From positions 1-64,000 of IMG/VR virus record IMGVR_UViG_3300032288_002343: DNA of 64,000 nucleotides; one strand, given 5' to 3'. Under the pieces are notes generated by a model, which was not told the DNA's origin, searched no databases, and worked only from the letters and a program-made list of their open reading frames with translations. How positions within the stretch are numbered: the first letter of the stretch is position 1; the number at the start of each line of letters is the position of its first letter. Made by a program: the position numbers and the translations under genes. This stretch comes from a virus. Lineage: Duplodnaviria > Heunggongvirae > Uroviricota > Caudoviricetes. Shown one piece after another: positions 1 to 64,000 of the stretch.

Positions 1-1459
1 ATTTGTTCGCAGAGCTCATACCCTGAGACTTAGCAAAGCCTAAGTGGTGGCGAGTTCCATCGATATATCCCCAAGTCATAGAAGGTGCACCCTTCATACG
101 AACTTCACGGATGTTGTTAACCAAAGAACCATCAGACATTGGAGATACATCAAACACCATAAATACAGGAGTTGACTTCTTGTTCTGTCCAAATTCTAGG
201 TTAGTTTGAGGAAGGTCTAATTCTTTTAAGTGAATTAACTCAACACGACCAGTCTCACGAGTAACCATTGCATCGAATGCAAAGTTGTAAGTGATGTGTT
301 GTCCTTCTCCTTGCATATAACGATTTCCGCTATCAGCCATGAAAGTAAGACCACTGTTCAAAGCGTCATTCTTCAAAGCTTGTTGGAATACGTCAAAACC
401 TGCTTCGTTAGTGTACATTTTAACACGACGGTCTTTAACATCCACACGACGATAGAACAAGTCACCAAACACTGAACGAATCAAGTTTGCAGTGAATTCT
501 CCACGGTTGTACTGAACGAGGTTACCGTTGTTACGCATACGATGATAAACACCAGCAGATGTACGCTTAAGTTCTTGCTTGCTACCGTTAGTCTTAACAG
601 TACCAGGACGAGACCAAATCATACGCTTAACTTTTAACTCAAGCATAGACTTACGCATCCAGAACTCAATAAATGGCTCCCACTTAACATCGTTACGAGT
701 TAAAGGAAGTTGGTTACGACGCTGAGGTGCATATACAAGGATATCCAAAGGTTGACCCTTGCTATCACGCATCATTTTGTCATCAGCCCACTCAGTGATT
801 TTGTGCTCAAAACCATATGCAGAACCTAAAGATTCAAACATAGTGATTTGCTCACCCAAACGAGGAAGACCTAACAAGTCTTGGTCAAACTCACCAATTG
901 CTGCATCAACTAACTCAAGCTCGATACCTACTTGTAAGAAAGTAGAGCTTACGAAGTCTACAGTTGGATTGTCTGTAACCAAAGTGAAGCTATAAAGGAA
1001 GCCCATGTTCCAAGGAACTGGATCCTTAATAACGTAAAAACGAGGACCATATTGGCGAGAACCAACAGAAACGATAGCGTTCTTAGAGAACTCGTTTGTG
1101 TCAATTACCAATTGGAACTCTTGACCATCGATACCAGGCTTGCTCAACTCTTGAGTTGTAGCTGGAACATCAATGATTTTAGGGAATTTGTAGGGAACAG
1201 CTACTTGCCATTTCCAAGCATCGCTATTATTATCAATGTAATAAGGCGTGCTTTTGTTGATCATGTCTAGAAAGTCGTTGCTGTAAAGAGAGCTCTGCGT
1301 ATAGAGGCTGATGATTTTCTTGTCGTAATCAGCAGGCTCAGTTGAGTGAAAGCTCTCCAGGTGGTTAGCGTCAGTTAGCTTACCTACAGCACGCTTGTCC
1401 ATTGATGCGACACGAGCATACGTGAAGCCAGTTAGACCTGGGATTGTTTGAATTGCCAT
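1..1459 (-). CDS. major capsid protein candidate (5' partial; runs off window start)
   Basis: Complement ATG at 1459-1457 (MAIQTIPGLTGF...). Reverse frame stays open to position 1; the last in-window codons read ...GYIDGTRHHLGFAKSQGMSSANK. At least 486 aa. Lies directly after the acidic scaffold gene in a TerL-portal-scaffold-capsid order. No motif-level proof. Confidence 0.5.
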   Translation of the reverse strand, partial: MAIQTIPGLTGFTYARVASMDKRAVGKLTDANHLESFHSTEPADYDKKIISLYTQSSLYSNDFLDMINKSTPYYIDNNSDAWKWQVAVPYKFPKIIDVPATTQELSKPGIDGQEFQLVIDTNEFSKNAIVSVGSRQYGPRFYVIKDPVPWNMGFLYSFTLVTDNPTVDFVSSTFLQVGIELELVDAAIGEFDQDLLGLPRLGEQITMFESLGSAYGFEHKITEWADDKMMRDSKGQPLDILVYAPQRRNQLPLTRNDVKWEPFIEFWMRKSMLELKVKRMIWSRPGTVKTNGSKQELKRTSAGVYHRMRNNGNLVQYNRGEFTANLIRSVFGDLFYRRVDVKDRRVKMYTNEAGFDVFQQALKNDALNSGLTFMADSGNRYMQGEGQHITYNFAFDAMVTRETGRVELIHLKELDLPQTNLEFGQNKKSTPVFMVFDVSPMSDGSLVNNIREVRMKGAPSMTWGYIDGTRHHLGFAKSQGMSSANK

Positions 1460-1485
1460 TTTGTTATCCTTTTATTTTATGAAAT

Positions 1486-2769
1486 TTAAATGAACCATGA
1501 ATTTTGTTTAGAAGGCTGAGAGCTACTTGCTGTCTTAGTTTTAGTAACCTGTCTAGCTACTTCCTCAAACATTGCGTTTGATTTCTTTGAAACGCCTGTT
1601 CTTTGAATGGTAGATAGAGTGGGATCTTTTTCTAGAATCTTGAGCAGGAGAGCAACCTTCACTTTTGTTGCATGGTTCTCAGGTCTCTTCAATTCCAAGA
1701 TGGTCTTGTCAAAATCAGTGAGTGTTTCACCACCTGCTGTTTTGTACTTATCTACCAGTAGGAAGTCTTGTAGTTCGTTAGCCAACTTGGGATTGATGGG
1801 GATTCCATCAAACTCCTTGGATTTCAGTTTGTCCTGTAGGACACTCTGAACATTCTGGATGTATTGGTTTTTAATTGCTTGCTTCTGTTGGAGTTCTTGC
1901 TCAGCTCTTTGCTCCATTTGAGCTAGCTTCTGGGCTTCCTTCTTAACCAACACTTTGTGGTGTTTTGTCGCAACGCTTTCCAAATCACCATAGTTTTTGA
2001 GTCTTTCAACTTCTGTATTGATGTCTTCAGGCTCAAAACCTTGGTCAGCTAATGCTTGTTTTATCACTGTCACTTGATTATTCTCTTGTGACAGGTCCAT
2101 TTCAGAAAAGCTGACTACATTATTATAAGCTCCAAAGTATTCTTTGGGATTAACGCCTTTTACAAATATAGCATCGAACGCTTGTTGATAGTCTTCACCA
2201 AACTGACCAATGAAGCTCTGTACCATCTCAACAGCTCCTTTCTTCTTTTCATTCTGGAAGCGCTCCAGGAATTCTTCAGGAGTAGAGATACTTACATCTT
2301 CCTCATCCTCATCTTTTGAGAAAACACCAAGTTTAAAAAGATCACGAGAAAGAGCTGTGAATTGACTCACTTGTTCTTCTTCTCCCTCCTCTTGTTCTTC
2401 TTGAGAAGCAACTTCTTCTTGTTTAAGATCAGAAGCTTTTTTCTTAACTGGTTGAGGATCAGCAGGTTTTGCATCATCCTCTTCCGCATCATCGGTATTA
2501 TCACCAAGGAAGCTAGAAATCAAATCCTGTCCAGAAGGTTCTTTACCATCTTCTGTAGGAACTATTTCTTTTCCTTTAGGAACATCGGGTTTGGGGGTAG
2601 GGGCAGGATCTTCTACATTCTTTACAATCTCCTGAATCTGATCAGGATTACTTGTAGAAGTCTCAGGAGATAGCAGATCATTTAATAACTCTGCACCACC
2701 AGGGCCCATCTCCATAGTATTTTCAATACTAAAATTACCGAATGACGGGGTTTCAAGGTTCTCAGCCAT
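1486..2769 (-). CDS. scaffolding protein candidate (acidic, E/Q-rich coiled coil)
   Basis: 427 aa, very acidic (EEDDAKPADPQ..., QEEQEEGEEEQ). Predicted coiled coil. Sits between portal-side genes and the capsid candidate. Confidence 0.5.
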   Translation of the reverse strand: MAENLETPSFGNFSIENTMEMGPGGAELLNDLLSPETSTSNPDQIQEIVKNVEDPAPTPKPDVPKGKEIVPTEDGKEPSGQDLISSFLGDNTDDAEEDDAKPADPQPVKKKASDLKQEEVASQEEQEEGEEEQVSQFTALSRDLFKLGVFSKDEDEEDVSISTPEEFLERFQNEKKKGAVEMVQSFIGQFGEDYQQAFDAIFVKGVNPKEYFGAYNNVVSFSEMDLSQENNQVTVIKQALADQGFEPEDINTEVERLKNYGDLESVATKHHKVLVKKEAQKLAQMEQRAEQELQQKQAIKNQYIQNVQSVLQDKLKSKEFDGIPINPKLANELQDFLLVDKYKTAGGETLTDFDKTILELKRPENHATKVKVALLLKILEKDPTLSTIQRTGVSKKSNAMFEEVARQVTKTKTASSSQPSKQNSWFI

Positions 2770-2891
2770 ATGTAGTTATTTTTTTGATTGGTTTACAAGA
2801 CGTAAAAATAGATAGAGATTGTTGAATAGCAAAGAGTTAGGTGGCTATATTAGAGTTTTTCGTGTATAATATAGCATTAATATAATTTACT

Positions 2892-3422
2892 CTAATCAAG
2901 TTTGTTTATCACTGTGTCATTTATAAGCCTATAACTCCTGATTGGAGCTAGGTCAGTAAGTGTAACTTGTTGAATCTCAACACCCCATTTCTTAGCCTCC
3001 ACTCTAGCTTTCTTCGCAAGGGTGTTATCAATCTCAGGATCTATACACTCATCTAACGTTTTATCCATAATGATGTTCTTAATGATAGACTGGGTCATAT
3101 CAGATAGAGCATCCTGAGCATCATACACTTCTAAAATAAATGTCTGGATATCAGATATTCTGTATTTAATTACTCCCTTCACCACAATATTTTGTTTGTC
3201 TTTTGTATACAAACTTTGAGGAGGAAGGCTAATGGTAGTAACCACTACATGTTGTTCCATTGGTTCATCTATAAAAGGAATGCGCCAATGAAACCCAGGT
3301 TTAGCCACTCTATAGAATTTACCAAACCTAAGAACAACTGCTTCCTCAAAATCTCTAACAATAAAGAAGGGAAGTAGTTGTTCAAACCAGCCTGTGAGTA
3401 GGTCTATGAGCCTATCAAACAT
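2892..3422 (-). CDS. SPFH / band-7 (stomatin-prohibitin-HflK/C-like) domain protein
   Basis: 176 aa with the SPFH signature layout AVVLRFGKFYRVAKPGFHWRIPFIDE...TKDKQNIVVKGVIKYRISD...WGVEIQQVTLTDLAP. No N-terminal TM segment. Confidence 0.6.
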   Translation of the reverse strand: MFDRLIDLLTGWFEQLLPFFIVRDFEEAVVLRFGKFYRVAKPGFHWRIPFIDEPMEQHVVVTTISLPPQSLYTKDKQNIVVKGVIKYRISDIQTFILEVYDAQDALSDMTQSIIKNIIMDKTLDECIDPEIDNTLAKKARVEAKKWGVEIQQVTLTDLAPIRSYRLINDTVINKLD

Positions 3423-6013
3423 TATTTCTTAGCTTTAGGTTGTTTAGCTCTACCTTTTGCGTTTTCTTTAGCTATAGCTAAATCATTAGCTTGATTCTCT
3501 CTAGCCACTTGAAGCTTTTCTCTTTCAACAGCTATCTTCTCAGCAGCTAGTCTGTTTTTACTGTTTATATCAGCCATCTTTGCTTCAAACTCTCGACCAG
3601 CTTTAGATTGTTCTGCAGCTAACTTGCTGATTTCCAATACATCAGGAGTACCACTAGCATCTACATCACTTAATGGTCCCACTTTAGATTCAGCAGCTAT
3701 CAGAGCAATCTCTTTCTTATTAATCCTATCAAGCTCGTTTTGATAGTTTTCATTAGCCATTTCTTGATCTTTCATAGCTTGAGCCTGTTGTAATTGAGCA
3801 GCTGCAATTTCTCTTTGTTGTTCAATCTGTTGCTGTTGCTGTTGCATTTGCTGTTGTTGTATAGCGTCTTGCTTATCACGCAACTCTTTGAACACCTTCT
3901 TCATAGCTCTCATAGACTTAGTGCTATATAGCTCAATCACATCATATAGAGAACCACCATTCTGAATAACAGCTTGAGAAAGCTGACGAAGCTCATTAAA
4001 CATTTGTGTATCCTCAGGACGATTAGTCAAGAACACTTTTAAATCACGGAACTTAAGATCAGATCCATTCACTGTAACAAATGCAGCTTCTCCTTCATTA
4101 GTTATATAAGAGAGTGTAGACTGAGGCTTCTTAGATTCTACATATAATGCAGCATCTACAATTGCTTGATATAATTGACCTAATACATATTCATGAGCCA
4201 CAAATAAAGGTTCTGTTTGAGAATAGGATTGTTGAACTGCTGTATTAACACCTGTAGCAGACTCACTTGCTGATACAGATCCCATACGTTGTCTACTCAT
4301 ACCTATCAATTCCCAACACTCATTCTTCATCTGTTGAGCTAGCGTATAACGAGATTGTATCTCTTGTGTACGTGTAAGGTCAATATCTCTAAACTGGTTG
4401 AAGCTAGATGGGCTCTTCAGATTCTCAGGACTATCATCAATAAAGACAACACCCCTGTTACGTGCTTCCATTTCCCAGATGTCAAGAGCATCTTGGGCAT
4501 CACCATCCTTTGGAACAGGAATATGGCGAATGGATGTTAAATATACTTTACCCACTTCCTTCTCAAGGAGCTTGTAAAGCTGGTTCATACACACATTGTA
4601 TAATACCTGGAAAGGCTTCATTAAATCAACCAGAGATTTAGCCTCTGTATTTTTCACCTCAAATGTTGTACCAATGATAGGACAATAGTTAAGAAGCTTG
4701 AATGGTTTGATATGATAGATATCTGGACCCACCTTTATACCCTGATACCACTGGTTAATCCATCCCCACTCTAAAGATTGTTGTGTAGGAATAGTTCCAG
4801 ACTTATAGTTTTCATCAACTAGAACAGACTGTTCGTTTCCTAATTCATCTAGATAGATGAGCTTGCCAATCTTCTTTTTACTAATCCAATAGGAACGTAC
4901 CACTACATACTTATATCCAAAGGATGATACGTTAGAAGTGAGTCCTAAGAAATCTTTAAGACCATCATTGTTCTCCTTCATTTCACTCTCGATAATCATA
5001 CGGGTCTGAAGGACCAGTGGATCATACGTATCATACATCACTGAGTCAATTCCAGGAATTGCATCAGGATTGCCTAAGTTTGATTCACGGACATTAATTA
5101 GTCCATAGTCTTGGAGAGAACTTCTTAGATGGTCAATTTCTTCTTTTGTAAGATCAGGAATACTTTCAATAATTTCAGAAAGCTCCATCACTTGCACAGT
5201 ACCAGCAGCATAAGCTCCTTGTGCTCTACCTGTAGGATCACTAATCCATTTTCTATCAGGTGTAGTGAGGAACCACGTGTTCTTAGGGTTAGCCACTTCA
5301 ATATTAAATCCAAGCTTAGAGTTATCTTCATATATGTGATAGAACTCCCTTCCAGATATCAACATATCACGGAAGGCATCTTCTGATTTCTCTTTTAAAT
5401 TGAACTCAGCCTTCTGACAAGTGAGAACGTGGTTAGCCCATTTCTCAGCAACAGATGTATAACTATCTAATACATCCTTTACATCATCCATTGTCATCTG
5501 ATTAAGCTCTTCTTCATCTATCTCTTGTCCATTCAAAGCTGCTTGCTGTAAAATTTTCTGTCTAGCCTGAGAGATAACATATTCTTGAAGGATTCCAGTT
5601 TTAAACTCTAGCTCTTCTGCTTTACTATCATCATCAAATGCTTTAACACGAAATGTATCAGGACGTTTAGTTATTTCACCTACTAACTCATTTACTGGTG
5701 TAGTTATGATGGAATACATCTTTACATATGCAGGAAGCTGTAAATCAGCTGTAAGCATATCTGTAAAAGATCTTACTTGTGGCTCCTGATAAAAGTCTTC
5801 CATACGAAGAATACCTTTCATCAGGTCATAGTTTTTGACAAAGGTGTCACGATTCTTTACATACTCAGCATATGCCTTGTTTGCAAAGTAGTCCATGGTG
5901 TTCTTTATCCAACTCTCATCTTGCTTCTCCTTATCAGTCTTAAACTGATCAGGAAATATGTTTAGATAGGCATATCTAATTGTAGCATCCTTGGTATATC
6001 TAATGATAGCCAT
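3422..6013 (-). CDS. portal protein candidate with C-terminal poly-Q coiled coil
   Basis: 863 aa, start-stop coupled to TerL upstream and the SPFH gene downstream. Position between TerL and scaffold. C-terminus has QQQQMQQQQQQIEQQ from CAG/CAA repeats. Confidence 0.5.
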   Translation of the reverse strand: MAIIRYTKDATIRYAYLNIFPDQFKTDKEKQDESWIKNTMDYFANKAYAEYVKNRDTFVKNYDLMKGILRMEDFYQEPQVRSFTDMLTADLQLPAYVKMYSIITTPVNELVGEITKRPDTFRVKAFDDDSKAEELEFKTGILQEYVISQARQKILQQAALNGQEIDEEELNQMTMDDVKDVLDSYTSVAEKWANHVLTCQKAEFNLKEKSEDAFRDMLISGREFYHIYEDNSKLGFNIEVANPKNTWFLTTPDRKWISDPTGRAQGAYAAGTVQVMELSEIIESIPDLTKEEIDHLRSSLQDYGLINVRESNLGNPDAIPGIDSVMYDTYDPLVLQTRMIIESEMKENNDGLKDFLGLTSNVSSFGYKYVVVRSYWISKKKIGKLIYLDELGNEQSVLVDENYKSGTIPTQQSLEWGWINQWYQGIKVGPDIYHIKPFKLLNYCPIIGTTFEVKNTEAKSLVDLMKPFQVLYNVCMNQLYKLLEKEVGKVYLTSIRHIPVPKDGDAQDALDIWEMEARNRGVVFIDDSPENLKSPSSFNQFRDIDLTRTQEIQSRYTLAQQMKNECWELIGMSRQRMGSVSASESATGVNTAVQQSYSQTEPLFVAHEYVLGQLYQAIVDAALYVESKKPQSTLSYITNEGEAAFVTVNGSDLKFRDLKVFLTNRPEDTQMFNELRQLSQAVIQNGGSLYDVIELYSTKSMRAMKKVFKELRDKQDAIQQQQMQQQQQQIEQQREIAAAQLQQAQAMKDQEMANENYQNELDRINKKEIALIAAESKVGPLSDVDASGTPDVLEISKLAAEQSKAGREFEAKMADINSKNRLAAEKIAVEREKLQVARENQANDLAIAKENAKGRAKQPKAKK

Positions 6014-8040
6014 TATGTAAAAAGTTTACTTTTTTTCCTTTTATTAAATAACCCACGAGATTCTGTGAACAATACGTTCTTCTTGTTGGGTTTGAATATC
6101 GCATTCACTCTTGGATCTGCTGATCCTCCCACTTTACCAAGCACAGGGTCCATCTTAAGAGCCTGAGCAATAGCAAGTTCTGCAGCAACAATACGGTCAA
6201 AGTTACCCTGATCGTTATACTGAATTATCTCTTCCAGCAGAACAGGATCAAATATCTTTGACACACCTGTCACCTCTTTTATTATATTACCATCTTCATC
6301 CTTCTCCTGATATACAACACTCTCCATATATTTCTTTAGACAGTTATGTAGATAGTCTCTTATCTTTTCTGCAGAACGGTGTACACCATAATCACGTTTT
6401 ACTGTTGTTCCAGGAACCACTTCCTTAAGCCATTCAGGTTGTTTCTCAAGGTAGTGTGCATCTCCTTTAGCTTTCATATATTCTATGAATGAGATGTCAT
6501 CATTCTCACACAGTGTTCTAGCGTTATAATACTTGATAAGCAGTCTAGCTTGTTCTTCCCAAGTTTCTTTCTTATCAGGTCTTGCACAATACGAAGCTAC
6601 GAACATATCCTGATATTTCTCTCCTGTTATGTCATGCATTCTTTTATAAATGTAAACACTACCAAGAGATGTAGAGTATGCTGCTTGTCCTTGTCTATAT
6701 GGGTCCACTCCTGCTACATACAGTCCATATGGAGGATTCTCAATAGGAAATTCGTATATAATTACAGGAGCATCTTTTAGATCGCTATTTTTAAGAGGGA
6801 AGTTGGTTATTGGCTGTTTGTCTGTGAACTCATGAGATATATTCTCACCATTATGAAACAAGATAACAGGAGTACCTGTACGCCCCTGATTAAGCAGTCT
6901 ACCCTTTTGACGTTTAGCTGCTTCTATATCAAATATGTTTGTATCCTCATTTAAAAAGATATCATCCACTTCTAATGGATAATACATTTTCTCTTTAAGA
7001 TAGGCCACCCTATCTCCTGCCTTCTTAAGGCGATCTAGGTTACTTTCTGTTATTTGTTTAGCTTTCTCCTCATTGCTCACCAACATCTTAATGTTATGAA
7101 GATCGCTTCCTTCAGGCTGTTCCAAAAATTTACCCAGCGTACTTTCTTCCTTAGCTTCCATTCTATATTTATACGAAATAAACAAGCCATGAACACGTTT
7201 GTCATCTTTCTCATTGTTGTAGCTTAGGAAGTTAAAGTTGTCTGCATCAAACATCAAGCTTTTTGCATCCATGAATCGTTTCATATCACCACCAGTACCT
7301 GTAAGAATGGGAGAACAACCCCATCCATATGGTGTGGTGAAACCTGGAACAGCTGCCTGAAAACCTCTGAGGAAATTACCTTTACCAATCTCATCAATAA
7401 TTAGTTTACGTGGTTTAGTACCTGCAATAGCCTCTTCATTGTTTCCCTCATCCAAGTTACGGATAAGTATCTGAGAGAACGGTATACGTTCTCCTGATTT
7501 GGTCTTAATACCTAGGGTGACTTGGTTTTTCCAGTTATCCTCTACTCTCTGCCATCTCCATGCTTCAGGCAAAAAGTTGAGGCCCTTGTCCAGCTTATCT
7601 GTGATCAGCTTTATATCGGGGGCATTCAACCCAGCGATCACATTCTGGGAATTCTCATCAAATGTTGCGCCCCACCCTATGTAAGAAGCCTCTAAAACAG
7701 ACTTGGCAAAACGTCGTATACCTAGTATTACCAAGCCCTTTTTTTCTTGTTGTGCCCTGTCTATCTCACTTGTTACCAACCATTCATTGTCACGCAACAG
7801 GGGATTAGCATATTTCTGGTAGATGCGTCCTCTTTCATCAACAACATCCACCTCTGTGTGCCACATGTTCAGGTGCCAGTAAAGGAATGGGTTGATATAC
7901 ATCCCGTTCATTAAGCACCCGTTCAGACATATTTCTCTATGAAAATCAAAAAACGGCTTATACTCTGCTGACTCACGATCAGGCAGACGCCCCTGGTTAA
8001 TAAACCAGTCTTTGTAGTCTATGCTTACAAGCTCATTCAT
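6013..8040 (-). CDS. terL: terminase large subunit
   Basis: 675 aa. Deviant Walker A LGIRRFAKS, Walker B KLIIDEIGK, C-terminal nuclease-like acidic motif VAGVDPYRQG. Gene position. Confidence 0.7.
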   Translation of the reverse strand: MNELVSIDYKDWFINQGRLPDRESAEYKPFFDFHREICLNGCLMNGMYINPFLYWHLNMWHTEVDVVDERGRIYQKYANPLLRDNEWLVTSEIDRAQQEKKGLVILGIRRFAKSVLEASYIGWGATFDENSQNVIAGLNAPDIKLITDKLDKGLNFLPEAWRWQRVEDNWKNQVTLGIKTKSGERIPFSQILIRNLDEGNNEEAIAGTKPRKLIIDEIGKGNFLRGFQAAVPGFTTPYGWGCSPILTGTGGDMKRFMDAKSLMFDADNFNFLSYNNEKDDKRVHGLFISYKYRMEAKEESTLGKFLEQPEGSDLHNIKMLVSNEEKAKQITESNLDRLKKAGDRVAYLKEKMYYPLEVDDIFLNEDTNIFDIEAAKRQKGRLLNQGRTGTPVILFHNGENISHEFTDKQPITNFPLKNSDLKDAPVIIYEFPIENPPYGLYVAGVDPYRQGQAAYSTSLGSVYIYKRMHDITGEKYQDMFVASYCARPDKKETWEEQARLLIKYYNARTLCENDDISFIEYMKAKGDAHYLEKQPEWLKEVVPGTTVKRDYGVHRSAEKIRDYLHNCLKKYMESVVYQEKDEDGNIIKEVTGVSKIFDPVLLEEIIQYNDQGNFDRIVAAELAIAQALKMDPVLGKVGGSADPRVNAIFKPNKKNVLFTESRGLFNKRKKSKLFT

Positions 8041-8375
8041 TATCTTCTGCTCCTAAGGAAGTCTTCAGCCATGGAGCTTAATTCTCCATTACCTCTAACC
8101 TCCACTTTAGCTTCTTCTTTTTCACGCAGTTTCTCTACCACTTCTAGAAGAGCCAAGTAATTCTTCATAGTCTCTTGGATGAACTTACCCTGTGCCTCAA
8201 TAGAAGCTATCACCATAGGTATCATTCCTCCTTTTGATGTAGGTTTCCATTCTACACGGTCTTTTAACTCATGTAGAGGGTTAGCATCTACATAAGCTTT
8301 CCAGCTTTGAAGTTGTTGTTCAGCCCAATCAAGCTCAGCATTAATGTATGTAGTTTTTTTAATAGTCTTCGCCAT
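8040..8375 (-). CDS. hypothetical protein (position compatible with small terminase subunit)
   Basis: 111 aa ORF immediately upstream of and coupled to TerL. No motif support. Confidence 0.3.
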   Translation of the reverse strand: MAKTIKKTTYINAELDWAEQQLQSWKAYVDANPLHELKDRVEWKPTSKGGMIPMVIASIEAQGKFIQETMKNYLALLEVVEKLREKEEAKVEVRGNGELSSMAEDFLRSRR

Positions 8376-8640
8376 CTTCTTCTTTTAAGATGTTTTCCAG
8401 ATTCATTCCATCCTTTATAATCTGGTCAAGTTCACTCTCATCTGTATGAGGCACATCCATATCAAGCTCAGCCTTATACTTCTCAAGAGCAAACAATATT
8501 TCTCTATCAGTGAGTCCCCACACATCTCCATATCCATCTAGCGCTGTGGCTATGTGTCTACCCATATTATATTCAGGGTAGTTTGTATGTAGCTGTTGGA
8601 AGAGTGCAAGCACTCGATAGTAATCATTGGGTTTTCCCAT
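8359..8640 (-). CDS. hypothetical protein
   Basis: 93 aa ORF, overlaps next gene start by a few codons (operon-like). Confidence 0.35.
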   Translation of the reverse strand: MGKPNDYYRVLALFQQLHTNYPEYNMGRHIATALDGYGDVWGLTDREILFALEKYKAELDMDVPHTDESELDQIIKDGMNLENILKEEDGEDY

Positions 8641-8825
8641 ATCTACAATTTAGGCTATAATTCCAGCCGAACTTGCAGATAGCTTGTTTAGTCCAGGACT
8701 AACTACGTCCTTTATAAGTCTAGCAATCTGTTCGTTGGCTAAAGTTTTAACATCTTCTGAGATGCCTGGTGTAGCCACTAGAGCTCCCAGTTTTTCAATA
8801 ACAATCCATGCTTCTACTACAGGGT

Positions 8826-9065
8826 TCATATTAATTGGTTTAAATCTTCATCAGTCATGTCTTTTGAACTATCCATTCTATCCTCTTCACCATCTTCTTC
8901 AGAATGCATATATTCCTCTTTTATTGCAATGGATATATTATCCTGAATAGTATCAGGAACTCCTATGATGTCAACATAGTCTGCTCCTCTCTCCCATGCA
9001 TCCTGAAGAATTTCTATGAATAGCTTCAGGGGAATTTTTCTAAGTGCCACTTCGTTATTTTCCAT
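8826..9065 (-). CDS. hypothetical acidic protein
   Basis: 79 aa, acidic C-terminus. In-line with the minus-strand operon. Confidence 0.35.
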   Translation of the reverse strand: MENNEVALRKIPLKLFIEILQDAWERGADYVDIIGVPDTIQDNISIAIKEEYMHSEEDGEEDRMDSSKDMTDEDLNQLI

Positions 9066-9348
9066 CTTTCTTAATTTGCTCTTCTTGTTCTTGCGTAACC
9101 ACTGCTAGCCACTTTTTTAAAGGACATGCGCAGGACAAACATTTGGTTTTGGCAGACAGAGTGCACCCACACTTGGCACAATGAGCATCAAGACGGATAG
9201 TTTTATAGTTTTTTATATTAGCAGAATGGTGTTCACATCCCTTACAGATGCGCATCCTTTCTCTACTCGTCTCGTTTATCGCTGTCTTTAGTTTCTCTGG
9301 GGGAAGAAGGTTGTTCCTCCATCCCTCGTAAATCTGTGAGAATATCAT
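9055..9348 (-). CDS. Cys-rich zinc-ribbon protein
   Basis: 97 aa with CKGCEHH...CAKCGC...CLSCAC cysteine clusters. Confidence 0.4.
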   Translation of the reverse strand: MIFSQIYEGWRNNLLPPEKLKTAINETSRERMRICKGCEHHSANIKNYKTIRLDAHCAKCGCTLSAKTKCLSCACPLKKWLAVVTQEQEEQIKKDGK

Positions 9349-9727
9349 GCATCTTTGGTTTTAAATCTCGTATGTTATCTAGAGCTATCTGTACCTTAAG
9401 CTCTAATGATTTTCTCTTTTGCTCCGTCAAATTTTCGTCTTTGAGCATCTTCTCAAAAAGCGCCTTTTGGCTTTGGAATTTGGCCATGTGCTTGGCAGCT
9501 TTCCCTTCATTGAAATAAAACTTTCCAAACCCACTGATTTCCAAACTCTTATGTTTACCCAGTGCTAAATGAGCTTCCTGAAACTGGTGATTCACCACAG
9601 CCTCAATGGTCTTCTCACTCACCATCATTTTTGGAGCTAGCTTTCTAATGATCCAGTCCTTAACAGACATGCTCATTGGCTTATTGTCCGTGAACAAGTC
9701 TGATTTCAAGGGTGACATCATTTTCAA
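9263..9727 (-). CDS. hypothetical protein
   Basis: 154 aa ORF. Overlaps the 3' part of the neighbouring ORF in another frame, so its start is uncertain. Confidence 0.35.
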   Translation of the reverse strand: MKMMSPLKSDLFTDNKPMSMSVKDWIIRKLAPKMMVSEKTIEAVVNHQFQEAHLALGKHKSLEISGFGKFYFNEGKAAKHMAKFQSQKALFEKMLKDENLTEQKRKSLELKVQIALDNIRDLKPKMHDILTDLRGMEEQPSSPRETKDSDKRDE

Positions 9728-10028
9728 AGTTTAATAATATTTTAGGATTCACCTTCACCTTTCCTCCATCCTTCACCAGCACCCCCATCTTCTTCAGCCT
9801 AGAGATGATGTTATTTATAGAGGCATTGGTGGTGCCATACTTCTCACAAAACTCCTGCCTAATGTTAGCATAGGATATATTCCCTCTAACAGCTGCAAAA
9901 GCCATAAGCTGTATTTCCCTCTGTGTCAACCCAAGATCATTCACTGCTGATAGGATGATATAATACCTCTCTGCTAGCAGATAGTCACTATCTTCCTTTT
10001 TCCTCAGCTTTTGTAATATGACCTTCAT
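9681..10028 (-). CDS. winged-helix (MarR-like) transcriptional regulator; first gene of the minus-strand structural block
   Basis: The ORF track gives a TTG start at 10046. The first ATG is at 10028 (MKVILQKL...). Helix-turn-helix-like segment LTQREIQLMAFAAVRGNISYANIRQEF...IISRLKKMGVL. A canonical promoter lies immediately upstream. Confidence 0.5.
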   Translation of the reverse strand: MKVILQKLRKKEDSDYLLAERYYIILSAVNDLGLTQREIQLMAFAAVRGNISYANIRQEFCEKYGTTNASINNIISRLKKMGVLVKDGGKVKVNPKILLNFENDVTLEIRLVHGQ

Positions 10029-10043
10029 AATAAATAGTTGATA

Positions 10044-10075
10044 CAAAGATAGGAATAGTTTCTAACACCGTCAAA
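10044..10075 (-). promoter_or_regulatory. Bacteroidota-type sigma-A promoter (TTTG-N20-TATCTTTG) driving the minus-strand head/packaging block
   Basis: Reverse complement reads tatTTGacggtgttagaaactattccTATCTTTGtatcaactatttattATG. The -33 TTTG and -7 TAnnTTTG elements are spaced 20 nt apart. Confidence 0.5.
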
Positions 10076-10289
10076 TACAATCTTTTATCTTATTGCTATA
10101 TTATGTTCTTTTTTCGACCAGATACACTATCCCCATTCTATTATCAGTGGTTATGGATGCTTCCATTTACCAGAATCAACCACCAATTGACTATCCATCT
10201 GTAGGGAGTAGATACATCCCTACCCACCCAACCGCCCCAAAGTTACAACATATACATACCAACTTCCAAATTTATTTTTTAATGGTTTA

Positions 10290-10554
10290 AAAACACACCC
10301 CTATTTGTACCCACAGTATAACTATCTCCAAATATGTAAACCCATACCTTGACAAACACCCCCTGGTAGTAAACCCATAGCTTTACTCCCCCTCCTTTAG
10401 AGCCCAACTATTTATGCCCCCTAGGTTTCACGTGGAACCAAAAATCCCCCCTGTGCATGGGAGGGGAGGGTACTTCCAACCAAAACCCCTCCACATCTCG
10501 CGGTGGTTGGGGATACCCCCCATTTAATGAAACATCGTAACCTAAAACAATTTT
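10290..10554. repeat. C-rich divergent intergenic region with about 7 spaced CCCC(C)T motifs and G/C-tract inverted repeats; candidate origin or regulatory hub
   Basis: acaCCCCTa, acaCCCCCTg, actCCCCCTc, tgCCCCCTa, atCCCCCCTg, aaCCCCTCc, taCCCCCCa occur about every 25-40 bp on the plus strand. Direct repeat GTAAACCCATA appears twice. Inverted GGGAGGGG/CCCCTCC. Confidence 0.45.
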
Positions 10555-10938
10555 ATGGAACTCAAAGGCAGACAAGTTGGAAAGATTAAGTTAATTTCCA
10601 CAGGCAACAAGTACAATGTTGAAGAAGGTCACCCATTTTATGGCCAAACTTACAACTTGTACCAATTTAATGGTATTGCATTCACAGTTAACTCAAATGA
10701 TGAGTTTGTGAAATTGCGTGACACTAACAAACTGTTCAGTGTTGATTTCGTTGAAGGAACTCGTGAGCGTGAGATTGATGGTCAATTAGTTAAGGTGCCT
10801 TCATTACAGTTAGTTAGTAGCACTAGCATTGATTTCGAAGTTAATATGGCTAAGACTGAATCTGTGCTTAACAAGATTTACCGTGATGCTGAGACCACAG
10901 AAGTTAGTGAAGACTTATTCGCTGAACTAGTGAAATGA
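10555..10938 (+). CDS. hypothetical protein (first plus-strand early gene)
   Basis: 127 aa ORF followed by two tandem intrinsic terminators. Confidence 0.5.
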   Translation: MELKGRQVGKIKLISTGNKYNVEEGHPFYGQTYNLYQFNGIAFTVNSNDEFVKLRDTNKLFSVDFVEGTREREIDGQLVKVPSLQLVSSTSIDFEVNMAKTESVLNKIYRDAETTEVSEDLFAELVK

Positions 10939-10940
10939 TA

Positions 10941-10963
10941 GAGGGGCTTCGTGCCCCTTTTTC
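10941..10963 (+). terminator. rho-independent terminator
   Basis: GAGGGGC-ttcg-TGCCCCT hairpin followed by TTTTT. Confidence 0.6.
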
Positions 10964-10998
10964 ATATATCAGGGTGGGAAATCATTCTGTATTTCAAA

Positions 10999-11028
10999 GG
11001 GTGGGACTAAAAAACCCACCTTTTGTTT
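10999..11028 (+). terminator. second tandem rho-independent terminator
   Basis: GGGTGGG-actaaaaaa-CCCACC hairpin followed by TTTTGTTT. Confidence 0.5.
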
Positions 11029-11337
11029 ATATAAGTGATTGATTTCGTGTGAGTTAGAGAGATGGTGTATAACCCATTGCACCTTTTAGCACCCTTTTCA
11101 CCACTTATCTCTTTTAACCAGCTATATGCATAAATATAGCATTAATACATGATTTATGAAAACATACACATTAGAGCAGCTCATGGCAAAAGGTATTGCT
11201 GAGCGTCCAACAGACAGATCTATCATCACTACAGATGGACATTTATACATCCAATACAATGGTGAGTGGGTAGAGACTGGTGCTGTTGCTTTAGACATTG
11301 CTGGACAAAATAGTTTGTAATTCCGCAGACAATGGTT

Positions 11338-11417
11338 AGTTAGGTGGCGAAATAGAGCAAACGCACGTATTATGTACGATTCCTATTGGAATACAGGTTC
11401 GAGTCCTGTCCTGACTA
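11338..11417 (+). tRNA. tRNA-like element (canonical T-arm and acceptor stem; D and anticodon arms degenerate)
   Basis: AGTTAGG...ACAGG-TTCGAGT-CCTGT-CCTGACT-A. The 7-bp acceptor stem includes one G-U pair. The GGTTCGAGTCC T-loop is canonical. The D-arm and anticodon arm fold poorly by eye; the best anticodon-loop reading is UAU. Could be a degenerate tRNA or the 3' tRNA fragment of an att core. Confidence 0.3.
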
Positions 11418-11654
11418 CAATAACAGTGAATGTATACATTTAATGTGGGGTGGACACAACCACAGCTGTTATTTGTTGCATATGACACACAACAGAATAT
11501 ATATGCTGAGGCAACATTAGGCTATATATTCGCTTTGTTAAGGTGTTCTATCTGTTCTACTTCAAAGAATGGAGGCTTTTTATAGTTGAAGCGCTCAATA
11601 AACTATTATTTTTTCCTTAAACCCTTAATAATCAACAATTTAAAACAGTTTGCT

Positions 11655-12083
11655 ATGAAAAGAAATGAAATTCTTGAGTATTTAACTCCTTTATTTATAG
11701 AACAATTGGACAAGATAACCAACACGTATAAAGTTATTGGTATATCAGGAGACTTTGCCAGAAAGAATGGTATAGGCTCATTAACATATGACGAAAGTCC
11801 TATGTGGCTGCAGTTTAGAGGGGCAAACAGTGATAGTAATGCTGTTCTCTTTAAATGTTCACTGAGTAATGTAGGATTTGAGATACCATTAAGTAGTGAT
11901 GATATAGACACATTGTTATGGTCTAGTGGTGGGCACAGTGTAGTGTATGATTATTTCAAAAGGATCAAATATCTCCATCTGAAGGAACATCATCCTACAG
12001 TTTGGGAAGAACAGCATCCTTCCAATATAGCAAGAGTTGAGGCTTTCCTAGACTCAGCAGGCTATACAGAGCAAGACAGATAA
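11655..12083 (+). CDS. hypothetical early protein
   Basis: The ORF track starts at TTG 11586; the first ATG is at 11655. A conserved 22-nt leader motif lies just upstream. Confidence 0.5.
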   Translation: MKRNEILEYLTPLFIEQLDKITNTYKVIGISGDFARKNGIGSLTYDESPMWLQFRGANSDSNAVLFKCSLSNVGFEIPLSSDDIDTLLWSSGGHSVVYDYFKRIKYLHLKEHHPTVWEEQHPSNIARVEAFLDSAGYTEQDR

Positions 12084-12115
12084 ATCATTATTAATCAACT
12101 ATTTAAATCATTTTT

Positions 12116-12460
12116 ATGCTTACATATGAAAAAGTTTGGAGCAATAGAAGTTTAGTGCTTCATTACACAGCTAATACAGCTAAAGAGTATGCTACAATGA
12201 AAAGAAAACTGCATGAACACAGTGAATATGACACTGAGTGGACAAAAAAGATACGTGATTGGGTGGATGCAGGCTATTTTAAGTATGAGTTTGATGAGGA
12301 GTTTTTAGGAGATAGTGCCTGCATCTTCAGAATCACCTTTTATGAGGTGAAGTTATCTAAAGAGTTCCTTATAGACTTAGATAGCTATCTATCTGAATAT
12401 TCATCTGAAAAGATTAGTTGTGTGACACGTATGGATATAGAAGTTCTTCTTAATGATTAA
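12116..12460 (+). CDS. hypothetical early protein
   Basis: 114 aa ORF preceded by the same conserved leader motif. Confidence 0.5.
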   Translation: MLTYEKVWSNRSLVLHYTANTAKEYATMKRKLHEHSEYDTEWTKKIRDWVDAGYFKYEFDEEFLGDSACIFRITFYEVKLSKEFLIDLDSYLSEYSSEKISCVTRMDIEVLLND

Positions 12461-12526
12461 GAGCCTGTAGCAGGGCTCTTTTCTTTTTTATAAACTCTTA
12501 ATAATCAACCATTTAAACACATTATT

Positions 12527-12859
12527 ATGAACGCACAAGCAGAGTTCAACAGCTTTATTGTAGGCAAACCTGATGTTATATGTGCTTATGTACAGGATAT
12601 AGGATGGTATGATGATGATGAACCACAACCAGCACGTATTGAGCTTCCTTTGGGATATACAGATGAACAATATGGTGAGTTTATGGGTAAGCTAAACTTT
12701 ACATATGACAGTGGTTATGGAGCTCAGAATTTAGATGGTGTTATATGGTTCAAGGATGGATCGTGGGCTACAAGAGGAGAATATGATGGAAGTGAGTGGT
12801 GGCAATACCATAAACTTCCTGAAGTGCCAACCTATCTCTATCCTGAGGAAGATAGATAA
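12527..12859 (+). CDS. hypothetical early protein
   Basis: 110 aa ORF preceded by the same conserved leader motif. Confidence 0.5.
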   Translation: MNAQAEFNSFIVGKPDVICAYVQDIGWYDDDEPQPARIELPLGYTDEQYGEFMGKLNFTYDSGYGAQNLDGVIWFKDGSWATRGEYDGSEWWQYHKLPEVPTYLYPEEDR

Positions 12860-12900
12860 GATATTGAAGGTGCTCATACACAAGATGAGTAAATGGCTAC

Positions 12901-13461
12901 ATGGCACAGCCTTTTATTGTTTTTCATAGACAAGCAATCGTTCGCTCCTGTATTTCTATACTGGGAGCTTTTTTATTAACACTTGTAAATCAACCTTTTA
13001 TGAGACATAAATTGAGAGAAAAGCTCATCAATAGGCTTCACGCAAAATTAAATCGTGGTTATGATCACTTTCTTGAGGTGCTTGGACACGGTTGTCCTTT
13101 AGGAATAGATCCTATTGATTCAATCGAGTTATCAGTACGTGAACCGAAGCAAATTGAATGCTATCAAGGACCTGTTATTTTACTGAATGACAGTGCATCT
13201 CATCAAGTGAATCATCCAATATTTGAAGGAGATATTACACCCTTCACTAGAGGAATTACAGGCAATCTTTGCAGGATGTATATTTTGGATGGTATATTTC
13301 CTATATCAAAAACACTACCAATACCACACTGGGGAACAGCTGAATATGCTCAATTGGCTATCATCAGACGTAAGAAAATAACAGAACAACGTTTGAAAGA
13401 TGGCACAGCAGAGGTAAGAAATGGTATGGTTTGGTATAAAGCAAAAAAGTTAAACAATTAA
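12901..13461 (+). CDS. hypothetical protein
   Basis: 186 aa ORF. Overlaps a shorter alternative-frame ORF, so the call is uncertain. Confidence 0.3.
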   Translation: MAQPFIVFHRQAIVRSCISILGAFLLTLVNQPFMRHKLREKLINRLHAKLNRGYDHFLEVLGHGCPLGIDPIDSIELSVREPKQIECYQGPVILLNDSASHQVNHPIFEGDITPFTRGITGNLCRMYILDGIFPISKTLPIPHWGTAEYAQLAIIRRKKITEQRLKDGTAEVRNGMVWYKAKKLNN

Positions 13462-13659
13462 AAATCAATAAGTTATGTTACTAAAATGGATCTATTATGG
13501 TGTATCTCTAGTATTAGTTGCACCATATCTCACCTGGAATGCTTTTGTTAGCCTCATTATGTGGGATGCTAAGTATTGGGACAACGCCTGTTATGGTGTT
13601 TACAGAGGAATGGATGATGATGAAAATCACTTTAACCCTCAAAACAAATTTTAAATAGC

Positions 13660-14784
13660 ATGGCACAGTACGATTTACTCATAGTGGGATCTGGCTTATA
13701 TGGTAGTGTATTTGCATATATTATGAGACAGTCAGGTTATCGTTGTCTTGTGATAGATCGTCGTGCTCATACTGGAGGTAACATCTATTGTGAGCGTAAA
13801 GAGGATATTGATGTCCATACCTATGGAGCACATATCTTTCACACTAATGATCAGGATACCTGGGAGTTTGTAAATAGCTTTGTTCCCTTCAATAGATTCA
13901 CCAATTCACCAATGGCTGTATATAAGGGAAAGATGTATAATCTTCCTTTTAATATGAATACCTTCTATCAATTATGGGGAATTAGTAATCCTCAAGAAGT
14001 AAAGCAAAAGATAGCTGAGCAGGTAAAGGAGGCAGGCATAACAAAACCTACTAACTTAGAAGAACAAGCTATTAGTCTGGTAGGTACAGATATTTATGAA
14101 GTGTTGATAAAAGGCTACACTGAGAAACAGTGGGGAAGGTCATGTAGAGAACTACCAACATTCATTATTAAACGATTACCAGTTAGGTTCACCTTTGATA
14201 ATAACTATTTCAATGACAAATATCAAGGTATACCTGAAGGAGGATACAATCGCTTAACTGAAGGATTGCTGGGCGACACACCTATACAGCTTAAGATGGA
14301 CTATCTTGCTAATAGAGAGTATTTCAACTCATTAGCACATTATATACTTTATACAGGTCCTATTGATGCATTCTACAATTATAAGTATGGTACACTAGAT
14401 TATCGCAGCCTTGGATTTCAAGAGCAGTATTTACCAATAGATAACTATCAAGGTGTGGCTGTTGTCAATTATACAGAGGTAGAAGTTCCCTTCACTCGTA
14501 TTGTAGAGCATAAACATTTTACATTTGGTAATCAAGCAGGCACTATCATCACAAAAGAATATCCTATGCAATGGGAAAAGAACCTTGAGCCTTATTATCC
14601 TATCAACGATGAGGTAAATAATAAGCTATTTGCCAGATATCAAGCTCTTGCAGCACATGAATCTAATGTACTATTTGGTGGAAGGTTAGCTGATTACAAG
14701 TATTATGATATGCATCAAGTTATTGCCTCTGCTCGTGTGCGTGCAAATCAATTTATTCAAACTAAATTAAAACAGTCTATATGA
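13660..14784 (+). CDS. glf: UDP-galactopyranose mutase
   Basis: 374 aa. Near full-length similarity to bacterial Glf as recalled from memory. FAD dinucleotide-binding motif VGSGLYG. Other matching segments: HTGGN, YGAHIFHTND, FNRFTNSP, NLPFNMNTF, LEEQAISLVG, IKGYTEKQWGR, RLPVRFTFDNNYF, YQGIP, TRIVEHKHF, EPYYPIND, GRLADYKYYDMHQVI. Confidence 0.9.
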   Translation: MAQYDLLIVGSGLYGSVFAYIMRQSGYRCLVIDRRAHTGGNIYCERKEDIDVHTYGAHIFHTNDQDTWEFVNSFVPFNRFTNSPMAVYKGKMYNLPFNMNTFYQLWGISNPQEVKQKIAEQVKEAGITKPTNLEEQAISLVGTDIYEVLIKGYTEKQWGRSCRELPTFIIKRLPVRFTFDNNYFNDKYQGIPEGGYNRLTEGLLGDTPIQLKMDYLANREYFNSLAHYILYTGPIDAFYNYKYGTLDYRSLGFQEQYLPIDNYQGVAVVNYTEVEVPFTRIVEHKHFTFGNQAGTIITKEYPMQWEKNLEPYYPINDEVNNKLFARYQALAAHESNVLFGGRLADYKYYDMHQVIASARVRANQFIQTKLKQSI

Positions 14785-14901
14785 AAAAGTTATTCCTATT
14801 AGCATTTATTGCTATATTTATGTTGCAAAGCTGTGCCACAAATGGGTATGGCTGCAAGGGCAGATCAAAGCTCATCACACGTGTAAAACAATTCAATTAA
14901 T
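14782..14901 (+). CDS. small putative lipoprotein (39 aa)
   Basis: MKKLFLLAFIAIFMLQSC...: signal peptide with a lipobox-like LQSC. Below the ORF-track size cutoff. Confidence 0.3.
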
Positions 14902-15068
14902 CCTTTAATTAACATCCAAATGAAAACAATCACCTTCAGCTCTCCCAGAGAGTTTGCTTTATTTAAAGCCTTAGCCAACCGTTTACAAATCTTATTTATG
15001 TACTCAGTGAGCCACGGTATTATCACCGTGGAAGCTGATGCATCATCGCTTGAAGGGTTGGGTTATTA

Positions 15069-15102
15069 AGGATGGAAAGGACAGCCCTGAAATATGGGCT
15101 GT
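15069..15102 (+). terminator. rho-independent terminator
   Basis: GGACAGCCC-tgaaatat-GGGCTGTTCC hairpin followed by TTTTTT. Confidence 0.5.
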
Positions 15103-15368
15103 TCCTTTTTTAACTTATCCTGTTCTGGGGGAACAACGCTCTCGCTCCATGCGTTAGTACCAGTGATGGGACTAAACATCCTGTGTAAGATTGTCACTTT
15201 TAAAAACAAATAATATGACAGCAGAATTTATATTATGGCTAAAAGACTACTACCAATACAAAGATGGTATGTGGTATTGCAAGCTAGAAAAACCTTATGT
15301 AACTGGTAACCAAAGGAAGTTTTACACTGAGGAAGAACTCATTAGAAAATACAAAGAAACCTACGGTT

Positions 15369-15421
15369 AACACTTTTACGTTTGAAAAAGTGTTGTAAAT
15401 CACACTTTTACGTACGTAAAA
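15369..15421. promoter_or_regulatory. pair of palindromic operator-like sites sharing TTTTACGT
   Basis: AACACTTTT-acgtttg-AAAAGTGTT (9-bp inverted repeat) and the perfect 16-bp palindrome TTTTACGTACGTAAAA 12 nt downstream. They lie upstream of the secreted-protein gene at 15517. Confidence 0.35.
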
Positions 15422-15516
15422 CTGTATCCACACCCATAATGAGTCATATAATGCACTTTATGGCTCATATTGGTCCTTTATAAGTCACATTATCGCTCAC
15501 AACTTAAACCTAACCT

Positions 15517-15945
15517 ATGAAAAAGTTATTTCTATGTCTGGTGCTAGTTATGGCATCCGTCATAAGCTATTGTCAAAAGGATGAGGCTATCCTTTATAAA
15601 GCCTATCAAACTGAGTTTTACACCTACAACACTGGTACAGAAAAATGGGTGCTGCAAACTAAACATGATGATGTAAACATCAGTATTGTGTTCTTCAAGA
15701 ACTCTATCAATGTTCAAGCTCTTACGCCTACACTATTCAAGCTCAAAAAAGACACACAGGAGTCTTTTAACAAAGAAACCATTTATGGGGTGAAGTTTGA
15801 TGCTTTAGAATGTGTAAAAGAGGTGGCCTGCAAGGTTAATTACATATATGTTAAGAACAGCAATGACTTTATTCTTAGTATAGTGTTTAATGATGATACA
15901 TTAGGCAGTGTAAATCTCAGATATTATTGTAAAATGAATGACTAA
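15517..15945 (+). CDS. secreted protein (N-terminal signal peptide)
   Basis: MKKLFLCLVLVMASVISYCQ signal peptide. 142 aa. Confidence 0.5.
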   Translation: MKKLFLCLVLVMASVISYCQKDEAILYKAYQTEFYTYNTGTEKWVLQTKHDDVNISIVFFKNSINVQALTPTLFKLKKDTQESFNKETIYGVKFDALECVKEVACKVNYIYVKNSNDFILSIVFNDDTLGSVNLRYYCKMND

Positions 15946-16150
15946 TATTTTGTAAAGATTCATGCAAACAGTAATACATAACACATTATAAATCATTTAC
16001 TTATGAACAAAGAAGAGCAAAAACAGCTCATTACAGAAATAATGAATGAGGATGCTAAAGATGACATCATACAACTAGCAAAAGAAAGCTGGGAAGGATG
16101 TCAGGGATGTGATGAGAATGATAGAAACTTTTGGATAAACGGATTTATTC

Positions 16151-16399
16151 ATGGCTATAATGCCGCTAAAAACAAATAACATGGCAATTAACACATTCGT
16201 GACTAAAAAGTCAAGCAACAAGTATCCCAGACTTATGACAAGTAAGGATGATGGATATGTTTATTTATTCCTAGCAGAAGGTCTAGCTGTTCCTCTAAAC
16301 AATCCAGATTATGACAGAGAGTTGGATGGAGATGATATACAAGGCTGGAACATGCACAACTTTGAAGACTTTGATAACTCAATCACCCTAACAAACTAA
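16151..16399 (+). CDS. hypothetical protein
   Basis: 82 aa ORF in the early block. Confidence 0.4.
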   Translation: MAIMPLKTNNMAINTFVTKKSSNKYPRLMTSKDDGYVYLFLAEGLAVPLNNPDYDRELDGDDIQGWNMHNFEDFDNSITLTN

Positions 16400-16404
16400 A
16401 TCAT

Positions 16405-16620
16405 ATGATAGGAACAATATTCAGAAAGCATGTCGAGAGATATGAAGCTGGAGAAGCTGGCAAATCTATGTATCAAGCGTGGAAGGTAACAAAAGACCTA
16501 GGAGATGGACTGTATGAATGTGTACGTGTAGATAATACACAAGATCCTATGGGTGCTGCTAATCCACAGAAGCGTACATTTAAACAAAAAGACATCCTTA
16601 ACTATCTTAAAACTAAATAG
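16405..16620 (+). CDS. hypothetical protein
   Basis: 71 aa ORF, tightly packed with its neighbours. Confidence 0.4.
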   Translation: MIGTIFRKHVERYEAGEAGKSMYQAWKVTKDLGDGLYECVRVDNTQDPMGAANPQKRTFKQKDILNYLKTK

Positions 16621-16622
16621 TT

Positions 16623-17201
16623 ATGCACTTCACCGTTGAGCTTGTGCTTAAGAGCTATATGCCTAAGCATCTAGAACCAGGTATGTGGTTTATAACAAAG
16701 CTTAATCCAGGCACCAGAAAAGAATATTCAGAGATATGGGCCTTGGACAAGTTTCCGTTAGAACCACTAGAAGAGTTTATAGCTAAAAATGGTGCTCCTG
16801 TCGAGCCCTATCTAATCTATGATGAGCAGGTGCTCGCTGAGCCACACGAGATTGGATGGTGGGATGATGGACCACAATATGATGAGCTCAGAGATATAGA
16901 GCTCAAAGATGTTAATTTCATCATTAATGAATGGGATGGGTATGTAGAAATAGAGATAGACGAATGGGATTTTGCTCATGAGGATGAAGTAAATCCAATT
17001 ATGTACGCAGGCAAGGTGACACTCACTCTTCCAGATATATATGAAGAAGAAGAGGAATATGATGATGAAGGTCCTTGGTTATGTGAGCATTGTAATGGTT
17101 CAGGATATGGTGCTACACCAGATGTAGCTTGTCCTGTATGCCATGGAGAGGGTGAAATCTATCTTTCAGATGATGAAGAGAATATAGAAGAAGATAATTA
17201 A
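16623..17201 (+). CDS. acidic protein with DnaJ-type CxxCxGxG zinc finger
   Basis: CEHCNGSGYGATPDVACPVCHGEG. Very acidic (EEEEYDDE, DDEENIEEDN). Confidence 0.5.
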   Translation: MHFTVELVLKSYMPKHLEPGMWFITKLNPGTRKEYSEIWALDKFPLEPLEEFIAKNGAPVEPYLIYDEQVLAEPHEIGWWDDGPQYDELRDIELKDVNFIINEWDGYVEIEIDEWDFAHEDEVNPIMYAGKVTLTLPDIYEEEEEYDDEGPWLCEHCNGSGYGATPDVACPVCHGEGEIYLSDDEENIEEDN

Positions 17202-17219
17202 TTAACAAAACAAAAGCAT

Positions 17220-17420
17220 ATGTTAAAGCACATTAAATTAGAAAGGCTTCAAGAGATTGAGGCTGAAAGAGCACAAACAGAAACAGATCCCAACTTTCAA
17301 CAATGGATGAGTGACCTTCAAATAGGTAAACTCTATGAGAAGAAAGATGGTATCACTAGAGCACAACAAATGATGGCAGACTGGAATCAATCACCTTTAA
17401 ACAAACATTTATGGGAGTAG
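17220..17420 (+). CDS. hypothetical protein
   Basis: 66 aa ORF. Confidence 0.35.
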   Translation: MLKHIKLERLQEIEAERAQTETDPNFQQWMSDLQIGKLYEKKDGITRAQQMMADWNQSPLNKHLWE

Positions 17421-17983
17421 ATATTGCTGGGATTAATCCTCAAATAGTTGGGGAGCGTCCACAGGAACCAGATTGGAAAACAGCCACACAGTATGAAAAG
17501 GATATGTTTTACAATTCTTTAGATTTATGGAGGTCTAACAATCCTGGTGTTTATTTTACTAGTAATTGGTGGGGTTGGAGACCAATACATATAATAGCTG
17601 AGATGGCCATTAGATTGATGAATCTTCCATTTGACACCTCTGACTGGGGGTCTAATGATGGTGGTGGATTGAAAACACAAGAAGAATGTGACCAACTAGC
17701 TGATGCAATTGATGCATTTATGACGCTAAATCATGCTAATATGTATGATGATGAGGATAGGTTCTATCTGTGTCTTGGTTCATGGACCAACTCTAGTGGT
17801 TCATTTATTGATAAAGAGATACAGGATGAGCTAAATGCACAACATCTATTAGGCACTATCCTCTACCGTGGAGTGGTAGCATCTAATGGACAATTAGTGT
17901 TTCCTTCTCACAGCGCTCCTCTGTATCATGTAAACAATTTTGTCACCTTCCTTCGCAAATGTGGAGGATTTGAAATCTGGTAA
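17411..17983 (+). CDS. hypothetical protein
   Basis: 190 aa ORF. Confidence 0.45.
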   Translation: MGVDIAGINPQIVGERPQEPDWKTATQYEKDMFYNSLDLWRSNNPGVYFTSNWWGWRPIHIIAEMAIRLMNLPFDTSDWGSNDGGGLKTQEECDQLADAIDAFMTLNHANMYDDEDRFYLCLGSWTNSSGSFIDKEIQDELNAQHLLGTILYRGVVASNGQLVFPSHSAPLYHVNNFVTFLRKCGGFEIW

Positions 17984-18545
17984 CATGAATAGATATGCAA
18001 TAGCTGCCGCTTTAGGCATAGAAAGAAAGAATAAAAAGGAGGTCAGAGACTTCCTTTTTTCATTATTTATGGATATGCAGCTTAATAAAATCGTAGGACT
18101 GGCTGGTCCAAACATCCAAGACTATATCGATTATTGTAAGTCTAAGGGCTTTACAGAGTTTGAGATATATGAAAAGGATGGTCTTGTAGCCATGCATCAA
18201 TTAATTCATTTAAAGGATAAGGTTCAGCTCAACCTAAAAGACATTTTGCATGCAGATGCAAATCAACCGAACACCTTTTTTGATTTTGATTTTTGTGGCA
18301 CAGTGAGATATCTAAAAGAGCATATAGCTAAGTTCCACGGACCCTTTATTATGACATTCTGTAATCGCGTCCCTTTGAAAGAAACAATTGGGACATTCTT
18401 TGGTGTCAGAGGGGAAACCATATTAGAAACAAACGTAAAAACATCACCAATTAAGCACACAGAATACATCACTAATGTAGGCAAATACATATACGCCTAT
18501 TATAGAGATACTGTTCCTATGTGCTGTATTGCTAAAATTGCTTAA
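17940..18545 (+). CDS. hypothetical protein
   Basis: 201 aa ORF. Confidence 0.45.
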   Translation: MSPSFANVEDLKSGNMNRYAIAAALGIERKNKKEVRDFLFSLFMDMQLNKIVGLAGPNIQDYIDYCKSKGFTEFEIYEKDGLVAMHQLIHLKDKVQLNLKDILHADANQPNTFFDFDFCGTVRYLKEHIAKFHGPFIMTFCNRVPLKETIGTFFGVRGETILETNVKTSPIKHTEYITNVGKYIYAYYRDTVPMCCIAKIA

Positions 18546-18563
18546 CCAATTAAATTTAAAACA

Positions 18564-18902
18564 ATGGCAACAAACAAATTCTTCTACAACTGGAGAGAAA
18601 TCAAAGAGTTAAAAGACATGATTCGTACAGGAGAGCCTATTGCTAAAATTGCTCGCAGAGAATATGAGCGCTTTGGCACTTCAGAATTGGCTTTAAAAAT
18701 GAAGATGTATCAACTCGCAAAGAGCACTAACAACATTCGTGAGTGGGATGGTTTTAAAACAAAGAGAAAGGCCACTCGTTTAGCAGCTAGTGTAAATCCT
18801 ACAGTGGAAACCAAAGGCTTCACTCTTCCTGAAGGAACCACATTTGAAGGTCAGTCTAAGCGTGTAGTGATCTATCCTGATCATTTTAGAATCTATTTCT
18901 AA
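18564..18902 (+). CDS. hypothetical protein
   Basis: 112 aa ORF. Confidence 0.45.
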   Translation: MATNKFFYNWREIKELKDMIRTGEPIAKIARREYERFGTSELALKMKMYQLAKSTNNIREWDGFKTKRKATRLAASVNPTVETKGFTLPEGTTFEGQSKRVVIYPDHFRIYF

Positions 18903-18919
18903 ACATAAAACACACAGTC

Positions 18920-19135
18920 ATGCTAGCCCCAACCCTCGTCTATCGCTCCTGCTGGAGCAAGATAACACCCTTAGTTTATTCTGATGATAGCAACAATGAT
19001 AATGTTAACAGGTTTATTGATGCTGTGTTCCATCAGAAGAAAACCAAAAGACTTGTGCTGGATAACAACAAGATGTACTATTCTCCTTCGGATGAGTACA
19101 AAAGAATAGTTGTTAGACTTCGTAAATTTAAGTAA
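18920..19135 (+). CDS. hypothetical protein
   Basis: 71 aa ORF followed by a hairpin. Confidence 0.4.
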   Translation: MLAPTLVYRSCWSKITPLVYSDDSNNDNVNRFIDAVFHQKKTKRLVLDNNKMYYSPSDEYKRIVVRLRKFK

Positions 19136-19142
19136 ATTTGAG

Positions 19143-19177
19143 TCCCCATCTCTCTCTTGAGGTGGGGATTCATTTTA
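19143..19177 (+). terminator. hairpin, probable intrinsic terminator (weak T tract)
   Basis: TCCCCATCTC-tctctt-GAGGTGGGGA stem (one G-U pair), then ttcatttta. Confidence 0.35.
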
Positions 19178-19189
19178 AACATTTAATTT

Positions 19190-19432
19190 ATGGCAAAAGA
19201 CAAATGCATTCTCTGTGGTGTAGAAACACCATATGAATTTGAGACACATGTTGACATGCGTATAGGGTATATTGAAGGGGCTGGGCAATTGTGCAAAGCA
19301 TGTTATAACAAAGGCACAGAAAGAGAACACATAATTATTCCTATAGACATCATCTATAGTACACCTAATGATCAAGAACTAGGTGGTAAGGTGAGAATTA
19401 TTTATTATCAAACAAGAAAAAATGGCAACTAA
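19190..19432 (+). CDS. zinc-ribbon protein
   Basis: CILCGV...CKACYNKG, two CxxC pairs. Confidence 0.45.
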   Translation: MAKDKCILCGVETPYEFETHVDMRIGYIEGAGQLCKACYNKGTEREHIIIPIDIIYSTPNDQELGGKVRIIYYQTRKNGN

Positions 19433-19685
19433 AAAGAAAGCTGCTCCTAAAAAAGCAGTAAAGAGAATGGGGTACCTGTATATTGATCTACTGGATAATA
19501 ACACTGCAGATGTTCAACTAGATTGCATTAATGGTGAAATGGTAGAAGCACTTGCAACAGTGTTCAGTGATGCTAAACATCCTGTCACTAGAATAGTTGT
19601 TACAGCATTAGGTTTAGCAGTTACTGAATTAGAAAAGAAAGAAAAGAAAGCTAAGAAAAAAGCAGCTCCCAAAAAGAAGAAGTAA
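19422..19685 (+). CDS. lysine-rich histone H1-like DNA-binding protein
   Basis: 87 aa. KKKAAPKKAVK at the N-terminus and KKEKKAKKKAAPKKKK at the C-terminus. Its stop overlaps the DNA polymerase start. Confidence 0.5.
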   Translation: MATKKKAAPKKAVKRMGYLYIDLLDNNTADVQLDCINGEMVEALATVFSDAKHPVTRIVVTALGLAVTELEKKEKKAKKKAAPKKKK

Positions 19686-21640
19686 TGAATGTAATCATCT
19701 ATGACATAGAAACCATGAAGGAATATTTCCTCGTGGTAGCGCTGATTCCTGGAGAACCATACAGAGTGTTTGAGGTGAATAAGGACAAGAATAGCCTTGA
19801 TGCATTTATATCTTTCACAGAGAAGTATAAAGACTACTACTGGGTAGGATATAATAATATACGCTTTGACTCTCAGGTGGTAGAATGGGTAATACGCAAC
19901 TGTGAATATTGGCATGAACTTTCCAATTTGGAAATAACAGCCAAGATTGCTCAGAAGGCAGCTGATGTTATAGATGATGCTAATCATGATGTATTCCCTG
20001 AATACCGTGAGTCAGACCTTACACTCAAGCAGCTCGATCTATTTAAGGTGCACCACTTTGATAATAAGAATAGAAGGGTGAGCCTAAAGAGACTAGAGTT
20101 TGAAATGGATTTGGAGAACATTGAAGAGATGCCTATTCACCATAGCAAGGAGAATATGACCACAGAGGACATAGAGCTCACAAAAGAATATTGCTATAAT
20201 GATGTATGGGCCACTTATCAGTTCTATTTGGTCACTATTGGTGAGACAGACCATCCTTTGTACAAGGGTGAGAATAGGATTGAGCTGAGACAAGACATAG
20301 AAGCAGAATTTGGGATACCCTGTCTCAATTATTCTGATAGTAAGATTGGGGATGAGATGATCAAAAAGTATTATTGCGAGCAAAAGAGAATAGATTATCA
20401 ACAGCTACCCAAAAAGGGTTATTTTAGAAAGAGTATTGCTGTTAAAAACTGTATTGCTACATATGTAGAGTTTCAAACAGCTGAGCTACAAGCCTTCCTT
20501 AAGAAGATACGAAAGATGAGCTTAGGTCTGCAAGATGATTTCAAAGAGGAACTACACTTTTATGGGAATGTGTATTCTTTTATGAAGGGTGGATTGCACA
20601 CAGAGAATAGCCCAAAGATATTTGAAGCTGATGATGAGTATGAGATAATTGATTGGGATGTAAGTTCCTATTATCCAGCCATCATTATTAATAACGGGCG
20701 CTATCCATATCATCTAGGTCCTGAGTTTCTTAGAGGCTATCAAGAGATGTTCAATAAACGATTGGAACTCAAGCCTTTAGCTAAGAAAGATAAAAAGATT
20801 AAGGGGATTGTAGGTGCACTCAAGCTTGCTGTAAACTCTGTGTATGGTAAGAGTAGTGACATGCAAAACTGGATCTATGATAGACAGCTCACTATGTTCA
20901 CCACTATCACGGGTGAGCTTAGTCTAATGATGCTCATCGAGGCGTATGAACTAGCTGGTATTAACGTAATAAGTGCAAACACTGATGGTGTCACCATAAG
21001 AATAAAGAAGACACTCATTGACAAGATGCATGAGATTAATGCCTGGTGGTCCGAGCTAACTAAGTATGAGCTAGAAAGGGCTGATTATCAAAAAATTATA
21101 TTTTCCACTGTAAATGACTATCTTGCGATAAAAACAGATGGAGAAGTTAAGAAGAAGGGAGATTTTGTCACGGATTTCGAGCTTCATAAGAACAAGAGCG
21201 CTAGAGTTGTCCCTCTGGCTCTTGAACAATATTTTCTTAATAATGTACCTGTTGACACTACTATTAAGTCTCATAATAATATCTTTGACTTCTGCCTGAG
21301 ACAAAAGGCTAGCAAGGATTTCCATTATGAAGGCATAGATAGAGCTACAGGTGAAAAGAAGGTGTACAATAAGCTCATCCGTTATTATATCTCTAACACA
21401 GGAGAGAAATTACTCAAGGTAAAGAACGAGGATAGTGATAGTGGTGCTGCTGATGTTTCTCAAGTGGAAGCAGGAGAGTGGCTAGCCACTGTATGCAATC
21501 ACTTGAAGAAAGACCATCCTCTTGATAATATCAATTATGATTATTATATTGAGAGAGCTGAGCGTCTTATCTACAAGATACAATCAGAGGGTAAAAAACG
21601 CAAGGTGGCTGTCAATCCTAACCAATTAAGTTTATTCTAA
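19685..21640 (+). CDS. family B DNA polymerase, compact phi29-like
   Basis: 651 aa. Exo I YDIET, Exo II NIRFDSQ, Exo III YCYNDVWATY, motif A DWDVSSYYPAII, motif B KLAVNSVYGK, motif C variant SANTDGV. Confidence 0.8.
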   Translation: MNVIIYDIETMKEYFLVVALIPGEPYRVFEVNKDKNSLDAFISFTEKYKDYYWVGYNNIRFDSQVVEWVIRNCEYWHELSNLEITAKIAQKAADVIDDANHDVFPEYRESDLTLKQLDLFKVHHFDNKNRRVSLKRLEFEMDLENIEEMPIHHSKENMTTEDIELTKEYCYNDVWATYQFYLVTIGETDHPLYKGENRIELRQDIEAEFGIPCLNYSDSKIGDEMIKKYYCEQKRIDYQQLPKKGYFRKSIAVKNCIATYVEFQTAELQAFLKKIRKMSLGLQDDFKEELHFYGNVYSFMKGGLHTENSPKIFEADDEYEIIDWDVSSYYPAIIINNGRYPYHLGPEFLRGYQEMFNKRLELKPLAKKDKKIKGIVGALKLAVNSVYGKSSDMQNWIYDRQLTMFTTITGELSLMMLIEAYELAGINVISANTDGVTIRIKKTLIDKMHEINAWWSELTKYELERADYQKIIFSTVNDYLAIKTDGEVKKKGDFVTDFELHKNKSARVVPLALEQYFLNNVPVDTTIKSHNNIFDFCLRQKASKDFHYEGIDRATGEKKVYNKLIRYYISNTGEKLLKVKNEDSDSGAADVSQVEAGEWLATVCNHLKKDHPLDNINYDYYIERAERLIYKIQSEGKKRKVAVNPNQLSLF

Positions 21641-22071
21641 TGAAACTACAGAAAGGAGATCGATTCAAAGATTATATAGGTAATCTTTGTTTCATTAGTT
21701 ACATGAGAGGAGATATTGTCAAGCTCACATTTATTGCTGAGAAATCATATGTAGAGGTGTGGGATAAGAAAGAGTTTATTAGTGAAATAGAAGGAAATAG
21801 ATTCTTTCCACAACCCAAAGAGCCTGTCAACAGGCTTAATATACAAGAACATCTAATTGAGTATCAGCTGAATATGGTGGGTAAAACCACAGAAGATGCT
21901 AAAAAGGATGAGCTCTGGTATTACAACACTACAATGACTAGCAAACAGTTTGAACTGTTCAAATCCTACGCTATTCCTCTCCTGAGGAAAATATTTAAAT
22001 TCAACAAACGCAAGGCTGAGCAAACTTTTGACTGGTTCAATTTAGGCTATGGCCTTCGTGTAAAAGACTAA
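21640..22071 (+). CDS. hypothetical protein
   Basis: 143 aa ORF coupled to the polymerase stop. Confidence 0.45.
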   Translation: MKLQKGDRFKDYIGNLCFISYMRGDIVKLTFIAEKSYVEVWDKKEFISEIEGNRFFPQPKEPVNRLNIQEHLIEYQLNMVGKTTEDAKKDELWYYNTTMTSKQFELFKSYAIPLLRKIFKFNKRKAEQTFDWFNLGYGLRVKD

Positions 22072-22341
22072 CCTATGTTCTGGTACATTATTATCGGTGC
22101 ATGCATATTTGCAGCATGGATAGCGTGGGAAATCCACAGAGCTCCTACTATTGAGGACGAAAATGATACATTTTTAGATGACCCAACTACCACATGTTGG
22201 GATAATGATCATCACCCAGATCAGCCACACTAAAGCATATTTATGGGAAAGTACGAGAATAACGCCAAACTTGAAATGTTTGGCATGATAGGTCTATCTA
22301 TCACACTATTACTTATTATTTTATTTAATAAATGTTAAACC

Positions 22342-22896
22342 ATGGGATCACAAGCATTTGAAACCAGAAGCAGAGGTAAATCTGCAAAAGAAGCATATCA
22401 GAATGCAGTTGATAACGCTGAATCAGAATATGGTCACCAACAAGGATATAGTGGTGCTATCAATTCTACGCCAGGATTCAGAGATGTGACAAAAGAATAC
22501 AAAGCTAGTCGTAGAGATCTTAATAAGTATATTAGTGAAAGAATAGAACAGCTTACAAAGTTCCAAGGTGCAGAATGCATTTGTATTAAGGAACCTATCA
22601 CTAACACTAACAAAATTAAGACACAGGTGGAACATGTTGTAGAGAAAGGCACTAAGAAATGGGTGCTGAAATATGTTGCACAGAGTCACTACAAAGGAAG
22701 AATTGGTGCATTTAACACGAAAGGAGATGCAGTGAAAGCTGCTAGGAAGTATACAGAAGAAACTGGTAACTCTTCCTATGTAGAAATGCAAAAGGTGTTA
22801 GAGAATGGAAACACTATTACAGCAAAAATCACCTATAAAAAAGCAACAAATGAAAGAGAAGGAGAATGGATTTTCTACGGATGGGCATCCTGCTGA
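22342..22896 (+). CDS. hypothetical protein
   Basis: 184 aa ORF. Confidence 0.45.
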   Translation: MGSQAFETRSRGKSAKEAYQNAVDNAESEYGHQQGYSGAINSTPGFRDVTKEYKASRRDLNKYISERIEQLTKFQGAECICIKEPITNTNKIKTQVEHVVEKGTKKWVLKYVAQSHYKGRIGAFNTKGDAVKAARKYTEETGNSSYVEMQKVLENGNTITAKITYKKATNEREGEWIFYGWASC

Positions 22897-23283
22897 TTGT
22901 TTGTATCACTTAACAGATGAAACAGGAAACACTTATTACAATTACATCATCATATGTGGAGAACCATGGGCACATAAAGAAGTGAGAAAGCACAATGCTG
23001 CTTTATACACCTTTGGTGAAATGCTCACAGCAAAGTCTTATTTTGCAAAGAAACGTGTGAGAACATATGAGCAAAGAGTTGATAAACCTGGATACAAAAA
23101 GAGAACAAATGAAAAACCAGCAGAACTTTCCTGAAGATTTTGAGCGGGAATACCTAAAAGAATCCATATATTTGCAGGCTGACTTCACTAGAACAGAAGA
23201 AGACATCATGCAGGAAATTATTGAAGAAGAGAATAGACTTCCTGCAAAGATTACAGTGATTTACGAGAATAAACCCCAGCCAC

Positions 23284-23913
23284 ATGACAAACTTAAAGAT
23301 AACGCCTTACCATTTTGAAGAACTAATCAAGAAGAGTTATTCTCTAGATGTTATCTACTTATTAAAGTTGATAGAGGAGCAGTTTGATGTTCAACCTCTG
23401 TGCCAAAATAGTATGAAGATCGCTGCACTCTATCAAACTTTGATGAGGAAAGGACTTATATCTGAAACAGATGAGAAGATAACAACAATAGGTGAAGAGC
23501 TTCTGAAGTTCATGGAAACAAAAGAAGCAACAAAGATTGTCAAACGCAAGCCTGCCACTACAGAGTTTGAAGAGTGGTGGAAAGCATATCCAGGCACTGA
23601 TACATTTACTCACAAGGGTAAAAAGTTTACAGGAAACAGAGGACTTAGACAGAACAAAGATGAGTGTAGACTCAGGTTTGATAAGATACTACTAGAAGGA
23701 GAATATACAGCAGCTCAACTAATAGAAGCGCTAACATTTGACGTCCTTCAGAAGAAAGAGAATTCTGTCAAGACTGGCAATAACAAGCTTACATTCATGC
23801 AGAACAGCCTCACCTATCTCAATCAGAGAAGTTTTGAGGCATTTATCGAACTAATTAAAGAAGGGGCAAAGGTTGAAGAAACTAATAGCCCTGCTGGAGG
23901 TACAGACATATGA
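23284..23913 (+). CDS. hypothetical protein
   Basis: 209 aa ORF coupled to the downstream helicase gene. Confidence 0.45.
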   Translation: MTNLKITPYHFEELIKKSYSLDVIYLLKLIEEQFDVQPLCQNSMKIAALYQTLMRKGLISETDEKITTIGEELLKFMETKEATKIVKRKPATTEFEEWWKAYPGTDTFTHKGKKFTGNRGLRQNKDECRLRFDKILLEGEYTAAQLIEALTFDVLQKKENSVKTGNNKLTFMQNSLTYLNQRSFEAFIELIKEGAKVEETNSPAGGTDI

Positions 23914-24977
23914 GTTTTGAACTACTTAAGAAAGAGGTAGAGCTAGGCCTAGAAGGTCGTAATAGCGGCATACCTATGGGTTTCAATAGGCTGAATAGAT
24001 ACATAGGCATACGCAAGAGCATGTACTTTCTTGTAGGTGGTTTGACAGGTTCAGGTAAAACTTCCTTCATAGATGATGCATTTGTGCTCAACCCGTTTGA
24101 CTGGTATATCAGCCAGAAGGACCCAGGAGTGAAGCTACGCATTGTCTATCGTTCAATGGAGCGATCTAGAACCTATAAGCTAGCTAAATGGGTAGGCAGG
24201 AAGATATTCCTAGACCAAGGGGTAATCATTCCCGTGCCTAAGTTATTGGGTTGGACAGAGAAGATGACCAAGGATGAGCATGACTTGTTCTTGATGTATG
24301 AGGATTATATAGCCCAAATGTCAGAAGTCATCACTATCATCGATGGTCCAGAGAATCCTGTAGGTATAGCCAAAGAATTAAAAGCGCATGCCTTGGAAAA
24401 TGGGCGCATTGAGCAGATAGATGAGTTTAACAAGCGCTATTTCCCAAACAATGATAATGAAATCACTATTGTTGTCCTTGATCATATTGGTCTACTAAAG
24501 ACCACCAAGGACCAGACTACTAAAAAGCAGGCTATTGATAAAATGTCAGATGAGCTAAGATTTGCTCGTGACTTTTATGGATATACGCCAGTGGTAGTGA
24601 GTCAGTTCAATCGTGATATTAGCAATCCTATTCGTATTAAGAATGGGGATGTTGAGCCTCAGCTGGAAGACTTTGCAGAGAGCTCTCAAACTCAGAATGA
24701 TGCTGATGTGGTGTTAGCGCTGTTTGATCCTATGCGTTATAAGGTGGCAGACCCTAGTGGTTATGACCTGAATAAACTAAAGGATGAATTTGGTGCTAAG
24801 TATTTCAGGAGTTTAAGACTTATTAAGAATTCCTATGGAGAAGATGATGTACGCATTGGTCTAGGTTTTATGGGCCAGATTGGTATGTTCAAAGAGCTCC
24901 CTAAGAAATCTCATATGACAGACTCTGATTATGAATCTGTGACAAACAAAACATTTTTTCTAAATAATAAATTATGA
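23910..24977 (+). CDS. DnaB-family replicative helicase (RecA-fold C-terminal domain only)
   Basis: Walker A GGLTGSGKTS, Walker B-like VVLDHIGLL, DnaB H4-like SQFNRD. Confidence 0.55.
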   Translation: MSFELLKKEVELGLEGRNSGIPMGFNRLNRYIGIRKSMYFLVGGLTGSGKTSFIDDAFVLNPFDWYISQKDPGVKLRIVYRSMERSRTYKLAKWVGRKIFLDQGVIIPVPKLLGWTEKMTKDEHDLFLMYEDYIAQMSEVITIIDGPENPVGIAKELKAHALENGRIEQIDEFNKRYFPNNDNEITIVVLDHIGLLKTTKDQTTKKQAIDKMSDELRFARDFYGYTPVVVSQFNRDISNPIRIKNGDVEPQLEDFAESSQTQNDADVVLALFDPMRYKVADPSGYDLNKLKDEFGAKYFRSLRLIKNSYGEDDVRIGLGFMGQIGMFKELPKKSHMTDSDYESVTNKTFFLNNKL

Positions 24978-25378
24978 TAAGTATTAAAATGTTCTCTACA
25001 GTTCCCTGTAAAGAAGAACTTTTTTGGCAAATAGTATTATTACCCACCGTTACAATCCTAAGAAGTCCTGATGAAGCTAATCAATACACAGTAGTAGGCT
25101 TTGAGTGGCTCTTTTGGAGTGTATCAATCTTCATTAATGACAAGACAAGAGTATCTAACAATCAGACAAACCAATCCTACTATACTAATATATAATAGGT
25201 ATAAAGAGAGGCATAATCCTTCCAAGCATGGGAGGCTTATGTCTGCTCAGGAGCTTTTGACATTTCTTCCTATGTGGCGTAATCCTCGTGATGTAATGGA
25301 AAACATTATTGAGGAATATGATTTACAGTTTGGAATTGTAGAGCTTCTTGACAGGAATGGACAATTTATAACAGCACT

Positions 25379-26476
25379 ATGACATTAAGAGATCAGAGAC
25401 AAAAAGAGTTTGCTGATGTATGGCTCAATCATGGCAAGTTTGGGATACTTAATCTGTGTCCCAGGTTTGGTAAGATATATACCACCATTAACATCCTTGA
25501 AAAGCTCAAACCAAAAAGCATACTTATTGCCTACCCAGACAATAAGATTAAAGAGTCCTGGAAAAAGGACTTCGAGACCCGTGGATATGATGATAGTAAT
25601 GTTACGTACACTACCCATCTTTCTATCAAGAAGCATCTAGAGGAAGCCTTTGATCTAATAGTGATTGATGAGATACATCTGTTATCAGAGGCCCAGATAG
25701 AAGCTACTAGAGAGATGATAGATAAACACATGGAATTCAATCACATAGGAGGACATGTGTTAGGACTTACAGGTACACTATCCAGCTGGACAGAGCGTAC
25801 ATTAGAGGAAGAGCTAGACCTGCATGTATTAGCTACCTATTCCATTGAGCAGGCTATAAACGAAGGAGTGATAGTGGATTATGAAATCACTGTCGTAAGA
25901 GTTCCTTTAGATAACAAGCGTAAGAACAACTATAAGGGCAAACAACGCACTGAAAAGCAACAGTTTGATGCTTATGGATGGGTGATTGATAGCCTTGAAA
26001 GACAGGGTAAAGCTACCATGTTTCTCAGACTTGCAAGAATGCGTATTATTCAGAACAGTGTGGCTAAAATGGAAAAGACCCGTGAGCTCCTTAAGAAGCA
26101 CAAAGATGAGCGTGTGTTGGTGTTCTGTGGTATTACCAAGATAGCTGATGCACTGGGTATACCCTCCTACCATTCTAAGAAGGAAGAGAAAGAGATATTT
26201 GACAACTTTGTAGCTGGTAAGGGTAAACATTTAGCTGTCGTAAAGATTGGTAATACAGGGGTTACGTATAAACCATTAAACCGTGTAATCATCAACTATT
26301 TTGATAGCAATGGTGAGAACTTAGCTCAGAAGATTAACAGATGTATGGCTATGGAATATAATAATCCCGACAAAAAAGCTATGATATACATCGTTTCTTC
26401 CTATGAAGAAGTAGAATTAAAATGGCTAAAAAAAGCACTAGAATTCTTTGATAAAGACAAAATAAAATTTGTTTAA
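25379..26476 (+). CDS. superfamily II DEAD/DEAH-box helicase
   Basis: Motif I-like PRFGKIYT, motif II VIDEIH, motif III GLTGTL. Confidence 0.6.
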   Translation: MTLRDQRQKEFADVWLNHGKFGILNLCPRFGKIYTTINILEKLKPKSILIAYPDNKIKESWKKDFETRGYDDSNVTYTTHLSIKKHLEEAFDLIVIDEIHLLSEAQIEATREMIDKHMEFNHIGGHVLGLTGTLSSWTERTLEEELDLHVLATYSIEQAINEGVIVDYEITVVRVPLDNKRKNNYKGKQRTEKQQFDAYGWVIDSLERQGKATMFLRLARMRIIQNSVAKMEKTRELLKKHKDERVLVFCGITKIADALGIPSYHSKKEEKEIFDNFVAGKGKHLAVVKIGNTGVTYKPLNRVIINYFDSNGENLAQKINRCMAMEYNNPDKKAMIYIVSSYEEVELKWLKKALEFFDKDKIKFV

Positions 26477-26530
26477 TTCAAAAGAATTTCCTATCTTTAT
26501 AGCTATTAAATCACAAATTAAATAAAGCAC

Positions 26531-27202
26531 ATGTCAAGTAAACTCATTGCAATTGTGGGTGCTACTGGTACAGGTAAATCTACCTCCATTAAGCATCTAG
26601 ACCCAAAAGAAACGTACATTATCAACGTAGCAAAAAAAGAATTACCATTCAAAGGCGCGGACAAATTGTACAATGCAGAAAACAAGAATTACAAGGAAGT
26701 AGATGATGCAAATGAAATTACACGTTTGCTCAAAACTATTTCAGAAAAAGCTCCTCACATCAAAAACATCATTATTGAGGACAGCAACTATATCATGAGT
26801 TTTAATCTCATGGAAAAAGCTGCAGAGACAGGTTTTACCAAGTTCACTCTGATGGCTAGAGATATGGTTGATTTATTCAGAACTACACGTAAGTTACGTG
26901 ATGACCTAAAAGTGTTCTATTTCTCACATCCTGAAACTGTAGAAGATGGTGGTGAGATTATAGGATACAAAATTAAAACTGCTGGTAAGATGATTGATAG
27001 TCAGATTGGACTAGAAGGTTTGCTCACCGTATGTTTGTATACATATGTAGAGGAAACTAAAGAAGGTACATGCAGCTATCATTTTGTAACTAACAGATTC
27101 AGAAAGTATCCTGCTAAAAGTCCTGAAGGTATGTTTGGTGAGATTAAAATCCCTAACAACTTACAACTAGTAGCAGATGCAATAGACGAGTATTATAAGT
27201 AA
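26531..27202 (+). CDS. P-loop NTPase (Sak4-like / AAA-like)
   Basis: IAIVGATGTGKST Walker A. 223 aa. Confidence 0.5.
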   Translation: MSSKLIAIVGATGTGKSTSIKHLDPKETYIINVAKKELPFKGADKLYNAENKNYKEVDDANEITRLLKTISEKAPHIKNIIIEDSNYIMSFNLMEKAAETGFTKFTLMARDMVDLFRTTRKLRDDLKVFYFSHPETVEDGGEIIGYKIKTAGKMIDSQIGLEGLLTVCLYTYVEETKEGTCSYHFVTNRFRKYPAKSPEGMFGEIKIPNNLQLVADAIDEYYK

Positions 27203-27236
27203 AGCACATATTAATTAACAATCAAAATTCAAAACA

Positions 27237-28100
27237 ATGATTCAAGGCGATCAAAGAGAACAGAAACAGGTACAAGAGTATGCAAAGAAGGTAGGATTAT
27301 TTGAGGCTGAAATTATAGCTATCAATCCTACAAACGAAGAGTACAAAGATGTCTTAGGAATTGAACTTCCTGCAGACAGTAAAGCAACTGAGTATTTAGG
27401 TAAGAGCAGAGATGGCAACACTTATTTGCGTGTTGACGTATGGCTGAAAGAAGTTAAGAACGGTGATAAGTTCAAAACTACATTCTTCCTAGAGGACAAA
27501 GAGCGTGAGAACAAGGATGGCTCTAAGAAGCAGTATATCAATAATATTGGTAAGTGCGCTTGGGCTGATGATCCAAACAACCTGAACGAGTGGTTTGCAA
27601 AACGTGACTATCGTGTAGCTTATGTAGGTGAGGAAGAGCTTTATGAGTTCCTTCGCACATGGTTAGGTAAGCTTGATTACATGAAAGATAATACAGTGTT
27701 GCAAGCTGACTGGAAGAAACTTATGAAGGGTAACCTGAGTGAGCTAAAGAGTCAGGTGGATGGTGCTTATTGCACAAATGTTGTAGCTCTTGCAACTATC
27801 GTTACAAAAGAGAAAGATGGTGAAACTAAGGAGTATCAGGGCGTATATAACAAGGCATTCTTGCCAGCTTATGCTCTTAAAGCATTCCGTCTCATCAATT
27901 ATAATGATGCAAGTGAGCAAAGTAAGCTTCGCAGCAAGAAACTAAAAGATCTTAAAGTTCATGAGCGCTTTGTAGTGAATGTTACAGGCGAGTATGGATG
28001 TAGAGATTTCTATATCCTCCGTGATTTGAAAGACTATAATGCAGATGATAACCTTGTGGCATCAGATGCAGTGCTTTCTGATGATGGTGGTGATTATTAA
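27237..28100 (+). CDS. hypothetical protein (possible ssDNA-binding/annealing role by context only)
   Basis: 287 aa ORF between the ATPase and a terminator. Confidence 0.45.
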   Translation: MIQGDQREQKQVQEYAKKVGLFEAEIIAINPTNEEYKDVLGIELPADSKATEYLGKSRDGNTYLRVDVWLKEVKNGDKFKTTFFLEDKERENKDGSKKQYINNIGKCAWADDPNNLNEWFAKRDYRVAYVGEEELYEFLRTWLGKLDYMKDNTVLQADWKKLMKGNLSELKSQVDGAYCTNVVALATIVTKEKDGETKEYQGVYNKAFLPAYALKAFRLINYNDASEQSKLRSKKLKDLKVHERFVVNVTGEYGCRDFYILRDLKDYNADDNLVASDAVLSDDGGDY

Positions 28101-28122
28101 TTAATTTTCTTAACCTCAAATA

Positions 28123-28158
28123 GCCCTCATCAGTAAAATGATGGGGGCTTTATTTTTA
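28123..28158 (+). terminator. rho-independent terminator
   Basis: GCCCTCATC-agtaaaat-GATGGGGGC hairpin followed by TTTATTTTTATT. Confidence 0.55.
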
Positions 28159-28160
28159 TT

Positions 28161-28544
28161 ATGATAGAAATTCCTGTAAGTGCGGGGGAGCTCCTTGATA
28201 AATTGAGTATCCTGCAGATAAAGAAAAACAAGATAACCAATCCTGAAAAGCTTGAAAAGGTGAGTCATGAGAGTAAGTTACTAATGGCTTTATCTCTTCC
28301 CTATCTAGAGAAGGAAGTTATTGATAAGCTGTTTAATGATCTTATGGGTGTCAATCTACAGCTTTGGGATGTAGAAGATAAGCTCAGAATTCTTGAGAAA
28401 GAGCAACGCTTTGAAGGAGAATTTATATCTTTAGCCAGAGCTGTTTATCATCTCAATGATGAACGTTTTAGTATTAAAAATAAGATAAACGTTCTACTAG
28501 GAGCAGACATTCACGAAGTAAAACAATATATTGAATACAAATGA
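28161..28544 (+). CDS. hypothetical protein
   Basis: 127 aa ORF. Confidence 0.45.
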   Translation: MIEIPVSAGELLDKLSILQIKKNKITNPEKLEKVSHESKLLMALSLPYLEKEVIDKLFNDLMGVNLQLWDVEDKLRILEKEQRFEGEFISLARAVYHLNDERFSIKNKINVLLGADIHEVKQYIEYK

Positions 28545-29545
28545 TTCAAGGAGACATCAAGCTAAGACTTACGCCTCAAGCTGTTCTTAGTAAGATATCA
28601 GAGTATGACATCTTTAGATTCTACATGCCAGCTAAAGACTGGAAGATTAATCAAGTCACTTATTCTCCTTTCAGAAATGAGAACAATCCTTCGTTTCTAA
28701 TAGGGACCAGAAAAGGTTATCTGTCATTTATAGATTTTGCAGACACTAGCAAACGTGGAGATTGCTTCACATTTGTCAAAATGCTATTTAATCTAAGCAC
28801 TATGGATGATGTGCTCAGAATGATAGATAGAGACTTTGGACTAGGATTTCTACCAGGCACCTCAACAGACAAGTATAAGACTATTCAGAAGGAATACAAG
28901 CAACCAGAAGACTTAGGTAAGCGCTATTCCCTGATACAGGTAGTTACCAGAAAGTTTACTAATGAAGAACTTGCCTATTGGAACCAGTATTATCAGAGTC
29001 TTGATGATCTCAGAGCTAACAATGTCTATTCCATCAAACAGCTATTTCTAAACAGGAAGAAGTTTCCTTTAAAGGAAACAGATCTCAGGTTTGGTTATTT
29101 CTATGATGGTCATTGGAAAATCTATCGTCCGTTTGGAGATAAGAAAAGCAAATGGGTGCCTAATAATGTCCCTATCACTACAATGGATGGAAAAGAGGAT
29201 ATAAAGAACTGCAGAGTGGCATTTATCAACAAGTCCAAGAAGGACTATATGGTGATGAAGAAGGTGTTCCCGTGTTGTTGTGCTGTCCAAAATGAGGGCG
29301 TAGCATGCTTCTCTGATGAGAATGTAGAATATCTAAAAGCCAACTCTGATAGGCAAATTCTGTCCTTTGATGCAGATGAAGTGGGTGTCAAAAATAGTCA
29401 AATGATAACTAGATTGTTTGATTTTGAATATGCTAACGTCCCACGTAAGTATCTAACAGAAGGTATTAAGGATTGGGCTGATTTAGCTAAAGAACATGGA
29501 TTTAGAGCCATTATATCGTATTTAAACGAGAAAAAACTTTTATAA
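28541..29545 (+). CDS. Toprim-like protein, possible primase
   Basis: ILSFDADEVG acidic DxD-like cluster. Location within the replication module. Weak support. Confidence 0.4.
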   Translation: MIQGDIKLRLTPQAVLSKISEYDIFRFYMPAKDWKINQVTYSPFRNENNPSFLIGTRKGYLSFIDFADTSKRGDCFTFVKMLFNLSTMDDVLRMIDRDFGLGFLPGTSTDKYKTIQKEYKQPEDLGKRYSLIQVVTRKFTNEELAYWNQYYQSLDDLRANNVYSIKQLFLNRKKFPLKETDLRFGYFYDGHWKIYRPFGDKKSKWVPNNVPITTMDGKEDIKNCRVAFINKSKKDYMVMKKVFPCCCAVQNEGVACFSDENVEYLKANSDRQILSFDADEVGVKNSQMITRLFDFEYANVPRKYLTEGIKDWADLAKEHGFRAIISYLNEKKLL

Positions 29546-29555
29546 ACAAACAAAC

Positions 29556-30338
29556 ATGGAAACTAAAAAGTCCTACGAAACAGCAAAAAGTATTTTGTTG
29601 GGAGCAGAACTTCCACAAGAAACACGCACCTATAAGCCTATTACACATCAACAGCTTATAGACCTGACACTAGAAAGCATACAGAGTGCAGGGTTTGAAC
29701 TAGAATCAGAGCGATATTCTGCAGCCAGAGGTGGTAATGTTGCTAATGGTAGATATACTATTAAGAATGTAGCAGATAATGAAATGCAGCTACAGATTGG
29801 CTGGCAGAATAGTTATGATAAGACTATGAGCTTGAAGTTTGCTATTGGTACACACATCTTTATTTGTCAAAATGGTTGTGTATCAGGAGATTATGGTGCC
29901 TTCAGAAAGCCTCACAAGGGTGAAATACAGACATTCACTCCTAATGCTATTACAGAGTATATTAAGCAAGCAGGTGATGCATTTGCTAAAATGCAGGCTG
30001 ATCGTGAGAAGATGAAGCAAATAGAAGTGACTAAGCGCACTTGTGCTGAGCTCATTGGTCGTATGATTATCGAGGAGAACATCATTGAGAGCACACAGCT
30101 TAACATCATCAGAGGCCAAATGGATGCTCCATCATTTGATTATGGTGCACCAGGCAGCATGTGGGAGCTTTACCAGCACACCACTTATGCTATGAAGGAA
30201 GTACATCCTTCCCTTTGGATGAGAAATCATATCAATGCGCATAGCTTCTTTGTTAATGCTGCAGGGATTATAGTAAGTCCTACACAAATTGAGGTGCCTG
30301 AATCAGGAATGTTACAACAATTAGAAATGCAATTTTAA
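29556..30338 (+). CDS. hypothetical protein
   Basis: 260 aa ORF. Confidence 0.5.
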   Translation: METKKSYETAKSILLGAELPQETRTYKPITHQQLIDLTLESIQSAGFELESERYSAARGGNVANGRYTIKNVADNEMQLQIGWQNSYDKTMSLKFAIGTHIFICQNGCVSGDYGAFRKPHKGEIQTFTPNAITEYIKQAGDAFAKMQADREKMKQIEVTKRTCAELIGRMIIEENIIESTQLNIIRGQMDAPSFDYGAPGSMWELYQHTTYAMKEVHPSLWMRNHINAHSFFVNAAGIIVSPTQIEVPESGMLQQLEMQF

Positions 30339-30340
30339 TT

Positions 30341-31060
30341 ATGCAATGGGAGAAATTCAAAGACCAGTTCCATGAGAGCTGGCACATAAAAATGAGACCG
30401 TTTATCGAGAGTGAGGAATGTGACAAAATCTATGAGTTTCTCAAGAAGGAATCAAAGAGGGGTAAGAAGATTGCCCCTCTTTCTTCTAATACTTTTAGAG
30501 CTTTTAGAGAAACTACACTAGATGAATTAAAGGTGGTAATGATGGGTATGTGCCCCTATCACACAGCTAAGAATGGTGTGTTTGTGGCTGATGGTCTACT
30601 TATGGGCTGTTCTGTTACAAATGCTCTACAGCCATCTCTGGAGAAGTTTTATGACGCATTAGAGAAAGAGATACATAATGGTCTCAATCTCAAACGTATA
30701 AAGAGTCCAGATGTTGCCTATTTAGCTAATCAGGGTGTGCTCATGGTTAATGCCGCTCTTACTACAGAAATCAACAAAGCTGGGTCACACATTGCTCTAT
30801 GGGAACCTTTCACCAAATATTTATTTGAGCATGTACTTGACACAGCGGGAGTTCCTGTTATATTTCTAGGTAAGGACGCTGCTAAATATGAGCGATATGT
30901 TGCCCCATTCACATGGACATTTACACTCAGCCATCCAGCCAGTGCTGCTTATAAGCAAACTGATTGGGATAGTGAGGGTGTATTTAACAAGGTGAACCAA
31001 ATCCTCATGAACAACAACAATTACAAAATCATCTGGCTTAACGAAGAGCCACCATTTTAA
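30341..31060 (+). CDS. ung: uracil-DNA glycosylase (family 1-like)
   Basis: GMCPYH (compare GQDPYH), GVLMVNAALT (compare GVLLLNTVLT), SHPASAAY (compare HPSPLS). Confidence 0.7.
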   Translation: MQWEKFKDQFHESWHIKMRPFIESEECDKIYEFLKKESKRGKKIAPLSSNTFRAFRETTLDELKVVMMGMCPYHTAKNGVFVADGLLMGCSVTNALQPSLEKFYDALEKEIHNGLNLKRIKSPDVAYLANQGVLMVNAALTTEINKAGSHIALWEPFTKYLFEHVLDTAGVPVIFLGKDAAKYERYVAPFTWTFTLSHPASAAYKQTDWDSEGVFNKVNQILMNNNNYKIIWLNEEPPF

Positions 31061-31070
31061 ACCAACATTT

Positions 31071-31382
31071 ATGGAAATCGATGTAACACAGTTACAGATG
31101 GGGGATGAGTTCCTCTACTCTGTACAGGGAACTATTGCCAGGGCTGTAGTGATTAGACCTGTGCAACCAAAGAAGGTGCAACCAACGTATGGTACTCAGG
31201 GTAAAACCTATTACAAATCAGTGAAATGTAAGGTGGCTATTAAAGAAACAACCTACACTCATACATACAATGGTAGAACAAGTACTTACACTAGAAAAGA
31301 ATACTGCGCATCAGACAATTACACTGTTGAGAAGTATGTAAATCTTAATTACAGAAATATTTGGTTACTTAAAAAAGCATAA
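31071..31382 (+). CDS. hypothetical protein
   Basis: 103 aa ORF. Confidence 0.4.
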   Translation: MEIDVTQLQMGDEFLYSVQGTIARAVVIRPVQPKKVQPTYGTQGKTYYKSVKCKVAIKETTYTHTYNGRTSTYTRKEYCASDNYTVEKYVNLNYRNIWLLKKA

Positions 31383-31383
31383 C

Positions 31384-31779
31384 ATGAAACTAAGATATGG
31401 AGGAGATCTCCAGATAGGAGACTTCATTATGGTGGCAAATAGTAACTACACATCCTTTGGATGGTATTGTGGAAGGGGAAGAGGTACTGTACAATATTAT
31501 TACTTCCGTGTTCCAGGAGATAGATATAAGACTTTCCAGGAATGGGAAGCAGGTAAGCTTCCAGATCTCAGTAAATGGCAAAGAGAAAAGTTTGAGAAAA
31601 ACGGGTTTAACTCCAAACTGTTCTATAAAGAATACATCTATGGAGGTAGTATAGATTTAAATGGATCTCGTGTTGTTAAGATAGCAGATCCAGAGAGCAT
31701 ATTTACACACCCAGAAGACTTAGAAGACTACCGAAAATCAAAAGAAGCACTAATCAGCATTAAATTCCCAGTAAAATGA
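31384..31779 (+). CDS. hypothetical protein
   Basis: 131 aa ORF. Confidence 0.45.
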   Translation: MKLRYGGDLQIGDFIMVANSNYTSFGWYCGRGRGTVQYYYFRVPGDRYKTFQEWEAGKLPDLSKWQREKFEKNGFNSKLFYKEYIYGGSIDLNGSRVVKIADPESIFTHPEDLEDYRKSKEALISIKFPVK

Positions 31780-34094
31780 TCCTAGAAAAACAGAAAGAAG
31801 CATTAGTTCACCAAGATGGTGAAGCAACAGAGTCTATAGGCATGTCCTTAGACTTAGAGTCTGCACAGGTGTTGATGCAGATGTTGAGTAAGAACTTGTA
31901 TTCAGATGACATTGGTTCCACTGTTCGTGAGTGTGCCTCGAATGCACTAGATTCACACAGAAGAGCAGGGGTGGACAAACCAATTGTTGTTAGTCTACGA
32001 GCTACAAAAGACAACACATATGAATTCTCTGTAGAAGATTTTGGTATAGGCTTAGATGCTGATGACGTAAAGAATATCATCAGCAAGTATGGTAAGTCTA
32101 CCAAGCGTAACAGCGCTACAGAACTAGGCATGATGGGGCTAGGTTTCAAAGCCCCGCTAGCATATACATCCAGCTTCTATTTCGTCTGTCGTAAGGATGG
32201 AATGGAACGCAAATACATGATGTATGAGGGTGAAGATGTCAACACTATTGACCTTCTATATGAAGCACCCACAGATCAGCCTAATGGTGTAAAAGTTATT
32301 GTTCCTGTTAAATGGCGTGACACTTATGACTTTAAGAGAAAAATCAAACAACAATTGGCGTATTTCGAGAGTGTTTATTTCGATGTGGAAGACATTAGAA
32401 ATGACTTTTCAATCACTCGCCACAAGTATTTCCAGTTTTCTGAGCTCGCTAGTGATAGCCATATGCATATCTGTTTGGATAATGTTTATTATCCTATCGA
32501 TTTTAGTAAACTTGGGATTAGTAGTATATCTCTTCCTGTGGGTCTTCGATTTAGTTTGACAGATGGTATATTCCCCACTCCAAACAGGGAATCCATTCGA
32601 TATACTCAGGAGGCTAAAACTATCATTCTCAAGCGCTTACAAGAAGCTGCTGATTATTTCATTGAGAAATACAATGAAACCATCACAGATACAGATGATG
32701 TAAGACAGATAGTGGAGTATTTCAATTCAAGCAGTAGATCGCTGAAGTTTAATAATAATTCCTGGGATGTGCATCCTCTAGCTCAGTTTGCCACTATACA
32801 AATGGCTAAACCTAAGTTTAAGGGCACAACACTCATAGATCCAGAGCGCATCTACAAGATACAGGAATATATCCTTAATGAGTATGAGGCTAAGTTTGTA
32901 GTGGATAGTAGAACTATGCGTGATGCTAAGCGCTACTATCAAATCACCTCTGTAAAACGTCTATATGAGAAAGTGTATGTTTATGAAGGAGAACGTGTCT
33001 CTGGACTAAAGAAAGACTATATCAAGAGTTTACAGGCAGGTATTCATAGAGATGCCTGCATCCTCAGGAAGGTTAAGAGTTTCCGCTTATTCCCTACAAA
33101 AGGTAGAAGTCAGGAGTATGACAACTATACCAACATCTTGAGACTGTATAACTATCCAAAGTCTCAGTGGCGTCAGCTCATTCAAGAGTTTCAGCTTATT
33201 ATCAAGAGTTTGACAGATACATTCATTAATGTTGATACAATGGATGTACCTCAGTCTTTCATTGATTCTAGGAAGAAACAAAGAGTGACAGCTGGTAAAG
33301 CTAGTGGTACACCTGGTGTCCGTCGTGTTAAACTAAAAGGTGAGATAGTATGTAAACAGGCTGAAGAACTAGAGCGCTGGGTACAGGGTAAGAGTTGCAA
33401 GTGGGTGAGCAAAACCTATGACATGGCTAAGTTCCACCAGAACAAGTTTATTCTTGTGTATGGTAAACAGGAAGATGCTGATGCTATGGATAAGTGGTTC
33501 AAGCCCACCAGAGGTCACAATATTGAGCTTGCTATCCTCAGTGAGCGTGAGCTTAAAGTGGTGAGCGCAATTCAATTACATAATCTAATCCCATTCAGTA
33601 AGTTTATGGAAGGAAAGAATAAACCGTTCCAACGGATAGCTACAGCTTGTATGATTCATCAACTAACAAAGCGCTATGATGCTGCATTTGGAAAATGTGA
33701 AAATCTCGAAACAATATCCTCTAATCTAGCTGCTAAGTTTGAAACACTTAACAAGTATAGAGAAGATCACTTCAAGTATATGGATAATGAAGTGAGAGAT
33801 GCTATTGTTGAACAGGCTCAACAAATTAAACAGTTTGATCCTGAAGTGATATCTATTGTAAATGAGGTGAAAGCCACTCTTGAGAAGTTTCCATTTATAG
33901 AAACTATCATGGAGAACATGAATAGGTATACCTCTGACAGGAACAAAGAGCTTCAGCAGATATTGATCGATCTATTCAAATACCACAAGCATAGAATAGA
34001 TTGGAAGAATTACAACATCAAGCTAAATGAAGACCTCCCTTTAGAGGAAACGCTAACATCGGAAACTGTTGAAGAATTAGTACAACAAGATTAA
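31776..34094 (+). CDS. GHKL (Bergerat-fold) ATPase domain protein, 772 aa
   Basis: N-box ECASNALDS, G1 box EDFGIGLD, G2 box GMMGLGFK, with MutL/Hsp90/TopoVI-B-like spacing. Confidence 0.55.
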   Translation: MILEKQKEALVHQDGEATESIGMSLDLESAQVLMQMLSKNLYSDDIGSTVRECASNALDSHRRAGVDKPIVVSLRATKDNTYEFSVEDFGIGLDADDVKNIISKYGKSTKRNSATELGMMGLGFKAPLAYTSSFYFVCRKDGMERKYMMYEGEDVNTIDLLYEAPTDQPNGVKVIVPVKWRDTYDFKRKIKQQLAYFESVYFDVEDIRNDFSITRHKYFQFSELASDSHMHICLDNVYYPIDFSKLGISSISLPVGLRFSLTDGIFPTPNRESIRYTQEAKTIILKRLQEAADYFIEKYNETITDTDDVRQIVEYFNSSSRSLKFNNNSWDVHPLAQFATIQMAKPKFKGTTLIDPERIYKIQEYILNEYEAKFVVDSRTMRDAKRYYQITSVKRLYEKVYVYEGERVSGLKKDYIKSLQAGIHRDACILRKVKSFRLFPTKGRSQEYDNYTNILRLYNYPKSQWRQLIQEFQLIIKSLTDTFINVDTMDVPQSFIDSRKKQRVTAGKASGTPGVRRVKLKGEIVCKQAEELERWVQGKSCKWVSKTYDMAKFHQNKFILVYGKQEDADAMDKWFKPTRGHNIELAILSERELKVVSAIQLHNLIPFSKFMEGKNKPFQRIATACMIHQLTKRYDAAFGKCENLETISSNLAAKFETLNKYREDHFKYMDNEVRDAIVEQAQQIKQFDPEVISIVNEVKATLEKFPFIETIMENMNRYTSDRNKELQQILIDLFKYHKHRIDWKNYNIKLNEDLPLEETLTSETVEELVQQD

Positions 34095-34100
34095 ATAAAA

Positions 34101-34127
34101 AAGGGGGACTAAAAATCCCCCTTTATT
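34101..34127 (+). terminator. rho-independent terminator
   Basis: GGGGGA-ctaaaaa-TCCCCC hairpin followed by TTTATT. Confidence 0.55.
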
Positions 34128-34148
34128 AAACATTTTAAAAACAAAAAC

Positions 34149-35684
34149 ATGTTAAGCCTAAATTGGTTCAAATCAAGAAAACAAAGAGAACTAGAAGAAT
34201 TAAAGGTTGAGGAGCAAAGAATAAAGAATGAGCTCCTAAGAAAAGAGTTGTATCAAGCTACACCAGCTACACCTGCTACATCAGCCCCTGTAGAAAAGAC
34301 CTACAACTGGACTGTTAACACTGCACCCACACCAACAGTAAGTGTAAAACCTTACAAAACTGTGAAGATGGTGAATGATGTACTAACCGTCGTACTAAAT
34401 GATGGATCTGTACTATCTAAACCTGGTGCTACATCAGATGATTTCATTGCTGCTCGTAATGCTACAGATGAGGTGGACATCCTAAATATTGTAGCTACAC
34501 AGGAAATTGTCACAGAAAGAAAGAGACAAGAGTTTGAAGCTGAGAAAGCTAGAGCTCTGAAGGCTGGTATCCAACTGTTGGCCCAATTAGATGATTTTGA
34601 GGTGAGAGGAGATAGTGTCTATCTAAAGGGTATCAACCGTTCATTACCACAGCTGCTGGTAGAAGAGTTTCTCCGTATTGTAAATAAATACAACATGGGA
34701 CTATTCAAAGATTGGCAAGTTGAGCGTATACTTGAGAGAGATGATGAGTATCAATCACTTAAGCGCTTCTTTATGTGGTGCTGCCTGAATCCTAGAGCAG
34801 AAGTGGCTGACAAGCTGTACAACTTCCTCAAGAAGAACAGCTTTAAGATCACCAAGCAGGGATTCTTTGTAGCGCTTCGTAATGTAGTAACACTCCACGG
34901 ATCTACAGAGCTGGTCCAGTTTGTATCTAATGCATACAACAAGGTGAAAGCTGTATGGAAGAAGAGCCCAGATGCATATGAAGTGTATCTAAAGGATGGT
35001 CAGTATAGCTTTATTCATATCGATGACACTTACACTACAGAACTAATGGAAGGTGAAGAGTGGTATGATGAGGAGATTGATGAATATGTTACATCTGAAG
35101 ATGAAGAAGTTACAGTGAAGAGATCTGATCTGGGTGAATTGATTGGTAATCTAACAGACCTTTATCTAGACCTACCAAACCGTGCAGAGAATCGTTTTAC
35201 AGATGCTCACACACAAACCTTTGATATCAGAATTGGTAGACCAGTGAATATGGACCCAGGTGCATGTCGTTGGAATACAGACGATTGTGGAGCAGAAGGT
35301 TTGCATTTCACAGCCAATGAAATCCATTATGTAGGATGTGGTGACCAGTCTGTATTGGTACTTATCAATCCTATGAAGGTTGTGGGTATTGGTGAATCTA
35401 AGGGCAGATGCTGGGAATATCTCCCTATCATGACTGTTCCTCGTGAGGAGGCTACAGAAATCCTACATGATCTAGACTTTGATACTTTGCAACTGGATGA
35501 TAGTTACGCCATCCGTGAGCTTGAGAGCTTGACAGATAAAGCTAAAGAAGGCTTTGTTGCTGAGTCTAGAAAGCATGAGTTCAACATTCCTCACATTTCC
35601 ACTGTAGAGATTGAAAACATTGTTGCTTCTTTGGACAACATGAAGGATGAAATCAGCTCTAGAGTACAGATGATTGTTGATTAA
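34149..35684 (+). CDS. hypothetical protein (511 aa; N-terminal coiled coil)
   Basis: Long ORF between two terminators. No recognisable motifs. Confidence 0.5.
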   Translation: MLSLNWFKSRKQRELEELKVEEQRIKNELLRKELYQATPATPATSAPVEKTYNWTVNTAPTPTVSVKPYKTVKMVNDVLTVVLNDGSVLSKPGATSDDFIAARNATDEVDILNIVATQEIVTERKRQEFEAEKARALKAGIQLLAQLDDFEVRGDSVYLKGINRSLPQLLVEEFLRIVNKYNMGLFKDWQVERILERDDEYQSLKRFFMWCCLNPRAEVADKLYNFLKKNSFKITKQGFFVALRNVVTLHGSTELVQFVSNAYNKVKAVWKKSPDAYEVYLKDGQYSFIHIDDTYTTELMEGEEWYDEEIDEYVTSEDEEVTVKRSDLGELIGNLTDLYLDLPNRAENRFTDAHTQTFDIRIGRPVNMDPGACRWNTDDCGAEGLHFTANEIHYVGCGDQSVLVLINPMKVVGIGESKGRCWEYLPIMTVPREEATEILHDLDFDTLQLDDSYAIRELESLTDKAKEGFVAESRKHEFNIPHISTVEIENIVASLDNMKDEISSRVQMIVD

Positions 35685-35691
35685 TAAATTT

Positions 35692-35736
35692 GGGGATGTA
35701 ACATTTTTGTATTAGATTTGTTACATCCCCTTTTTA
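35692..35736 (+). terminator. rho-independent terminator
   Basis: GGGGATGTAACA-loop-TGTTACATCCCC 12-bp stem followed by TTTTT. Confidence 0.6.
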
Positions 35737-35743
35737 TAACTAT

Positions 35744-36148
35744 ATGACAATCAAGAAGAAACGCAAGCCTCCTAAACCTAGAGTAGCTAGGCCTAGGAAC
35801 GCTGGTACTATGACTGAAAGCGCCTTTTGGTCTTTTATTCGTAGTGCTCTGAGGCAAAAGAGTAGGTTCTGGAGACCTATTTTACAGTGCAAGCTAGAAG
35901 CTCGTAGACCTTACAAAGGACCTAACAAGCGCCAGAAGTTTGAATACTTATGCAATGACTGTAAGAAATGGTACCCAGAAAAGAAAATTAACGTGGATCA
36001 TATGGTTCCTGCAGGAAGCCTAAACTGTGCAGCAGACCTTCCAGGATTTGTAGAGCGTCTGTTCTGTGAGAAGGAACATCTACAGGTGCTGTGTGAGAAA
36101 TGTCATGATCACAAAACTAAACTAGAAAAGAATGGAAAAATCCAATGA
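35744..36148 (+). CDS. HNH endonuclease
   Basis: C-x2-C...NVDHMVPAG...CEKCHDHKT. Confidence 0.6.
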   Translation: MTIKKKRKPPKPRVARPRNAGTMTESAFWSFIRSALRQKSRFWRPILQCKLEARRPYKGPNKRQKFEYLCNDCKKWYPEKKINVDHMVPAGSLNCAADLPGFVERLFCEKEHLQVLCEKCHDHKTKLEKNGKIQ

Positions 36149-36383
36149 AGAAGTTAATCAGATAGTGATTAACAAAGAACACTCTTTCGTAGAAGTGTGG
36201 CATGAGGGATATGTAGAATCCAAAGGACAACGCCATTACTTTTGGCTTATTGATCCTCAGGGTGTAGATCCAAGAGGTAATGAATATGCTCCAGAAGTGA
36301 GATGGTTCTTTGCCCGTGTGCCCATGGAAGTAAGAGTGATGTACAATCAAATAATTGAAGCTTTCAAACAGACACAGAAATGA
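36132..36383 (+). CDS. hypothetical protein
   Basis: 83 aa ORF. Confidence 0.4.
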   Translation: MEKSNEEVNQIVINKEHSFVEVWHEGYVESKGQRHYFWLIDPQGVDPRGNEYAPEVRWFFARVPMEVRVMYNQIIEAFKQTQK

Positions 36384-36610
36384 TAGTGCAAACTATTCAT
36401 GAAATCCTTAACCCATTTGATGTTGAGGTGAGAGAACTAGGGTATGGAGTGGTCCTGTTTATGATAGCAGGTAGTATCCACTCCAATCCTCAGTTTGTTG
36501 TTCGTTTCTACCACACAGGAGAACTGAGAACGGTGGACCAGAATGACATAAGAGTATATGGAAACCCTACAACAGGAGAAAGTTTAATTCCAAAAGCAAA
36601 AACAACATGA
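36380..36610 (+). CDS. hypothetical protein
   Basis: 76 aa ORF. Confidence 0.4.
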   Translation: MIVQTIHEILNPFDVEVRELGYGVVLFMIAGSIHSNPQFVVRFYHTGELRTVDQNDIRVYGNPTTGESLIPKAKTT

Positions 36611-37656
36611 TTAAAGGAACAGCAACAACAGAAGCAACCTATCGGGCTAATATGCTTGATAGTTCGTCCAGTCTGAAAGAGTTCAGTATGGACAGAAAGA
36701 AATACTATCGTAAATATGTATTAGGAGAAGATGTAGATGATAAGGATACACAAGCAGCTACAACAGGTAGAATCGTAGAAACTTTATTACTAGAGCCAGA
36801 AGAATTTGATAACAGATTCCATATGTCTTCTTGTGCAGAATCTCCCTCAGCTCTGATGCTAGCTTTCGTGAATGCTTTGTATAAGCACACAAAAGAAGCT
36901 ACAGATGATAATGGGAATGTAACAAGAAGCTTTGAAGACATATCTAAGGACGCTTATGTAGAATCTGGATTCAAGATTAAATATGAGGCTGTTATTAGCA
37001 AGTTTGTAGGAAGCGATGCTGAGATTTATTACAACGAGATGCGCCTTGTAAAATCTAAAGGTCTCACCGTGATAACAGCTGAGGATGTAACAAACGCTGA
37101 GAAGATTGTGCAGGAGCTACAAAATAATCCTGTTACAAAGGATGTAGTAAATCTGGTAAGCAGTAGTAGGTATAGTGTTTACAACCAATTACAAGTGGAA
37201 GGGTATGTAGTGGACAATCATGAGTTCAAGAGCATGATGGATAAAGTGGTAGTGGATCATGAAACAAAAACCATCCAAGTATATGACCTAAAATGTACAT
37301 GGAGTGTAGAGAACTTCTTGGAGGAATACTATCTATATCGTCGTGCCTATATTCAGGCCTATCTATATTTTCATGCTGCTTTGCACATGAGAGTGAATGA
37401 GATAGTTGAATATAAAGTGATGCCTCCTAAGTTTATTGTTTGTGACAGCACCAATTATTATAATCCGTTGATTTATACACTTGATTATACTGATTTGGAT
37501 AATGCTTATAATGGATTCACTTACAAGAATAGAGAATATAAAGGTGTAGCATCTATCATTGCAGATTTGAAATGGGCTCTAGAGAACAATGTATGGAACA
37601 TTTCAAGAGAAAACAGTATTGCTAACGGATTGGTAAACATTATGGGATGGAAGTAA
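36607..37656 (+). CDS. PD-(D/E)XK nuclease-like protein (RecB/YqaJ-like exonuclease candidate)
   Basis: KVVVDHETKTIQVYDLKCT fits a D...(D/E)xK core. Confidence 0.4.
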   Translation: MIKGTATTEATYRANMLDSSSSLKEFSMDRKKYYRKYVLGEDVDDKDTQAATTGRIVETLLLEPEEFDNRFHMSSCAESPSALMLAFVNALYKHTKEATDDNGNVTRSFEDISKDAYVESGFKIKYEAVISKFVGSDAEIYYNEMRLVKSKGLTVITAEDVTNAEKIVQELQNNPVTKDVVNLVSSSRYSVYNQLQVEGYVVDNHEFKSMMDKVVVDHETKTIQVYDLKCTWSVENFLEEYYLYRRAYIQAYLYFHAALHMRVNEIVEYKVMPPKFIVCDSTNYYNPLIYTLDYTDLDNAYNGFTYKNREYKGVASIIADLKWALENNVWNISRENSIANGLVNIMGWK

Positions 37657-38210
37657 AAAAGACAATAACCAGTGTATTTATGGTGCCAACGCTTAAGATT
37701 CCTAAAGATGCGTTAAAAGACAATGGATTTATCAATGGTTATGTCAGGGATGGAAGCAGAGAGGTGCAGTATGAAAACTGCATCTATCTGCTCTTCCAAC
37801 CCAAAGACCTAGATAAGTTTAGAGAATTTCTAGACACTGAATATGAAAGAACCAAGGATGTAATTGATGATTATGATTATGAGAGTGGATATGTTGTAGT
37901 GGTATATCAATTAGATCCTAAATTTAAGAAAGACTTTGGTCTTATTAGAGAAGGTTTGTATTCTCGCACATCTAGTAGCTTCCAAGCTTTGTTTCCTAAG
38001 GTGATCAAGATTGTTAAAAATGGATTGCATAGAGATGAAATATCTCTGCAATATCGTGTCTTCAATAGGACAGAAGATCTTGTAAAGTTTTGGGAAGATA
38101 AGCTAGGTGTAGAATTTGATGATGATCAAGAAGTATGGCACGGGTTTGAACTAGACAAAGAAACATTAAACATTCAAAAACTTAAAGAACTATGTACGAC
38201 AGCCAAATAG
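37647..38210 (+). CDS. hypothetical protein
   Basis: 187 aa ORF. Confidence 0.45.
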   Translation: MEVKKTITSVFMVPTLKIPKDALKDNGFINGYVRDGSREVQYENCIYLLFQPKDLDKFREFLDTEYERTKDVIDDYDYESGYVVVVYQLDPKFKKDFGLIREGLYSRTSSSFQALFPKVIKIVKNGLHRDEISLQYRVFNRTEDLVKFWEDKLGVEFDDDQEVWHGFELDKETLNIQKLKELCTTAK

Positions 38211-38390
38211 CTGAGGAGCTAAGAAAAACCTATGGTGAAGAGAAATATCGTATCTATTGTGAAATGCAGGTAGCTAGATATGAGATGGCTCAAGATGAAC
38301 TAAGTAAACTCAATGAGTCATCTTCTGATGAAAACTACTATCGTTATTTCTGGAAGATTAAACTTGATGAACTAAATAAAAATTCTTAAT

Positions 38391-38783
38391 ATGATTGACA
38401 TCTTAGAAAATAACCCACATGCTACAGAAGCAGTGAGAGATTGGTTTACAGAAAAAATGAAAGAGTCTCTAAAGGATCAGAATCTACCTGATAACTTTAA
38501 AGAGTTTATGCGTCAACAGGGGCTTCCTAATGACAGACTATTGAAGATGTTTGAGGAAAGTCCTAGGATATTATTTGATGTCTTTGATGAGAATAATGTT
38601 ATCATCAACGTAACACATAACGATGATGGTTTTGTTTGGGATGTGAATAATGTGAAGAATATAGGAATATACACTTCTAGAAAGATGGCTGAAAAAGCTG
38701 CTGTTCAACGTGCGTTCCAAATATTAAATGACAAGTTAAACGTTATATTAAATGAAGGACAAGATAGTACAACAAGTAGTTGA
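38391..38783 (+). CDS. hypothetical protein
   Basis: 130 aa ORF. Confidence 0.45.
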   Translation: MIDILENNPHATEAVRDWFTEKMKESLKDQNLPDNFKEFMRQQGLPNDRLLKMFEESPRILFDVFDENNVIINVTHNDDGFVWDVNNVKNIGIYTSRKMAEKAAVQRAFQILNDKLNVILNEGQDSTTSS

Positions 38784-39003
38784 TAAATATGCCACTCGAA
38801 GCGCTGTGGGCTATATGAAATATGGCACCACACTAGAGGATAATAGTAAGGATAATTACTTAAAGCACCTACAAGAAGAACTTATGGATGCTACCCTATA
38901 CATTGAAAAACTTTTGGATATGAATAGGGAGATAACTAAGTTGGTTAAAACAAGTATTAATGACGAAGATTTGGGAATGAAAATAAGGAAATTGGTTAGC
39001 TAG
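38752..39003 (+). CDS. hypothetical protein
   Basis: 83 aa ORF followed by a terminator. Confidence 0.4.
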   Translation: MKDKIVQQVVDKYATRSAVGYMKYGTTLEDNSKDNYLKHLQEELMDATLYIEKLLDMNREITKLVKTSINDEDLGMKIRKLVS

Positions 39004-39029
39004 AATTTTCAATTTCTCTTGGAATTTAG

Positions 39030-39066
39030 AGGGTTGCAAGTTACATTTGCAACCCTTTATTTTTTA
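39030..39066 (+). terminator. rho-independent terminator
   Basis: AGGGTTGCAA-gttacat-TTGCAACCCT hairpin followed by TTATTTTTT. Confidence 0.6.
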
Positions 39067-39088
39067 CCCTTTAAAAGACAAATTATTT

Positions 39089-40939
39089 ATGGATTTAGGA
39101 TTGGATGCGTTGAGTAAGCTCACGGTATTTAGTAAGTATGCAAAGTATGTCCCTGAGCTTAAAAGAAGAGAAACCTGGGACGAGATTGTGAACAGGTATG
39201 AGCAGATGATGATCAAGAAGTATCCCCAACTGGAGGCACAGATCATCGAAACTGCTAAGTTTATTAGACAAAAGAAGGTGTTGCCTTCCATGAGAGCGCT
39301 TCAATTTGCTGGTCCAGCTGCAGAGGTAAACAATTCAAGGATTTACAACTGTTGTTATCTACCCATAAATAGCATCCACAGCTTCAGTGAGACTATGTTC
39401 TTGCTGTTAGGTGGCACGGGTGTAGGCTATAGTGTTCAGAAACAGCACGTTGCACAGCTTCCAGCTATTACAAAGCCTGGAAAGGTGCGTAACTATCTGG
39501 TTGAAGACAGCATTATGGGATGGGCAGACGCTGTAAAGGTGCTCATGAAAGCCTATCTGGAAGGAGGATTTATGCCTAAGTTTGACTTTAGAGCTATTCG
39601 TAAGAAAGGCGCTAGACTTGTAACAGCAGGTGGTAAAGCTCCTGGTCCTGAGCCTCTTAAGATTTGTTTAGCACATGTGCAAGCAGTTCTTGAAAGGAAA
39701 CAGGAAGGAGAGAAGCTTAGCCCTCTAGAATGTCATGATATCCTGTGTCACATTGCAAACAGTGTGCTAGCTGGTGGTATTCGTAGAAGCGCCATGATTG
39801 CCCTGTTTAGCCATAATGATGAGGAAATGATCACCTGTAAGTATGGAAACTGGTGGGAGACTAACGAACAGCGTGGAAGAGCTAATAACTCAGCTGTTCT
39901 GAAGCGTGGAGAGATTGGAGAAGAGGAATTCAACTCCCTTTGGAAGAGAATTGAGGCGTCTGGATCTGGTGAGCCTGGTATCTATTGGACTAACAATCTA
40001 GACTGGGGAACTAACCCATGCTGCGAGATAGCCCTTAGGCCTTACCAGTTCTGTAATCTGTGTGAAGTGAATGTGTCGGATGTCACTTGTCAGGAAGACC
40101 TGAATGACCGTGTTACAGCAGCAGCTTTCTTTGGAACTCTGCAGGCTGGATTCACAGACTTTCACTATCTAAGACCCATCTGGCAGAAAACTACTCAAAA
40201 GGATGCCTTATTAGGTATAGGTATGACTGGTATTGGATCAGGGGAAATACTTAAATATAATCTAGAAGCTGCAGCTCATGTTGCTAAACTAACTAATCAG
40301 ATTATTAGTGAGAAGTTAGGAACTAATGAGGCAGCTCGTATTACATGTATTAAACCTTCTGGCACAACAAGCTTAGTACTTGGAACAGCTAGTGGTATAC
40401 ACGCATGGCATGCGCCTTATTACCTACGCACTATGCGTTTTGGTAAGAATGAGGACGTAGCTTCTTATTTGATTGTAAACCATCCAGAACTCGTTGAGGA
40501 TGATGTACTTAGACCAAATGATACAGTGTGTGTACGCATTCCTGTTAAAGCTCCAGAAGGATCTATATTCCGTACAGAGAGCCCTCTTGAAACCCTTGAG
40601 CGTGTAAAGAAGTTTGCTACTCAGTGGATTAAAGCAGGACACATTACAGGAGATAATACACATAACGTTAGTGCTACAATATCTATCAAGCCAGAAGAGT
40701 GGGTTAGTGTAGGAGAATGGATGTGGAATAACAAAGAGTATTATAACGGTCTAAGTGTTCTACCTTATTGGGGTGGTACATACAAACAAGCTCCTTTTGA
40801 GGACATTGAGAGGACAGAGTATGAGGCTAGAATGTCCTCACTTCATAATCTAGATCTCACTAATGTAACAGAACTAGATGATACTGTGGAGTTTGGACAG
40901 GTGGCAGCATGTGCAGGAGGTGCTTGTGAAATCCAATAA
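39089..40939 (+). CDS. ribonucleotide reductase catalytic subunit (single-chain, probably class II NrdJ-like)
   Basis: Start taken at MDLGLDAL (39089) because the track start at 39047 lies inside the terminator hairpin. Active-site-like NPCCEI and CNLCEVN, a C-terminal Cys pair (CAGGACEIQ), and no small-subunit gene in the window. Confidence 0.6.
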   Translation: MDLGLDALSKLTVFSKYAKYVPELKRRETWDEIVNRYEQMMIKKYPQLEAQIIETAKFIRQKKVLPSMRALQFAGPAAEVNNSRIYNCCYLPINSIHSFSETMFLLLGGTGVGYSVQKQHVAQLPAITKPGKVRNYLVEDSIMGWADAVKVLMKAYLEGGFMPKFDFRAIRKKGARLVTAGGKAPGPEPLKICLAHVQAVLERKQEGEKLSPLECHDILCHIANSVLAGGIRRSAMIALFSHNDEEMITCKYGNWWETNEQRGRANNSAVLKRGEIGEEEFNSLWKRIEASGSGEPGIYWTNNLDWGTNPCCEIALRPYQFCNLCEVNVSDVTCQEDLNDRVTAAAFFGTLQAGFTDFHYLRPIWQKTTQKDALLGIGMTGIGSGEILKYNLEAAAHVAKLTNQIISEKLGTNEAARITCIKPSGTTSLVLGTASGIHAWHAPYYLRTMRFGKNEDVASYLIVNHPELVEDDVLRPNDTVCVRIPVKAPEGSIFRTESPLETLERVKKFATQWIKAGHITGDNTHNVSATISIKPEEWVSVGEWMWNNKEYYNGLSVLPYWGGTYKQAPFEDIERTEYEARMSSLHNLDLTNVTELDDTVEFGQVAACAGGACEIQ

Positions 40940-41107
40940 AAAGTTTATAGAAGGTGTGCACTACTACCTTGAGAATGGTAGAATGGTGTTCACTGAGAAA
41001 TATCACTTAGAAAGAGGATATTGTTGCAAGTCTAAAGGAGGCTGCAGACACTGTCCTTATAAACCAAAAAGTGATAAGAAGAAATAGTTTTATGGTTAAT
41101 AATGGAA

Positions 41108-41141
41108 GCCCTGGTGTGTCTACACTGGGGCTATTTTTTTG
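41108..41141 (+). terminator. rho-independent terminator
   Basis: AGCCCTGGTGT-gtct-ACACTGGGGCT hairpin (two G-U pairs) followed by ATTTTTTT. Confidence 0.5.
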
Positions 41142-41202
41142 TAAAAAGTGTTGGTTTTCCCAATGAAAAATAGTATATTTGTAGACAATTAAACAATCAA
41201 TT

Positions 41203-42231
41203 ATGGCAAAAGCAAAGCAAGAAGTTTCTGAAGCAAAAAGCAAATTTCAGGAAGCATTAGACAAACTAAACAAAACGTATGGTGAAGGCACAGTGCTTGC
41301 ACTAGACAGCAAAACTAATGGTAATTATGATGTCATTAGTTCTGGATCAATTGGATTTGACAACATTACATTAGGTGTAGGTGGATTTGTTAAAGGACGC
41401 CTGTACGAACTAATGGGATGGGAAGGTACAGGTAAATCAACTATCTGTGGTCACGTATCTGCAGAGTGTCAGAAGAAAGGAGGCACTGTTCTCTATATAG
41501 ATGGTGAGCATGCTGTTGATAAGAAGTATTTCCAAGCTCTGGGTGTAGACACTACCAAGATGTTAATCGCTCAACCATCATGTGGTGAGGAAGGTTTTAA
41601 CATTGCTATGGAGATGATTAACAGTGGATCTGTTGACCTAGTTATTATCGACTCAGACTCATCACTAATTCCTAAGAAGGTGCTAGATGGTGAGGTGGGT
41701 GATAGTGCTATCGGTAAGAAAGCTGTACTTAACAGCAATGCCTATCCAAAACTAAAGACAGCTCTATCTGCTAACAACGTTTGTGTTATAGTTATTAGTC
41801 AGTATCGTGAGAAGATTGGTGTTATGTTTGGTAATCCTACCACAACACAAGGAGGACATGCGCTGAAGTTCTATTCAGATGTTCGTATAGAAGTGAGTAG
41901 AAGTTTGGCAAAAGAAGGTGATGTAACCTATGGTAATCTAACCAAGGTGAAAGCTATCAAGAATAAAATGAATCCTCCCTATCGTATGAGTAGTTTTGAG
42001 ATTGTGTATGGTGAGGGTATTGACAAAGTGGGTGAAGTGCTTGAGCTCATGAATGAATATGAAGTGGGCAGAAAGTATGGAAAAACCATGACTTTTAACG
42101 AAACTAAGTATGATTTAGAGGAATTTAAACGCATGCTTATAGATAACTCTGAGTTCTATACAGAGATCAAAACCGCAATTCTTAACAAAATAAAAGAAGC
42201 AGATGTCCAAGAAGTCAGCGTTGAAGATTAA
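41203..42231 (+). CDS. RecA/UvsX-family recombinase
   Basis: Walker A GWEGTGKST, Walker B VDLVIIDSDSS. A canonical TAtaTTTG -7 box lies about 20 nt upstream. Confidence 0.75.
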   Translation: MAKAKQEVSEAKSKFQEALDKLNKTYGEGTVLALDSKTNGNYDVISSGSIGFDNITLGVGGFVKGRLYELMGWEGTGKSTICGHVSAECQKKGGTVLYIDGEHAVDKKYFQALGVDTTKMLIAQPSCGEEGFNIAMEMINSGSVDLVIIDSDSSLIPKKVLDGEVGDSAIGKKAVLNSNAYPKLKTALSANNVCVIVISQYREKIGVMFGNPTTTQGGHALKFYSDVRIEVSRSLAKEGDVTYGNLTKVKAIKNKMNPPYRMSSFEIVYGEGIDKVGEVLELMNEYEVGRKYGKTMTFNETKYDLEEFKRMLIDNSEFYTEIKTAILNKIKEADVQEVSVED

Positions 42232-42655
42232 TTTTAAGAAGATACACGAGCAAGCCAAGCTACCCACAAAGGGTAGTTTGGACGCTGCTTGTTTCGATGT
42301 GTATGCAGCTAGTATAAAGATCGAGCGTCCTAACAAAATGATTGTAGGACTAGGATTTGCCACAGAAATTCCTACAGGCTATAAAGGAATCATTGTCCCT
42401 CGTAGTGGACTATCTAAAATGAATTGGGTGTTAGCTAACTCAATAGGCATTATAGACTCTGACTACCGTGGTGAATGGATGGTGATATTTAGATGCCTAG
42501 GGGAAATGATCTACCAACCTCTACCATTTGGTATAGGTGATAGATGTGCTCAAATCTATTTTGAGAAGATATTAGATGTAGCATTTGTAGAAACTGAAGA
42601 GCTTTCTGACACAGAGCGTGGAGAAGGAGGCTTTGGATCAACTGGAACAAAATGA
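42203..42655 (+). CDS. dut: dUTP diphosphatase
   Basis: IIVPRSGLSKMNWVLANSIGIIDSDYRGE, the dUTPase motif 3 context. Confidence 0.75.
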   Translation: MSKKSALKINFKKIHEQAKLPTKGSLDAACFDVYAASIKIERPNKMIVGLGFATEIPTGYKGIIVPRSGLSKMNWVLANSIGIIDSDYRGEWMVIFRCLGEMIYQPLPFGIGDRCAQIYFEKILDVAFVETEELSDTERGEGGFGSTGTK

Positions 42656-42879
42656 GTAAGCTAATACTATCCCTGGAAGATGAGAATACAAGCTTGTTCT
42701 CCAAACAATATCTAAGTCTTCCTGAGCTGTGTGATGAGATAGAGAAACAGCTTGAAGATCTGCATAAAATGGACAAGCGTAAGAAGAAAGAGCTCAAGAA
42801 AGCTAAGGAGGATGTTAACTTCCTTATAGACATGTATAATGCTAGAGCTAAATTTAAAACCTATAATCGTGTAAAATGA
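42652..42879 (+). CDS. hypothetical protein
   Basis: 75 aa coiled-coil ORF coupled to its neighbours. Confidence 0.4.
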   Translation: MSKLILSLEDENTSLFSKQYLSLPELCDEIEKQLEDLHKMDKRKKKELKKAKEDVNFLIDMYNARAKFKTYNRVK

Positions 42880-43280
42880 GCACATGCCCCACGTGTGGAG
42901 CAAAGTGTGAAGGATCTCATTGTTTCAGACATAAACCTAGAAAGCCACTAGCTATTAAAAAAGGATTCAGTAATTTGACAAAACCTGTTAAATCTGAAGA
43001 GGAAATTCGGAAGATTTCCGAGATGCAGGAGTTTTTCTTACAATTATGGAAAAAATTCCCTCATTATTCCCAGGTTAGTGGAAAATATTTAGGATCTGAG
43101 CCTCTAACAGTGTTCTTTCATCACATTCTTCCTAAGGAAAAATGTCCTCAAGCTTCTATGGATGAGGAAAATATCATACTTTTGACTCTAGAGGAGCATG
43201 AACAGATAGAACTGGACATGTATAGGTATGAAGAAGTCAATACTAAGCGTAACTACTTAAAAAAGAAATATGACATTTAG
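42876..43280 (+). CDS. HNH-like endonuclease
   Basis: CPTCGAKCEGSHC zinc knuckle and HHILPKEKCP. Confidence 0.45.
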   Translation: MSTCPTCGAKCEGSHCFRHKPRKPLAIKKGFSNLTKPVKSEEEIRKISEMQEFFLQLWKKFPHYSQVSGKYLGSEPLTVFFHHILPKEKCPQASMDEENIILLTLEEHEQIELDMYRYEEVNTKRNYLKKKYDI

Positions 43281-43713
43281 AGAAAAAATACTCCTAGTGC
43301 TGCTCTTTGCAGTGCTAATCTTCGTACCTATTCTAGTGATGGAAGTAGATAAGAAGATTGATGTCTATCAGGACCAAGTTATAACACTTAATGGTTGTAC
43401 ATATGACATAGATGTAACTGTTATAGTTACAGCAGACACTGAAAAAGCTATGGAGTTTGTAGTGGAAAATACCACAAGTTCCATAACATCAGAAGACTTC
43501 CTTGCTAGTGGAACTACATTTAGCGATGAAGAGGGGAATATAATAGTTTGGTTATCTAGTCCACAAGATAAAGGTGTTATTAGTCACGAGCTCTTGCATG
43601 CCACAATTTCCATAATGTCATGGGCAGGGATTCCTTTTAATGAAAGTACAGAGGAGTCCTACGCCTATGAACTTCAGTATTTAACAAATCAATTTTATAA
43701 ACAAATCAAATGA
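43270..43713 (+). CDS. membrane-anchored HExxH mini-metallopeptidase-like protein
   Basis: N-terminal TM helix LLVLLFAVLIFVPILVM, then SHELLHATISIM...NESTEE (HExxH plus a downstream Glu). Confidence 0.45.
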   Translation: MTFREKILLVLLFAVLIFVPILVMEVDKKIDVYQDQVITLNGCTYDIDVTVIVTADTEKAMEFVVENTTSSITSEDFLASGTTFSDEEGNIIVWLSSPQDKGVISHELLHATISIMSWAGIPFNESTEESYAYELQYLTNQFYKQIK

Positions 43714-44012
43714 AAAACCAGTTTTTCTACACTCGTAAGGAGTTAAAATCAGGGACTCCAGAAAACCCTGTGTACAATGTATTTCGTGACAGCTTTAACA
43801 TCAACAAGGTGATTCGCTCTGTTGCTATTGAGGATGGACGTATAATGATTTTATTAGATGATATCCATGAGCGTGCTCAGGAGGTTCCTGAAATTGATCC
43901 TCGTACTAATAAGATGAAGGGTATGAAGCGTCAGAAGAATACATTCCAGTCTGAAATTTATTTAGAAGGAGAAGACGTAGAACGTTTTTATGCTGCCACT
44001 AATATCATGTAA
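43710..44012 (+). CDS. hypothetical protein
   Basis: 100 aa ORF. Confidence 0.4.
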   Translation: MKNQFFYTRKELKSGTPENPVYNVFRDSFNINKVIRSVAIEDGRIMILLDDIHERAQEVPEIDPRTNKMKGMKRQKNTFQSEIYLEGEDVERFYAATNIM

Positions 44013-44742
44013 AATGATCACTTATGGTAGGGTGAGTACGCTTGAGGAAAGTTTAGAATCTTTCCTCAGGCAGGACTACCCTGCTGATAAATGTGAGCTA
44101 GTGATAGTGAATGACTATCCCTTACAAACTCTTAAGTTTGATCACCCACAGGTGAAGATTGTAAATGTCAATCAAACATTCACAACTATTGGAGCTAAGG
44201 AAAACTTTGCAACAGAAATGTGTGATGGAGAGATTATATGCCAGTGGGATGATGATGATTTAGCTATGCCTTGGCATTTACAGAATGTAGCTAAATATTT
44301 CACAGATGATGTGAACATTCTCCATTGGAATCCTGGTGTGTTTTATAACGGAGATAATATAACAGACATCACCTGGATAGGTAATTCAGGAATAGTATTT
44401 CGTAAATCTGTTTGGAAAGAAATAGGAGGACATCCTATTGAGAACGCTGGATATGACATGACATTCATAGAAACTCTGCATAAGTATGGAGGAAGACTAT
44501 TTGCTGAACCTCCTAAAGCTGAAGCTAGCTGGTTTTATATGTGGGGAGGACGTAGCTATCACATGTCTGGTCAGGGACATGATAAACCTGGCAAACCTAA
44601 TGCCATCCAAAGGCACAGTGCATATATAGAAAACCTTAGACAGCAGGGTAAGATTCCTACAGGTGAGGTGCAACTCAATCCTCATTGGAAAAAGGATTAT
44701 GTTAAGATGTTAGAAGACCACATAAAAAAAGCCCCTAGATAG
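43990..44742 (+). CDS. family 2 glycosyltransferase
   Basis: N-terminal GT-A start ITYGRVSTLEESLESFLRQDYP, VIVNDYP, DxD region QWDDDDL. Confidence 0.6.
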   Translation: MLPLISCKMITYGRVSTLEESLESFLRQDYPADKCELVIVNDYPLQTLKFDHPQVKIVNVNQTFTTIGAKENFATEMCDGEIICQWDDDDLAMPWHLQNVAKYFTDDVNILHWNPGVFYNGDNITDITWIGNSGIVFRKSVWKEIGGHPIENAGYDMTFIETLHKYGGRLFAEPPKAEASWFYMWGGRSYHMSGQGHDKPGKPNAIQRHSAYIENLRQQGKIPTGEVQLNPHWKKDYVKMLEDHIKKAPR

Positions 44743-44755
44743 GGGCTTTCTTATT
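44731..44755 (+). terminator. rho-independent terminator overlapping the stop codon
   Basis: GCCCCT-agat-AGGGGC hairpin followed by TTTCTTATT. Confidence 0.55.
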
Positions 44756-44921
44756 AAACAAACAATTATGAAACAAAAACTATTTTGAAAGACGTTTAGT
44801 CTTCATAGGCCACATTTTACTTGACCTTCTAAGCTTTGTATCTGCTTCCTTCATATAGTTAGCATTAATGGGCTTAGGGGCTGGGACTTTGGGTGCCTTT
44901 TTTGGTTTACCTGATTTCATA

Positions 44922-45380
44922 TTAATAGCATCCTCCTCTGCATTTACCACCCATCATCATTTTCTTAGGTGACTTACCAGCTTTCTTCATGGCAATAGCT
45001 ACAGCAGCTTGCTTCTTTAAAGCAGCACCGCCTTTAGCTTTCTTCATTTTACCACCATTCTTAATAACACCACGTCCTTTAAGAATATCAGCTTTAGTGA
45101 TTTTACCATCTTTGTTCAGGTCAGGGAAACTCTTACCATTCTTAGCCTTTACCTTAATTCCTTTACGCCCTATGTTCTTTTGAGAAGCAGGCATAGCAGG
45201 CTTATTCTTTTCAAGATTTCTAATCTCTTCTTTAGTAGCTTGACGGTCTTTACGCTCAATCTTACGAGGATTATATTTTGGCATGCTTTTCATTTCCTTT
45301 TTACTAGGAGTGATCATACCACTAGGATACTTACGAGTGGTGGTATCTCCACCCATTTGATACTTTTTAATCTTTCCCAT
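44922..45380 (-). CDS. basic paralog 1 (K/R-rich, MGKIKKYQMG N-terminus)
   Basis: 152 aa, extremely basic. Last gene of a five-gene tandem family. Confidence 0.55.
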   Translation of the reverse strand: MGKIKKYQMGGDTTTRKYPSGMITPSKKEMKSMPKYNPRKIERKDRQATKEEIRNLEKNKPAMPASQKNIGRKGIKVKAKNGKSFPDLNKDGKITKADILKGRGVIKNGGKMKKAKGGAALKKQAAVAIAMKKAGKSPKKMMMGGKCRGGCY

Positions 45381-45401
45381 TTTTATTTGAGTTTTTAATT
45401 G

Positions 45402-45854
45402 TTAGCAATTCCATTTACGGAGAGACTTATTAATTCTGCTATTTGGATCGTTGGCAGTTTTGGCAGATGTCAGTCTTTTCTTCATTCCAGACATACGAGC
45501 ACAAAAACTCTTACGACGATTAGCAGCTTTACTTCCAGGTTTTAGTTTAGAAGGCTTAGTGGTTACAGCTGTCTTAAGCTTGCTTCCAGGATTAGCACGT
45601 CTATAACTTGCTACACCCTTAGCATTCAATCCACCTGAAGGATTCTTTCCTTCCTTTCTTTGCCAAGCTGGTGTACTACCACCGCTACGCATTTTGGGAG
45701 CTCTACGTTCTTCACGTCTAGCTTGTCTATCAGCTTGACGGTTTTCTCTAGCAGCTTGACGTTCTTCCTTACGCACTTGTTTTTCAATACCACAAGAACG
45801 ACCACTAGATCTACCAACACGCATGCCCATTTGAGCTTTCTTAACTGTAGCCAT
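45402..45854 (-). CDS. basic paralog 2 (MATVKKAQMG)
   Basis: 150 aa, R/K-rich. Confidence 0.55.
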   Translation of the reverse strand: MATVKKAQMGMRVGRSSGRSCGIEKQVRKEERQAARENRQADRQARREERRAPKMRSGGSTPAWQRKEGKNPSGGLNAKGVASYRRANPGSKLKTAVTTKPSKLKPGSKAANRRKSFCARMSGMKKRLTSAKTANDPNSRINKSLRKWNC

Positions 45855-46303
45855 TACTTCTTCTTTTTGTAGTAATTAGGATTTTCCCTGTGCCACTTCC
45901 TAACAGAAGCAACACCCTGTTTTACTGTCTTAGCTTTGGCTTTTTTAGTGAGGTTGATTTTGTCCCATTTACCAGCAGGAATACCAGCTGTATGATCTAC
46001 AACAATATCACCTTTCTTATTCTTAAATACCTTGTGAGTTTGTCCACCAACCTTCACAACAGCCCCACCTTTTTTAAGTGTAGAACCTTTGAAAGGTCCT
46101 TTCTTCTTAATAAGTGGTCCGTTAGGAACAGGTGTAATGGATCCCTTGACAGCTGTAATTGTATCACCACTCCTTAAAACACGTTTACCCACATAAGCTT
46201 CTGCTTTCTGTGGGTTACGTACGCCATTTCCTCTTGTTACATTCTGAGGAAGTGTGTTGCGCAATCTAGGAGCGCTCTTGAGGAGTTTCTTAATGCTAGG
46301 CAT
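45854..46303 (-). CDS. basic paralog 3 (MPSIKKLLKS)
   Basis: 149 aa, K-rich. Start overlaps the preceding stop. Confidence 0.55.
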   Translation of the reverse strand: MPSIKKLLKSAPRLRNTLPQNVTRGNGVRNPQKAEAYVGKRVLRSGDTITAVKGSITPVPNGPLIKKKGPFKGSTLKKGGAVVKVGGQTHKVFKNKKGDIVVDHTAGIPAGKWDKINLTKKAKAKTVKQGVASVRKWHRENPNYYKKKK

Positions 46304-46680
46304 TATTTCTTACGCATCTTCTTTAAGGTCTGAGCAAGACGTGCACGCTGACCTAATTTACCTTTAGCCTTTGCAGCTTTAGCAAGCTTAGCAGCAGGGA
46401 TGGGTTTACCAGGCTTAGCACCAAGTTGAGCACGGAGAGCTCCAGGCTTCTTAATAGCCTTTTGAATCCATTTGCCACCTTTAGCTTTAGCCACCTTAGC
46501 ACCCTTCTTAGCAGTCATACTAGTAGCACCAAGTTCTTTATCACGTGTAAGACTAACAGGTGTACGCTTACCAGCAAGTGTCATTTCTTGCACCTTTGTC
46601 CAAGCGCCCTTAGGATCAACAGGTCCTACACGCTTAGTAGAAGCTTTTAAACCAGCTTGAGCTTTTTTAATATGTCTCAT
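46303..46680 (-). CDS. basic paralog 4 (MRHIKKAQAG)
   Basis: 125 aa, K/A-rich. Confidence 0.55.
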   Translation of the reverse strand: MRHIKKAQAGLKASTKRVGPVDPKGAWTKVQEMTLAGKRTPVSLTRDKELGATSMTAKKGAKVAKAKGGKWIQKAIKKPGALRAQLGAKPGKPIPAAKLAKAAKAKGKLGQRARLAQTLKKMRKK

Positions 46681-47114
46681 TTTCCTTTAGCTTTAATTTT
46701 ACGTTCTTGTTTTAGCATTGCTGCTGTAGGTTTTTTACCAGGCTTACCTGCTGCCTTATTACGTTTAGCTGCTGCACGAATATTATCCCACAAACCACGT
46801 TGTGAAACAGATCCATCAGCACGCTTTAACATTTGTTTACCACCCTTGGCCTTAGTCATCTTACCACCAGAGCGTTGTTTAGGAGCAGTTTTTTTAGTGG
46901 TTTTTTCAATAGCTTTATTAAACACATTCTTTAAGCTATCACTCTTAGCTGCTCTTTTGGATAATTCTTGTGAAATATCATCGTATCCTTTTGGACCAAT
47001 AGTTCTTTGTCTAGCAGCAGCCATTCTTGTTCTAGCATCGTAATCAAGAGAATCTCTTTTTCTCTTTGCTTCAGATAGTGTAAATCCTTTCTGAGCTTTT
47101 TTAATATTAGCCAT
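46677..47114 (-). CDS. basic paralog 5 (MANIKKAQKG)
   Basis: 145 aa, K/R-rich. First gene of the array. Confidence 0.55.
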   Translation of the reverse strand: MANIKKAQKGFTLSEAKRKRDSLDYDARTRMAAARQRTIGPKGYDDISQELSKRAAKSDSLKNVFNKAIEKTTKKTAPKQRSGGKMTKAKGGKQMLKRADGSVSQRGLWDNIRAAAKRNKAAGKPGKKPTAAMLKQERKIKAKGK

Positions 47115-47126
47115 GTCAATAATTTT

Positions 47127-47366
47127 TTATAGACCAGCAACCTTAGGGGCTTCTGGAGCTTCTTTAACAATGTTAGCTTCTACAGCTTTAGCAAGCGCTG
47201 CTTCAACAGCTTGGTTAGCTTCATTAGCTAGAAGAATGCGTCCAGCTTCTTCTGTATTTAGAACAGCACGAAATGCGTTCAAAATGAGACCAAATTCTGC
47301 TCCTGTGAATTCAAATTTGTCTGTGGGAGTCCATGTGTAGCGTTTGCTAGGATCGTAAGTTGCCAT
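47127..47366 (-). CDS. hypothetical protein
   Basis: 79 aa. A canonical promoter lies just upstream. Confidence 0.45.
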   Translation of the reverse strand: MATYDPSKRYTWTPTDKFEFTGAEFGLILNAFRAVLNTEEAGRILLANEANQAVEAALAKAVEANIVKEAPEAPKVAGL

Positions 47367-47388
47367 ATTATTTATTTTTTGGTTTGGA

Positions 47389-47420
47389 CAAATGTATATA
47401 TGGTTTATGAATTTTCCAAA
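47389..47420 (-). promoter_or_regulatory. Bacteroidota-type promoter (TTTG-N20-TACATTTG)
   Basis: Reverse complement reads gaTTTGgaaaattcataaaccatataTACATTTGtcc, about 20 nt upstream of the ATG at 47366. Confidence 0.5.
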
Positions 47421-47695
47421 TCTATTTCAAAAGCTATCGTGGCTGAGCTTTTTATACTCTTAGACAACTTGAGCTTTATGTGGAAGACATTATGTAGTTT
47501 AAGGATCTCTTCCAATAGCATCTGGTTATATTTAGGAACACTGGGTACCAGTCTAAAATGATAAGAATGAGGATTCTTGGTTATCTCCAGGATACTTAAT
47601 TCATCCACTGAGTTAATCACTCCCTCTAGATGTGCAAAATAAGCTACTTCGTTATCAGGCATCACCTCAGGGAAGAACCTCTTATTAATTGTCAT
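47405..47695 (-). CDS. hypothetical protein
   Basis: 96 aa ORF. Confidence 0.4.
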   Translation of the reverse strand: MTINKRFFPEVMPDNEVAYFAHLEGVINSVDELSILEITKNPHSYHFRLVPSVPKYNQMLLEEILKLHNVFHIKLKLSKSIKSSATIAFEIDLENS

Positions 47696-48108
47696 TAGGA
47701 CAGTGTTAGCAGGTACTTAGTTTTTGCAGCTTCTCCAGATAGAGCGTCAGCTAGATTAGCAATGTCATGAAACCCGTTGCTCTCACCAAAACTCTTAAGG
47801 CTTGAGGCGAAACTCATAAGCTCACTCACCACAATACTAGCACTTGCTGTATCTGATAGAGGTTCTACCTTTGGTGCTTTGGGACGCTTGCCCATATAGC
47901 CCATAAGTTTCTCAATCACCCCATCCTTAAAATCATGTACATAATCATATAGTCCACCAAGAGCTTGGTGTTCTGCATAACTCTGTGTTTGCCAATGCAA
48001 TAAATGTAATTGCTCATGGAAGTAGGTGAGCTTTCCAGCAATGCCTTCAAGCGTCATTTCACCAGCCCCACTCTTCAGCATGTCTGAAGGAAATAATGAC
48101 TTTGCCAT
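47695..48108 (-). CDS. hypothetical protein (138 aa; true start MAKSLFPSD)
   Basis: The track's 163-aa version starts inside the poly-Thr repeat of the upstream gene in another frame (MLYSYYNYHYNN...). The ATG at 48108 follows the upstream stop by 2 nt. Confidence 0.45.
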   Translation of the reverse strand: MAKSLFPSDMLKSGAGEMTLEGIAGKLTYFHEQLHLLHWQTQSYAEHQALGGLYDYVHDFKDGVIEKLMGYMGKRPKAPKVEPLSDTASASIVVSELMSFASSLKSFGESNGFHDIANLADALSGEAAKTKYLLTLS

Positions 48109-48110
48109 AA

Positions 48111-48314
48111 TTATTGAATAGTAGTTGTAGTAGTTGTTGTAGGTGCTACTGTTGTTGTAGTGGTAGTTGTAGTAGGAGTACAACATTGATTTGCATCAAT
48201 CTCTTGCCAATTACCAACCTTAGGTTTAAATCGCTGAAGGATTAAACTTCCTGCAATTACACGTCCTGTACCATCGTAACGAACGTATGCCTTTAGCTTA
48301 TTATTAGTTGCCAT
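48111..48314 (-). CDS. small poly-Thr-tailed protein, paralog A (67 aa)
   Basis: MATNNKLKAYVRYDGTGRVIAGSLILQRFKPKVGNWQEIDANQCCTPTTTTTTTTVAPTTTTTTTIQ. Confidence 0.5.
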   Translation of the reverse strand: MATNNKLKAYVRYDGTGRVIAGSLILQRFKPKVGNWQEIDANQCCTPTTTTTTTTVAPTTTTTTTIQ

Positions 48315-48325
48315 ACTTTTAAAAT

Positions 48326-48503
48326 TTAGGGTTGAGTGGTTGTGGTTGTAGTTGTAAGATTACAGCATTCATAAGCTGGAATTTCCACCCACTTACCTAC
48401 CTTGGGTTTTTTCCTTCTTAGAATCAGGCTGCTGGGAACGATTCTCCCAGAACCGTCAAAGCGTACATAAGCTTTGAGAGGGCGACTGTCAATTGTGGCC
48501 ATG
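48326..48503 (-). CDS. small poly-Thr-tailed protein, paralog B (58 aa; below the ORF-track cutoff)
   Basis: Hand translation from the complement ATG at 48503: MATIDSRPLKAYVRFDGSGRIVPSSLILRRKKPKVGKWVEIPAYECCNLTTTTTTTQP. Clear paralog of the 67-aa protein. Confidence 0.45.
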
Positions 48504-48504
48504 A

Positions 48505-49521
48505 TTAATAGTTTAAATTATACTTGTTAAAAAGTTCTTTTAATTCGTTTGCATAATACCATGTACATCTAGTTTTTGATTTCTCATCACTGAGAACAGA
48601 GTTAAGATGTTCATCTTTTGAAGGATCTAGTCCTTGATGATATTTACCTTTATAAAAACAGTTGTGTCCATCCATAAAAGGAGACACAATTCCTGCATTA
48701 TGAAGGATTGGATGTGTTTCTAGTTTAGTAATGGGGTCTGGTGCCCAGCTAAATCCCATTTCAGGAATCACCTTCACCTCTTTTTCTTTTACCCACAGGT
48801 TCCACAGAACAGCCCACATATCAGCACACCAACTTTGGAATCCTTTGTTTTCGTTATCAAAGAATTCTTTGTTCACCTTCTGTAAGTAGCTTCTAATAAC
48901 AATACAGTCATTTATCACCTTGTTCCAAAAACTAGCATCTATGTTCTTAAGGAGGTATTGAGCTCCACCACTATCATCATTCTTAGCTACAGCTTCCTCC
49001 CTACTGATACCAATCACACTTCCTATTTCAGCAAGTATATCGCGTGTCTTGTATTCCTCTAGTTTCTCAGGTTTGACATCTCTCACCTTACTATCAAAAT
49101 ATGCAGCACTTATATAGCTGGTTGTTTCAGAAAGATAACATACATCATCATCCACAAACTGTTGAATATCAAAATGTTGTGTGAACAACACATCTGAATC
49201 ACAGTAGAATATAGCCTTATCGCTTAGTTCTGGATGTTTTTGCCAGTGTCTCCAAAGAGTGTAAGGTCTAAGCACAGGGATGTAGATTCCTAAAAGAGAA
49301 CTTATTTGATGTTCATCTTTATAAAAGTGAAACTCAGCCTCAGGATAGAGATCTATAACTTGTTTCCACTTAGGATTTTCCTCTCTGTAATTAGGAGTGA
49401 AAATAAGAACAATAGCCTTGTCAGATTCGTTTCTCTTTCTAAGGCTCTCCAACCATAAATGTACCTGCCATGTGTAGTAGGTATCATCTGGTTGAACACA
49501 GACATACTTTAAATCCTTCAT
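48505..49521 (-). CDS. putative nucleotide-sugar glycosyltransferase (DxD)
   Basis: 338 aa. Contains FYCDSDVLF (DxD-like). Flanked on both sides by poly-Thr-tailed small genes. Family unclear. Confidence 0.4.
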   Translation of the reverse strand: MKDLKYVCVQPDDTYYTWQVHLWLESLRKRNESDKAIVLIFTPNYREENPKWKQVIDLYPEAEFHFYKDEHQISSLLGIYIPVLRPYTLWRHWQKHPELSDKAIFYCDSDVLFTQHFDIQQFVDDDVCYLSETTSYISAAYFDSKVRDVKPEKLEEYKTRDILAEIGSVIGISREEAVAKNDDSGGAQYLLKNIDASFWNKVINDCIVIRSYLQKVNKEFFDNENKGFQSWCADMWAVLWNLWVKEKEVKVIPEMGFSWAPDPITKLETHPILHNAGIVSPFMDGHNCFYKGKYHQGLDPSKDEHLNSVLSDEKSKTRCTWYYANELKELFNKYNLNY

Positions 49522-49550
49522 ATGTAGTTATTGGTTTTAAAAGTTTCTCC

Positions 49551-49694
49551 TTATGGAGTGGTAGTGGTTGTAGTGGTAGTGCTAGCATTAGCTATAGTAC
49601 CCACTATCCCAATCAGTTGCTGAAGCTGCTTAGAAATATTCCAAAGGAGCTGCGACTGAGGGTCCTGACTTAAGGGTCTTGATGGTATTGCCAT
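49551..49694 (-). CDS. small poly-Thr-tailed protein (47 aa) sharing its N-terminus with the collagen-like fiber
   Basis: Hand translation: MAIPSRPLSQDPQSQLLWNISKQLQQLIGIVGTIANASTTTTTTTTP. The upstream fiber starts MAIPSRQIGWGPQENLLWEIAKQMEQL. Confidence 0.4.
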   Translation of the reverse strand: MAIPSRPLSQDPQSQLLWNISKQLQQLIGIVGTIANASTTTTTTTTP

Positions 49695-49696
49695 GA

Positions 49697-50536
49697 TTAT
49701 GCGATTCTATTTACTGTAAAAATTACTCCTGGAGATTGTGGTATAGTGCTTCCAACAGGAGGTATACTTGTTATAACTGTTTTTCCTTGGTTATTAGTCC
49801 ATTCCATTGCCACTATATCACCAGCAGAAAGTACTAGAAAAACGTTCACTGTCATGAGAGTAGCACCAGGTGTGCCTCCATGAATAGTGGGAGTTGTAAT
49901 GTAACTAGCTGTCTTAGGGACATCAACTCCATTTAATGTAAACCAAACTATAGCATCCTCAACATCATTGCTGAAGTTTTCAAACTGTATGCTAAACTGT
50001 AAATTGTATGTTCCAGCATTAACAATAGTGACATCTCCTGTAAGAGGGTTAAGTGTCACCCCATTTGAAAGATCTGTTTGATCTAGTTTTACTTGTGCAG
50101 GCACACCAGCAGGTGTGTATTGTGCTTGAGAAACACCAGCTCCAATAGCATGGTTAGCTCCACCAGAACTGGCTACACCTCTTGTAATTCCTGTAAAGGT
50201 GTTTCCAGAGATACCTGTGTAACCTATAATCTCTGCACCAATTCTCATATATCCAGGAGAATAAAATCCTGCTGTACTTGCCACCTGAATTGGAGCAGTG
50301 GTATTAGAATTCATTGAAGCTGTAAGAACAGTGGCACTATTAAATATAAAAGCTCCGTGATAGGCATTTGTCAATGATCCAGAAGCACCCTGAGGACCCT
50401 GAGGACCCTGAGGACCTTGAGGACCAACACCACCTATATTACAAAGCTGGCAGCCTAATTGCTCCATTTGCTTTGCAATTTCCCACAAGAGGTTTTCCTG
50501 AGGGCCCCAGCCTATCTGTCTTGACGGAATAGCCAT
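49697..50536 (-). CDS. collagen-like (GPQ)n fiber protein with C-terminal globular domain
   Basis: GGVGPQGPQGPQGPQGASGS encoded by a (CCTGAGGAC)n-like repeat at about 50390-50425. Ser/Thr/Gly/Asn-rich beta-rich C-terminal 200 aa. Confidence 0.6.
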   Translation of the reverse strand: MAIPSRQIGWGPQENLLWEIAKQMEQLGCQLCNIGGVGPQGPQGPQGPQGASGSLTNAYHGAFIFNSATVLTASMNSNTTAPIQVASTAGFYSPGYMRIGAEIIGYTGISGNTFTGITRGVASSGGANHAIGAGVSQAQYTPAGVPAQVKLDQTDLSNGVTLNPLTGDVTIVNAGTYNLQFSIQFENFSNDVEDAIVWFTLNGVDVPKTASYITTPTIHGGTPGATLMTVNVFLVLSAGDIVAMEWTNNQGKTVITSIPPVGSTIPQSPGVIFTVNRIA

Positions 50537-50991
50537 AAGTTCACAAATATATGGTGTTAGTTAGAGAAAACAATGACCCTCAACAAATTACAATAACTAA
50601 GTTAGTTAAAACGGCTCTAACTAAACTTGTTTAAATATTTGGACAGCAAAATATAGGAGGCAAAGAATGATCCTGAGATTCCATAGAAGATAAGATCGGC
50701 TGCCCAAAATGAGCCAGTTACCTCCATTATCAACTTGAAAAGGAAATCGTACCCAAAGGGTAGGAAGAACATTGCCAGCATCAATGATGCGTCTCTTAAG
50801 GCTTTTAGCCTCTGTCTTTGCTTTCTTAACATGATCACCTTCCATAAAGGGGGTTTTCGTTATCTACCTTGCCCTCTATATTTAGAGGACTTTCTGTCTT
50901 TAGGACCTCTGCTTTTAGCAGCTTTCCCACCCTTGCGCTTGCCAAAGGTGATTTTCCTAGATTCGCCTGATGATTTGGTTTTAGCCATGGT

Positions 50992-51420
50992 TTATTTATT
51001 TAACATTACAGATGTATATATAGTCCAGGCAGCCAGAAGGCTGAGAAGACCTACAATAGTGTTCTTACTATCACGCTTTAGAAAACGGATGGTATTTTCA
51101 GCTTCTTCATATTTACTCTTATAAACATCCACCTGCTTGGTAACAACTCCCACCTCATCCATGGACTTAGTGAGATTTTTGGAAAGCTGGATGTTTCTAA
51201 CTCCCATACTTGCCATTTGCTTACGAAGGGTGAGGGTGAGTTCATTAAGTGTTGATAATGAGTCCTTTAGAAGGGTAAATTGATTATTTATGTCCTCACC
51301 CTGTTTAACGGTCATTATTACCACAGTGTCCTTACCTATTGTCTTTACCGTTGGATACTGGCAGTAACTTGAAAGGCTTACCAGCATCAACAGCGTCATC
51401 AAGCTTAGTCTTAAGTTCAT
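50992..51420 (-). CDS. secreted/membrane protein (signal peptide plus C-terminal TM)
   Basis: MNLRLSLMTLLMLVSLSSYCQ. Overlaps the upstream ORF by about 90 nt, so the start is uncertain. Confidence 0.4.
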   Translation of the reverse strand: MNLRLSLMTLLMLVSLSSYCQYPTVKTIGKDTVVIMTVKQGEDINNQFTLLKDSLSTLNELTLTLRKQMASMGVRNIQLSKNLTKSMDEVGVVTKQVDVYKSKYEEAENTIRFLKRDSKNTIVGLLSLLAAWTIYTSVMLNK

Positions 51421-51661
51421 TATTTTCTGCTTTAAGAACCTTTACCTCTTGTTTAAGAGTGGTAATCTGGTTCACTGTTTTTGTTACTTTTTGGTTAATG
51501 AGCTGATCGCTTTTTCTACTAGTGCTGTCAGCTGAGACAAAGTTTTTTTGACTTTGCTCAAGTATTGAATCAACTGTGTTAATTTCATCTACTTGTAATT
51601 TAGGTTCTGATGAGCTGCAACCCACCAGAATAATTAATAATATTGATAATACAAGTCTCAT
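51332..51661 (-). CDS. lipoprotein (spanin-like outer component candidate)
   Basis: MRLVLSILLIILVGCSSSEP has a lipobox LVGC. Coiled-coil remainder. Confidence 0.45.
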   Translation of the reverse strand: MRLVLSILLIILVGCSSSEPKLQVDEINTVDSILEQSQKNFVSADSTSRKSDQLINQKVTKTVNQITTLKQEVKVLKAENNELKTKLDDAVDAGKPFKLLPVSNGKDNR

Positions 51662-51663
51662 AA

Positions 51664-51948
51664 TTATTTGATTTTACCAAGTTCTTGAAGAGTGGTAATC
51701 TTAGAAATAGCAGAACTCAACGCACTATCAGACTTTCTAAGCTGATTAGTTAATAGATCCACCTTTGTTTCTAACAACTCAATCTTCTTTCCTTGAGTTT
51801 CAATCTGATTGTTGTAATTAATTTTGCCATCTACATATAAGTAGCCTACAGCCACCAGGCAGATGAACATGAGCCCTTTTACAGGTTCTTTTGCAAACTC
51901 TGCAAAGCTTATAGGCAGGGCACTAACCTTCAGTTCCTTCTTGCTCAT
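51664..51948 (-). CDS. membrane protein with coiled coil (spanin-like inner component candidate)
   Basis: TM helix GLMFICLVAVGYLYV followed by a coiled coil. Confidence 0.4.
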   Translation of the reverse strand: MSKKELKVSALPISFAEFAKEPVKGLMFICLVAVGYLYVDGKINYNNQIETQGKKIELLETKVDLLTNQLRKSDSALSSAISKITTLQELGKIK

Positions 51949-52189
51949 TATTATTTCCTTTTGTTTTATTAATCCATTTGTCTACAGAAGCAATTCCAAA
52001 TGCTCCTAATACTATCACCATAAAACCATCAAAGATAAATTCCTGGATAGGCATCACCTTACCCATAACACCAGTGACAATATCTGTAGCTAGTGTTATT
52101 ACCATCATAAGGAAGGCAATAAATCCAACCACAGCTTTCTCATTGATAGAGTTGTCATCATTAAATAAATCGTGTAAGAACTTTTTCAT
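51923..52189 (-). CDS. holin candidate
   Basis: 88 aa with two hydrophobic helices and a charged C-terminus. Immediately upstream of the endolysin. Confidence 0.5.
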   Translation of the reverse strand: MKKFLHDLFNDDNSINEKAVVGFIAFLMMVITLATDIVTGVMGKVMPIQEFIFDGFMVIVLGAFGIASVDKWINKTKGNNNEQEGTEG

Positions 52190-52779
52190 GCTAATAAATT
52201 GTAGTATTCTTTAAAATGTTTTAAACGGTCAGGAAGACCGATTGTACCACCATTAACACACTTAGTTACAGCTGTAACGGTTGCATCAGAAGCGTCTACA
52301 CATTTTTTCAGACAGTTCTTATGGAAGAACCAGGCAGCTGACAATAAAGGGTATTTAGTGGCTACAAGATCTGGATTAGCTACGATATCTTCAGGGACAA
52401 CAGCGTCAAATGCTTTATAGTTGTCTTTTCCTGTAAGTTGGATGTAGCCTCTTCCACGAAACTTGTATCCTTCACCAGAAGCCTCAGGACCATTTCCCAT
52501 TCTTCCTCCATATACCAGATTAGCTATCTTTTCAGGTTTACGCTCGTACTCCTTAGCTTTAGCTTCTGTGGGGAAATACTTCTTAAAGATGGAAAGAAGA
52601 CCCTTGGCTCCATAATTAAGGTTCTCGTTCACTGCCTTAAATCCAGCTGATTCATGTCCAGCCTGAGCTAGGAAGTGAGCAAGTTTTACGGGGGTGTTAA
52701 TTTCAAACTTGGAGATTGTGTCAGGTAGCTGATCTATTACAGCATCAGGTACGTGACCTTTTAGTTTTTCAATGTTCAT
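52186..52779 (-). CDS. endolysin, glycoside hydrolase family 19 / lysozyme-like
   Basis: LAHFLAQAGHESAGF signature, ...GRGYIQLTG... 197 aa. Confidence 0.7.
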   Translation of the reverse strand: MNIEKLKGHVPDAVIDQLPDTISKFEINTPVKLAHFLAQAGHESAGFKAVNENLNYGAKGLLSIFKKYFPTEAKAKEYERKPEKIANLVYGGRMGNGPEASGEGYKFRGRGYIQLTGKDNYKAFDAVVPEDIVANPDLVATKYPLLSAAWFFHKNCLKKCVDASDATVTAVTKCVNGGTIGLPDRLKHFKEYYNLLA

Positions 52780-53387
52780 TTCTTAAGCTTTATCTTCCAA
52801 TAAGCCCCCAATCCGTATTGTAAATTGCCATAAGTATTTACACTTAGTGACCCTCCAATTAGAAAATCCTTCCTGGTTTTCAGAAGAGCAGAAGCCCCTA
52901 TTTGTGAATTATCACCATCAGTTTGGAAGGCCCCCCCTATATACACCTGGTTAACTTTTTTTGCGGGGAGAGTGATTGTTTCCGTAATTATTGGGTATTT
53001 AATATTCACATGTGTGCCTCTACCAACAATAAGGTTCTTCTGAACTGTGTCAGTTATCTTTACATACCCATTACTATCAATGCGTATGGAATCCTCCATA
53101 ATGTTCTTCGCAAGTAATTGATTTACAATCTCTTGGTACTGAATCACCAGCTTTGCATAGTTGGTATCTGGTATATACTGGTTGATGATAGTATCATGTG
53201 ATTCTATCTCAATAGTCTTCACCAGCTGAGGTTTGCTGTATATCAGGGAATCTTTTACCACCCAAGCTGTGTCTCTAACAATTGTAGGTTCTTCAGAAGG
53301 ACTAGGTTGAGCACACTTTTGCAGCACCACTATTATCAGTAGCACCACTATAGCTAAGGTTAATAAATTCTTCTTGATAAACTCCAT
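52776..53387 (-). CDS. membrane-anchored protein
   Basis: N-terminal TM LLTLAIVVLLIIVVL. 203 aa. Confidence 0.45.
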   Translation of the reverse strand: MEFIKKNLLTLAIVVLLIIVVLQKCAQPSPSEEPTIVRDTAWVVKDSLIYSKPQLVKTIEIESHDTIINQYIPDTNYAKLVIQYQEIVNQLLAKNIMEDSIRIDSNGYVKITDTVQKNLIVGRGTHVNIKYPIITETITLPAKKVNQVYIGGAFQTDGDNSQIGASALLKTRKDFLIGGSLSVNTYGNLQYGLGAYWKIKLKK

Positions 53388-53388
53388 A

Positions 53389-53709
53389 CTAATTACTTAG
53401 ATTGGCAATTATTTTACTGATATATTCAGCTCCCATAACAAGTGTGCCTATAATGGCAGCAGCCCAATACACCTTCTTCTTGAAATCCTCATGTTTTTCC
53501 ACCTGTTTTTCTAGCTTATTTATTTTAGCTTCTAGGTACTCAATATCTTTAACAAAACCTCCCTGTTTAGTGAGGGGATTGCCCAAGATAGCGTCTACCA
53601 CTTGTGTAAGTTTGGTATCTATAGAGTCCATTTTCTCTTCTAGATCATAAAGACGCTGGTCCATACTTTTTAATTCTTCTTTTACTTGTTCTTCAAATAG
53701 ATTTTCCAT
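53389..53709 (-). CDS. coiled-coil protein with C-terminal TM anchor
   Basis: 106 aa. C-terminal WAAAIIGTLVMGA. Confidence 0.45.
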   Translation of the reverse strand: MENLFEEQVKEELKSMDQRLYDLEEKMDSIDTKLTQVVDAILGNPLTKQGGFVKDIEYLEAKINKLEKQVEKHEDFKKKVYWAAAIIGTLVMGAEYISKIIANLSN

Positions 53710-53857
53710 GACAGTATTACATGGGATTAGGTGTTAAAATAAAACACGCCAATTCCCTCCGAAAAGGAACCAGCGTGTTATGTAATTCAGCCCAGAACGG
53801 GCATAATATAGCAATAAGTTGACAGAGTAGGTGTCTGGTGCGAATCTAGGAAATTAT

Positions 53858-53888
53858 TTTGAAACTACCAAATATTTTTTTACCTTTG
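53858..53888 (+). promoter_or_regulatory. Bacteroidota-type promoter (TTTG-N19-TACCTTTG) with near-leaderless start of the mega-enzyme gene
   Basis: atTTTGaaactaccaaatatttttt-TACCTTTG-ctac-ATG. The -7 box ends 4 nt before the ATG at 53893. Confidence 0.5.
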
Positions 53889-53892
53889 CTAC

Positions 53893-56800
53893 ATGCCAAA
53901 TAGCTATACATTCTTCAAGCCAGAAATAAGACAGTGGTTCATTGACAATGTTCCCACCAGTAAGAGAATCTTAGATGTAGGCCCAGGACAGGGGACCTAT
54001 TCCAACCTACTTAGAGACCTTGGATATAGGATGGATGCAGTGGAAGTGTGGGCTCCCTACATAGAGCAATTTGATTTGCGATCTAAGTATGATAATGTCT
54101 ATAACGCCAACATCTTAGACTTTGATTTAACAGATTACGACTTTATTATACTAGGTGATGTTCTAGAGCATATTAGCACAGAGAACGCTCAGAACCTAAT
54201 TGACACTATAGTAAACTCTCTAAAAGATTGCCTAGTGGCAATTCCCTACATGATGGAGCAGGACGGGGAAGAGTATGGAAATGTTTATGAGACCCACCTT
54301 CAAGCAGACCTCACTCCTGATGTAATGAGGCAGCGCTATAAGATTTTAGAACCCATCTATAAGAATCAGTATTATGGTTATTACATCAATAAGCGTATTA
54401 GAATAAAGCGTGGGTTTGTAATGTACGCTACAGAAAGCTATTTAGATACTGTACAGGCAGCTGTAGATTCAATTCGTAAATACAGCTCTCTTAACATTTT
54501 TGTATATATGGTAAACTCCACTGCAAGAGTGAGAGGTGCTGTAACTATTGAATGGCCTGTTGCTATAAAACCTACAGAAAAGAAATCGTTTATTGACCGT
54601 GGAGATAGTAATGTCTATAAACTATTAATCCAGCGTCCTCAGATTGTAAGAGATGCACTACGTTATATGGAAACTGTGGCTTATGTAGATAGCGATAGTG
54701 TTGCCACTCCTTATATCGAACGTATTTTTGACATGTTCCCTGAGAAATCCTCCATCCCTTATTTTGTAGAGGGTATTTATGAATGGATGCTTGCTAATGG
54801 TAGAGGGGGAGCTGATTCTTATGATGATCTATCTACCACTCTTGAGCATCCAGCCTGTGAGCTGTTTGGTGTTAACCAGAAGGTTAGAAAGTTATATAGA
54901 CAAACTGGATATTTTGTAGCAGGCCAGTGGTGTGACAAGTTTCTAGCAGAGTGGAGATGGATGTGTATGCATCCTGAGGTATTTAAAAACCCTCAATACT
55001 ATGCACCCTATCATGAAGAAACTATTGTTAATACCCTCCTATGGAAGCATAACTTCCATGAGGGTTTGCCATACATCTATATAAACGGTGGGCTCGATAG
55101 AGTGAATAAAGCATACGGTGGTGAGGCCAAGTATATTCCTGGAATTCGTAACAATTTAGGACACTTCTTTAGACTACCTGATTCAAGACAAGACATCCTC
55201 TTCTTTCATGGAGAGAAAGATCCTGTTAGAATGAAAGAAATATCTGATAGAATAGACTTCTATAATAAGTACAAGATTGACCCCACAAAAAACTGGGGAG
55301 ATATTATTTCTCATAGGATCATCTCTCATTTTACAACAAAGAAGATTGATCCTATGGATATTTTCCATTTTGATACAAGTGCTATTGTTCCAAAAAAGAA
55401 AGGAAAACTTCTTGCTGTAGGAAGTGCTATGGTGTTTGCTAGACAGAATGACTATGTGTGGGGAACAGGTGTAATATCAGACAGAGAGGTGAATATAGAG
55501 GAACATCCTAGAAAGATATATGCTGTAAGAGGACCTATTACTAGAAAAGAATTACTTCGTGCAGGATTAGAATGTCCTGAGGTGTATGGTGATCCTGCTC
55601 TTTTATTTCCACGTATATACCAACCTAATGTCGATAAGAAGTACAAGTATGGAATAATTCCACACTATTCTGAATATCAGAACGCTGATGTTCTTAATGC
55701 TTTGTACAAGCTAGAAGATATGGAAGTGAAAGTGATTAATATCACTACAGGAATAGAACAATTTGTAGATGAGGTGAATGAGTGTGAATACATCATCTCT
55801 TCTAGCTTACATGGTATAATTGTAGCAGATGCATACAGAATACCTAATGTTCGTGTGCGCATGTCTAATGATATTGTAGGGGGAGATTTCAAGTATATGG
55901 ACTACTTTGCATCTGTAAAACGTGAATACCAACACAAACCTATTTGGATTACAGAGAACACTACACTAGAAGATATTGAAAAGTTTCCATATGAATTAGG
56001 AGACATCAGTTGTGCTGATGACCTATTAGCTAATGCTCCTTGGAAAGATCCTGAGTGTGCACTGTTTACTCCTACTAAAATTTTGTTTGTAGCACCGCAT
56101 CTATCTACAGGTGGAATGCCTGCCTTCCTATTGAAAAGAATAGATGCACTTCTTGCACACTCTGATTTTGAGGTGCATGTTGCTGAGTTTAGTTGCTATA
56201 GTAATGAGTTTGTAGTGCAGCGTAATAAAATTAAAGCAACACTAGGTAAAAGATTCCATGAGGTGGGAGCTGACAAGATGAATCTACTAAACATAATCCA
56301 TGATAACAACATAGATGTAGTGCATGTTGATGAGATTATGGAAGGGTTTGACAGCTTTAATCGTGTACCCACACCTGTATTAAGAGCTCTATATGACTCT
56401 AGAAGAACATGGCGTATTGTTGAGACATGTCACAATGTATGGTTCAATCCTGATAAAGACAAAATATTCCATCCTGATGGATATGCATTCTGTACTCCTT
56501 ATCATGAAATCACATTTGGTAACATGCCTTCTGAGAAGAAGGTGATTCAGTTTCCAATTGAGAATAGAGTGCCAATCTATCAGATGAAACGTAGAGCTAA
56601 AGAACAATTAGGATTTGATCTTAACAAAAAACATGTGCTCAATGTAGGACTATGGACTCCTGGTAAAAACCAAATAGAGGGTTTAGAGATAGCTAGACAA
56701 CTCCCTGACATTCAGTTTCATTTTGTAGGCAATCAAGCTCCTAACTTTGAAGACTACTGGGGACCAGCGATGAAAGATCTTCCTCCTAATGTAAAGATTT

Positions 56801-58254
56801 GGGGAGAGCGCTCTGATACAGAAACATTCATGCATGCTGCAGATATGTTCATGTTCAACTCAACGTGGGAATGTAATCCTCTTGTAGTGAGAGAGGCTAT
56901 ATCTTATGGTCTACCTGTACTCACTCGTGATCTACCACAATATGTAGGAATGTTTGATGATTATATTGTGAAATTAGATGATAGTAGAAAGGTTTGGCAA
57001 GTTAGAGAAATACTGAACTCAGTTGAACCAATAAAAATCCCAAATGATACGAACGAACGTTTCTCTAAAGATCATGAAGTTTTCTATCGTCACTTATTAA
57101 ACTTACCACACATTAAACAGAATAAGGTGTCAGATGTAAAGGTGAATACACATTTCATAGGACGCCCTACAGTAGAGGTTTTAGGAGAAAGTGATAAGAC
57201 TTATACAGTTAAGTTTATTGATGATGGAGGATTTATAATACATCAATCAAAGATTAAAGCTAATGAATGGACAGCTGCCAATCGTGCCTATTATACTGAT
57301 TGGAAAATTGAGGTGTATGAAGAAGATGAGTTGATATATGAACATCAGTTTGATGTAAAAGGTAAGCGTGTATATATTGCTTTCGATAGTGCTTCCTTAG
57401 GAGACAATATTGCATGGATTCCATATGTATTAGAGTTTAAGAGAAAACATAACTGTCATGTGATAGTGTCTACCTTCAAGAACTTCTTATTCAAGGATGT
57501 ATATCCTGAGCTAGAGTTTATCAATCCAGGAGAACAAGCACCGAACATATATGCTATGTATAAATTGGGCTGGTTCTATAATTCAAACTTAGAGCCTGTT
57601 GAACCCCATAAAATTCCTCTTCAAAAGGCTGCCACTAACATTCTAGGACTAGAATTCAACGAACTCAATCCTAGAATAAAGCATAATCTTGCTAAGAATG
57701 TATATGGTAAGTATGTAACAATTGCTACTAATTCAACAGCTCAGTGTAAGTTCTGGACTAAAGAAGGCTGGCAGGGACTGATTAACTATCTAGTTGAAAG
57801 AGGATATAAGGTGGTGAATGTATCTATGGAGAATAATCCATTTGACAACTGTGAGCAGTTGAGAGACAAGTCCATGGAAAACACTATGAACACTATTCAC
57901 CACAGTGAATTCTTCATAGGTTTATCTAGTGGATTGAGTTGGTTAGCGTGGGGACTTGGTAAACAGGTTGTTATGATTGCTAACTTCTCAGATGCCTATC
58001 ATGAATTTACGAGCAGATGTACAAGGATTGTAAAAGAAAATGTGTGCCATGGTTGTTGGAACACTCACAAGTTTGATAAGTCAGACTGGTACTGGTGTCC
58101 TTTGCAGAAAGGAACTAACAGAGAATTTGAATGTCACACATCCATCAATGCTAATGATGTAATTGAGAAGGTAGAATTTATTATTGAAAACATGGGCAAA
58201 CACAATCTAGATACTCATTCTAGATGTGATTCATGTGATAAAAACATACTATGA
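53893..58254 (+). CDS. 1453-aa multidomain glycan-synthesis enzyme: SAM methyltransferase + GT-A (DxD) + pyruvyl-transferase-like + GT4 + GT9 heptosyltransferase-like
   Basis: MTase motif I ILDVGPGQG and IILGDVLEH. GT-A DxD AYVDSDS. SSLHGIIVADAYRIPNV (PS-pyruvyl-transferase-like). GT4 N-terminal KILFVAPHLSTGG and C-terminal ECNPLVVREAISYGLPVLT. GT9-like KRVYIAFDSASLGDNIAWIPYVLEFKRKH and KYVTIATNSTAQCKFW. Confidence 0.75.
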   Translation: MPNSYTFFKPEIRQWFIDNVPTSKRILDVGPGQGTYSNLLRDLGYRMDAVEVWAPYIEQFDLRSKYDNVYNANILDFDLTDYDFIILGDVLEHISTENAQNLIDTIVNSLKDCLVAIPYMMEQDGEEYGNVYETHLQADLTPDVMRQRYKILEPIYKNQYYGYYINKRIRIKRGFVMYATESYLDTVQAAVDSIRKYSSLNIFVYMVNSTARVRGAVTIEWPVAIKPTEKKSFIDRGDSNVYKLLIQRPQIVRDALRYMETVAYVDSDSVATPYIERIFDMFPEKSSIPYFVEGIYEWMLANGRGGADSYDDLSTTLEHPACELFGVNQKVRKLYRQTGYFVAGQWCDKFLAEWRWMCMHPEVFKNPQYYAPYHEETIVNTLLWKHNFHEGLPYIYINGGLDRVNKAYGGEAKYIPGIRNNLGHFFRLPDSRQDILFFHGEKDPVRMKEISDRIDFYNKYKIDPTKNWGDIISHRIISHFTTKKIDPMDIFHFDTSAIVPKKKGKLLAVGSAMVFARQNDYVWGTGVISDREVNIEEHPRKIYAVRGPITRKELLRAGLECPEVYGDPALLFPRIYQPNVDKKYKYGIIPHYSEYQNADVLNALYKLEDMEVKVINITTGIEQFVDEVNECEYIISSSLHGIIVADAYRIPNVRVRMSNDIVGGDFKYMDYFASVKREYQHKPIWITENTTLEDIEKFPYELGDISCADDLLANAPWKDPECALFTPTKILFVAPHLSTGGMPAFLLKRIDALLAHSDFEVHVAEFSCYSNEFVVQRNKIKATLGKRFHEVGADKMNLLNIIHDNNIDVVHVDEIMEGFDSFNRVPTPVLRALYDSRRTWRIVETCHNVWFNPDKDKIFHPDGYAFCTPYHEITFGNMPSEKKVIQFPIENRVPIYQMKRRAKEQLGFDLNKKHVLNVGLWTPGKNQIEGLEIARQLPDIQFHFVGNQAPNFEDYWGPAMKDLPPNVKIWGERSDTETFMHAADMFMFNSTWECNPLVVREAISYGLPVLTRDLPQYVGMFDDYIVKLDDSRKVWQVREILNSVEPIKIPNDTNERFSKDHEVFYRHLLNLPHIKQNKVSDVKVNTHFIGRPTVEVLGESDKTYTVKFIDDGGFIIHQSKIKANEWTAANRAYYTDWKIEVYEEDELIYEHQFDVKGKRVYIAFDSASLGDNIAWIPYVLEFKRKHNCHVIVSTFKNFLFKDVYPELEFINPGEQAPNIYAMYKLGWFYNSNLEPVEPHKIPLQKAATNILGLEFNELNPRIKHNLAKNVYGKYVTIATNSTAQCKFWTKEGWQGLINYLVERGYKVVNVSMENNPFDNCEQLRDKSMENTMNTIHHSEFFIGLSSGLSWLAWGLGKQVVMIANFSDAYHEFTSRCTRIVKENVCHGCWNTHKFDKSDWYWCPLQKGTNREFECHTSINANDVIEKVEFIIENMGKHNLDTHSRCDSCDKNIL

Positions 58255-58928
58255 ACCTAGACAACTTTATATGGGAACCAAATCTGTACCCAACATTTAA
58301 AGAAACAATTATCAATGAGATCTTTGAACAGAAGATCTACGAACGTATATTTCCTGTAGAGGAGGGAGATGTAGTGCTGGATATTGGGGCTAGTCTTGGA
58401 CCATTCACATTCTCTATTCTACACAAGAAACCAAAACATGTGTTTGCCCTAGAGCCAAGTTACTCAGAGTTTAAAACGTTGGTTCTCAATACATTACACG
58501 GAAATGTTACACCTATCAACAAAGGGATAGGTGCTAAGGTGGGAGAGTTTAAGTTTGACAACATCTTTCTAAACGATGGTATAAAGATGTACTCAACTAC
58601 ATTCACACAGTTGATTGATGATTATAACATCCAGACAATTGACTTCCTTAAGACAGATTGTGAGGGTGGGGAGTATGACATATTCACTCCTGCTAATCTC
58701 ATATGGATTAAGCAGAACGTAAAGAAGATTGCAGGAGAATGGCACTTAACCACTCCTGAACTAAGAGAAAAGTTTAGAGCATTCAGAGACACCTACTTAA
58801 GAATATTCCATAGACATCAAGTGTATTCAGTGGATGCTGTTAATATCACTTGGGATCTATGGAATGATAAATTTTTGAACTACTATAGTGAAGTGATTCT
58901 TTATATAGACAATCAGGATTATTTGTAG
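58251..58928 (+). CDS. FkbM-family SAM-dependent methyltransferase
   Basis: VLDIGASLGPFTF motif. 225 aa. Start overlaps the mega-enzyme stop. Confidence 0.6.
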   Translation: MNLDNFIWEPNLYPTFKETIINEIFEQKIYERIFPVEEGDVVLDIGASLGPFTFSILHKKPKHVFALEPSYSEFKTLVLNTLHGNVTPINKGIGAKVGEFKFDNIFLNDGIKMYSTTFTQLIDDYNIQTIDFLKTDCEGGEYDIFTPANLIWIKQNVKKIAGEWHLTTPELREKFRAFRDTYLRIFHRHQVYSVDAVNITWDLWNDKFLNYYSEVILYIDNQDYL

Positions 58929-59506
58929 TGATCTCCTCCTACCCAGAGAACAAAAGAACGACGTATACCAGTTGTCACACGTGTAACACGGTGCATCATA
59001 TATGACGGGAAAATAAACACTACGCCTTTTTCTTTAGGAGCTGTCATATAACCATCTCCACCCTGCCAGTATTGTAAATCACCACCTTCATATTCATCAG
59101 GGCCAGACAGTTGTACAGTGATGGATACCTTTCTTTGAGAGAGCCATCCTGGTCCAATATCTTGGTGCCAGCCATAATGACCATTATCTACAGCATGATA
59201 TTCAGTGTACTGAATGCTATCCATTACAGAGTGAAGATCAAACTTCCATAAAGCATTATTAGCTTCTGTTGCCATGTTTATCATCTTCTCATAAAGCCAT
59301 TCCCATTCAGAATTTTTTGGAACCCATTTTATAATAGAAGAACGAATGTCCTTCATTGAATCACTAGCCACTGTGGCTTGTTCAAAAGGAAGAGCAGCAA
59401 CACCAGCATATACACGTTCTAACTCTTCAGGAGAAAACCCCTGTAGATAGTAATAGTAGTTGGTTGGGTCAGTTGTCTCTTTAGGAAATACGTATGTATT
59501 TGTCAT
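58919..59506 (-). CDS. 2OG-Fe(II) oxygenase, prolyl 4-hydroxylase-like (P4Hc)
   Basis: HxD in HYGWHQDIG, second His in MMHRVTRV, RxS in RRSFVLW. GGDLQYW. Confidence 0.7.
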   Translation of the reverse strand: MTNTYVFPKETTDPTNYYYYLQGFSPEELERVYAGVAALPFEQATVASDSMKDIRSSIIKWVPKNSEWEWLYEKMINMATEANNALWKFDLHSVMDSIQYTEYHAVDNGHYGWHQDIGPGWLSQRKVSITVQLSGPDEYEGGDLQYWQGGDGYMTAPKEKGVVFIFPSYMMHRVTRVTTGIRRSFVLWVGGDHYK

Positions 59507-60723
59507 ATGTTTGGTTTATAAATATAATTTGCAACACCCTCTTCAGTTCCAAATTTATTAGGAATCTCATCAAGATCTTTATCTTTTTGTTCGTACACCC
59601 AGTCAGTAATTTTTAACTGCTTGAATCTATTAGCTATGCTTTCATTATAGAACTCAGCAATAGATGCCACTCTACGTTGAATATCAGCACGAGCTACATC
59701 ATGTGAATTGCGCTCTTGTTCATTCTGGTAGATGATTTGTATATATCCTAGACGACAAATCTTACAGAACTTTGTGTACAAGAAACTTCTCACTACTAGT
59801 TCATAATCATCAGCAATAGTCATATCTCTATTATGTCCTCCTATAGACAAGTAGAAACTTTTACGCCATGCTCTAATGTGATTAGGAATTCCTACAATAT
59901 GACGTATAGTTTTTGGATTAATGTTATGTTGATCACAAACATCCCAAATATTTCCTTTGTAATCCTCTCTTCTATACTTTCCATATCCAAAAGCAAACCC
60001 TGGTCCGTATGTAAGAGACTGAAACTGTTCATTCACCTCCACCCAATCAGTGAAGAAGAACCCAACATCTGGATATTTAAGTGCAGCATTATATAAATCT
60101 AATGCACATGTGTCTGTAAGAATATCATCATGATCAAGCTCTGCTAGAATAAATCCTTTGCACAGCATCGCTGCTCTGTATTTAGCTTCACCAATATTAC
60201 CTCCACTCTTCTCTTCAAAATTGTATACACGCACTCGATGGTCATCTTTAGCAATCTTTTTTGCAATCTCAAGAGTTTCTTCATCGTCACTATCATGTAC
60301 AAGCACCCATTCCCAATCTTTATGAATTTGACTTACTAAGGATGCATAAGTTCTTAATAGTTTTTTTCCTGTCTTATACATGGATGTAAAGAAGGAAATT
60401 GTTCTAGCGTTGTTCTGTGTAAGAATCTGATTCATGGCACAGAAATAAGCACGCTGTCCTAGATCTTCTGTTACTGTTTCTGTATTAAACCATCTCTTTC
60501 TTACCTCATGTGTTTCATTAAACAGCTTTGGAAACTCTCTATCTGATTTACCAATTGTAACAATTGCATCTGGTTTGAATTCAACAAGTGTTTTAGTCAA
60601 TTCTTTTTCATCAGGAACATGTTTCACACAAAGTGTTCTTTCTTCAAAATCAAACCTCTGTATAGTTTTTAACTCTGGAGTGCCTGGTCCAACGTATAAT
60701 ATTTTAGGCAACGTGGTTTTCAT
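59503..60723 (-). CDS. family 2 glycosyltransferase
   Basis: WVLVHDSDDEETLEIAKKIAKDDHRVRV and ELDHDDIL (DxD). Confidence 0.6.
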   Translation of the reverse strand: MKTTLPKILYVGPGTPELKTIQRFDFEERTLCVKHVPDEKELTKTLVEFKPDAIVTIGKSDREFPKLFNETHEVRKRWFNTETVTEDLGQRAYFCAMNQILTQNNARTISFFTSMYKTGKKLLRTYASLVSQIHKDWEWVLVHDSDDEETLEIAKKIAKDDHRVRVYNFEEKSGGNIGEAKYRAAMLCKGFILAELDHDDILTDTCALDLYNAALKYPDVGFFFTDWVEVNEQFQSLTYGPGFAFGYGKYRREDYKGNIWDVCDQHNINPKTIRHIVGIPNHIRAWRKSFYLSIGGHNRDMTIADDYELVVRSFLYTKFCKICRLGYIQIIYQNEQERNSHDVARADIQRRVASIAEFYNESIANRFKQLKITDWVYEQKDKDLDEIPNKFGTEEGVANYIYKPNI

Positions 60724-61846
60724 GATACTTGGTTTTGAAATGATTCAGGTTATCAAGCAACCTTGGTTTGTGGTGCTCAAAATCTGGATCATCTATAATT
60801 GCATTAATCAATTTAACACCTTGCTCAGGTTTGTTAGTCCAAAAGCAAGATACAGAAAGTTCATCATAATTCCATTTACCATATGCTGATTCATCTACAA
60901 AAAGAATATACTTATTCTTCATAGCAGTCAAGTCTTTCTTGACAGCCTCATTTAGGTAGTGATATCCCTTTTCAAAGTCTCTTAACGTGTTAAAATGTAT
61001 TCCCATGTAATGATAGGGCTCAGCTCTGTCTGGGAATATTTCTATAGCTTTTCTCATCTCACGTTCAATAAGTTCAATATCAGCATTCATGCTTATGTAG
61101 ATTTTTCCTATCCTAAGCTGTGCCTCAAATCTTTCTTCTATCCACGTGTTTTGTAGTTTTAGGTAGAGATTGTTCCACTGTAGCGCTTCTGTGTACATGC
61201 CATAATCCATGTAGCTTTGTGCTGTATAGAAGGCAGATCTGTTGTTTAGATCATCTGGGTCCTCTATAAGCGTGTCAAAGAATTGCTTCTGAAGGCGCTG
61301 TGCATCATAGAAAAACTTCTTAGGATCGAATGCACGTGACCCAATACCCTCACAAATGATATAAGAGGAATCACTGATGTCGCCCATTGAAAAGTTTGGC
61401 TTCTCAAGGCACTTGATTGTAGTGTGAGCCACACCACAGAACTTCCATGTATAAGAAGCTTTGAATAAAATAAGTGCTTTATAGTTAGAACCCCCACGTC
61501 TAACATTCATATAGTAGGAGTCTTTGTCAGGGTCATTTTCGGGAAAGAAAAATTCGCCAGCCAAAAGATCGTCAGCATCCAAATGCATGATATAATCTGC
61601 CTTATCTTTAGCACAAGCAATCATCTTAGTCTTGCTCTTGTCAAATCCCTCAAAGGTTTCAGCATAGAACTTTCCTGGAATGTTCTTCTCTTTAAAGAAG
61701 GTTTCCACTATTTCTTGTGTTCTATCTGTAGAACCAGTGTCATATACGACCCAGTGGTCAATATATTTATAGACAGACTCAAGCGTATCTTTGATACAAT
61801 GTTCTTCGTTCTTGCACATTGTAGCAAAGCAAATTGTTGGTTTCAT
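60704..61846 (-). CDS. family 2 glycosyltransferase with TPR-like C-terminal domain
   Basis: ICFATMCKNEEHCIKDTLESV...VYDTGSTDRT...MHLDADDLL. TPR-like YHYMGIHFNTLRDFEKGYHYLNEA. Confidence 0.6.
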   Translation of the reverse strand: MKPTICFATMCKNEEHCIKDTLESVYKYIDHWVVYDTGSTDRTQEIVETFFKEKNIPGKFYAETFEGFDKSKTKMIACAKDKADYIMHLDADDLLAGEFFFPENDPDKDSYYMNVRRGGSNYKALILFKASYTWKFCGVAHTTIKCLEKPNFSMGDISDSSYIICEGIGSRAFDPKKFFYDAQRLQKQFFDTLIEDPDDLNNRSAFYTAQSYMDYGMYTEALQWNNLYLKLQNTWIEERFEAQLRIGKIYISMNADIELIEREMRKAIEIFPDRAEPYHYMGIHFNTLRDFEKGYHYLNEAVKKDLTAMKNKYILFVDESAYGKWNYDELSVSCFWTNKPEQGVKLINAIIDDPDFEHHKPRLLDNLNHFKTKYHENHVA

Positions 61847-62757
61847 TAAATATCAAAAAAGAATAGGTGAAAGAATCTAGAGTTTTCAATAGCATCTCCG
61901 AAGTAGCCAGTCGCAGCATGAATTGATTTAGCGTCAAACATTACTAAACGATTATAAACATTAGCTACACTATCTACCATCTCAAATGTGCTATTATCAT
62001 AGAAGTTAAGATCACTATTTTTCCCTTTAAATGTTGGTTCAAATAGAGGATGGTCGTTTGTATCAAAGCGTGTAGCTCCTGTAAGCTTGCTCTTAAAGCT
62101 AGCTGTTCCAGAACGCAAAGGTGCATCTGGTGTTAGATACACCATTGCCGCATAGTTCTGAGTATCAACATGATATACAATAGGATCTTGTGCTGTGCAG
62201 AACTGAAACACACCATTTGCATAGTTAGGGTGATTCCAATTATAGATTGGTCTACCAAGGATGCTTTCAAATGCTTCCTTCGTACCACTCAATATGAATT
62301 GATCTGTGCTTCTTTGCCCTCTGTGGTAACCAGAAAAATTAAAGGTGAGGTTCTTCATTGCATATTCTCTCACCTCATCAGGATTATTGTAAAAGTTGTC
62401 AACAACAATTAAGTTCTTGTTCTTGTTATTAAATCCTAGATGATAAATGTACCAAGGATAGATACTACCTATCTCACGAACAATACCTCTTTCAGTGACT
62501 ACATCTATAAGCTTGTTAAAATCTTCCTTTCTTAGCTTAAACTCTACTCCCACTTGAGTTGTAGGAAGAGTAGGGTATACCCCTAAAACGTCAAAACGGT
62601 CATGAACATTAACTTTAATGTCCTGACCGTCTATCTTTAACCCTGTGACTTTCAGAGTTTTATGCGTTATCCAACCTTTTATATTATATTCATCTCCATC
62701 AGGAGTGATAGAATCAATGTACCAAAGAACATTACTGTTCCTAGAATCATGTGCCAT
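61846..62757 (-). CDS. cupin / 2OG-Fe(II) oxygenase-like protein (tentative)
   Basis: NLIVVDNFYNNPDEVREYA, HxD-like YHVDTQ, a later His in SIHAATGYFG and NSRFF. Assignment is weak. Confidence 0.35.
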   Translation of the reverse strand: MAHDSRNSNVLWYIDSITPDGDEYNIKGWITHKTLKVTGLKIDGQDIKVNVHDRFDVLGVYPTLPTTQVGVEFKLRKEDFNKLIDVVTERGIVREIGSIYPWYIYHLGFNNKNKNLIVVDNFYNNPDEVREYAMKNLTFNFSGYHRGQRSTDQFILSGTKEAFESILGRPIYNWNHPNYANGVFQFCTAQDPIVYHVDTQNYAAMVYLTPDAPLRSGTASFKSKLTGATRFDTNDHPLFEPTFKGKNSDLNFYDNSTFEMVDSVANVYNRLVMFDAKSIHAATGYFGDAIENSRFFHLFFFDI

Positions 62758-62810
62758 AAAACGTAGATTTCAGCAAATCTACAAAAAAAGTTATTTGTTT
62801 ACAAATTTAT

Positions 62811-63353
62811 TTAAGGGAGTCTATCTACAAGAGGGAAATAAAGAAGACCTCCTGGATTTAGATTTGCTGCATATTTAGCTTCCAAAATAGGTTTTTGTTG
62901 ATTAAGATCTTCTATGTTATTTACCCAGATGTCAATTAATATGACATCATATTTTTCATTGGTAACATGAGTCATTATATCTCCTTGAATAATATTCACC
63001 TTTGGATGAAGATAGTTTGTATTATTCTTAACAAGGTCAATAACTTCTGAATCTAGCTCAACAACATCCACCTTGGTACAAAAAGGTTGTGTTAGAAAAG
63101 GCGCCACACCCATTCCAAGACCACCACATAGAATACTTGTAAAGCTTCTATTGTAGAGTTTATCTAAATAACTTTCTATAAATTGTACATGATCAAAAAA
63201 GACAGTACCATCAAATGCATGTTGCATGATTAAATACTTATTGTCTTTCTGTTTTACAATTCTCCAATCACCACTTCTTACAAAATTAGTGGTCATTTGA
63301 TTTTTGAAGTTATCTAAAACACCTACACCAGAGAGTCCAGTTTTTACTAACAT
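62811..63353 (-). CDS. spermidine-synthase-fold / class I SAM-binding Rossmann protein
   Basis: ILCGGLGMGV (compare SpeE GGGDGG), VDVVELDSEVIDLV, IQGDIMTHV...YDVILIDIW. Confidence 0.45.
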   Translation of the reverse strand: MLVKTGLSGVGVLDNFKNQMTTNFVRSGDWRIVKQKDNKYLIMQHAFDGTVFFDHVQFIESYLDKLYNRSFTSILCGGLGMGVAPFLTQPFCTKVDVVELDSEVIDLVKNNTNYLHPKVNIIQGDIMTHVTNEKYDVILIDIWVNNIEDLNQQKPILEAKYAANLNPGGLLYFPLVDRLP

Positions 63354-63365
63354 ATATTTTTACTT

Positions 63366-63926
63366 TTAAATACAGGTGAGAAATGTTCCTGTTTTTACAA
63401 ACACTGCTATAGTCATATAACGTTTACCAGTTCCAGTAGGAGTGGTAGTATAGTACTGTCCTTGCCCTGAATCAACTGTTCCACAATAAGCAGTAGATGT
63501 AGCTGGACAATCAGTAGCATCAGCTACATCAAATTGTCTTCCACTATTTTTTCCACTACTTGGGACAGCAGCAAATCCAAGTTGTAAGTCAGTTGTTGGG
63601 GGAATAGATACAGTTCCCATTGTATTACATGTTGTACTTATACTACTTCCATATACTAATAGGGTATCAGCTCCAAAACTTATATTGTAATAAATTGCAT
63701 AGTTACCTGTAGTTTCACCAAAAGCACTAGATATATATTTAGCATCTATTGCAATAGAATATCCACATGAATAGCTATAAAAATCACTCATAGCATCAGG
63801 ACTAGAAAATCCTGCACAAGCACTTAATCTACGTAATGAGTAGTCACCTCCTTCACAACAACCATTACCAACTATCTCAGTATATATATCACTAATTGAT
63901 ATTACACCACTGCTAGGAAGAGGCAT
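63366..63926 (-). CDS. Ser/Thr/Gly/Cys-rich protein (possible fiber or adhesin tip)
   Basis: 186 aa, low-complexity S/T/G/Y with 10 Cys. No motif match. Confidence 0.4.
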   Translation of the reverse strand: MPLPSSGVISISDIYTEIVGNGCCEGGDYSLRRLSACAGFSSPDAMSDFYSYSCGYSIAIDAKYISSAFGETTGNYAIYYNISFGADTLLVYGSSISTTCNTMGTVSIPPTTDLQLGFAAVPSSGKNSGRQFDVADATDCPATSTAYCGTVDSGQGQYYTTTPTGTGKRYMTIAVFVKTGTFLTCI

Positions 63927-63941
63927 ATTATTTTAATTTTG

Positions 63942-64000
63942 TTTTTAGTTCATTAATTTGAGATTGCTGTTCCTTTATAGCCTCAATCAAAAGTGCTACA
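63942..64000 (-). CDS. 3' end of a minus-strand gene continuing beyond the window
   Basis: Reverse frame reads ...VALLIEAIKEQQSQINELKTKLK-stop, 13 nt upstream of the next ATG. Very short fragment. Confidence 0.25.

Follow-up and report, generated by a model that had tools for sequence, protein, structure and literature searches.

The question raised by this locus is what function is served by a series of C tracts lying between two divergent gene blocks of a crAss-like phage. Within the window (the whole 64-kb stretch of DNA that was analysed), the leftward block opens with an ORF for a 115-aa winged-helix protein (9681–10028, minus strand), followed by an HU-like gene (9263–9727; Bac_DNA_binding, E = 1.5e-7) and by terminase and capsid genes, and the rightward early/replication block opens with a gene for a 127-aa protein (10555–10938, plus strand). 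An earlier note on this DNA had placed the C tracts between the promoter of the minus-strand block and the first early gene. This location was confirmed, with predicted leftward promoters at 10044–10075 and 10238–10270 on one side and the 127-aa gene on the other.

Anatomy of the C-tract array

All seven tracts described earlier were found on the plus strand: run 0 (C4, 10298–10301), run 1 (C5 followed by T, 10359–10363), run 2 (C5T, 10388–10392), run 3 (C5T, 10417–10421), run 4 (C6T, 10446–10451), run 5 (CCCCTCC, 10486–10492, with its C4 at 10486–10489), and run 6 (C6, 10516–10521). Measured from start to start, the seven C4–6 runs between 10298 and 10521 are 61, 29, 29, 29, 40, and 30 nt apart. 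The intervals of 25–40 bp proposed previously hold for five of these six steps and fail for the first, run 0 being an outlier with the next run 61 nt on. The four copies of CCCCCT, which start at 10359, 10388, 10417, and 10447, follow one another at steps of 29, 29, and 30 nt. The strong C/G strand asymmetry was also borne out by a GC skew of −0.55 over 10200–10399, at a GC content of 40%.

The array is real and not a product of chance. Seven of the 28 CCCCC matches in the window (both strands) fall within 10359–10521, all on the plus strand, and the densest cluster of runs of C5 or longer per 170 nt in the 64 kb, with five runs, is located at the array. The largest such cluster held 1–2 runs in 99 of 100 first-order Markov simulations and 3 in the remaining one, each simulation being of the window. 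When 10290–10554 was shuffled with its composition preserved, five C5 runs were reached in 1 of 5000 cases and seven C4 runs in 2 of 5000. A TRF tandem-repeat search of the array returned nothing because the homopolymer is the sole part that the units share. The spacer of unit 3 (10393–10416, plus strand) has no palindrome and a DNA folding energy of 0 kcal/mol; it holds CAACTATTTAT, which is the reverse complement of 10030–10040 and forms an inverted repeat with it.

Conservation of the array in related phages

The junction was compared with 67 distinct related junction sequences from IMG/VR. Same-strand C runs with a period of 29–31 nt are kept in most of these, in flanking DNA that is just 65–85% identical, so that the conservation in relatives by which the earlier note had proposed to judge the tracts was found. 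Spacing between runs peaks sharply at 28–33 nt (mode 29–31), and distances to the last run cluster at ~30, 70, 98–100, 128–130, and 156–160 bp. What varies among relatives is spacer sequence, run length (5–8), and unit number (2–5), and the run at 10446 has been lost in several lineages. The information of the unit logo lies at the C run, with spacer positions below 0.3 bit and, as extras, a weak preference for A at −5 to −2 and for T/A at +1. Constant spacing combined with free sequence suggests a geometric constraint. The best sub-period of the run distances is 9.8 bp (R = 0.51), versus 10.5; a period of ~30 bp thus corresponds to 9.8–10 bp per turn and not to 10.5, and the sites would spiral on relaxed B-DNA. 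Strand bias is strict, with C on the sense strand of the early genes and one exception, which would also fit a reader of single strands or RNA.

The iteron-like character that had been ascribed to the array was upheld in part. Constant spacing and variable spacers are as in phased duplex-DNA sites, but the conserved unit is a homopolymer and falls short of a 17–22-bp iteron. The conserved 5–8 C are short for a specific protein site, and this counts against a protein-binding reading.

Outside these junctions, a search of 50,697 phage records gave no match at the DNA level, and the homologous junctions of the cultured relatives Lbo-JY46 and phi17:2 contained no array. When the whole collection was scanned for CCCCCT arrays, most matches were coding or tandem repeats with no relation to this one, and the others came from the same clade. 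Coding explanations were rejected. For a protein-coding repeat, in which CCC CCN would give Pro-Pro, the period is 29–31 and the run length varies from 5 to 8 among close relatives, so that the reading frame shifts between them; relatives do not retain the small ORFs at 10279–10407 and 10408–10575 (minus) or an ATG at 10412.

Palindromes and the adjacent winged-helix protein

The direct repeat GTAAACCCATA reported earlier is present and extends to an 18-nt unit. A repeat search gave two copies of this 18-bp pseudo-palindrome, M1a (GTAAACCCATACCTTGAC, 10336–10353) and M1b (GTAAACCCATAGCTTTAC, 10369–10386), 33 nt apart and with C run 1 in the spacer between them. In 26 of 28 cases across relatives, the two M1 copies lie 33 bp apart, whatever the 15-bp spacer contains: a C run, a G run (in relative L058), or neither. 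The asymmetry A3/G16 is conserved in the family consensus, GTAAAGCTATAGCTTGAC, and this mismatch is the commonest M1 state (19 of 38 variants). M1 is a sequence motif rather than a hairpin. The array also holds M2 (GTTTCACGTGGAAC, 10425–10438), a CACGTG palindrome that is single copy and unique in the window, and many relatives carry the version GTTYCACGTGRAAC. Energies from DNA folding were 0 kcal/mol for M1a, −1.8 kcal/mol for M1b, and −1.6 kcal/mol for M2.

An AlphaFold model of the 115-aa protein (pLDDT 77.6) has winged helix-turn-helix topology, with one helix only before the winged-helix core. Pfam matches were to Phage_rep_O, MCM_C, HTH_Mga, Penicillinase_R, and Cdc6_C, all below threshold, and matches to PHROG replication-initiation families were likewise sub-threshold. 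A fold search gave none at E ≤ 0.001; its weak matches were to the N-terminal domain of T4 MotA and to MarR-family regulators (best E = 5.7e-3). The protein has more than 1000 homologous clusters, some of them labelled by JGI as MarR family. Its gene is also present in relatives with weak arrays, and the protein is therefore not tied to the C runs. It is a candidate binder of the palindromes, and M1 and M2 would be likelier sites for it than the C runs, for which it had been suggested in the earlier note. The covariation of protein and M1 could not be used here because M1 variants differ within one genome as much as between genomes.

The features of a MarR-type operator pair can be recognised in the 18-bp pseudo-palindrome, the fixed 33-bp spacing, and the distance of ~300–650 nt from the winged-helix gene. 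As with MarR-type operators, the M1 pair stands at fixed spacing beside a divergently placed small winged-helix gene; the protein here differs in its 115-aa length, its single helix before the core, and its Pfam matches below the gathering score. To our knowledge, interspersed C runs are not a feature of MarR operators.

Predicted promoters beside the array

Two predicted promoters were found on the minus strand by matching to the Bacteroidetes primary-sigma pattern (−33 TTTG / −7 TAnnTTTG, boxes 19–21 nt apart). The proximal one, P1 (TTTG-N20-TATCTTTG, 10044–10075), lies just upstream of the winged-helix gene, and a match of this type is found in 51 of 58 relatives. Both boxes of the distal one, P2 (TTTG-N21-TAACTTTG, 10238–10270), occur in 53 of the 58 unique relatives; the spacer measures 21 nt in 47, and its sequence comes in 49 different versions. 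Boxes that lie at the right distance and are conserved while the spacer varies point to P2 as a probable promoter. The predicted P2 transcript would start with a G-rich segment, GGGG-CGGTT-GGG-T-GGG-TA-GGG (10218–10238, minus strand), which is a canonical G4 motif. In all 53 P2-bearing relatives, the 24 nt to the left of the −7 box hold 11–16 C (plus strand), and in distant relatives C7-TAAAT-C7 replaces the G-rich start. Between P2 and the array lies a 26-bp A/T-rich tract (ATTTATTTTTTAATGGTTTAAAAACA, 10271–10296), of which the part TTCCAAATTTATTTTT is conserved; this tract may act as an upstream element for P2 or as a segment that melts easily.

A search of 58 relatives for a host-type promoter firing rightward into the first early gene gave 0 matches, so early rightward transcription must start from a promoter of non-host type within 10271–10554. 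A scan of the plus strand of the array for sigma-70-type promoters gave no match, and the TTGACA inside M1 was rejected as part of such a promoter, there being no −10 partner at 16–18 nt.

A rigid module upstream of the first early gene

M3 (TGTGCATGGGAGGGGAGGGTACTTCCA, 10452–10478, plus strand) is better conserved than any other block of the junction: it is 93.9–97.5% identical to loci whose flanks are ~68–77% identical, has invariant columns in its alignment, and is unique in the 64-kb window. The inverted repeats noted earlier were verified here: GGGAGGGG (10459–10466) is present and complementary to the CCCCTCC of run 5, which is the complement of the GGAGGGG of M3. C runs 4, 5, and 6 form a rigid early-proximal module around GGGAGGGGAGGnTACTTCCA with the layout C6-40-C4-30-C6, opened by run 4; the distance from run 4 to the C4 run is 40–41 nt in relatives, and that from run 5 to the last run is 30 nt in all relatives examined. 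Run 6 lies inside M4 (GGTTGGGG-ATA-CCCCCC, 10505–10521, plus strand), an inverted repeat that folds at −4.5 kcal/mol, no better than shuffles, and whose G arm mutates while the C run shows no change to compensate. M3 and the end of M4 are 54–57 nt apart in 13 relatives. Downstream of the conserved module, the first gene differs among relatives, and a family search with the 127-aa protein gave no match. Host mimicry by the M3 core was rejected, as a search of 185,579 species genomes gave three chance-like matches only, none in Bacteroidota. A dispersed promoter motif was likewise rejected, with M1, M2, M3, and the C5 clusters each at a single locus and no second locus in the 64-kb window.

One conceivable reader of the junction is the crAss-type virion RNA polymerase, for which the C runs and/or palindromes would be a promoter or loading platform recognised as sequence or as extruded structure. 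The missing host-type promoter in all 58 relatives, and hence a non-host promoter in the region, would fit this reading, as would the position of M3, M4, and three C runs, a rigid module 30–45 nt before the early start codon in all relatives that holds even when the downstream gene differs. Palindromes are enriched, and the virion polymerase of phi14:2 prefers single-stranded templates. The reading is nevertheless fairly unlikely: the stems are not maintained by compensating substitutions, the asymmetry of M1 is conserved, the units of the window fold weakly as DNA (0 to −1.8 kcal/mol), every motif is single-copy in 64 kb that include ~34 kb of early genes, phi17:2 and Lbo-JY46 do without the array, and the polymerase gene lies outside the 64-kb window. 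N4 early promoters resemble the junction in having palindromes upstream of early genes in a lineage that injects an RNA polymerase preferring single strands, but the polymerase family is not the same, and the junction has no hairpin with a 5–7-bp stem, a 3-nt loop, and conserved structure, no compensation, and weak DNA folding. In phi14:2, the single model that has been studied, transcripts of the injected polymerase had no common upstream motif (bioRxiv 10.1101/2020.03.07.982082). A narrower proposal, in which the phased C runs and the invariant GGGAGGGGAGGnTACTTCCA block together would be the recognition or loading platform of the injected enzyme and the upstream units would tune or gate it, is considered unlikely; if true, it would give that enzyme family its first early promoter defined by sequence.

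RNA structure and non-B DNA

Structured RNA was rejected on four lines of analysis. Rfam at permissive E-values gave no match near threshold, single-sequence RNA folding gave z = −0.30 (plus strand) and +0.40 (minus strand), and RNAalifold with 27 sequences of the 3′ module including M3 gave −1.6 kcal/mol and 6 pairs with no consensus structure. Inverted repeats are about twofold enriched over shuffles, and G·T pairs in their stems are not in excess over A·C (7 versus 15, as in shuffles); they therefore carry no strand-specific folding signal.

Recognition at the RNA level could also take the form of an array in a long 5′ leader whose C-rich patches would load Rho or titrate a C-binding RNA protein. 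The runs do lie with strong bias on the sense strand of the early genes, the skew of −0.55 at 40% GC gives a C-rich and G-poor region reminiscent of rut sites, the spacers fold somewhat better than shuffles, with the plus strand ahead of the minus strand (−2.5 versus −1.66 kcal/mol), and early non-coding RNAs from intergenic regions are abundant in phi14:2. Against such a leader, no promoter could be identified upstream of the array, and the thermodynamic signal, consensus structure, and G·U enrichment are all absent. The 33-bp M1 spacing whatever its content, together with the conserved mismatch, suits recognition of duplex DNA better, and in one relative a G run replaces the C run of the M1 spacer. 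We regard an RNA-level element as quite unlikely. Lambda tR1 (rutA-boxB-rutB) is similar in that C-rich, G-poor patches of the sense strand are parted by small hairpins; the patches of the array differ in being homopolymers at a 30-nt period, and the evidence favours recognition of duplex DNA.

The formation of a G-quadruplex by the minus strand or an i-motif by the plus strand, as envisaged in the earlier note, would require the spacers to act as hairpin loops. Although four or more tracts usually lie on the same strand and inverted repeats are enriched in the spacers, the loops would span 23–26 nt, the spacers of the window fold weakly as DNA (0 to −1.8 kcal/mol), the tracts in the regular array number 2 to 5, single tracts are lost while their flanks are kept, and the constant 30-nt spacing of spacers with no hairpin would be left unexplained. 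The array contains no canonical G4 or i-motif arrangement (four tracts of at least 3, loops of 1–7 and up to 12 nt); only the separate minus-strand motif at 10218–10238 has one. A structure of this kind across the array is highly improbable.

A possible replication origin or genome terminus

A role as replication origin, also raised in the earlier note, would have the C runs and/or M1 as iterons, an initiator such as the winged-helix protein, and 10271–10296 as the unwinding element. The direct repeats recur at a constant spacing of about three turns beside the 26-bp A/T-rich tract, at the point where the divergent gene blocks meet, and the sub-threshold matches of the winged-helix protein include Phage_rep_O, MCM_C, Cdc6_C, and the PHROG replication-initiation families. 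In prototypic crAssphage, the origin is predicted where the forward-strand block begins (PMC10983915). Against this, the conserved core is a homopolymer, and no set of three or more direct repeats of ~17–22 bp with shared sequence is present; the initiator-like matches are all sub-threshold, with the fold search preferring transcription factors; the A/T tract doubles as the upstream flank of P2; and related cultured phages have no array at the same junction. GC skew also reverses together with gene orientation at 44 kb, 54 kb, and 58 kb. Since every strand switch of the genes in the window is matched by the skew, the skew minimum at the array carries no independent origin signal, and no DnaA boxes with up to one mismatch were found in 10000–10600. 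No independent evidence for an origin was found, and we regard one as fairly unlikely. The origin of lambda and the iterons of theta plasmids share with the array same-strand repeats at a fixed multi-turn spacing, an A/T-rich tract, and a winged-helix gene nearby, but the core of the array is 5–8 C versus 17–22 bp, its copies are fluid in number (2–5), and it has neither a supported initiator nor an independent origin signal.

The junction was also considered as a genome terminus or packaging region, in which the repeats would belong to a terminal repeat (T7-like) or be sites for the terminase small subunit. This would be consistent with the 14 of 80 related IMG/VR contigs that end within this ~600-nt region, several at homologous points, with the large terminase gene ~2 kb from the junction, and with the GenBank record of Lbo-JY46, which opens at the same junction. 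In phages that inject an RNA polymerase, early genes are expected near the entering end, which also speaks for a terminus. The contig ends, however, lie at or beside C/G homopolymers of varying length among near-identical relatives, the usual signature of an assembly break; a 113.9-kb contig beginning at the junction does not repeat its start sequence elsewhere; and near-complete contigs (~110–118 kb) open at many different places. A terminus is thus improbable. The length-variable C runs would cause assemblies of the clade to break at the junction, and we lean towards an assembly artefact as the source of the enriched contig ends.

Discussion

The reading we prefer, tentatively and at somewhat less than even confidence, is that the array is a phased stretch of duplex DNA on which bound proteins control the divergent early and middle/late promoters. 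It may belong to a compact control region that separates the divergent transcription units of a crAss-like phage whose host is of Bacteroidota type. To the left of the array, the host-type P2 would fire leftward into the block of winged-helix, HU-like, terminase, and capsid genes, and to the right the rigid M3/M4 module is the best candidate for the early rightward promoter. Between these promoters lie the M1 pair (33 bp centre to centre) and M2, putative protein sites parted by G·C tracts that recur at ~30 bp. We infer that tracts and palindromes may hold several DNA-bound proteins in register to give one higher-order nucleoprotein complex, whose likely components would be winged-helix dimers on M1 and M2 and possibly the neighbouring HU/IHF-like protein. 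The C runs may be direct contact sites or rigid spacers. Such a complex could shift transcription from the early, rightward direction to the middle/late, leftward one, or it could serve in the autoregulation of P2.

A precedent for this arrangement is the switch region of phi29, where p4 sites and a p6 histone-like complex lie between the divergent A2c/A2b and A3 promoters. In both phages a few hundred base pairs separate divergent early and late promoters and hold regularly spaced protein sites (putative here), and by analogy a small phage-encoded DNA-binding regulator, a histone-like protein, and the logic of a temporal switch may be common to both. There is no sequence or protein homology between the two, and the sites in phi29 consist of inverted repeats with A-tracts where this array has C homopolymers. 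Both promoter sets of phi29 use the host RNA polymerase, whereas here the leftward set alone is of host type.

In crAss-like phages the early promoters still pose an unsolved problem, and this junction must hold both an early promoter and a switch. The clade is uncultured and very abundant in freshwater, and its junction is short, sharply defined, deeply conserved, and non-coding. The M1 pair, M2, M3/M4, and the phased C runs are discrete elements open to synthesis and in vitro assays that need no phage culture. Whatever their function, homopolymer tracts that keep a fixed period of 30 bp in hundreds of genomes represent an unusual design for a cis-element.

Gene blocks flanking the junction

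The window derives from an uncultured phage that is distantly related to the Crassvirales, and its large terminase (6013..8040, minus strand) shares 41% identity with the counterpart from Leptolyngbya phage Lbo-JY46 and ∼32% with those from phi17:2 and phi4:1, both Cellulophaga phages; it matched gut crAss-like phages less well. The terminase lies in a leftward block (minus strand) ending at 10028, which also carries a P22-like portal, small genes, an HU-like protein (9263..9727, minus; Bac_DNA_binding, E = 1.5e-7), and a 115-aa winged-helix protein (9681..10028, minus), the predicted fold of which (pLDDT 77.6) gave weak matches to the N-terminal domain of T4 MotA and to regulators of the MarR family. 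The rightward block (plus strand), from 10555, encodes a DNA polymerase, a DnaB-like helicase, a primase, and a UvsX-like recombinase; the array of C runs lies in the 526 nt that separate this block from the leftward one. Within this early block, an Rfam tRNA model match (38.1 bits; gathering score 29) without an ARAGORN call was found at 11338-11417 (plus). Non-coding islands 3' of it (11420-11661) are ∼90–95% identical to the related loci L074–L080, whose terminase identity is only ∼83%, and look like another conserved non-coding element or small RNA. Elsewhere, 53893-58254 (plus) encodes a 1453-aa multi-domain protein with methyltransferase, pyruvyl-transferase, and two glycosyltransferase domains, flanked by more glycosyltransferases in a large phage sugar-modification cluster.

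Anatomy and conservation of the C-run array

Plus-strand runs of at least four cytosines start at 10298, 10359, 10388, 10417, 10446, 10486, and 10516. The earlier note had described spaced C runs here, together with a direct repeat (GTAAACCCATA) and an inverted pair (GGGAGGGG/CCCCTCC), and all of these features were present in the window sequence at 10298-10521. CCCCCT occurs in four copies at steps of 29, 29, and 30 nt. Five runs of C5 or longer fall within 170 nt, compared with a maximum of three in 100 Markov simulations of the window, and the run count was matched in only 1 of 5000 shuffles of 10290-10554 that kept its C-rich composition. Neither a comparable cluster nor any of the motifs that accompany it was found elsewhere in the 64-kb window. 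An 11-nt perfect inverted repeat links 10030-10040 with 10405-10415, and CAACTATTTAT in array unit 3 duplicates the sequence around the translation start of the winged-helix gene (CAACTATTTATTATG, minus strand).

A terminase-based scan of IMG/VR returned 498 related stretches, of which the best 80 (terminase identity 82–96%) were kept. Of the 67 distinct junction sequences obtained, most carry C runs on the same strand, with flanking DNA that is 65–85% identical; the failure of conservation in relatives that the earlier note had named as a refutation was therefore not seen, and the array is under selection. Successive C5+ runs show a spacing peak at 29–31 nt, with secondary peaks at ∼70 and 98–100 nt that are sums of the basic steps. 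Run length (5–8), the number of regular units (2–5), and spacer sequences vary among relatives, and in a logo built from over 100 distinct units the run alone was informative, apart from a weak preference for A before it and T/A after.

Several motifs accompany the runs. M1 is an 18-bp pseudo-palindrome (family consensus GTAAAGCTATAGCTTGAC) that includes the direct repeat; it occurs as a pair (M1a and M1b in the window), and in 26 of 28 cases the two starts are separated by exactly 33 bp. The contents of the 15-bp spacer make no difference to this distance: there may be a C run in it, a G run (L058), or neither. The commonest M1 state is an A/G mismatch at the third dyad position (19 of 38 variants), so sequence is conserved rather than pairing. 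M2 (GTTYCACGTGRAAC) is present as a single copy. Closest to the early genes lies a rigid module with the layout C6–40 nt–CCCC(TCC)–30 nt–C5-6, centred on M3 (TGTGCATGGGAGGGGAGGGTACTTCCA) and M4 (GGTTGGGG-NNN-CCCCCC), which are 54–57 nt apart in all relatives measured. Part of the module is 94–97.5% identical to loci with flanks of ∼68–77% identity, and it is retained even where the first downstream gene is of a different family. At least three sequence types occupy the position of that gene (10555-10938) in L001–L080 with the upstream module conserved throughout; on this pattern the module resembles a recombination boundary at which early genes are swapped.

Measured between centres, the distances that separate each C run from the last one cluster at ∼30, 70, 98–100, 128–130, and 156–160 nt. 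The best sub-period is 9.8 bp (resultant length 0.51), and the 40-nt step of the rigid module stays in register with the 30-nt steps. For the runs to lie on roughly one face of the DNA, the helix repeat would have to be close to 10 bp, as it is when DNA is wrapped or overwound; the phasing is taken as suggestive rather than decisive.

The array was absent from the homologous junctions of Lbo-JY46 and phi17:2, a search of INPHARED gave no DNA matches, and the M3 core was absent from Bacteroidota species genomes; by these comparisons the element appears specific to this clade. Other C-tract arrays occur in unrelated phages of 55–60 kb (L083 and ∼30 similar loci), with C4-5 tracts every 8–12 nt, and in an unrelated 215-kb viral contig (L155), with C5-TGTAAAATTTTCA-C5 units.

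Predicted promoters, a possible replication origin, and contig ends

Two leftward promoters of the Bacteroidetes primary-sigma type (TTTG-N19-21-TAnnTTTG) were predicted on the minus strand, P1 at 10044-10075 and P2 at 10238-10270. Both P2 boxes are kept in 53 of 58 relatives and the 21-nt spacer in 47, with 49 different spacer sequences, which at the sequence level is the signature of a working promoter. The conserved island TTCCAAATTTATTTTT beside the array is the −33 box of P2 and its upstream flank. A rightward host-type promoter was found in none of the 58 relatives. The P2 transcript is predicted to start in GGGG-CGGTT-GGG-T-GGG-TA-GGG (10218-10238, minus), a canonical G-quadruplex motif on the non-template strand; all 53 relatives that have P2 retain a G-rich start, and in distant relatives G7-ATTTA-G7 takes its place. 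In the more distant relatives L058, L065, L072, and L074, P2 and the winged-helix gene are ∼390 nt apart instead of 210 nt, and many more, different inverted repeats (10–17-nt centres) precede the conserved module. A terminator-like hairpin faces leftward at 10446-10465 (minus; CCCTCC-N8-GGGGGG, then ATTTTT) and would keep antisense transcription out of the array; in the L017/L019 group it takes the form of a perfect C6-N9-G6 stem with T5-6 after it.

GC skew changes sign at the junction, as might mark a replication origin, but it also does so at ∼44, 54, and 58 kb, wherever gene orientation switches, and therefore carries no independent origin signal. No DnaA-like boxes were found within the junction, and the winged-helix protein resembles initiator winged helices only below threshold; an origin here is considered unlikely. 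Of the 80 related contigs, 14 end within the junction, an enrichment that a genome terminus or packaging site would predict. However, these ends fall at or beside homopolymer runs of a length that is not constant even among near-identical relatives (at or near C/G homopolymers in L005, L016, L030, L034, L047, L069, L070, and L072, sometimes at homologous points), and in a 113.9-kb contig opening at the junction the first bases do not recur. The ends probably reflect assembly breakage at length-variable homopolymers, and a terminus or packaging site is very unlikely.

Structure of the array and a possible control region

Neither strand of the 270-nt region exceeded its shuffles in folding stability (z = −0.30 and +0.40), and an Rfam search returned no matches. 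RNAalifold of 27 sequences of the 3' module gave six pairs at −1.6 kcal/mol. The G arm of M4 varies (GGGG, GGAG, GGGA) while its C run remains pure C, so compensation is absent. Spacers fold somewhat better than shuffles (−2.5 versus −1.4 kcal/mol) and inverted repeats occur at about double the expected frequency, but single stem mismatches (7 G·T versus 15 A·C) are in the same proportion as in shuffles, and DNA folding in the window gave 0, −1.8, and −1.6 kcal/mol for M1a, M1b, and M2. There is thus little evidence that the array acts as folded RNA or single-stranded DNA, and a C-rich RNA leader is distinctly improbable. The palindromes, with conserved asymmetry at exactly 33 bp, are best read as putative sites for dimeric proteins on duplex DNA. 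What stands of the earlier interpretation is a conserved, non-chance array; an independent origin signal was not found, and the suggested i-motif or G-quadruplex across the array is hardly credible.

In phi14:2, the early genes are transcribed by a virion polymerase that is injected into the cell and has a preference for single-stranded DNA; early promoters for this enzyme could not be defined (bioRxiv 10.1101/2020.03.07.982082). The anatomy of the junction fits this scheme, with host-type leftward promoters and a rightward start that has a rigid module and no host-type promoter; it may therefore, tentatively, be read as a control region for early versus middle/late expression. M3 and M4 would form a candidate early promoter, M1 and M2 candidate operators, probably for the adjacent winged-helix protein, and the G·C tracts phased elements that may either make protein contacts or serve to stiffen the complex and hold it in register. 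That the C runs are themselves read, as a polymerase loading platform, is doubtful. As a candidate control region, the junction would belong with the divergent-promoter control regions of phages, its unusual part being strand-biased homopolymer tracts with a fixed 30-bp period, and its interest would rise sharply if the module were the promoter of a crAss-type virion polymerase.

Follow-up and report, generated by a model that had tools for sequence, protein, structure and literature searches.

The window, that is, the whole 64,000-nucleotide (64-kb) stretch of DNA that was analysed, belongs to a true phage and carries genes for the portal, large terminase, DNA polymerase, rIIA/rIIB and ribonucleotide reductase. 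Its source is a lake-water phage of about 116 kb, lytic-looking and distantly related to Cellulophaga phi17:2 and the crAss-like phages. No integrase or lysogeny genes were seen within the 64-kb window. As a search for near-identical DNA among GenBank phages returned no match, the phage has no annotated close relative. The host is probably one of the freshwater Bacteroidota, with freshwater Chitinophagaceae-type bacteria as the likely host group. The gene for UDP-galactopyranose mutase (glf) and the features next to it are as follows:

13475 to 13654, plus strand: 59-aa ORF with one predicted TM helix (residues 10-28); left boundary of the glf insertion
13660 to 14784, plus strand: glf, UDP-galactopyranose mutase, 374 aa (PF03275 and PF13450; TIGR00031; PDB 1i8t and 4mo2; active-site residues)
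14781 to 14900, plus strand: 39-aa lipoprotein-like ORF (MKKLFLLAFIAIFMLQSC...); right boundary of the glf insertion
15079 to 15104, plus strand: terminator-like hairpin with a 9-bp stem (6 GC pairs) and a T-run, about 300 nt 3' of glf

The glf ORF runs from ATG to TGA exactly over 13660 to 14784 (plus strand), and its stop codon is overlapped by the start of the 39-aa ORF (ATGA). Around glf lie small ORFs that match no family; another lipoprotein-like ORF is found at 15517-15945. Together with glf, these small ORFs open a plus-strand block that continues into the replication genes, and a switch in strand and GC skew lies near 10 kb, just before the block. Given this position, it is plausible that glf is among the early genes. 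A scan for sigma-70-type promoters around glf found 29 when 26.5 were expected. The Bacteroidota-type promoter motif (TTTG-N-TAnnTTTG) occurs 7 times in the window when 2.4 are expected, a number reached by 0 of 100 shuffles.

The family profiles and solved structures agree on what the ORF encodes. The GLF profile (PF03275) matches along positions 2-203 of 203 with E=9e-76 and 254.5 bits (Pfam cut-off 26.3), and the TIGR00031 equivalog for UDP-galactopyranose mutase (NCBIfam) along 1-377 of 378 with 396.3 bits for a cut-off of 303.75. Residues 8-73 match NAD_binding_8 (PF13450, E=2.6e-19), the N-terminal Rossmann FAD-binding domain, in which the GxGxxG motif reads GSGLYG (residues 10-15) inside VGSGLYG beginning at residue 9. 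The top solved structure is 4mo2 from C. jejuni (E=2e-149), and E. coli Glf (1i8t, E=5.6e-147) aligns without gaps over residues 4-366. At all 18 of the 18 substrate- or flavin-site residues taken from a published table for prokaryotic UGMs (PMC3322874), the phage Glf has the residue of the E. coli enzyme, at a gap-free offset of +2. Two arginines of the K. pneumoniae enzyme, R174 and R280, bind the diphosphate and are essential, their R-to-A mutants being inactive (PMC3322874); both are kept in the phage Glf, as R172 and R280. With the family thresholds passed, the alignment to solved Glf structures full-length and the tabulated active site intact, the identification of this gene as glf in a preliminary description made from the letters alone holds. 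So does its reading of the GxGxxG motif, and the PF03275 comparison that it proposed gave a full-length match; neither a closer relationship to another flavoenzyme family nor a loss of catalytic residues was found. Judged by its sequence, the ORF is a bona fide bacterial-type UDP-galactopyranose mutase, and the enzyme would very probably be active and FAD-dependent.

The best-scoring structure, 4MO2, is that of C. jejuni UNGM, a bifunctional UDP-Gal/UDP-GalNAc pyranose-furanose mutase. Work by Poulin et al. in 2014 is said to have traced the GalNAc specificity of this enzyme to Cj R59 and R168. Arginines of the UNGM type are absent from the equivalent positions of the phage Glf, which has His61 and Lys171 as in the E. 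coli UGM, and a plain UDP-Gal mutase is therefore expected.

The phage acquired glf by capture from a bacterial chromosome. The gene is missing from all 80 related loci (80/80), and in three relatives (L167, L175 and L177) homologues of the 59-aa and 39-aa ORFs are 2-44 nt apart, compared with 1129 nt here. Gene order in these relatives shows that glf alone was inserted, with exact boundaries, between a pair of small conserved genes of a hypervariable early region. The 39-aa ORF is kept at 50-84% identity in about 19 relatives without glf. As the flanking genes adjoin in glf-less relatives, the neighbourhood of glf reflects the site of insertion and not a co-evolved cassette; the possibility that the 59-aa TM ORF, glf and the 39-aa lipoprotein ORF form a mobile envelope cassette was rejected on the same ground. 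The closest Glf homologues (73-80% identity) are encoded by chromosomal glf genes of freshwater Chitinophagaceae-type bacteria, and the best viral match is only about 60% identical. In a neighbor-joining tree, the phage Glf nests in a 23-member clade that has no viral members and includes three MAG loci (L085-L087), two of which carry Chitinophagaceae in their titles. The homologues with 76-80% identity lie in chromosomal MeaB-GT2-glf-GT2 loci, two of three of which extend to a GT1 and lptC. Tree and identities show a capture of glf from the chromosome of a freshwater, Chitinophagaceae-like member of the Bacteroidota. The capture was not recent, since the base composition of glf is fully ameliorated (GC/GC3 of 0.362/0.28, matching the phage genes) and its nucleotide identity to the nearest bacterial copies is just 68-75%. 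Because the likely host group carries the closest chromosomal glf genes, the remark in the preliminary description that galactofuranose (Galf) is absent from many hosts' default repertoire probably does not apply to this phage.

The phage encodes ten sugar-related proteins, and the majority of their genes follow directly after genes for giant collagen-like tail fibres. None of the ten has a TM segment (in none does a hydrophobic stretch of 19 aa reach a score of 1.6). Genes relevant to sugar modification, and features associated with them, are:

43990 to 44742, plus strand: GT2 glycosyltransferase (PF00535, E=2e-10); a core gene of the lineage, independent of glf
53858 to 53888, plus strand: Bacteroidota-type promoter motif, 5 nt upstream of the fusion enzyme gene
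53893 to 58254, plus strand: fusion enzyme of 1453 aa with four domains, identified by domain matches
58251 to 58928, plus strand: FkbM-family methyltransferase (PF05050, E=7e-10)
58919 to 59506, minus strand: P4H-type 2OG-Fe(II) oxygenase, 195 aa (PF13640, E=1.7e-11)
59503 to 60723, minus strand: GT2 glycosyltransferase, 406 aa (PF00535, E=1.3e-15)
60704 to 61846, minus strand: GT2 + TPR glycosyltransferase, 380 aa (PF00535; best PDB match GmaR)
61846 to 62757, minus strand: DUF6445 protein (PF20043) with an N-terminal beta-rich domain and a 2OG-Fe(II) dioxygenase domain
62774 to 62805, minus strand: Bacteroidota-type promoter motif, just upstream of the DUF6445 gene
62811 to 63353, minus strand: SAM-methyltransferase-like protein, 180 aa (PHROG 15480 methyltransferase, E=2.9e-8; weak Spermine_synth match)
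63366 to 63926, minus strand: 186-aa protein with no family match, between the sugar genes and a gene for a collagen-like fibre that lies beyond the window

The fusion enzyme combines a SAM methyltransferase (residues 21-112) and a polysaccharide pyruvyl transferase (541-655) with GT1/GT4 (900-1023) and GT9-like GT-B (1270-1396) domains; homologues of 49-56% identity are found in relatives L245-L251 beside the same lysis and structural genes. The P4H-type oxygenase has PKHD-type hydroxylases and prolyl 4-hydroxylase as its PDB matches. In the DUF6445 protein, the triad H196-x-D198...H280...R294 is invariant in an alignment of 38 sequences, and an AF2 model (pLDDT 88.9) has OGFOD1, Tpa1, PHD2 and P4H as its top Foldseek matches, so the modelled dioxygenase domain is predicted to have a prolyl-hydroxylase-like fold. 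The GT2+TPR protein matches GmaR best among structures (E=3.9e-9), followed by 7msk and TPR proteins, and the catalytic domain encoded at 59503-60723 has a weak GtrB-like PHROG match (E=2.6e-5). The N-terminus of the 186-aa protein is conserved in 8 DUF6445 loci. The GT2 at 43990 comes after a dUTPase where the nucleotide-metabolism block ends. Its homologues number at least 146 in related viral stretches; identity is 64-86% for the 80 that were listed, some of them in genomes that lack glf at the syntenic site. An arrival of this GT2 together with glf from the donor operon was considered and rejected, as it is a core gene of the lineage and unrelated to both bacterial flanking GT2s.

The sugar cluster is on the same strand as, and directly downstream of, genes for collagen-like fibres of 1182 aa and 1902 aa, beside the lysis and structural block. 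These giant fibres are rich in Ser, Thr and Pro: over 474 triplets, A, T, P and S dominate the X positions and S, Q and T the Y positions, with no Lys among the residues listed. As the fibres contain almost no Lys, a hydroxylysine route is excluded, and the acceptors in the fibres would be Ser, Thr or hydroxy-Pro. The association is not peculiar to this phage, as a collagen-like ORF was found in 69 of 80 DUF6445 loci compared with 0/80, 0/80 and 3/80 in control sets. In these DUF6445 loci the GT2 encoded at 59503 recurs in 77 of 80, at a median of 636 nt downstream, and the P4H-type oxygenase in 33 of 80. In relatives, the slot downstream of the fibre holds a sulfation module instead. The phage thus has a hallmark of collagen-type modification, a 2OG-Fe(II) hydroxylase with an HxD...H triad encoded with adjacent collagen-like fibres, as well as one of virion-protein glycosylation, soluble phage glycosyltransferases linked to structural genes. 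However, glf is not generally linked to fibres, since a collagen-like ORF lies beside glf in just 3 of 80 other viral loci, and the fibre-associated module generally needs no Galf, since none of the 80 DUF6445/collagen loci (0/80) has glf within 10 kb. Similarly, the T4-like contigs with a DUF6445-GT2-glf-GT2 arrangement have no collagen-like ORF within 10 kb.

In other viruses, glf is linked to the GT2+TPR transferase. A homologue of GT2+TPR adjoins glf in 8 Glf-bearing viral loci. With homologues of at least 45% identity, glf is 38-238 nt away in 4 of 12 loci compared with 0 of 160 control loci, and the glf genes of those 4 loci fall in different Glf lineages. In T4-like phage contigs, glf is flanked by homologues of GT2+TPR, the 59503 GT2 and DUF6445; one of them, L052, has the DUF6445-GT2-glf-GT2 operon, and homologues of the 59503 GT2 also flank glf in L024, L028, L045 and L067. 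The linkage appears to be viral, as homologues of the phage glycosyltransferases in 85 bacterial glf loci amounted to two weak, partial matches. The phage GT2s show no resemblance to the GT2s linked to bacterial glf, no Galf-transferase is among the solved-structure matches listed for the phage glycosyltransferases, and their sugar specificity is unreadable from sequence. By gene neighbourhood, GT2+TPR (60704-61846) is the best candidate for the user of UDP-Galf. The suggestion in the preliminary description that Galf is used by the phage's own glycosyltransferases, in virion or host glycans, is accordingly strengthened in its first half by the three GT2s, the 1453-aa fusion enzyme and the GT2 recurring beside viral glf; for the second half, the destination, we infer a virion structure.

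Given the above, we tentatively favour a role for Glf in supplying UDP-Galf for O-glycosylation of the collagen-like tail fibres, a reading held at slightly less than even odds. During infection, Glf would turn host UDP-galactopyranose into UDP-galactofuranose. The consumer would be the cytoplasmic glycosylation machinery of the phage, chiefly the GmaR-like GT2+TPR, whose gene lies downstream of the fibre genes in a cluster that also encodes another GT2, a pair of 2OG-Fe(II) hydroxylases and enzymes that transfer methyl and pyruvyl groups. As the GT2+TPR cluster sits directly downstream of the fibre genes, Galf would end in O-linked glycans on the tail fibres, an acceptor that we infer from adjacency and co-occurrence only. 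Counting against the fibre role, glf is 45 kb from the glycan cluster, in a different and probably earlier transcription block. A broader proposal, possible but held with less assurance, is that many aquatic phages have a hitherto undescribed system that hydroxylates and O-glycosylates giant collagen-like fibres, which the capture of glf could have extended here to Galf addition by GT2+TPR. Such a system would comprise the DUF6445 and P4H-type oxygenases and GT2s, along with swappable add-ons (sulfation, methylation, pyruvylation). The value of the phage glf is as a handle on the purpose of phage glycan clusters: the clean glf insertion, the virus-specific glf/GT2+TPR pairing and the very strong DUF6445-GT2-collagen link give a testable hypothesis, that fibres of environmental phages are hydroxylated and glycosylated. 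If true, the modification probably tunes adsorption or shields the fibres. It would change how host range, adsorption and evasion of antibodies or defences are read for such phages and would provide a function for a Pfam DUF and for the long-puzzling 'LPS-like' clusters of cyanophages.

Galf may also be destined for the host envelope, with Glf sustaining or boosting UDP-Galf for host Galf-transferases (LPS, capsule, EPS) after shutdown of host transcription; the altered surface could, for example, block superinfection or keep progeny from sticking to lysed cells. The donor operon, GT2-glf-GT2 and in two of three loci on to GT1, near lptC, suggests a cell-envelope glycan, and glf overlaps one and lies amid others of a set of small, envelope-targeted ORFs (TM, 13475-13654; lipoprotein-like, 14781-14900 and 15517-15945). 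However, the small genes flanking glf adjoin in relatives without it, and the phage glycan enzymes have no membrane segment. No flippase, polymerase or initiating transferase is among the Pfam matches listed for window ORFs of at least 75 aa, and likewise no families for Gtr-type components (GtrA flippase, GtrB C-terminal TM helices, GtrC) or Wzx/Wzy. Together with the lack of integrase or lysogeny genes in the window and the virus-specific glf/GT2+TPR linkage that it leaves unexplained, this makes envelope remodelling rather unlikely. The intact reading frame and catalytic residues speak against glf being a passenger, a dispensable gene recently acquired into a hypervariable region that lacks a dedicated partner in the phage and hardly affects fitness. 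Among 80 related loci glf is found in this phage alone, and it lies where the genome is most mosaic, both of which would fit such a gene, but its amelioration and its distance from the nearest bacterial copies speak against a recent capture. Moreover, 7 contigs drawn from 4 sample accessions encode exactly this Glf protein, the glf of a strain variant differs by 2 synonymous and 0 non-synonymous changes, and the glf block (13450-15499, including the hairpin) is more conserved between strain variants than its flanks, at 99.6% compared with 95-96%. That glf is a passenger is thus very improbable.

Alternatively, UDP-Galf could donate the sugar for a hydroxylated pyrimidine of the virion DNA, which would thereby evade restriction. 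There is a precedent in the Glf of Rhizobium phage RL38J1 (RL38J1_084), which, like that of other Pootjesviridae, was proposed to act in a glycosyl-5-hydroxycytosine DNA pathway (PMC13326640). Consistent with such a use, glf is in the early, replication-side block, three loci (L069, L077 and L080) have glf and GT2+TPR near a dUTPase, and the core GT2 at 43990 follows one too. However, no ThyA, ThyX, dCMP-hydroxymethylase, nucleotide kinase, DNA methyltransferase, TET/JBP or T4-type DNA glycosyltransferase was found in the window by Pfam on ORFs of at least 75 aa (among the matches listed) and PHROGs on selected ORFs. The replication and nucleotide module lies entirely within the 64-kb window; of the roughly 116-kb genome, some 50 kb is outside and was seen only in part. 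In addition, both oxygenases are P4H/OGFOD1-like and not TET/JBP-like, and GT2+TPR resembles protein or peptide glycosyltransferases. DNA hypermodification is accordingly improbable here, and O-glycosylation of the fibres remains the reading that we prefer.

Phage-borne Glf is already known and widely annotated, being encoded in 90 GenBank phage records and at least 145 IMG/VR contigs, and is not in itself a new observation. Compared with E. coli K-12 Glf (1I8T) and the K. pneumoniae and M. tuberculosis UGMs, the phage enzyme is of equal length and has the FAD-binding motif, with 363 residues gap-free relative to E. coli, whereas its gene stands alone in a lytic-looking phage, without the flanking GT2/GT1 of the donor operon. 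The Pootjesviridae Glf (RL38J1 gp084) is of the same family, at 42-44% identity (tblastn), and is proposed to feed a phage glycosyltransferase pathway that galactosylates 5-hydroxycytosine in DNA. However, its gene has as syntenic partners a nucleotide kinase, DNA glycosyltransferases and a 5hodCMP synthase of the ThyA type, marked by a D169N signature. No such partner was found in the present window, and the two captures are independent events. In the 'LPS-like' clusters of the T4-like cyanophages P-SSM2, S-SSM7 and S-WAM2, DUF6445-type oxygenases are likewise beside glycosyltransferases and FkbM methyltransferases, although the T4-like Glf loci examined differ from the present phage in their lack of a nearby collagen-like gene.

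With respect to virion glycosylation, mycobacteriophage glycosyltransferases decorate virion proteins, with glycans at the C-termini of capsid and tail-tube proteins (Freeman et al. 2023, as cited in PMC12619734). Going by that citing account, phage-encoded glycosyltransferases and cytoplasmic decoration would be common to both systems. The target in the present case would be a collagen-like fibre of a Bacteroidota phage, and this phage goes beyond the actinophage system as described there in having hydroxylases, a nucleotide-sugar mutase and enzymes that transfer methyl and pyruvyl groups. Bacillus BclA and mimivirus collagen are G-X-Y repeat proteins with dedicated glycosyltransferases; in mimivirus and animals a 2OG-Fe(II) hydroxylase acts before the collagen glycosyltransferases, and B. 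anthracis also has a P4H (PMC8968730, PMC9546862). The phage likewise pairs a Thr-rich or G-X-Y repeat protein with dedicated glycosyltransferases, but its enzymes are GT2 and DUF6445, not of the LH3/GLT25 type, and its fibres are almost Lys-free. If the broader proposal of a fibre-modifying system is correct, that system would be to bacterial viruses what collagen modification is to animals and mimivirus, and what BclA glycosylation is to Bacillus.

The open reading frame at 13660..14784 on the plus strand starts with ATG and encodes 374 aa, exactly where the preliminary description had placed a UDP-galactopyranose mutase (UGM), Glf. That assignment is borne out by Pfam, the check proposed there: PF03275 (GLF) matches at E=9e-76 with the profile covered in full, and a NAD_binding_8 Rossmann domain lies at residues 8-73. 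On the curated NCBIfam equivalog model for this enzyme, TIGR00031, the protein scores 396 bits against a cut-off of 303.75. The solved structures matched are led by the C. jejuni (4MO2, E=2e-149) and E. coli (1I8T, E=5.6e-147, 363 residues aligned gap-free) enzymes, with the M. tuberculosis and K. pneumoniae UGMs ranking next at ~E=1e-90. These matches argue against a different flavoenzyme family, and the catalytic residues have not been lost either. Eighteen active-site positions are tabulated for the UGMs of A. fumigatus, D. radiodurans, K. pneumoniae, E. coli and M. tuberculosis, and the K. pneumoniae mutants R174A and R280A are inactive (PMC3322874). With residues mapped by a constant +2 offset, phage Glf is identical to the E. 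coli enzyme at all 18, R172 and R280 included. R59 and R168 of the C. jejuni enzyme are presumably the positions that give UDP-GalNAc specificity; as the phage protein has His61 and Lys171 there, like E. coli, we expect it to be a plain UDP-Gal mutase.

Sorted by identity, the homologues of Glf form three sets: copies from the same phage that are nearly identical, a cluster at 70-80%, and thousands at 68% or less. Named sequences among the best 120 are nearly all from Bacteroidota. Three sequences of the 70-80% cluster were examined in their genomic context (P0004, P0009 and P0011). All are chromosomal and share a MeaB / GT2-glf-GT2 locus; for P0009 and P0011 the operon runs on into a GT1 gene and lies near lptC. 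Among species-level genomes the best matches, at 73-74% identity, come from freshwater MAGs, two of them titled Chitinophagaceae (ME-prefixed isolates) and one Sphingomonadales (K_Offshore_40m). In a neighbour-joining tree of 187 sequences, phage Glf lies within a 23-member clade with those MAG loci and no viral members, the nearest viral Glf being only ~60% identical. Because the gene is phage-like in composition (GC 0.362 and GC3 0.28 vs gene means of 0.383 and 0.327) and shares no more than 68-75% nucleotide identity with its closest bacterial counterparts, contamination and a very recent pickup are both ruled out.

The insertion is definable to the nucleotide. None of 80 related-phage loci covering the region upstream of the polymerase carries glf, 25 of them spanning the whole interval. 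From a 59-aa ORF (13475-13654) to a 39-aa ORF there are 1129 nt here vs 2-44 nt in the relatives L167, L175 and L177; the extra DNA is glf alone, with a 5-nt spacer before it and an ATGA stop/start overlap after it.

Small genes around glf (coordinates, strand, feature)
12901-13461, 13475-13654 and 15517-15945, plus strand: small proteins with a TM helix or lipobox-like signal (MKKLFLCLVLVMASVISYC...), hypervariable early region
14781-14900, plus strand: 39-aa lipoprotein-like ORF (MKKLFLLAFIAIFMLQSC...), overlapping the glf stop codon and absent from the listed source-contig gene calls

The 39-aa ORF is kept at 50-84% identity in ~19 related phages, and the small early proteins may be host-takeover or superinfection-exclusion factors. 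An identical Glf protein is found in seven contigs from four sample accessions, and glf of a strain variant differs from that of the window by two synonymous and no non-synonymous changes. In the strain variant L254, from another sample, the block 13450-15499 is 99.6% identical vs flanks that are 95-96% identical or replaced (11659-12837 and 15500-16001), which shows that mosaicism is active around a conserved glf. The absence of non-synonymous changes and a glf block more alike than its flanks indicate purifying selection, a recent sweep, or both. At the level of sequence, these comparisons show an intact UGM, captured from a Bacteroidota chromosome, precisely inserted and maintained.

The window also encodes portal, large terminase, family-A-like DNA polymerase, helicases, primase, rIIA/rIIB, ribonucleotide reductase, RecA, dUTPase and a GH19 endolysin. 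No tRNAs were found in it, and no integrase family is among the Pfam matches listed for its ORFs of at least 75 aa. An SPFH/Band-7 family protein (2892-3422, minus strand, E=8e-28) adjoins the portal gene, which is unusual for a head module. The same phage is represented by an ENA contig of 115,908 bp, in which the window occupies approximately positions 1564-65563, and IMG/VR holds hundreds of related uncultured contigs of ~100-117 kb; no close DNA-level relative was found among GenBank phages. The terminase is nearest to those of Leptolyngbya phage Lbo-JY46 (41%), Cellulophaga phages phi17:2 and phi4:1 (32%) and crAss-like phages (27-29%). The host likely belongs to Bacteroidota, given that the Glf donor clade does, that the hosts of the terminase relatives mostly do, and that the window is enriched in TTTG-N17-21-TAnnTTTG, the promoter motif of that phylum (seven sites vs 2.4 expected, with 0 of 100 shuffles reaching seven). 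Several sites lie directly 5' of genes, including those for DUF6445 and the fusion enzyme of the sugar-gene cluster.

Bacteroidota-type promoter motif sites (motif scan)
10044-10075, 10238-10270, 16461-16493, 35689-35720, 47389-47420, 53858-53888 and 62774-62805

Genes for sugar transfer and modification are clustered at 53.9-63.9 kb, with one GT2 lying apart from them.

Sugar genes of the window (coordinates, strand where recorded, feature)
43990-44742, plus strand: GT2, at the end of a nucleotide-metabolism block
53893-58254, plus strand: 1453-aa fusion of SAM-methyltransferase, pyruvyl-transferase, GT1/GT4 and GT9-like domains
within the cluster: FkbM methyltransferase
within the cluster: P4H-type 2OG-Fe(II) oxygenase
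59503-60723, within the cluster: GT2
60704-61846, within the cluster: GT2+TPR
61846-62757, within the cluster: DUF6445
within the cluster: methyltransferase-like protein; 186-aa protein

The GT2 at 43990 is a core gene of the lineage with or without glf, present on at least 146 contigs. Shorter fusion homologues in relatives (~1130-1180 aa) have no pyruvyl-transferase or methyltransferase Pfam match. As no TM segment is predicted in any of the ten sugar proteins and no flippase, polymerase or initiating transferase is among the Pfam matches listed for the window ORFs, the sugar machinery looks cytoplasmic, unlike lipid-linked export. Among solved structures, the top match of GT2+TPR is GmaR (E=3.9e-9), followed by 7msk (Glyco_trans_2-like) and then by TPR proteins over residues 200-309. 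We take GmaR to be the Listeria flagellin O-GlcNAc transferase and 7MSK to be a glycocin S-glycosyltransferase; by analogy, the architecture would be that of a protein-directed glycosyltransferase. DUF6445 has an invariant H196-x-D198...H280...R294 in an alignment of 38 sequences and a confident AlphaFold model (pLDDT 88.9), whose nearest folds are protein prolyl hydroxylases (OGFOD1, Tpa1, Dictyostelium and human PHD, P. putida P4H) and amino-acid hydroxylases. It is thus a predicted 2OG-Fe(II) dioxygenase, and with the P4H-type enzyme the cluster holds two.

Past the 3' end of the window, ORFs of 1559, 131, 1902 and 1182 aa lie immediately upstream of the sugar genes and share their strand. 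The giant collagen-like fibres among them, of 1902 and 1182 aa, are thus outside the 64 kb and were read at L252:3-5179, another assembly of the same phage. The 1182-aa fibre matches Collagen PF01391 (E=2e-110), a Peptidase_S74 tail-fibre chaperone domain (E=1.6e-16) and tail-fibre PHROGs (E=1e-163), and has 303 G-X-Y triplets. The 1902-aa protein is visible over its C-terminal 533 aa, which consist almost purely of (G-T-S)n. In these fibres Ser/Thr hydroxyls number many hundreds and G-P-x prolines several dozen; as they are essentially without lysine, a hydroxylysine route is excluded for them.

Linkage of these genes was assessed in retrieved loci extending 10 kb either side, the span to which co-occurrence counts refer; the IMG/VR loci are uncultured, some being giant-virus MAG bins. 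Among 80 viral loci with a full-length DUF6445 homologue (L337-L416), 69 carry a collagen-like ORF no more than 10 kb away, in most cases with its end just upstream, 77 a 59503-type GT2 (median 636 nt downstream) and 33 a P4H-like oxygenase. Collagen-like ORFs occur in 0/80 polymerase loci of related phages, 0/80 bacterial loci and 3/80 Glf viral loci. In T4-like phage contigs (L024, L028, L045 and L052, the last with gp32, PhoH and ThyX), DUF6445 (one or two copies), GT2+TPR, glf and a 59503-type GT2 form a tight operon in that order. L067 has only glf, DUF6445 and the 59503-type GT2, and a GT2+TPR homologue follows glf in L069, L075, L077 and L080. Reciprocally, 12 viral loci have a GT2+TPR that shares 45% identity or more with the one here, and in 4 of them glf lies 38-238 nt away; these glf genes are only 35-57% identical to that of the window, and therefore different glf lineages share the same partner. 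Neither the 80 polymerase loci nor the 80 DUF6445 loci used as controls contain glf (Fisher exact p ~1e-5 for the pairing, hand calculation), and bacterial glf loci lack the phage GTs, with only two weak partial matches in 85 loci. Close GT2+TPR homologues also lie on GVMAG-labelled contigs, binned as giant-virus MAGs (L423, L425, L430 and others), with the order DUF6445-glf-GT2+TPR-GT2 in L423. Related phages keep the fusion enzyme and collagen fibres; between them they carry a sulfotransferase, APS kinase and nucleotidyltransferase-like gene (L245:13344-16277, L248:13353-16259) instead of the GT2/oxygenase set, so this slot is a variable 'decoration island'.

Beyond family membership, our functional proposals draw on sequence, predicted structure and gene neighbourhood. 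Glf almost certainly converts UDP-Galp to UDP-Galf, with the host as the presumed source of UDP-Galp, as no galE turned up among the phage genes scanned. The gene neighbourhood makes GT2+TPR a probable Galf transferase using this product. Adjacency and co-occurrence point, tentatively and overall with somewhat less than even confidence, to the collagen-like tail fibre as acceptor. The two oxygenases may hydroxylate prolines first, after which the glycan would be built up further by the remaining GTs together with the methyl- and pyruvyl-transferases. Speculatively, glf in the early block could pre-load the UDP-Galf pool.

Remodelling of the host envelope would suit a donor operon of envelope type and a glf neighbourhood that is itself early and envelope-flavoured. 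However, that neighbourhood is older than the insertion, the phage glycan enzymes are soluble, and the virus-specific linkage of glf with GT2+TPR would be left unexplained, making this role rather unlikely. DNA hypermodification as in Pootjesviridae (PMC13326640) is improbable, as no ThyA-type synthase, kinase, DNA GT or TET/JBP was found among the ORFs scanned in the window, which holds the whole replication module, with ~50 kb of the genome lying outside it. Least probable is that glf is a neutral passenger, which its amelioration and conservation contradict. Fibre glycosylation remains our preferred reading.

A phage Glf is not new as a kind, as it has been annotated in Rhizobium, Sinorhizobium, Agrobacterium, Aeromonas and Lactobacillus phages and in one phage family, Pootjesviridae, it is proposed to serve DNA glycosylation (PMC13326640). 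Of 90 GenBank phage records with a Glf match, 84 match at nearly full length, and in IMG/VR relatives are encoded on at least 145 stretches. In Streptococcus suis 'phage' records (FN997652, MK359990, MN270276, OP662531 and MN270279) glf sits within the last ~35-50 nt of the record end, probably as host flanking DNA and not a phage gene. The glf of the window is an independent capture in a phage lineage without an earlier sighting. The collagen-fibre/oxygenase/GT2 module is widespread and may be new, as we found no description of it. As far as we found, mycobacteriophage capsid and tail-tube proteins are the only ones for which glycosylation in the virion has been demonstrated (cited in PMC12619734). 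Collagen is both hydroxylated and glycosylated in animals and mimivirus, and Bacillus BclA is a glycosylated collagen-like protein (PMC8968730, PMC9546862); in the phage fibres, composition bars the hydroxylysine route.

Follow-up and report, generated by a model that had tools for sequence, protein, structure and literature searches.

What are five small, very basic proteins, encoded one behind the other and opening with almost the same few residues, doing in a phage genome? They lie in a 64,000-nucleotide stretch of viral DNA (positions 1 to 64,000 of IMG/VR record IMGVR_UViG_3300032288_002343; hereafter, the window). The answer that we favor, tentatively and with somewhat less than even confidence, is one by analogy: the array proteins may be virion-internal polycations of a crAss-like phage of aquatic Bacteroidota, an analogue of the internal proteins (IPs) of phage T4 and not a homologue.

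The array and its operon

Judging from its Crass_capsid MCP and P22-type portal, the window belongs to a Crassvirales-type (crAss-like) phage. All five of the contiguous minus-strand genes first described at 44922-47114 are present as ORFs, with the size and basicity claimed for them (125-152 aa, pI 10.5-11.9, 25-29% K+R, net charge +30 to +34). The features of the locus are as follows, in order of transcription.

47127..47366, minus strand: conserved 79-aa protein, mildly acidic (pI 4.8), heading the array
46677..47114, minus strand: g1, 145 aa, start MANIKKAQKG, variable middle, junction MTKAKGG, C-terminal 'RGLWDNIRAAAKRNK' module
46839..46859, minus strand: internal motif copy in g1, MTKAKGG (aa 86-92)
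46303..46680, minus strand: g2, 125 aa, start MRHIKKAQAG, C-terminal 'WIQKAIKKPGALRAQLG...GQRARLAQTLKKM' module
46474-46494, minus strand: g2 junction VAKAKGG (aa 63-69)
45854..46303, minus strand: g3, 149 aa, start MPSIKKLLKS, degenerate leader MPSIKKLLKSAPRLRN, conserved core GKWDKINLT...
45402..45854, minus strand: g4, 150 aa, leader MATVKKAQMG, R/E/Q-rich stretch, DUF6321 domain
45411-45650, minus strand: DUF6321 domain of g4 (aa 69-148; Pfam PF19846)
44922..45380, minus strand: g5, 152 aa, leader MGKIKKYQMGG, EF-hand/dockerin-like loop, C-terminal CRGGCY
45087-45122, minus strand: g5 loop DLNKDGKITKAD (aa 87-98)
45027-45047, minus strand: g5 junction MKKAKGG (aa 112-118)
44780..44920, minus strand: g6, 46-aa basic protein without leader, last gene of the operon
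44731..44746, no strand assigned: predicted intrinsic terminator hairpin GCCCCT-AGAT-AGGGGC, GC-rich, with an A-run and a T-run at its flanks

The genes are tightly spaced: g1 and g2 overlap in ATGA, g2/g3 and g3/g4 each in TAATG, and the gaps are 21 nt between g4 and g5, 1 nt between g5 and g6, and 12 nt between the 79-aa gene and g1. They share their orientation with genes for an endolysin, an Rz-like spanin, and a tail-fiber-like protein, and small membrane proteins are encoded in the same operon. The array closes this lysis and accessory operon and is separated by about 37 kb from the capsid/portal block. Two further small basic ORFs in the preliminary description do exist and are conserved in a relative; their coordinates, which were off by 1-4 nt, are 44780-44920 (46 aa, g6) and 50860-50988 (42 aa). 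In the relative L004, g6 is kept as a 45-aa protein, and tblastn finds it in 40 IMG/VR loci. Among the other neighbors is a Dps/ferritin-like DUF5856 gene two genes upstream of the array, and the phage encodes an HU/IHF-like protein.

The hairpin is predicted to be a bidirectional intrinsic terminator that ends both the array operon and a convergent glycosyltransferase gene. In the minus-strand transcript a 12-bp stem is followed by UUUUUUU, and the folded 71-nt stretch, made up of the terminator stem and a weaker helix upstream of it, reaches an MFE of -18.5 kcal/mol; a simple terminator scanner did not flag the hairpin at 44731..44746. A sigma-70 promoter scan gave results at chance level, the sigma-70 consensus not being applicable to Bacteroidota.

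In related contigs of ~110-116 kb the array is syntenic, each time after the conserved 79-aa protein, a homologue of which also heads the array in L004 and in a further relative, L006. Homologues of this protein (45-86% identity) lie upstream of leader genes on the same strand in 61 IMG/VR loci, and its 194 homologue clusters (90% identity) are all ~78-80 aa long and unannotated. A role for it as a charge-neutralizing chaperone was rejected in view of its small net charge, about -3.

The shared operon brings up one alternative to which we give scarcely any credence, namely that the proteins are membrane-active polycations aiding lysis or outer-membrane disruption, or hitting competitors after release. 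Their genes do stand with those for an endolysin, an Rz-like spanin, and small membrane proteins, and the stand-alone basic modules of pelagiphages (see below) also adjoin an endolysin gene. However, five to seven proteins of 120-160 aa would be excessive for such a task, amphipathic or hydrophobic segments are lacking, a spanin-like gene is already there, and the DUF6321 protein has been found in virions.

The motif and the cassettes between its copies

Each of the five proteins begins Mxx[IV]KK, and the leader tag comprises seven residues, I-K-K-A-Q-x-G (phi-K-K-A-Q-x-G). A six-frame search of the 64 kb finds six matches to the pattern M..[IV]KK, five of them at the start codons of the array, and all seven matches to [IVLM][KTAR]K[AY][QK].G in window ORFs of at least 60 aa fall in g1, g2, g4, and g5; this concentration at the array excludes a chance origin of the motif. 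The DNA element once thought to be shared, ATTAAAAAAGCTCA(A/G), is exact in g1 and g2 only, and g4 (GTTAAGAAAGCTCAA) and g5 (ATTAAAAAGTATCAA) carry variants, some of whose differences are synonymous. Leader and gene bodies do not differ in synonymous codon use, which places the conservation of the motif at the protein level. The Q and G are near-invariant and the residue between them is free, and information content drops sharply right after the G. Among 120 homologues of g1, retrieved mainly via the C-terminal module, 106 have the core N-terminal tag, and the exceptions are mostly one-residue variants.

The view of the motif as an N-terminal tag holds at the gene starts and fails inside the proteins, for it is not strictly N-terminal. 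In g1, g2, and g5 an internal form, [IVLM]xK[AY][QK]xG, directly precedes the C-terminal module, the junctions themselves reading phi-x-K-A-K-G-G. Internal copies number 57, versus 1.8 expected in shuffles (~30-fold), and those of the strict form 15 versus 0; they are found immediately before recognizable modules, among them FPDLNKDGKI, WIQSAIKKPGA, MLKRADGS, and TPAWQRKEG. The motif is a mark of module boundaries, and not an N-terminal tag alone. The proteins had also been called paralogous, which holds only in part: outside the motifs no core can be aligned across all five; of four invariant columns in the alignment, three are inside the leader. They are modular mosaics rather than simple paralogues.

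Comparison of close relatives reveals replacement of the inter-motif cassettes and retention of the flanks. The window and L004 are 90-100% identical in the flanks, but identity falls to 42-57% from the leader of g1 to its junction (47110-46853), returning to 90-100% from 46852, and again to ~40-57% in the segment just behind the leader of g5 (45357-45190). The 3' edge of the g1 cassette coincides with the internal motif MTKAKGG. A whole extra gene is inserted at 45869 relative to L004, and cassettes are also replaced relative to L006. Clustered at 90% identity, homologues of g1 and g3 form about 1450 clusters each (1442 and 1463, respectively), compared to the 194 of the adjacent 79-aa gene. 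Most g1 clusters share just the C-terminal module, 85-98% identical, behind unrelated middles, and the 30 residues past the leader fall into 54 clusters among 110 g1 homologues; the C-terminal module of g2 occurs behind a g1 middle in two cases (P0011 and P0105). We propose that the module bodies are exchangeable cassettes and that recombination between the conserved motifs swaps them among phages, which would account for the hypervariability of the locus.

The same observations bear on a second alternative, in our view improbable, in which the motif has no targeting role and is a relic of the serial duplication and fusion of one ancestral gene start. It would have been kept because it lets translation start efficiently in SD-less Bacteroidota, because it offers microhomology to recombination, or both, and what the proteins do would have nothing to do with it. 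Consistent with a relic, the start regions are A-rich, cassette breakpoints coincide with motifs, and internal copies resemble fused starts, as in GGK-IKKAQAG-LKAS (a g5-type module followed by a g2-type protein). Yet synonymous sites are no more constrained in the motif than in the gene bodies, which points to a constraint on amino acids and not on RNA or DNA; near-invariant Q and G flanking a free residue likewise speak against a relic, and internal copies, which have no start codon, are still conserved and are enriched 30-fold over shuffles.

Modules, distribution, and the link to virions

Database matches differ strongly among the modules. Residues 69-148 of g4 score 74 bits against DUF6321 (PF19846; cutoff 28.5, E 1.6e-20) and the conserved Cys pair of this domain is kept (aa 118, 150); g4 also has eight PHROGs matches (best E 1.8e-35), and g1, g2, g3, and g5 have no match to DUF6321 in Pfam. 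The module is present in 535 phage records. Its AF2 model is helical (pLDDT 71), matches only DUF6321 proteins in BFVD, and has no fold match in the PDB, where a sequence search with g4 also found nothing; a literature search returned no papers on DUF6321. The g5 loop, DLNKDGKITKAD, fits the 12-residue pattern DxNxDGxIxxxD, with two Pfam matches below cutoff (Dockerin_1, 16.4 vs. 22.9 bits, E 0.01; EF-hand_5, 13.4 vs. 25.9 bits, E 0.057). For g2 there are weak matches to phrog_20603 and phrog_15706, which are stand-alone phage proteins of 59-77 aa. Homologues of g3 have a variable N-terminus (MPSIKKLL, MARIPKTK, MPRIKKAG), some being fused to DUF6321 via an MMKNGGS junction; the AF2 model of g3 is unreliable (pLDDT 53.5) and hence not usable for a fold search. 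Beyond this, Pfam, NCBIfam, and PHROGs gave nothing informative for g1, g2, g3, and g5, and matches to Fusello_VP2 (E 0.033) and PDZ (E 0.073) were rejected as chance. Cyanophages, pelagiphages, and uncultured phages repeatedly carry tiny basic modules of this kind, without annotation.

The leader-protein family is essentially virus-only. About 100 of 142 pattern matches in IMG/VR are leader-bearing proteins, in contrast to one true member among the pattern matches in 120 loci of GTDB (185,579 genomes), which is about chance level. In a different viral lineage (L027), two copies of the motif are present in a protein of >455 aa; its gene immediately follows 'virion structural protein' PHROGs, and its Gly-rich region gives weak tape-measure matches. 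Cultured phages (50,697 records) yielded none with g1, g2, g3, or g5: megablast of the locus, tblastn of g1, and tblastn of a concatenate of g1, g2, g3, g5, the 79-aa protein, and a 96-aa protein all returned no match, with the proviso that the low-complexity filter may hide weak ones. Leptolyngbya phage Lbo-JY46, whose terminase is the closest among isolates (41% identity), lacks both leader genes and a basic array throughout its genome, and a literature search found no papers on it.

A ribosomal or histone-like family of host type, which the preliminary description had named as what would speak against its reading, is not borne out, because no HU, H-NS, histone, or ribosomal family in Pfam or NCBIfam matches any of the five proteins at E up to 1 and leader-bearing proteins are almost absent from cellular genomes. 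The same result bears on the very unlikely alternative that these are small basic RNA- or ribosome-binding proteins for translation takeover, comparable to the phage bS21 of Bacteroidota phages. Their size, charge, and occasional Cys pairs do recall small ribosomal proteins, and pelagiphages have arrays of stand-alone basic modules of 40-96 aa. In addition to the lack of a ribosomal-protein match, however, proteins that must fit a ribosome show the reverse of such hypervariability and cassette swapping.

In composition the family is dominated by lysine (21.6% K, 5.6% R). Most members have an even number of cysteines (0 in 57 proteins, 2 in 53, 4 in 6, odd in 20), a terminal C..GC is found in 28 of 136 leader proteins, and a g5-type loop in 21 of the 136. 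The predominance of Lys, the even Cys counts, and the calcium-type loops suit an extracellular particle. The sequences are also K/A/G/S/T/P-rich and for the most part predicted to be unstructured, in keeping with a histone-H1-like alternative. On this alternative, which we regard as unlikely, unpackaged polycations would bind phage or host DNA in the infected cell and compact or shield it, the motif, repeated before each module, binding DNA or a partner. The Dps/ferritin-like gene nearby, the position of the array outside the capsid block, and the internal motif copies, which suit a repeated binding motif, all agree with such a role. On the other hand, DNA binders of the cytoplasm seldom have conserved Cys pairs or a calcium-type loop, similarity to HU, H-NS, and histones is lacking, the phage already has an HU/IHF-like protein, and the DUF6321 protein has been detected in virions.

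The DUF6321 domain is the only experimental anchor of the array to the virion, an indirect one, and it covers one of the five genes, g4. T4-GC119, a 'structural protein' that contains DUF6321 in cyanomyoviruses, gave 13 peptide counts when purified S-SM1 virions were analyzed by mass spectrometry (PMC3037559 Table S8); S-PM2 encodes it too, and in virions of that phage it was not detected (PMC3037559). The DUF6321 protein of S-SCSM1, a phage whose virion proteome has been measured (45 MS-detected proteins; PMC9602691), bears the name 'Virion protein'. Features of the array itself that count against packaging are its position outside the capsid block and its internal motif copies, which are unlike a classical T4-type CTS. 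Nor was the prohead protease recognized whose specificity was to be compared with the leaders; more than 40 window ORFs, including those from portal to capsid, had no recognizable match to prohead protease or peptidase families (64 of 116 kb). The window does encode a 147-aa HExxH protein, unassigned to a family, at 43270-43713. Between the portal and the MCP a 427-aa protein is encoded, and the phage also has a Band_7 protein. An (L/I)xE cleavage site is absent from the array leaders, and the leaders have no internal-protein match in PHROGs.

For the packaged polycations that we favor, we infer late expression, packaging, DNA binding, ejection, and any cleavage at the motif. The proteins would be expressed late, along with the lysis genes of their operon; the motif would serve all of them as an address to the procapsid and might also be where they are processed; their lysines would neutralize packaged DNA; and they would leave with the DNA at infection. 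Each would be a string of small modules, every module preceded by the motif. An anti-defense role is purely conjectural. A bolder version, which we consider doubtful, holds phi-KKAQxG to be an address-and-processing code, recognized by a viral protease or by the procapsid interior and cut at every copy to release basic peptides of 40-80 aa, with the cassettes serving as ejected effectors (anti-defense or host-takeover) that are traded by recombination at the motif.

If the proteins are packaged, crAss-like phages of lakes and oceans would hold a 'tag plus exchangeable cargo' system, the second after that of the T4 internal proteins and of separate origin; the hypervariable cassettes would then be candidate injected counter-defense factors, and tiny basic modules (DUF6321, GLW/YxNI[RH]A type, and others) would gain a role. 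The tag, being only seven residues long, could load foreign proteins into particles. The address-and-processing code, if true, would amount to natural programmable protein delivery in a very abundant aquatic phage group, with an origin separate from that of the T4 CTS system. For finding array genes, which are often missed by gene callers and BLAST low-complexity filters, the motif by itself is a useful marker.

Comparison with known systems

The analogy to T4 internal proteins, partly supported, appears to fit the anatomy of the array better than any rival. What stands of it is the short tag and the hypervariable Lys-rich bodies; what does not is any similarity to the T4 CTS, MKTYQEFIAE, which the array leaders, Mxx[IV]KK[AY]QxG, do not resemble. 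No gp21-type protease was recognized among the window ORFs compared. IPI, IPII, and IPIII of T4 are small, lysine-rich products of polymorphic loci, with diverse bodies and a short shared tag, and their lysines contact packaged DNA (PMC3012670). The array proteins likewise come from a polymorphic locus and are small and Lys-rich, and they combine a conserved tag of 7-10 residues with hypervariable bodies and with cassette replacement between close relatives. Unlike in T4, the tag recurs internally before modules, and the virus is of a crAss-type podovirus-like lineage rather than a T4-like myovirus.

Cargo proteins are also known from Crassvirales, the order of the present phage (crAss001 gp45, gp46, and virion RNA polymerase subunits). 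Inside crassvirus particles there is a large zone of stored protein, ~5.5 MDa, the known cargo proteins are 60-277 kDa and conserved across the order, and the crAss001 virion proteome contains large cargo only, with no small basic proteins reported (PMC10172136). In contrast, the array proteins are 125-152 aa, their genes are ~37 kb away from those for capsid and portal, and no family match unites them with the known cargo. Purely as an analogy, the array proteins are also like adenovirus core proteins in being polycations punctuated by short Gly-containing motifs. The latter, pVII and pX/mu, are basic DNA-condensing precursors that the viral protease trims at Gly-containing sites; the array motifs are off the adenain consensus, (M/I/L)XGG-X.

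The C-terminal 80 residues of g4 are a bona fide DUF6321, the domain in which the GC119 proteins of cyanomyoviruses end; these, too, are basic and built as strings of small modules. They differ from the array in being single genes of 170-460 aa that adjoin the terminase genes, with no phi-KKAQxG tag and no tandem arrangement. Pelagiphages have unannotated arrays of stand-alone hyper-basic ORFs of 40-96 aa (HTVC033P gp36-42, Lederberg gp51-62), which are like the present array in their module repertoire, their tandem arrangement, and their position next to the endolysin. There, DUF6321 is an 83-aa gene, and a 43-aa gene, 'GLYANIHAKRKRGG', would correspond to the C-terminal module of g1 by motif resemblance. 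What the pelagiphages keep as separate, untagged genes is here fused behind a tag and a variable segment.

Architecture of the array

The five hyper-basic genes (g1–g5) lie in tandem on the minus strand. In g1, g2 and g5 the N-terminal motif (tag, or leader) recurs once, in slightly degenerate form, just before the C-terminal module.

Array genes and their neighbors, with N-termini and internal motif copies
47127-47366, minus: gene for a conserved 79-aa protein, 12 nt upstream of g1
46677-47114, minus: g1, 145 aa, N-terminus MANIKKAQKG; internal MTKAKGG at aa 86
46303-46680, minus: g2, 125 aa, N-terminus MRHIKKAQAG; internal VAKAKGG at aa 63
45854-46303, minus: g3, 149 aa, N-terminus MPSIKKLLKS
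45402-45854, minus: g4, 150 aa, N-terminus MATVKKAQMG
44922-45380, minus: g5, 152 aa, N-terminus MGKIKKYQMG; internal MKKAKGG at aa 112
44780-44920, minus: g6, 46-aa basic gene, after g5

Computed from sequence, g1–g5 have pI 10.5-11.9, K+R contents of 25-29% and net charges of +30 to +34. The g1/g2 overlap is ATGA, those of g2/g3 and g3/g4 are TAATG, and gaps of 21 nt and 1 nt separate g4 from g5 and g5 from g6; on the minus-strand transcript, a GC-rich hairpin ~30 nt past the g6 stop is followed by U7. Scanning the 64 kb in all six frames gives six occurrences of M..[IV]KK, and because five of these are the start codons of g1–g5, the array is real and chance is excluded. ORFs, pI and motif count thus bear out the preliminary description of five contiguous hyper-basic genes with a shared N-terminal motif, while some of its terms need narrowing. 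The shared DNA element is an exact string in g1 and g2 only; in the other genes the codons differ, partly at synonymous positions. The genes are not paralogs in the usual sense: their alignment has four invariant columns, of which three fall in the leader. The motif does begin the array genes, but it is not solely N-terminal, given the internal copies. Matches to [IVLM][KTAR]K[AY][QK].G in the window and in the neighboring capsid region are confined to array genes.

A second small basic ORF named in that description exists, slightly displaced, at 50860-50988(-); its 42-aa hyper-basic product starts MAKTKSSGESRK, lacks the tag, and shares 39/42 residues with L004, a related metagenomic contig with a syntenic array.

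Module shuffling and cassette replacement

Family proteins are laid out as tag (phi-K-K-A-Q-x-G), variable segment, junction (K-x-K-x-G-G-K, often phi-x-K-A-K-G-G), and either a conserved C-terminal module or a mere KKK tail. Conservation drops sharply after the motif's G, and modules assort independently among homologs. The g1 middle is found joined to DUF6321 (metagenomic protein P0009), to the g2 module (P0011, P0105) or to other tails, the g1 C-terminal module (85-98% identity) stands behind at least 54 unrelated segments, and some homologs fuse the g3 core to DUF6321 via an MMKNGGS junction.

The motif could instead be an initiation or recombination relic without a targeting role, which we consider improbable. 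Internal copies directly precede recognizable modules and number 57, against 1.8 expected in shuffles (~30-fold; strict form, 15 against 0), and synonymous codon use in the motif matches that of the gene bodies. Both observations weaken the relic reading, and the second, with the drop in conservation after the G, places the selective constraint on the tag at the level of the peptide rather than of RNA or DNA.

In the comparison with L004, a close relative, flanks and C-terminal modules are 90-100% identical at the DNA level, and identity falls to ~40-57% between the g1 tag and junction (47110-46853) and in the g5 segment 45357-45190, which begins just behind the tag; a whole additional tagged gene is inserted at 45869. 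Homologs of the adjacent 79-aa gene form 194 clusters, against ~1450 each for g1 and g3. By these comparisons the locus is a hypervariable island of cassettes, with short conserved motifs as its bounds.

Genomic setting

By coordinate arithmetic, the window corresponds to approximately positions 1564-65563 of a 115,908-bp metagenomic contig, which its gene content identifies as a Crassvirales-type phage. The major capsid protein (MCP), just left of the window, matches Pfam Crass_capsid, the portal is P22-type, and both the portal and the large terminase hit the PHROG families so named. The nearest terminases by tblastn are those of Leptolyngbya phage Lbo-JY46 (41%), which has no such array, Cellulophaga phages phi17:2 and phi4:1 (32%), and crAss-like gut phages. 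This crAss-type genome also has genes resembling RIIA, RIIB and HU/IHF (31776-35684(+), 9263-9727(-)).

The array lies at the end of a minus-strand block (44780-53709) whose other members include an endolysin gene, an Rz-like gene and genes for small membrane proteins, for a collagen-like tail-fiber-like protein and for a DUF5856 (Dps/ferritin-like) protein. That the array proteins are lysis-associated polycations seems the least probable reading, and a very remote one. The mechanical DUF5856 ORF (47695-48186(-)) begins with a Y/N-rich 26-codon extension; since homologs begin at MAKSLF, the true start is probably 48108.

No peptidase family was recognized in the ORFs tested, including those from portal to MCP. 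A Band_7/SPFH (HflK-like) protein (2892-3422(-)) lies between these two genes, where a scaffold or protease would be expected. A 147-aa protein at 43270-43713(+), conserved in the same position in L006 (another related contig), has a membrane helix at its N-terminus and also an HELLH (HExxH) motif; it matched no family and might be a small metallopeptidase.

Two further gene groups were observed.

Threonine-tailed and sugar-modification genes
48111-48314, 48326-48502, 49551-49694 and 49697-50536, minus: small paralogs ending in runs of 7-10 Thr
13660-14784, 43990-44742, 53893-58254 and 58251-58928, plus: sugar modification
58919-59506, 59503-60723 and 60704-61846, minus: sugar modification

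One Thr-tailed protein and the neighboring tail-fiber-like protein, which has collagen repeats (GPQ x4), have an N-terminus in common (MAIPSR..LLW.I.KQ..QL). The unusually large sugar-modification set includes a UDP-galactopyranose mutase (E 9e-76), several glycosyltransferases, a 1453-aa multidomain protein, an FkbM methyltransferase and a 2OG-Fe(II) oxygenase; in view of the many glycosyltransferases, the Thr-tailed proteins may be O-glycosylated proteins of the particle surface. A methyltransferase-fold protein (62811-63353(-)) scores 22.9 bits, exactly the Pfam cutoff for spermine/spermidine synthase, a marginal call; a phage polyamine synthase, if real, would bear on DNA charge neutralization.

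Distribution, virion links and interpretation

Metagenomic homolog clusters number 1442 for g1 and 1463 for g3, many on 110-116 kb contigs. Two related genomes are syntenic, running from DUF5856 through a 96-aa gene, a 79-aa gene, 5-7 basic genes and a 45-aa basic gene to convergent glycosyltransferases. A degenerate DNA pattern for M-x-x-I-K-K-A-Q-x-G was found in at least 119 IMG/VR loci; ~100 of 142 matches begin hyper-basic proteins of 70-260 aa, and in 61 of the loci a gene homologous to the 79-aa one (45-86% identity) is found upstream in the same orientation. Among one genome for each of 185,579 prokaryotic species, the pattern matched in at least 120 loci, about the chance expectation, and among the matches listed one encodes a leader-bearing basic protein, on a 4.6-kb MAG contig. 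On this distribution the family is essentially viral; g1, g2, g3 and g5 were absent from cultured phages in a 50,697-record collection. L027 (IMG/VR 3300013288_000040), from a different phage lineage, encodes at 10203-11567 a >455-aa protein with the tag at its N-terminus, an internal SIKKAQLG and a glycine-rich, glycine-zipper region with weak tape-measure matches, downstream of genes matching 'virion structural protein' PHROGs.

The clearest link to virions comes through g4, whose C-terminus is a DUF6321 domain (74 bits; cutoff 28.5). This module occurs in 535 phage records, chiefly cyanomyoviruses and pelagiphages. In cyanomyoviruses it forms the end of T4-GC119, a basic protein of several modules whose gene adjoins those of the terminase. 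GC119 is listed as 'Structural protein' and was detected in a single phage (13 peptide counts), S-SM1 by text and column order; it is missing from a second genome and annotated yet undetected in a third (Sullivan et al., 2010, Table S8; PMC3037559). A DUF6321 protein of S-SCSM1, a phage with a measured virion proteome (PMC9602691), is called 'Virion protein' by record name only. The closest match to the DUF6321 module (90%) is in Marine virus AG-345-E15 (1975-6498), inside a 454-aa basic multi-module protein adjoining a basic protein of 632 aa and one with a cytidylyltransferase domain; a cytidylyltransferase is reported among cyanomyovirus virion proteins (PMC3037559). Pelagiphages HTVC033P and Lederberg instead carry motif-resembling modules as separate tandem genes of 40-96 aa adjoining the endolysin; DUF6321 in these arrays was confirmed by tblastn, and 'GLYANIHAKRKRGG' is likened to the g1 C-module by motif resemblance only.

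AlphaFold models add nothing on function: g3 (45 homologs) gave pLDDT 53.5, with a small beta-sheet and helix of moderate confidence, and the helical g4 DUF6321 model (pLDDT 71) had no PDB match and, among viral models, matched DUF6321 proteins only.

The family matched no ribosomal, HU or histone-type family in Pfam or NCBIfam, the homology named beforehand as counting against packaged proteins. That the array proteins are ribosome or RNA binders seems very unlikely, and that they are unpackaged nucleoid-type DNA binders unlikely. The best-supported reading, held tentatively and at slightly under even confidence, is that the array proteins are virion-internal polycations, with the motif as their shared address and perhaps also a site of processing. 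Lys strongly exceeds Arg, cysteine counts are mostly even, and a DxNxDGxIxxxD calcium-type loop occurs in g5 and 21/136 relatives, features more usual outside the cytoplasm that we count in its support. The level of confidence reflects the comparison with T4 internal proteins proposed in the preliminary description: the tag has no similarity to the T4 tag and no (L/I)xE site, no protease was found, and there are internal copies of the motif. With T-even internal proteins, the parallel is thus close in logic, not in homology, and the interpretation offered in the preliminary description has partial support, of an indirect kind only. We found no description of the tagged, module-shuffled family in the literature searched or in curated family libraries, and class it as a new, non-homologous take on the theme of internal proteins with a common tag.
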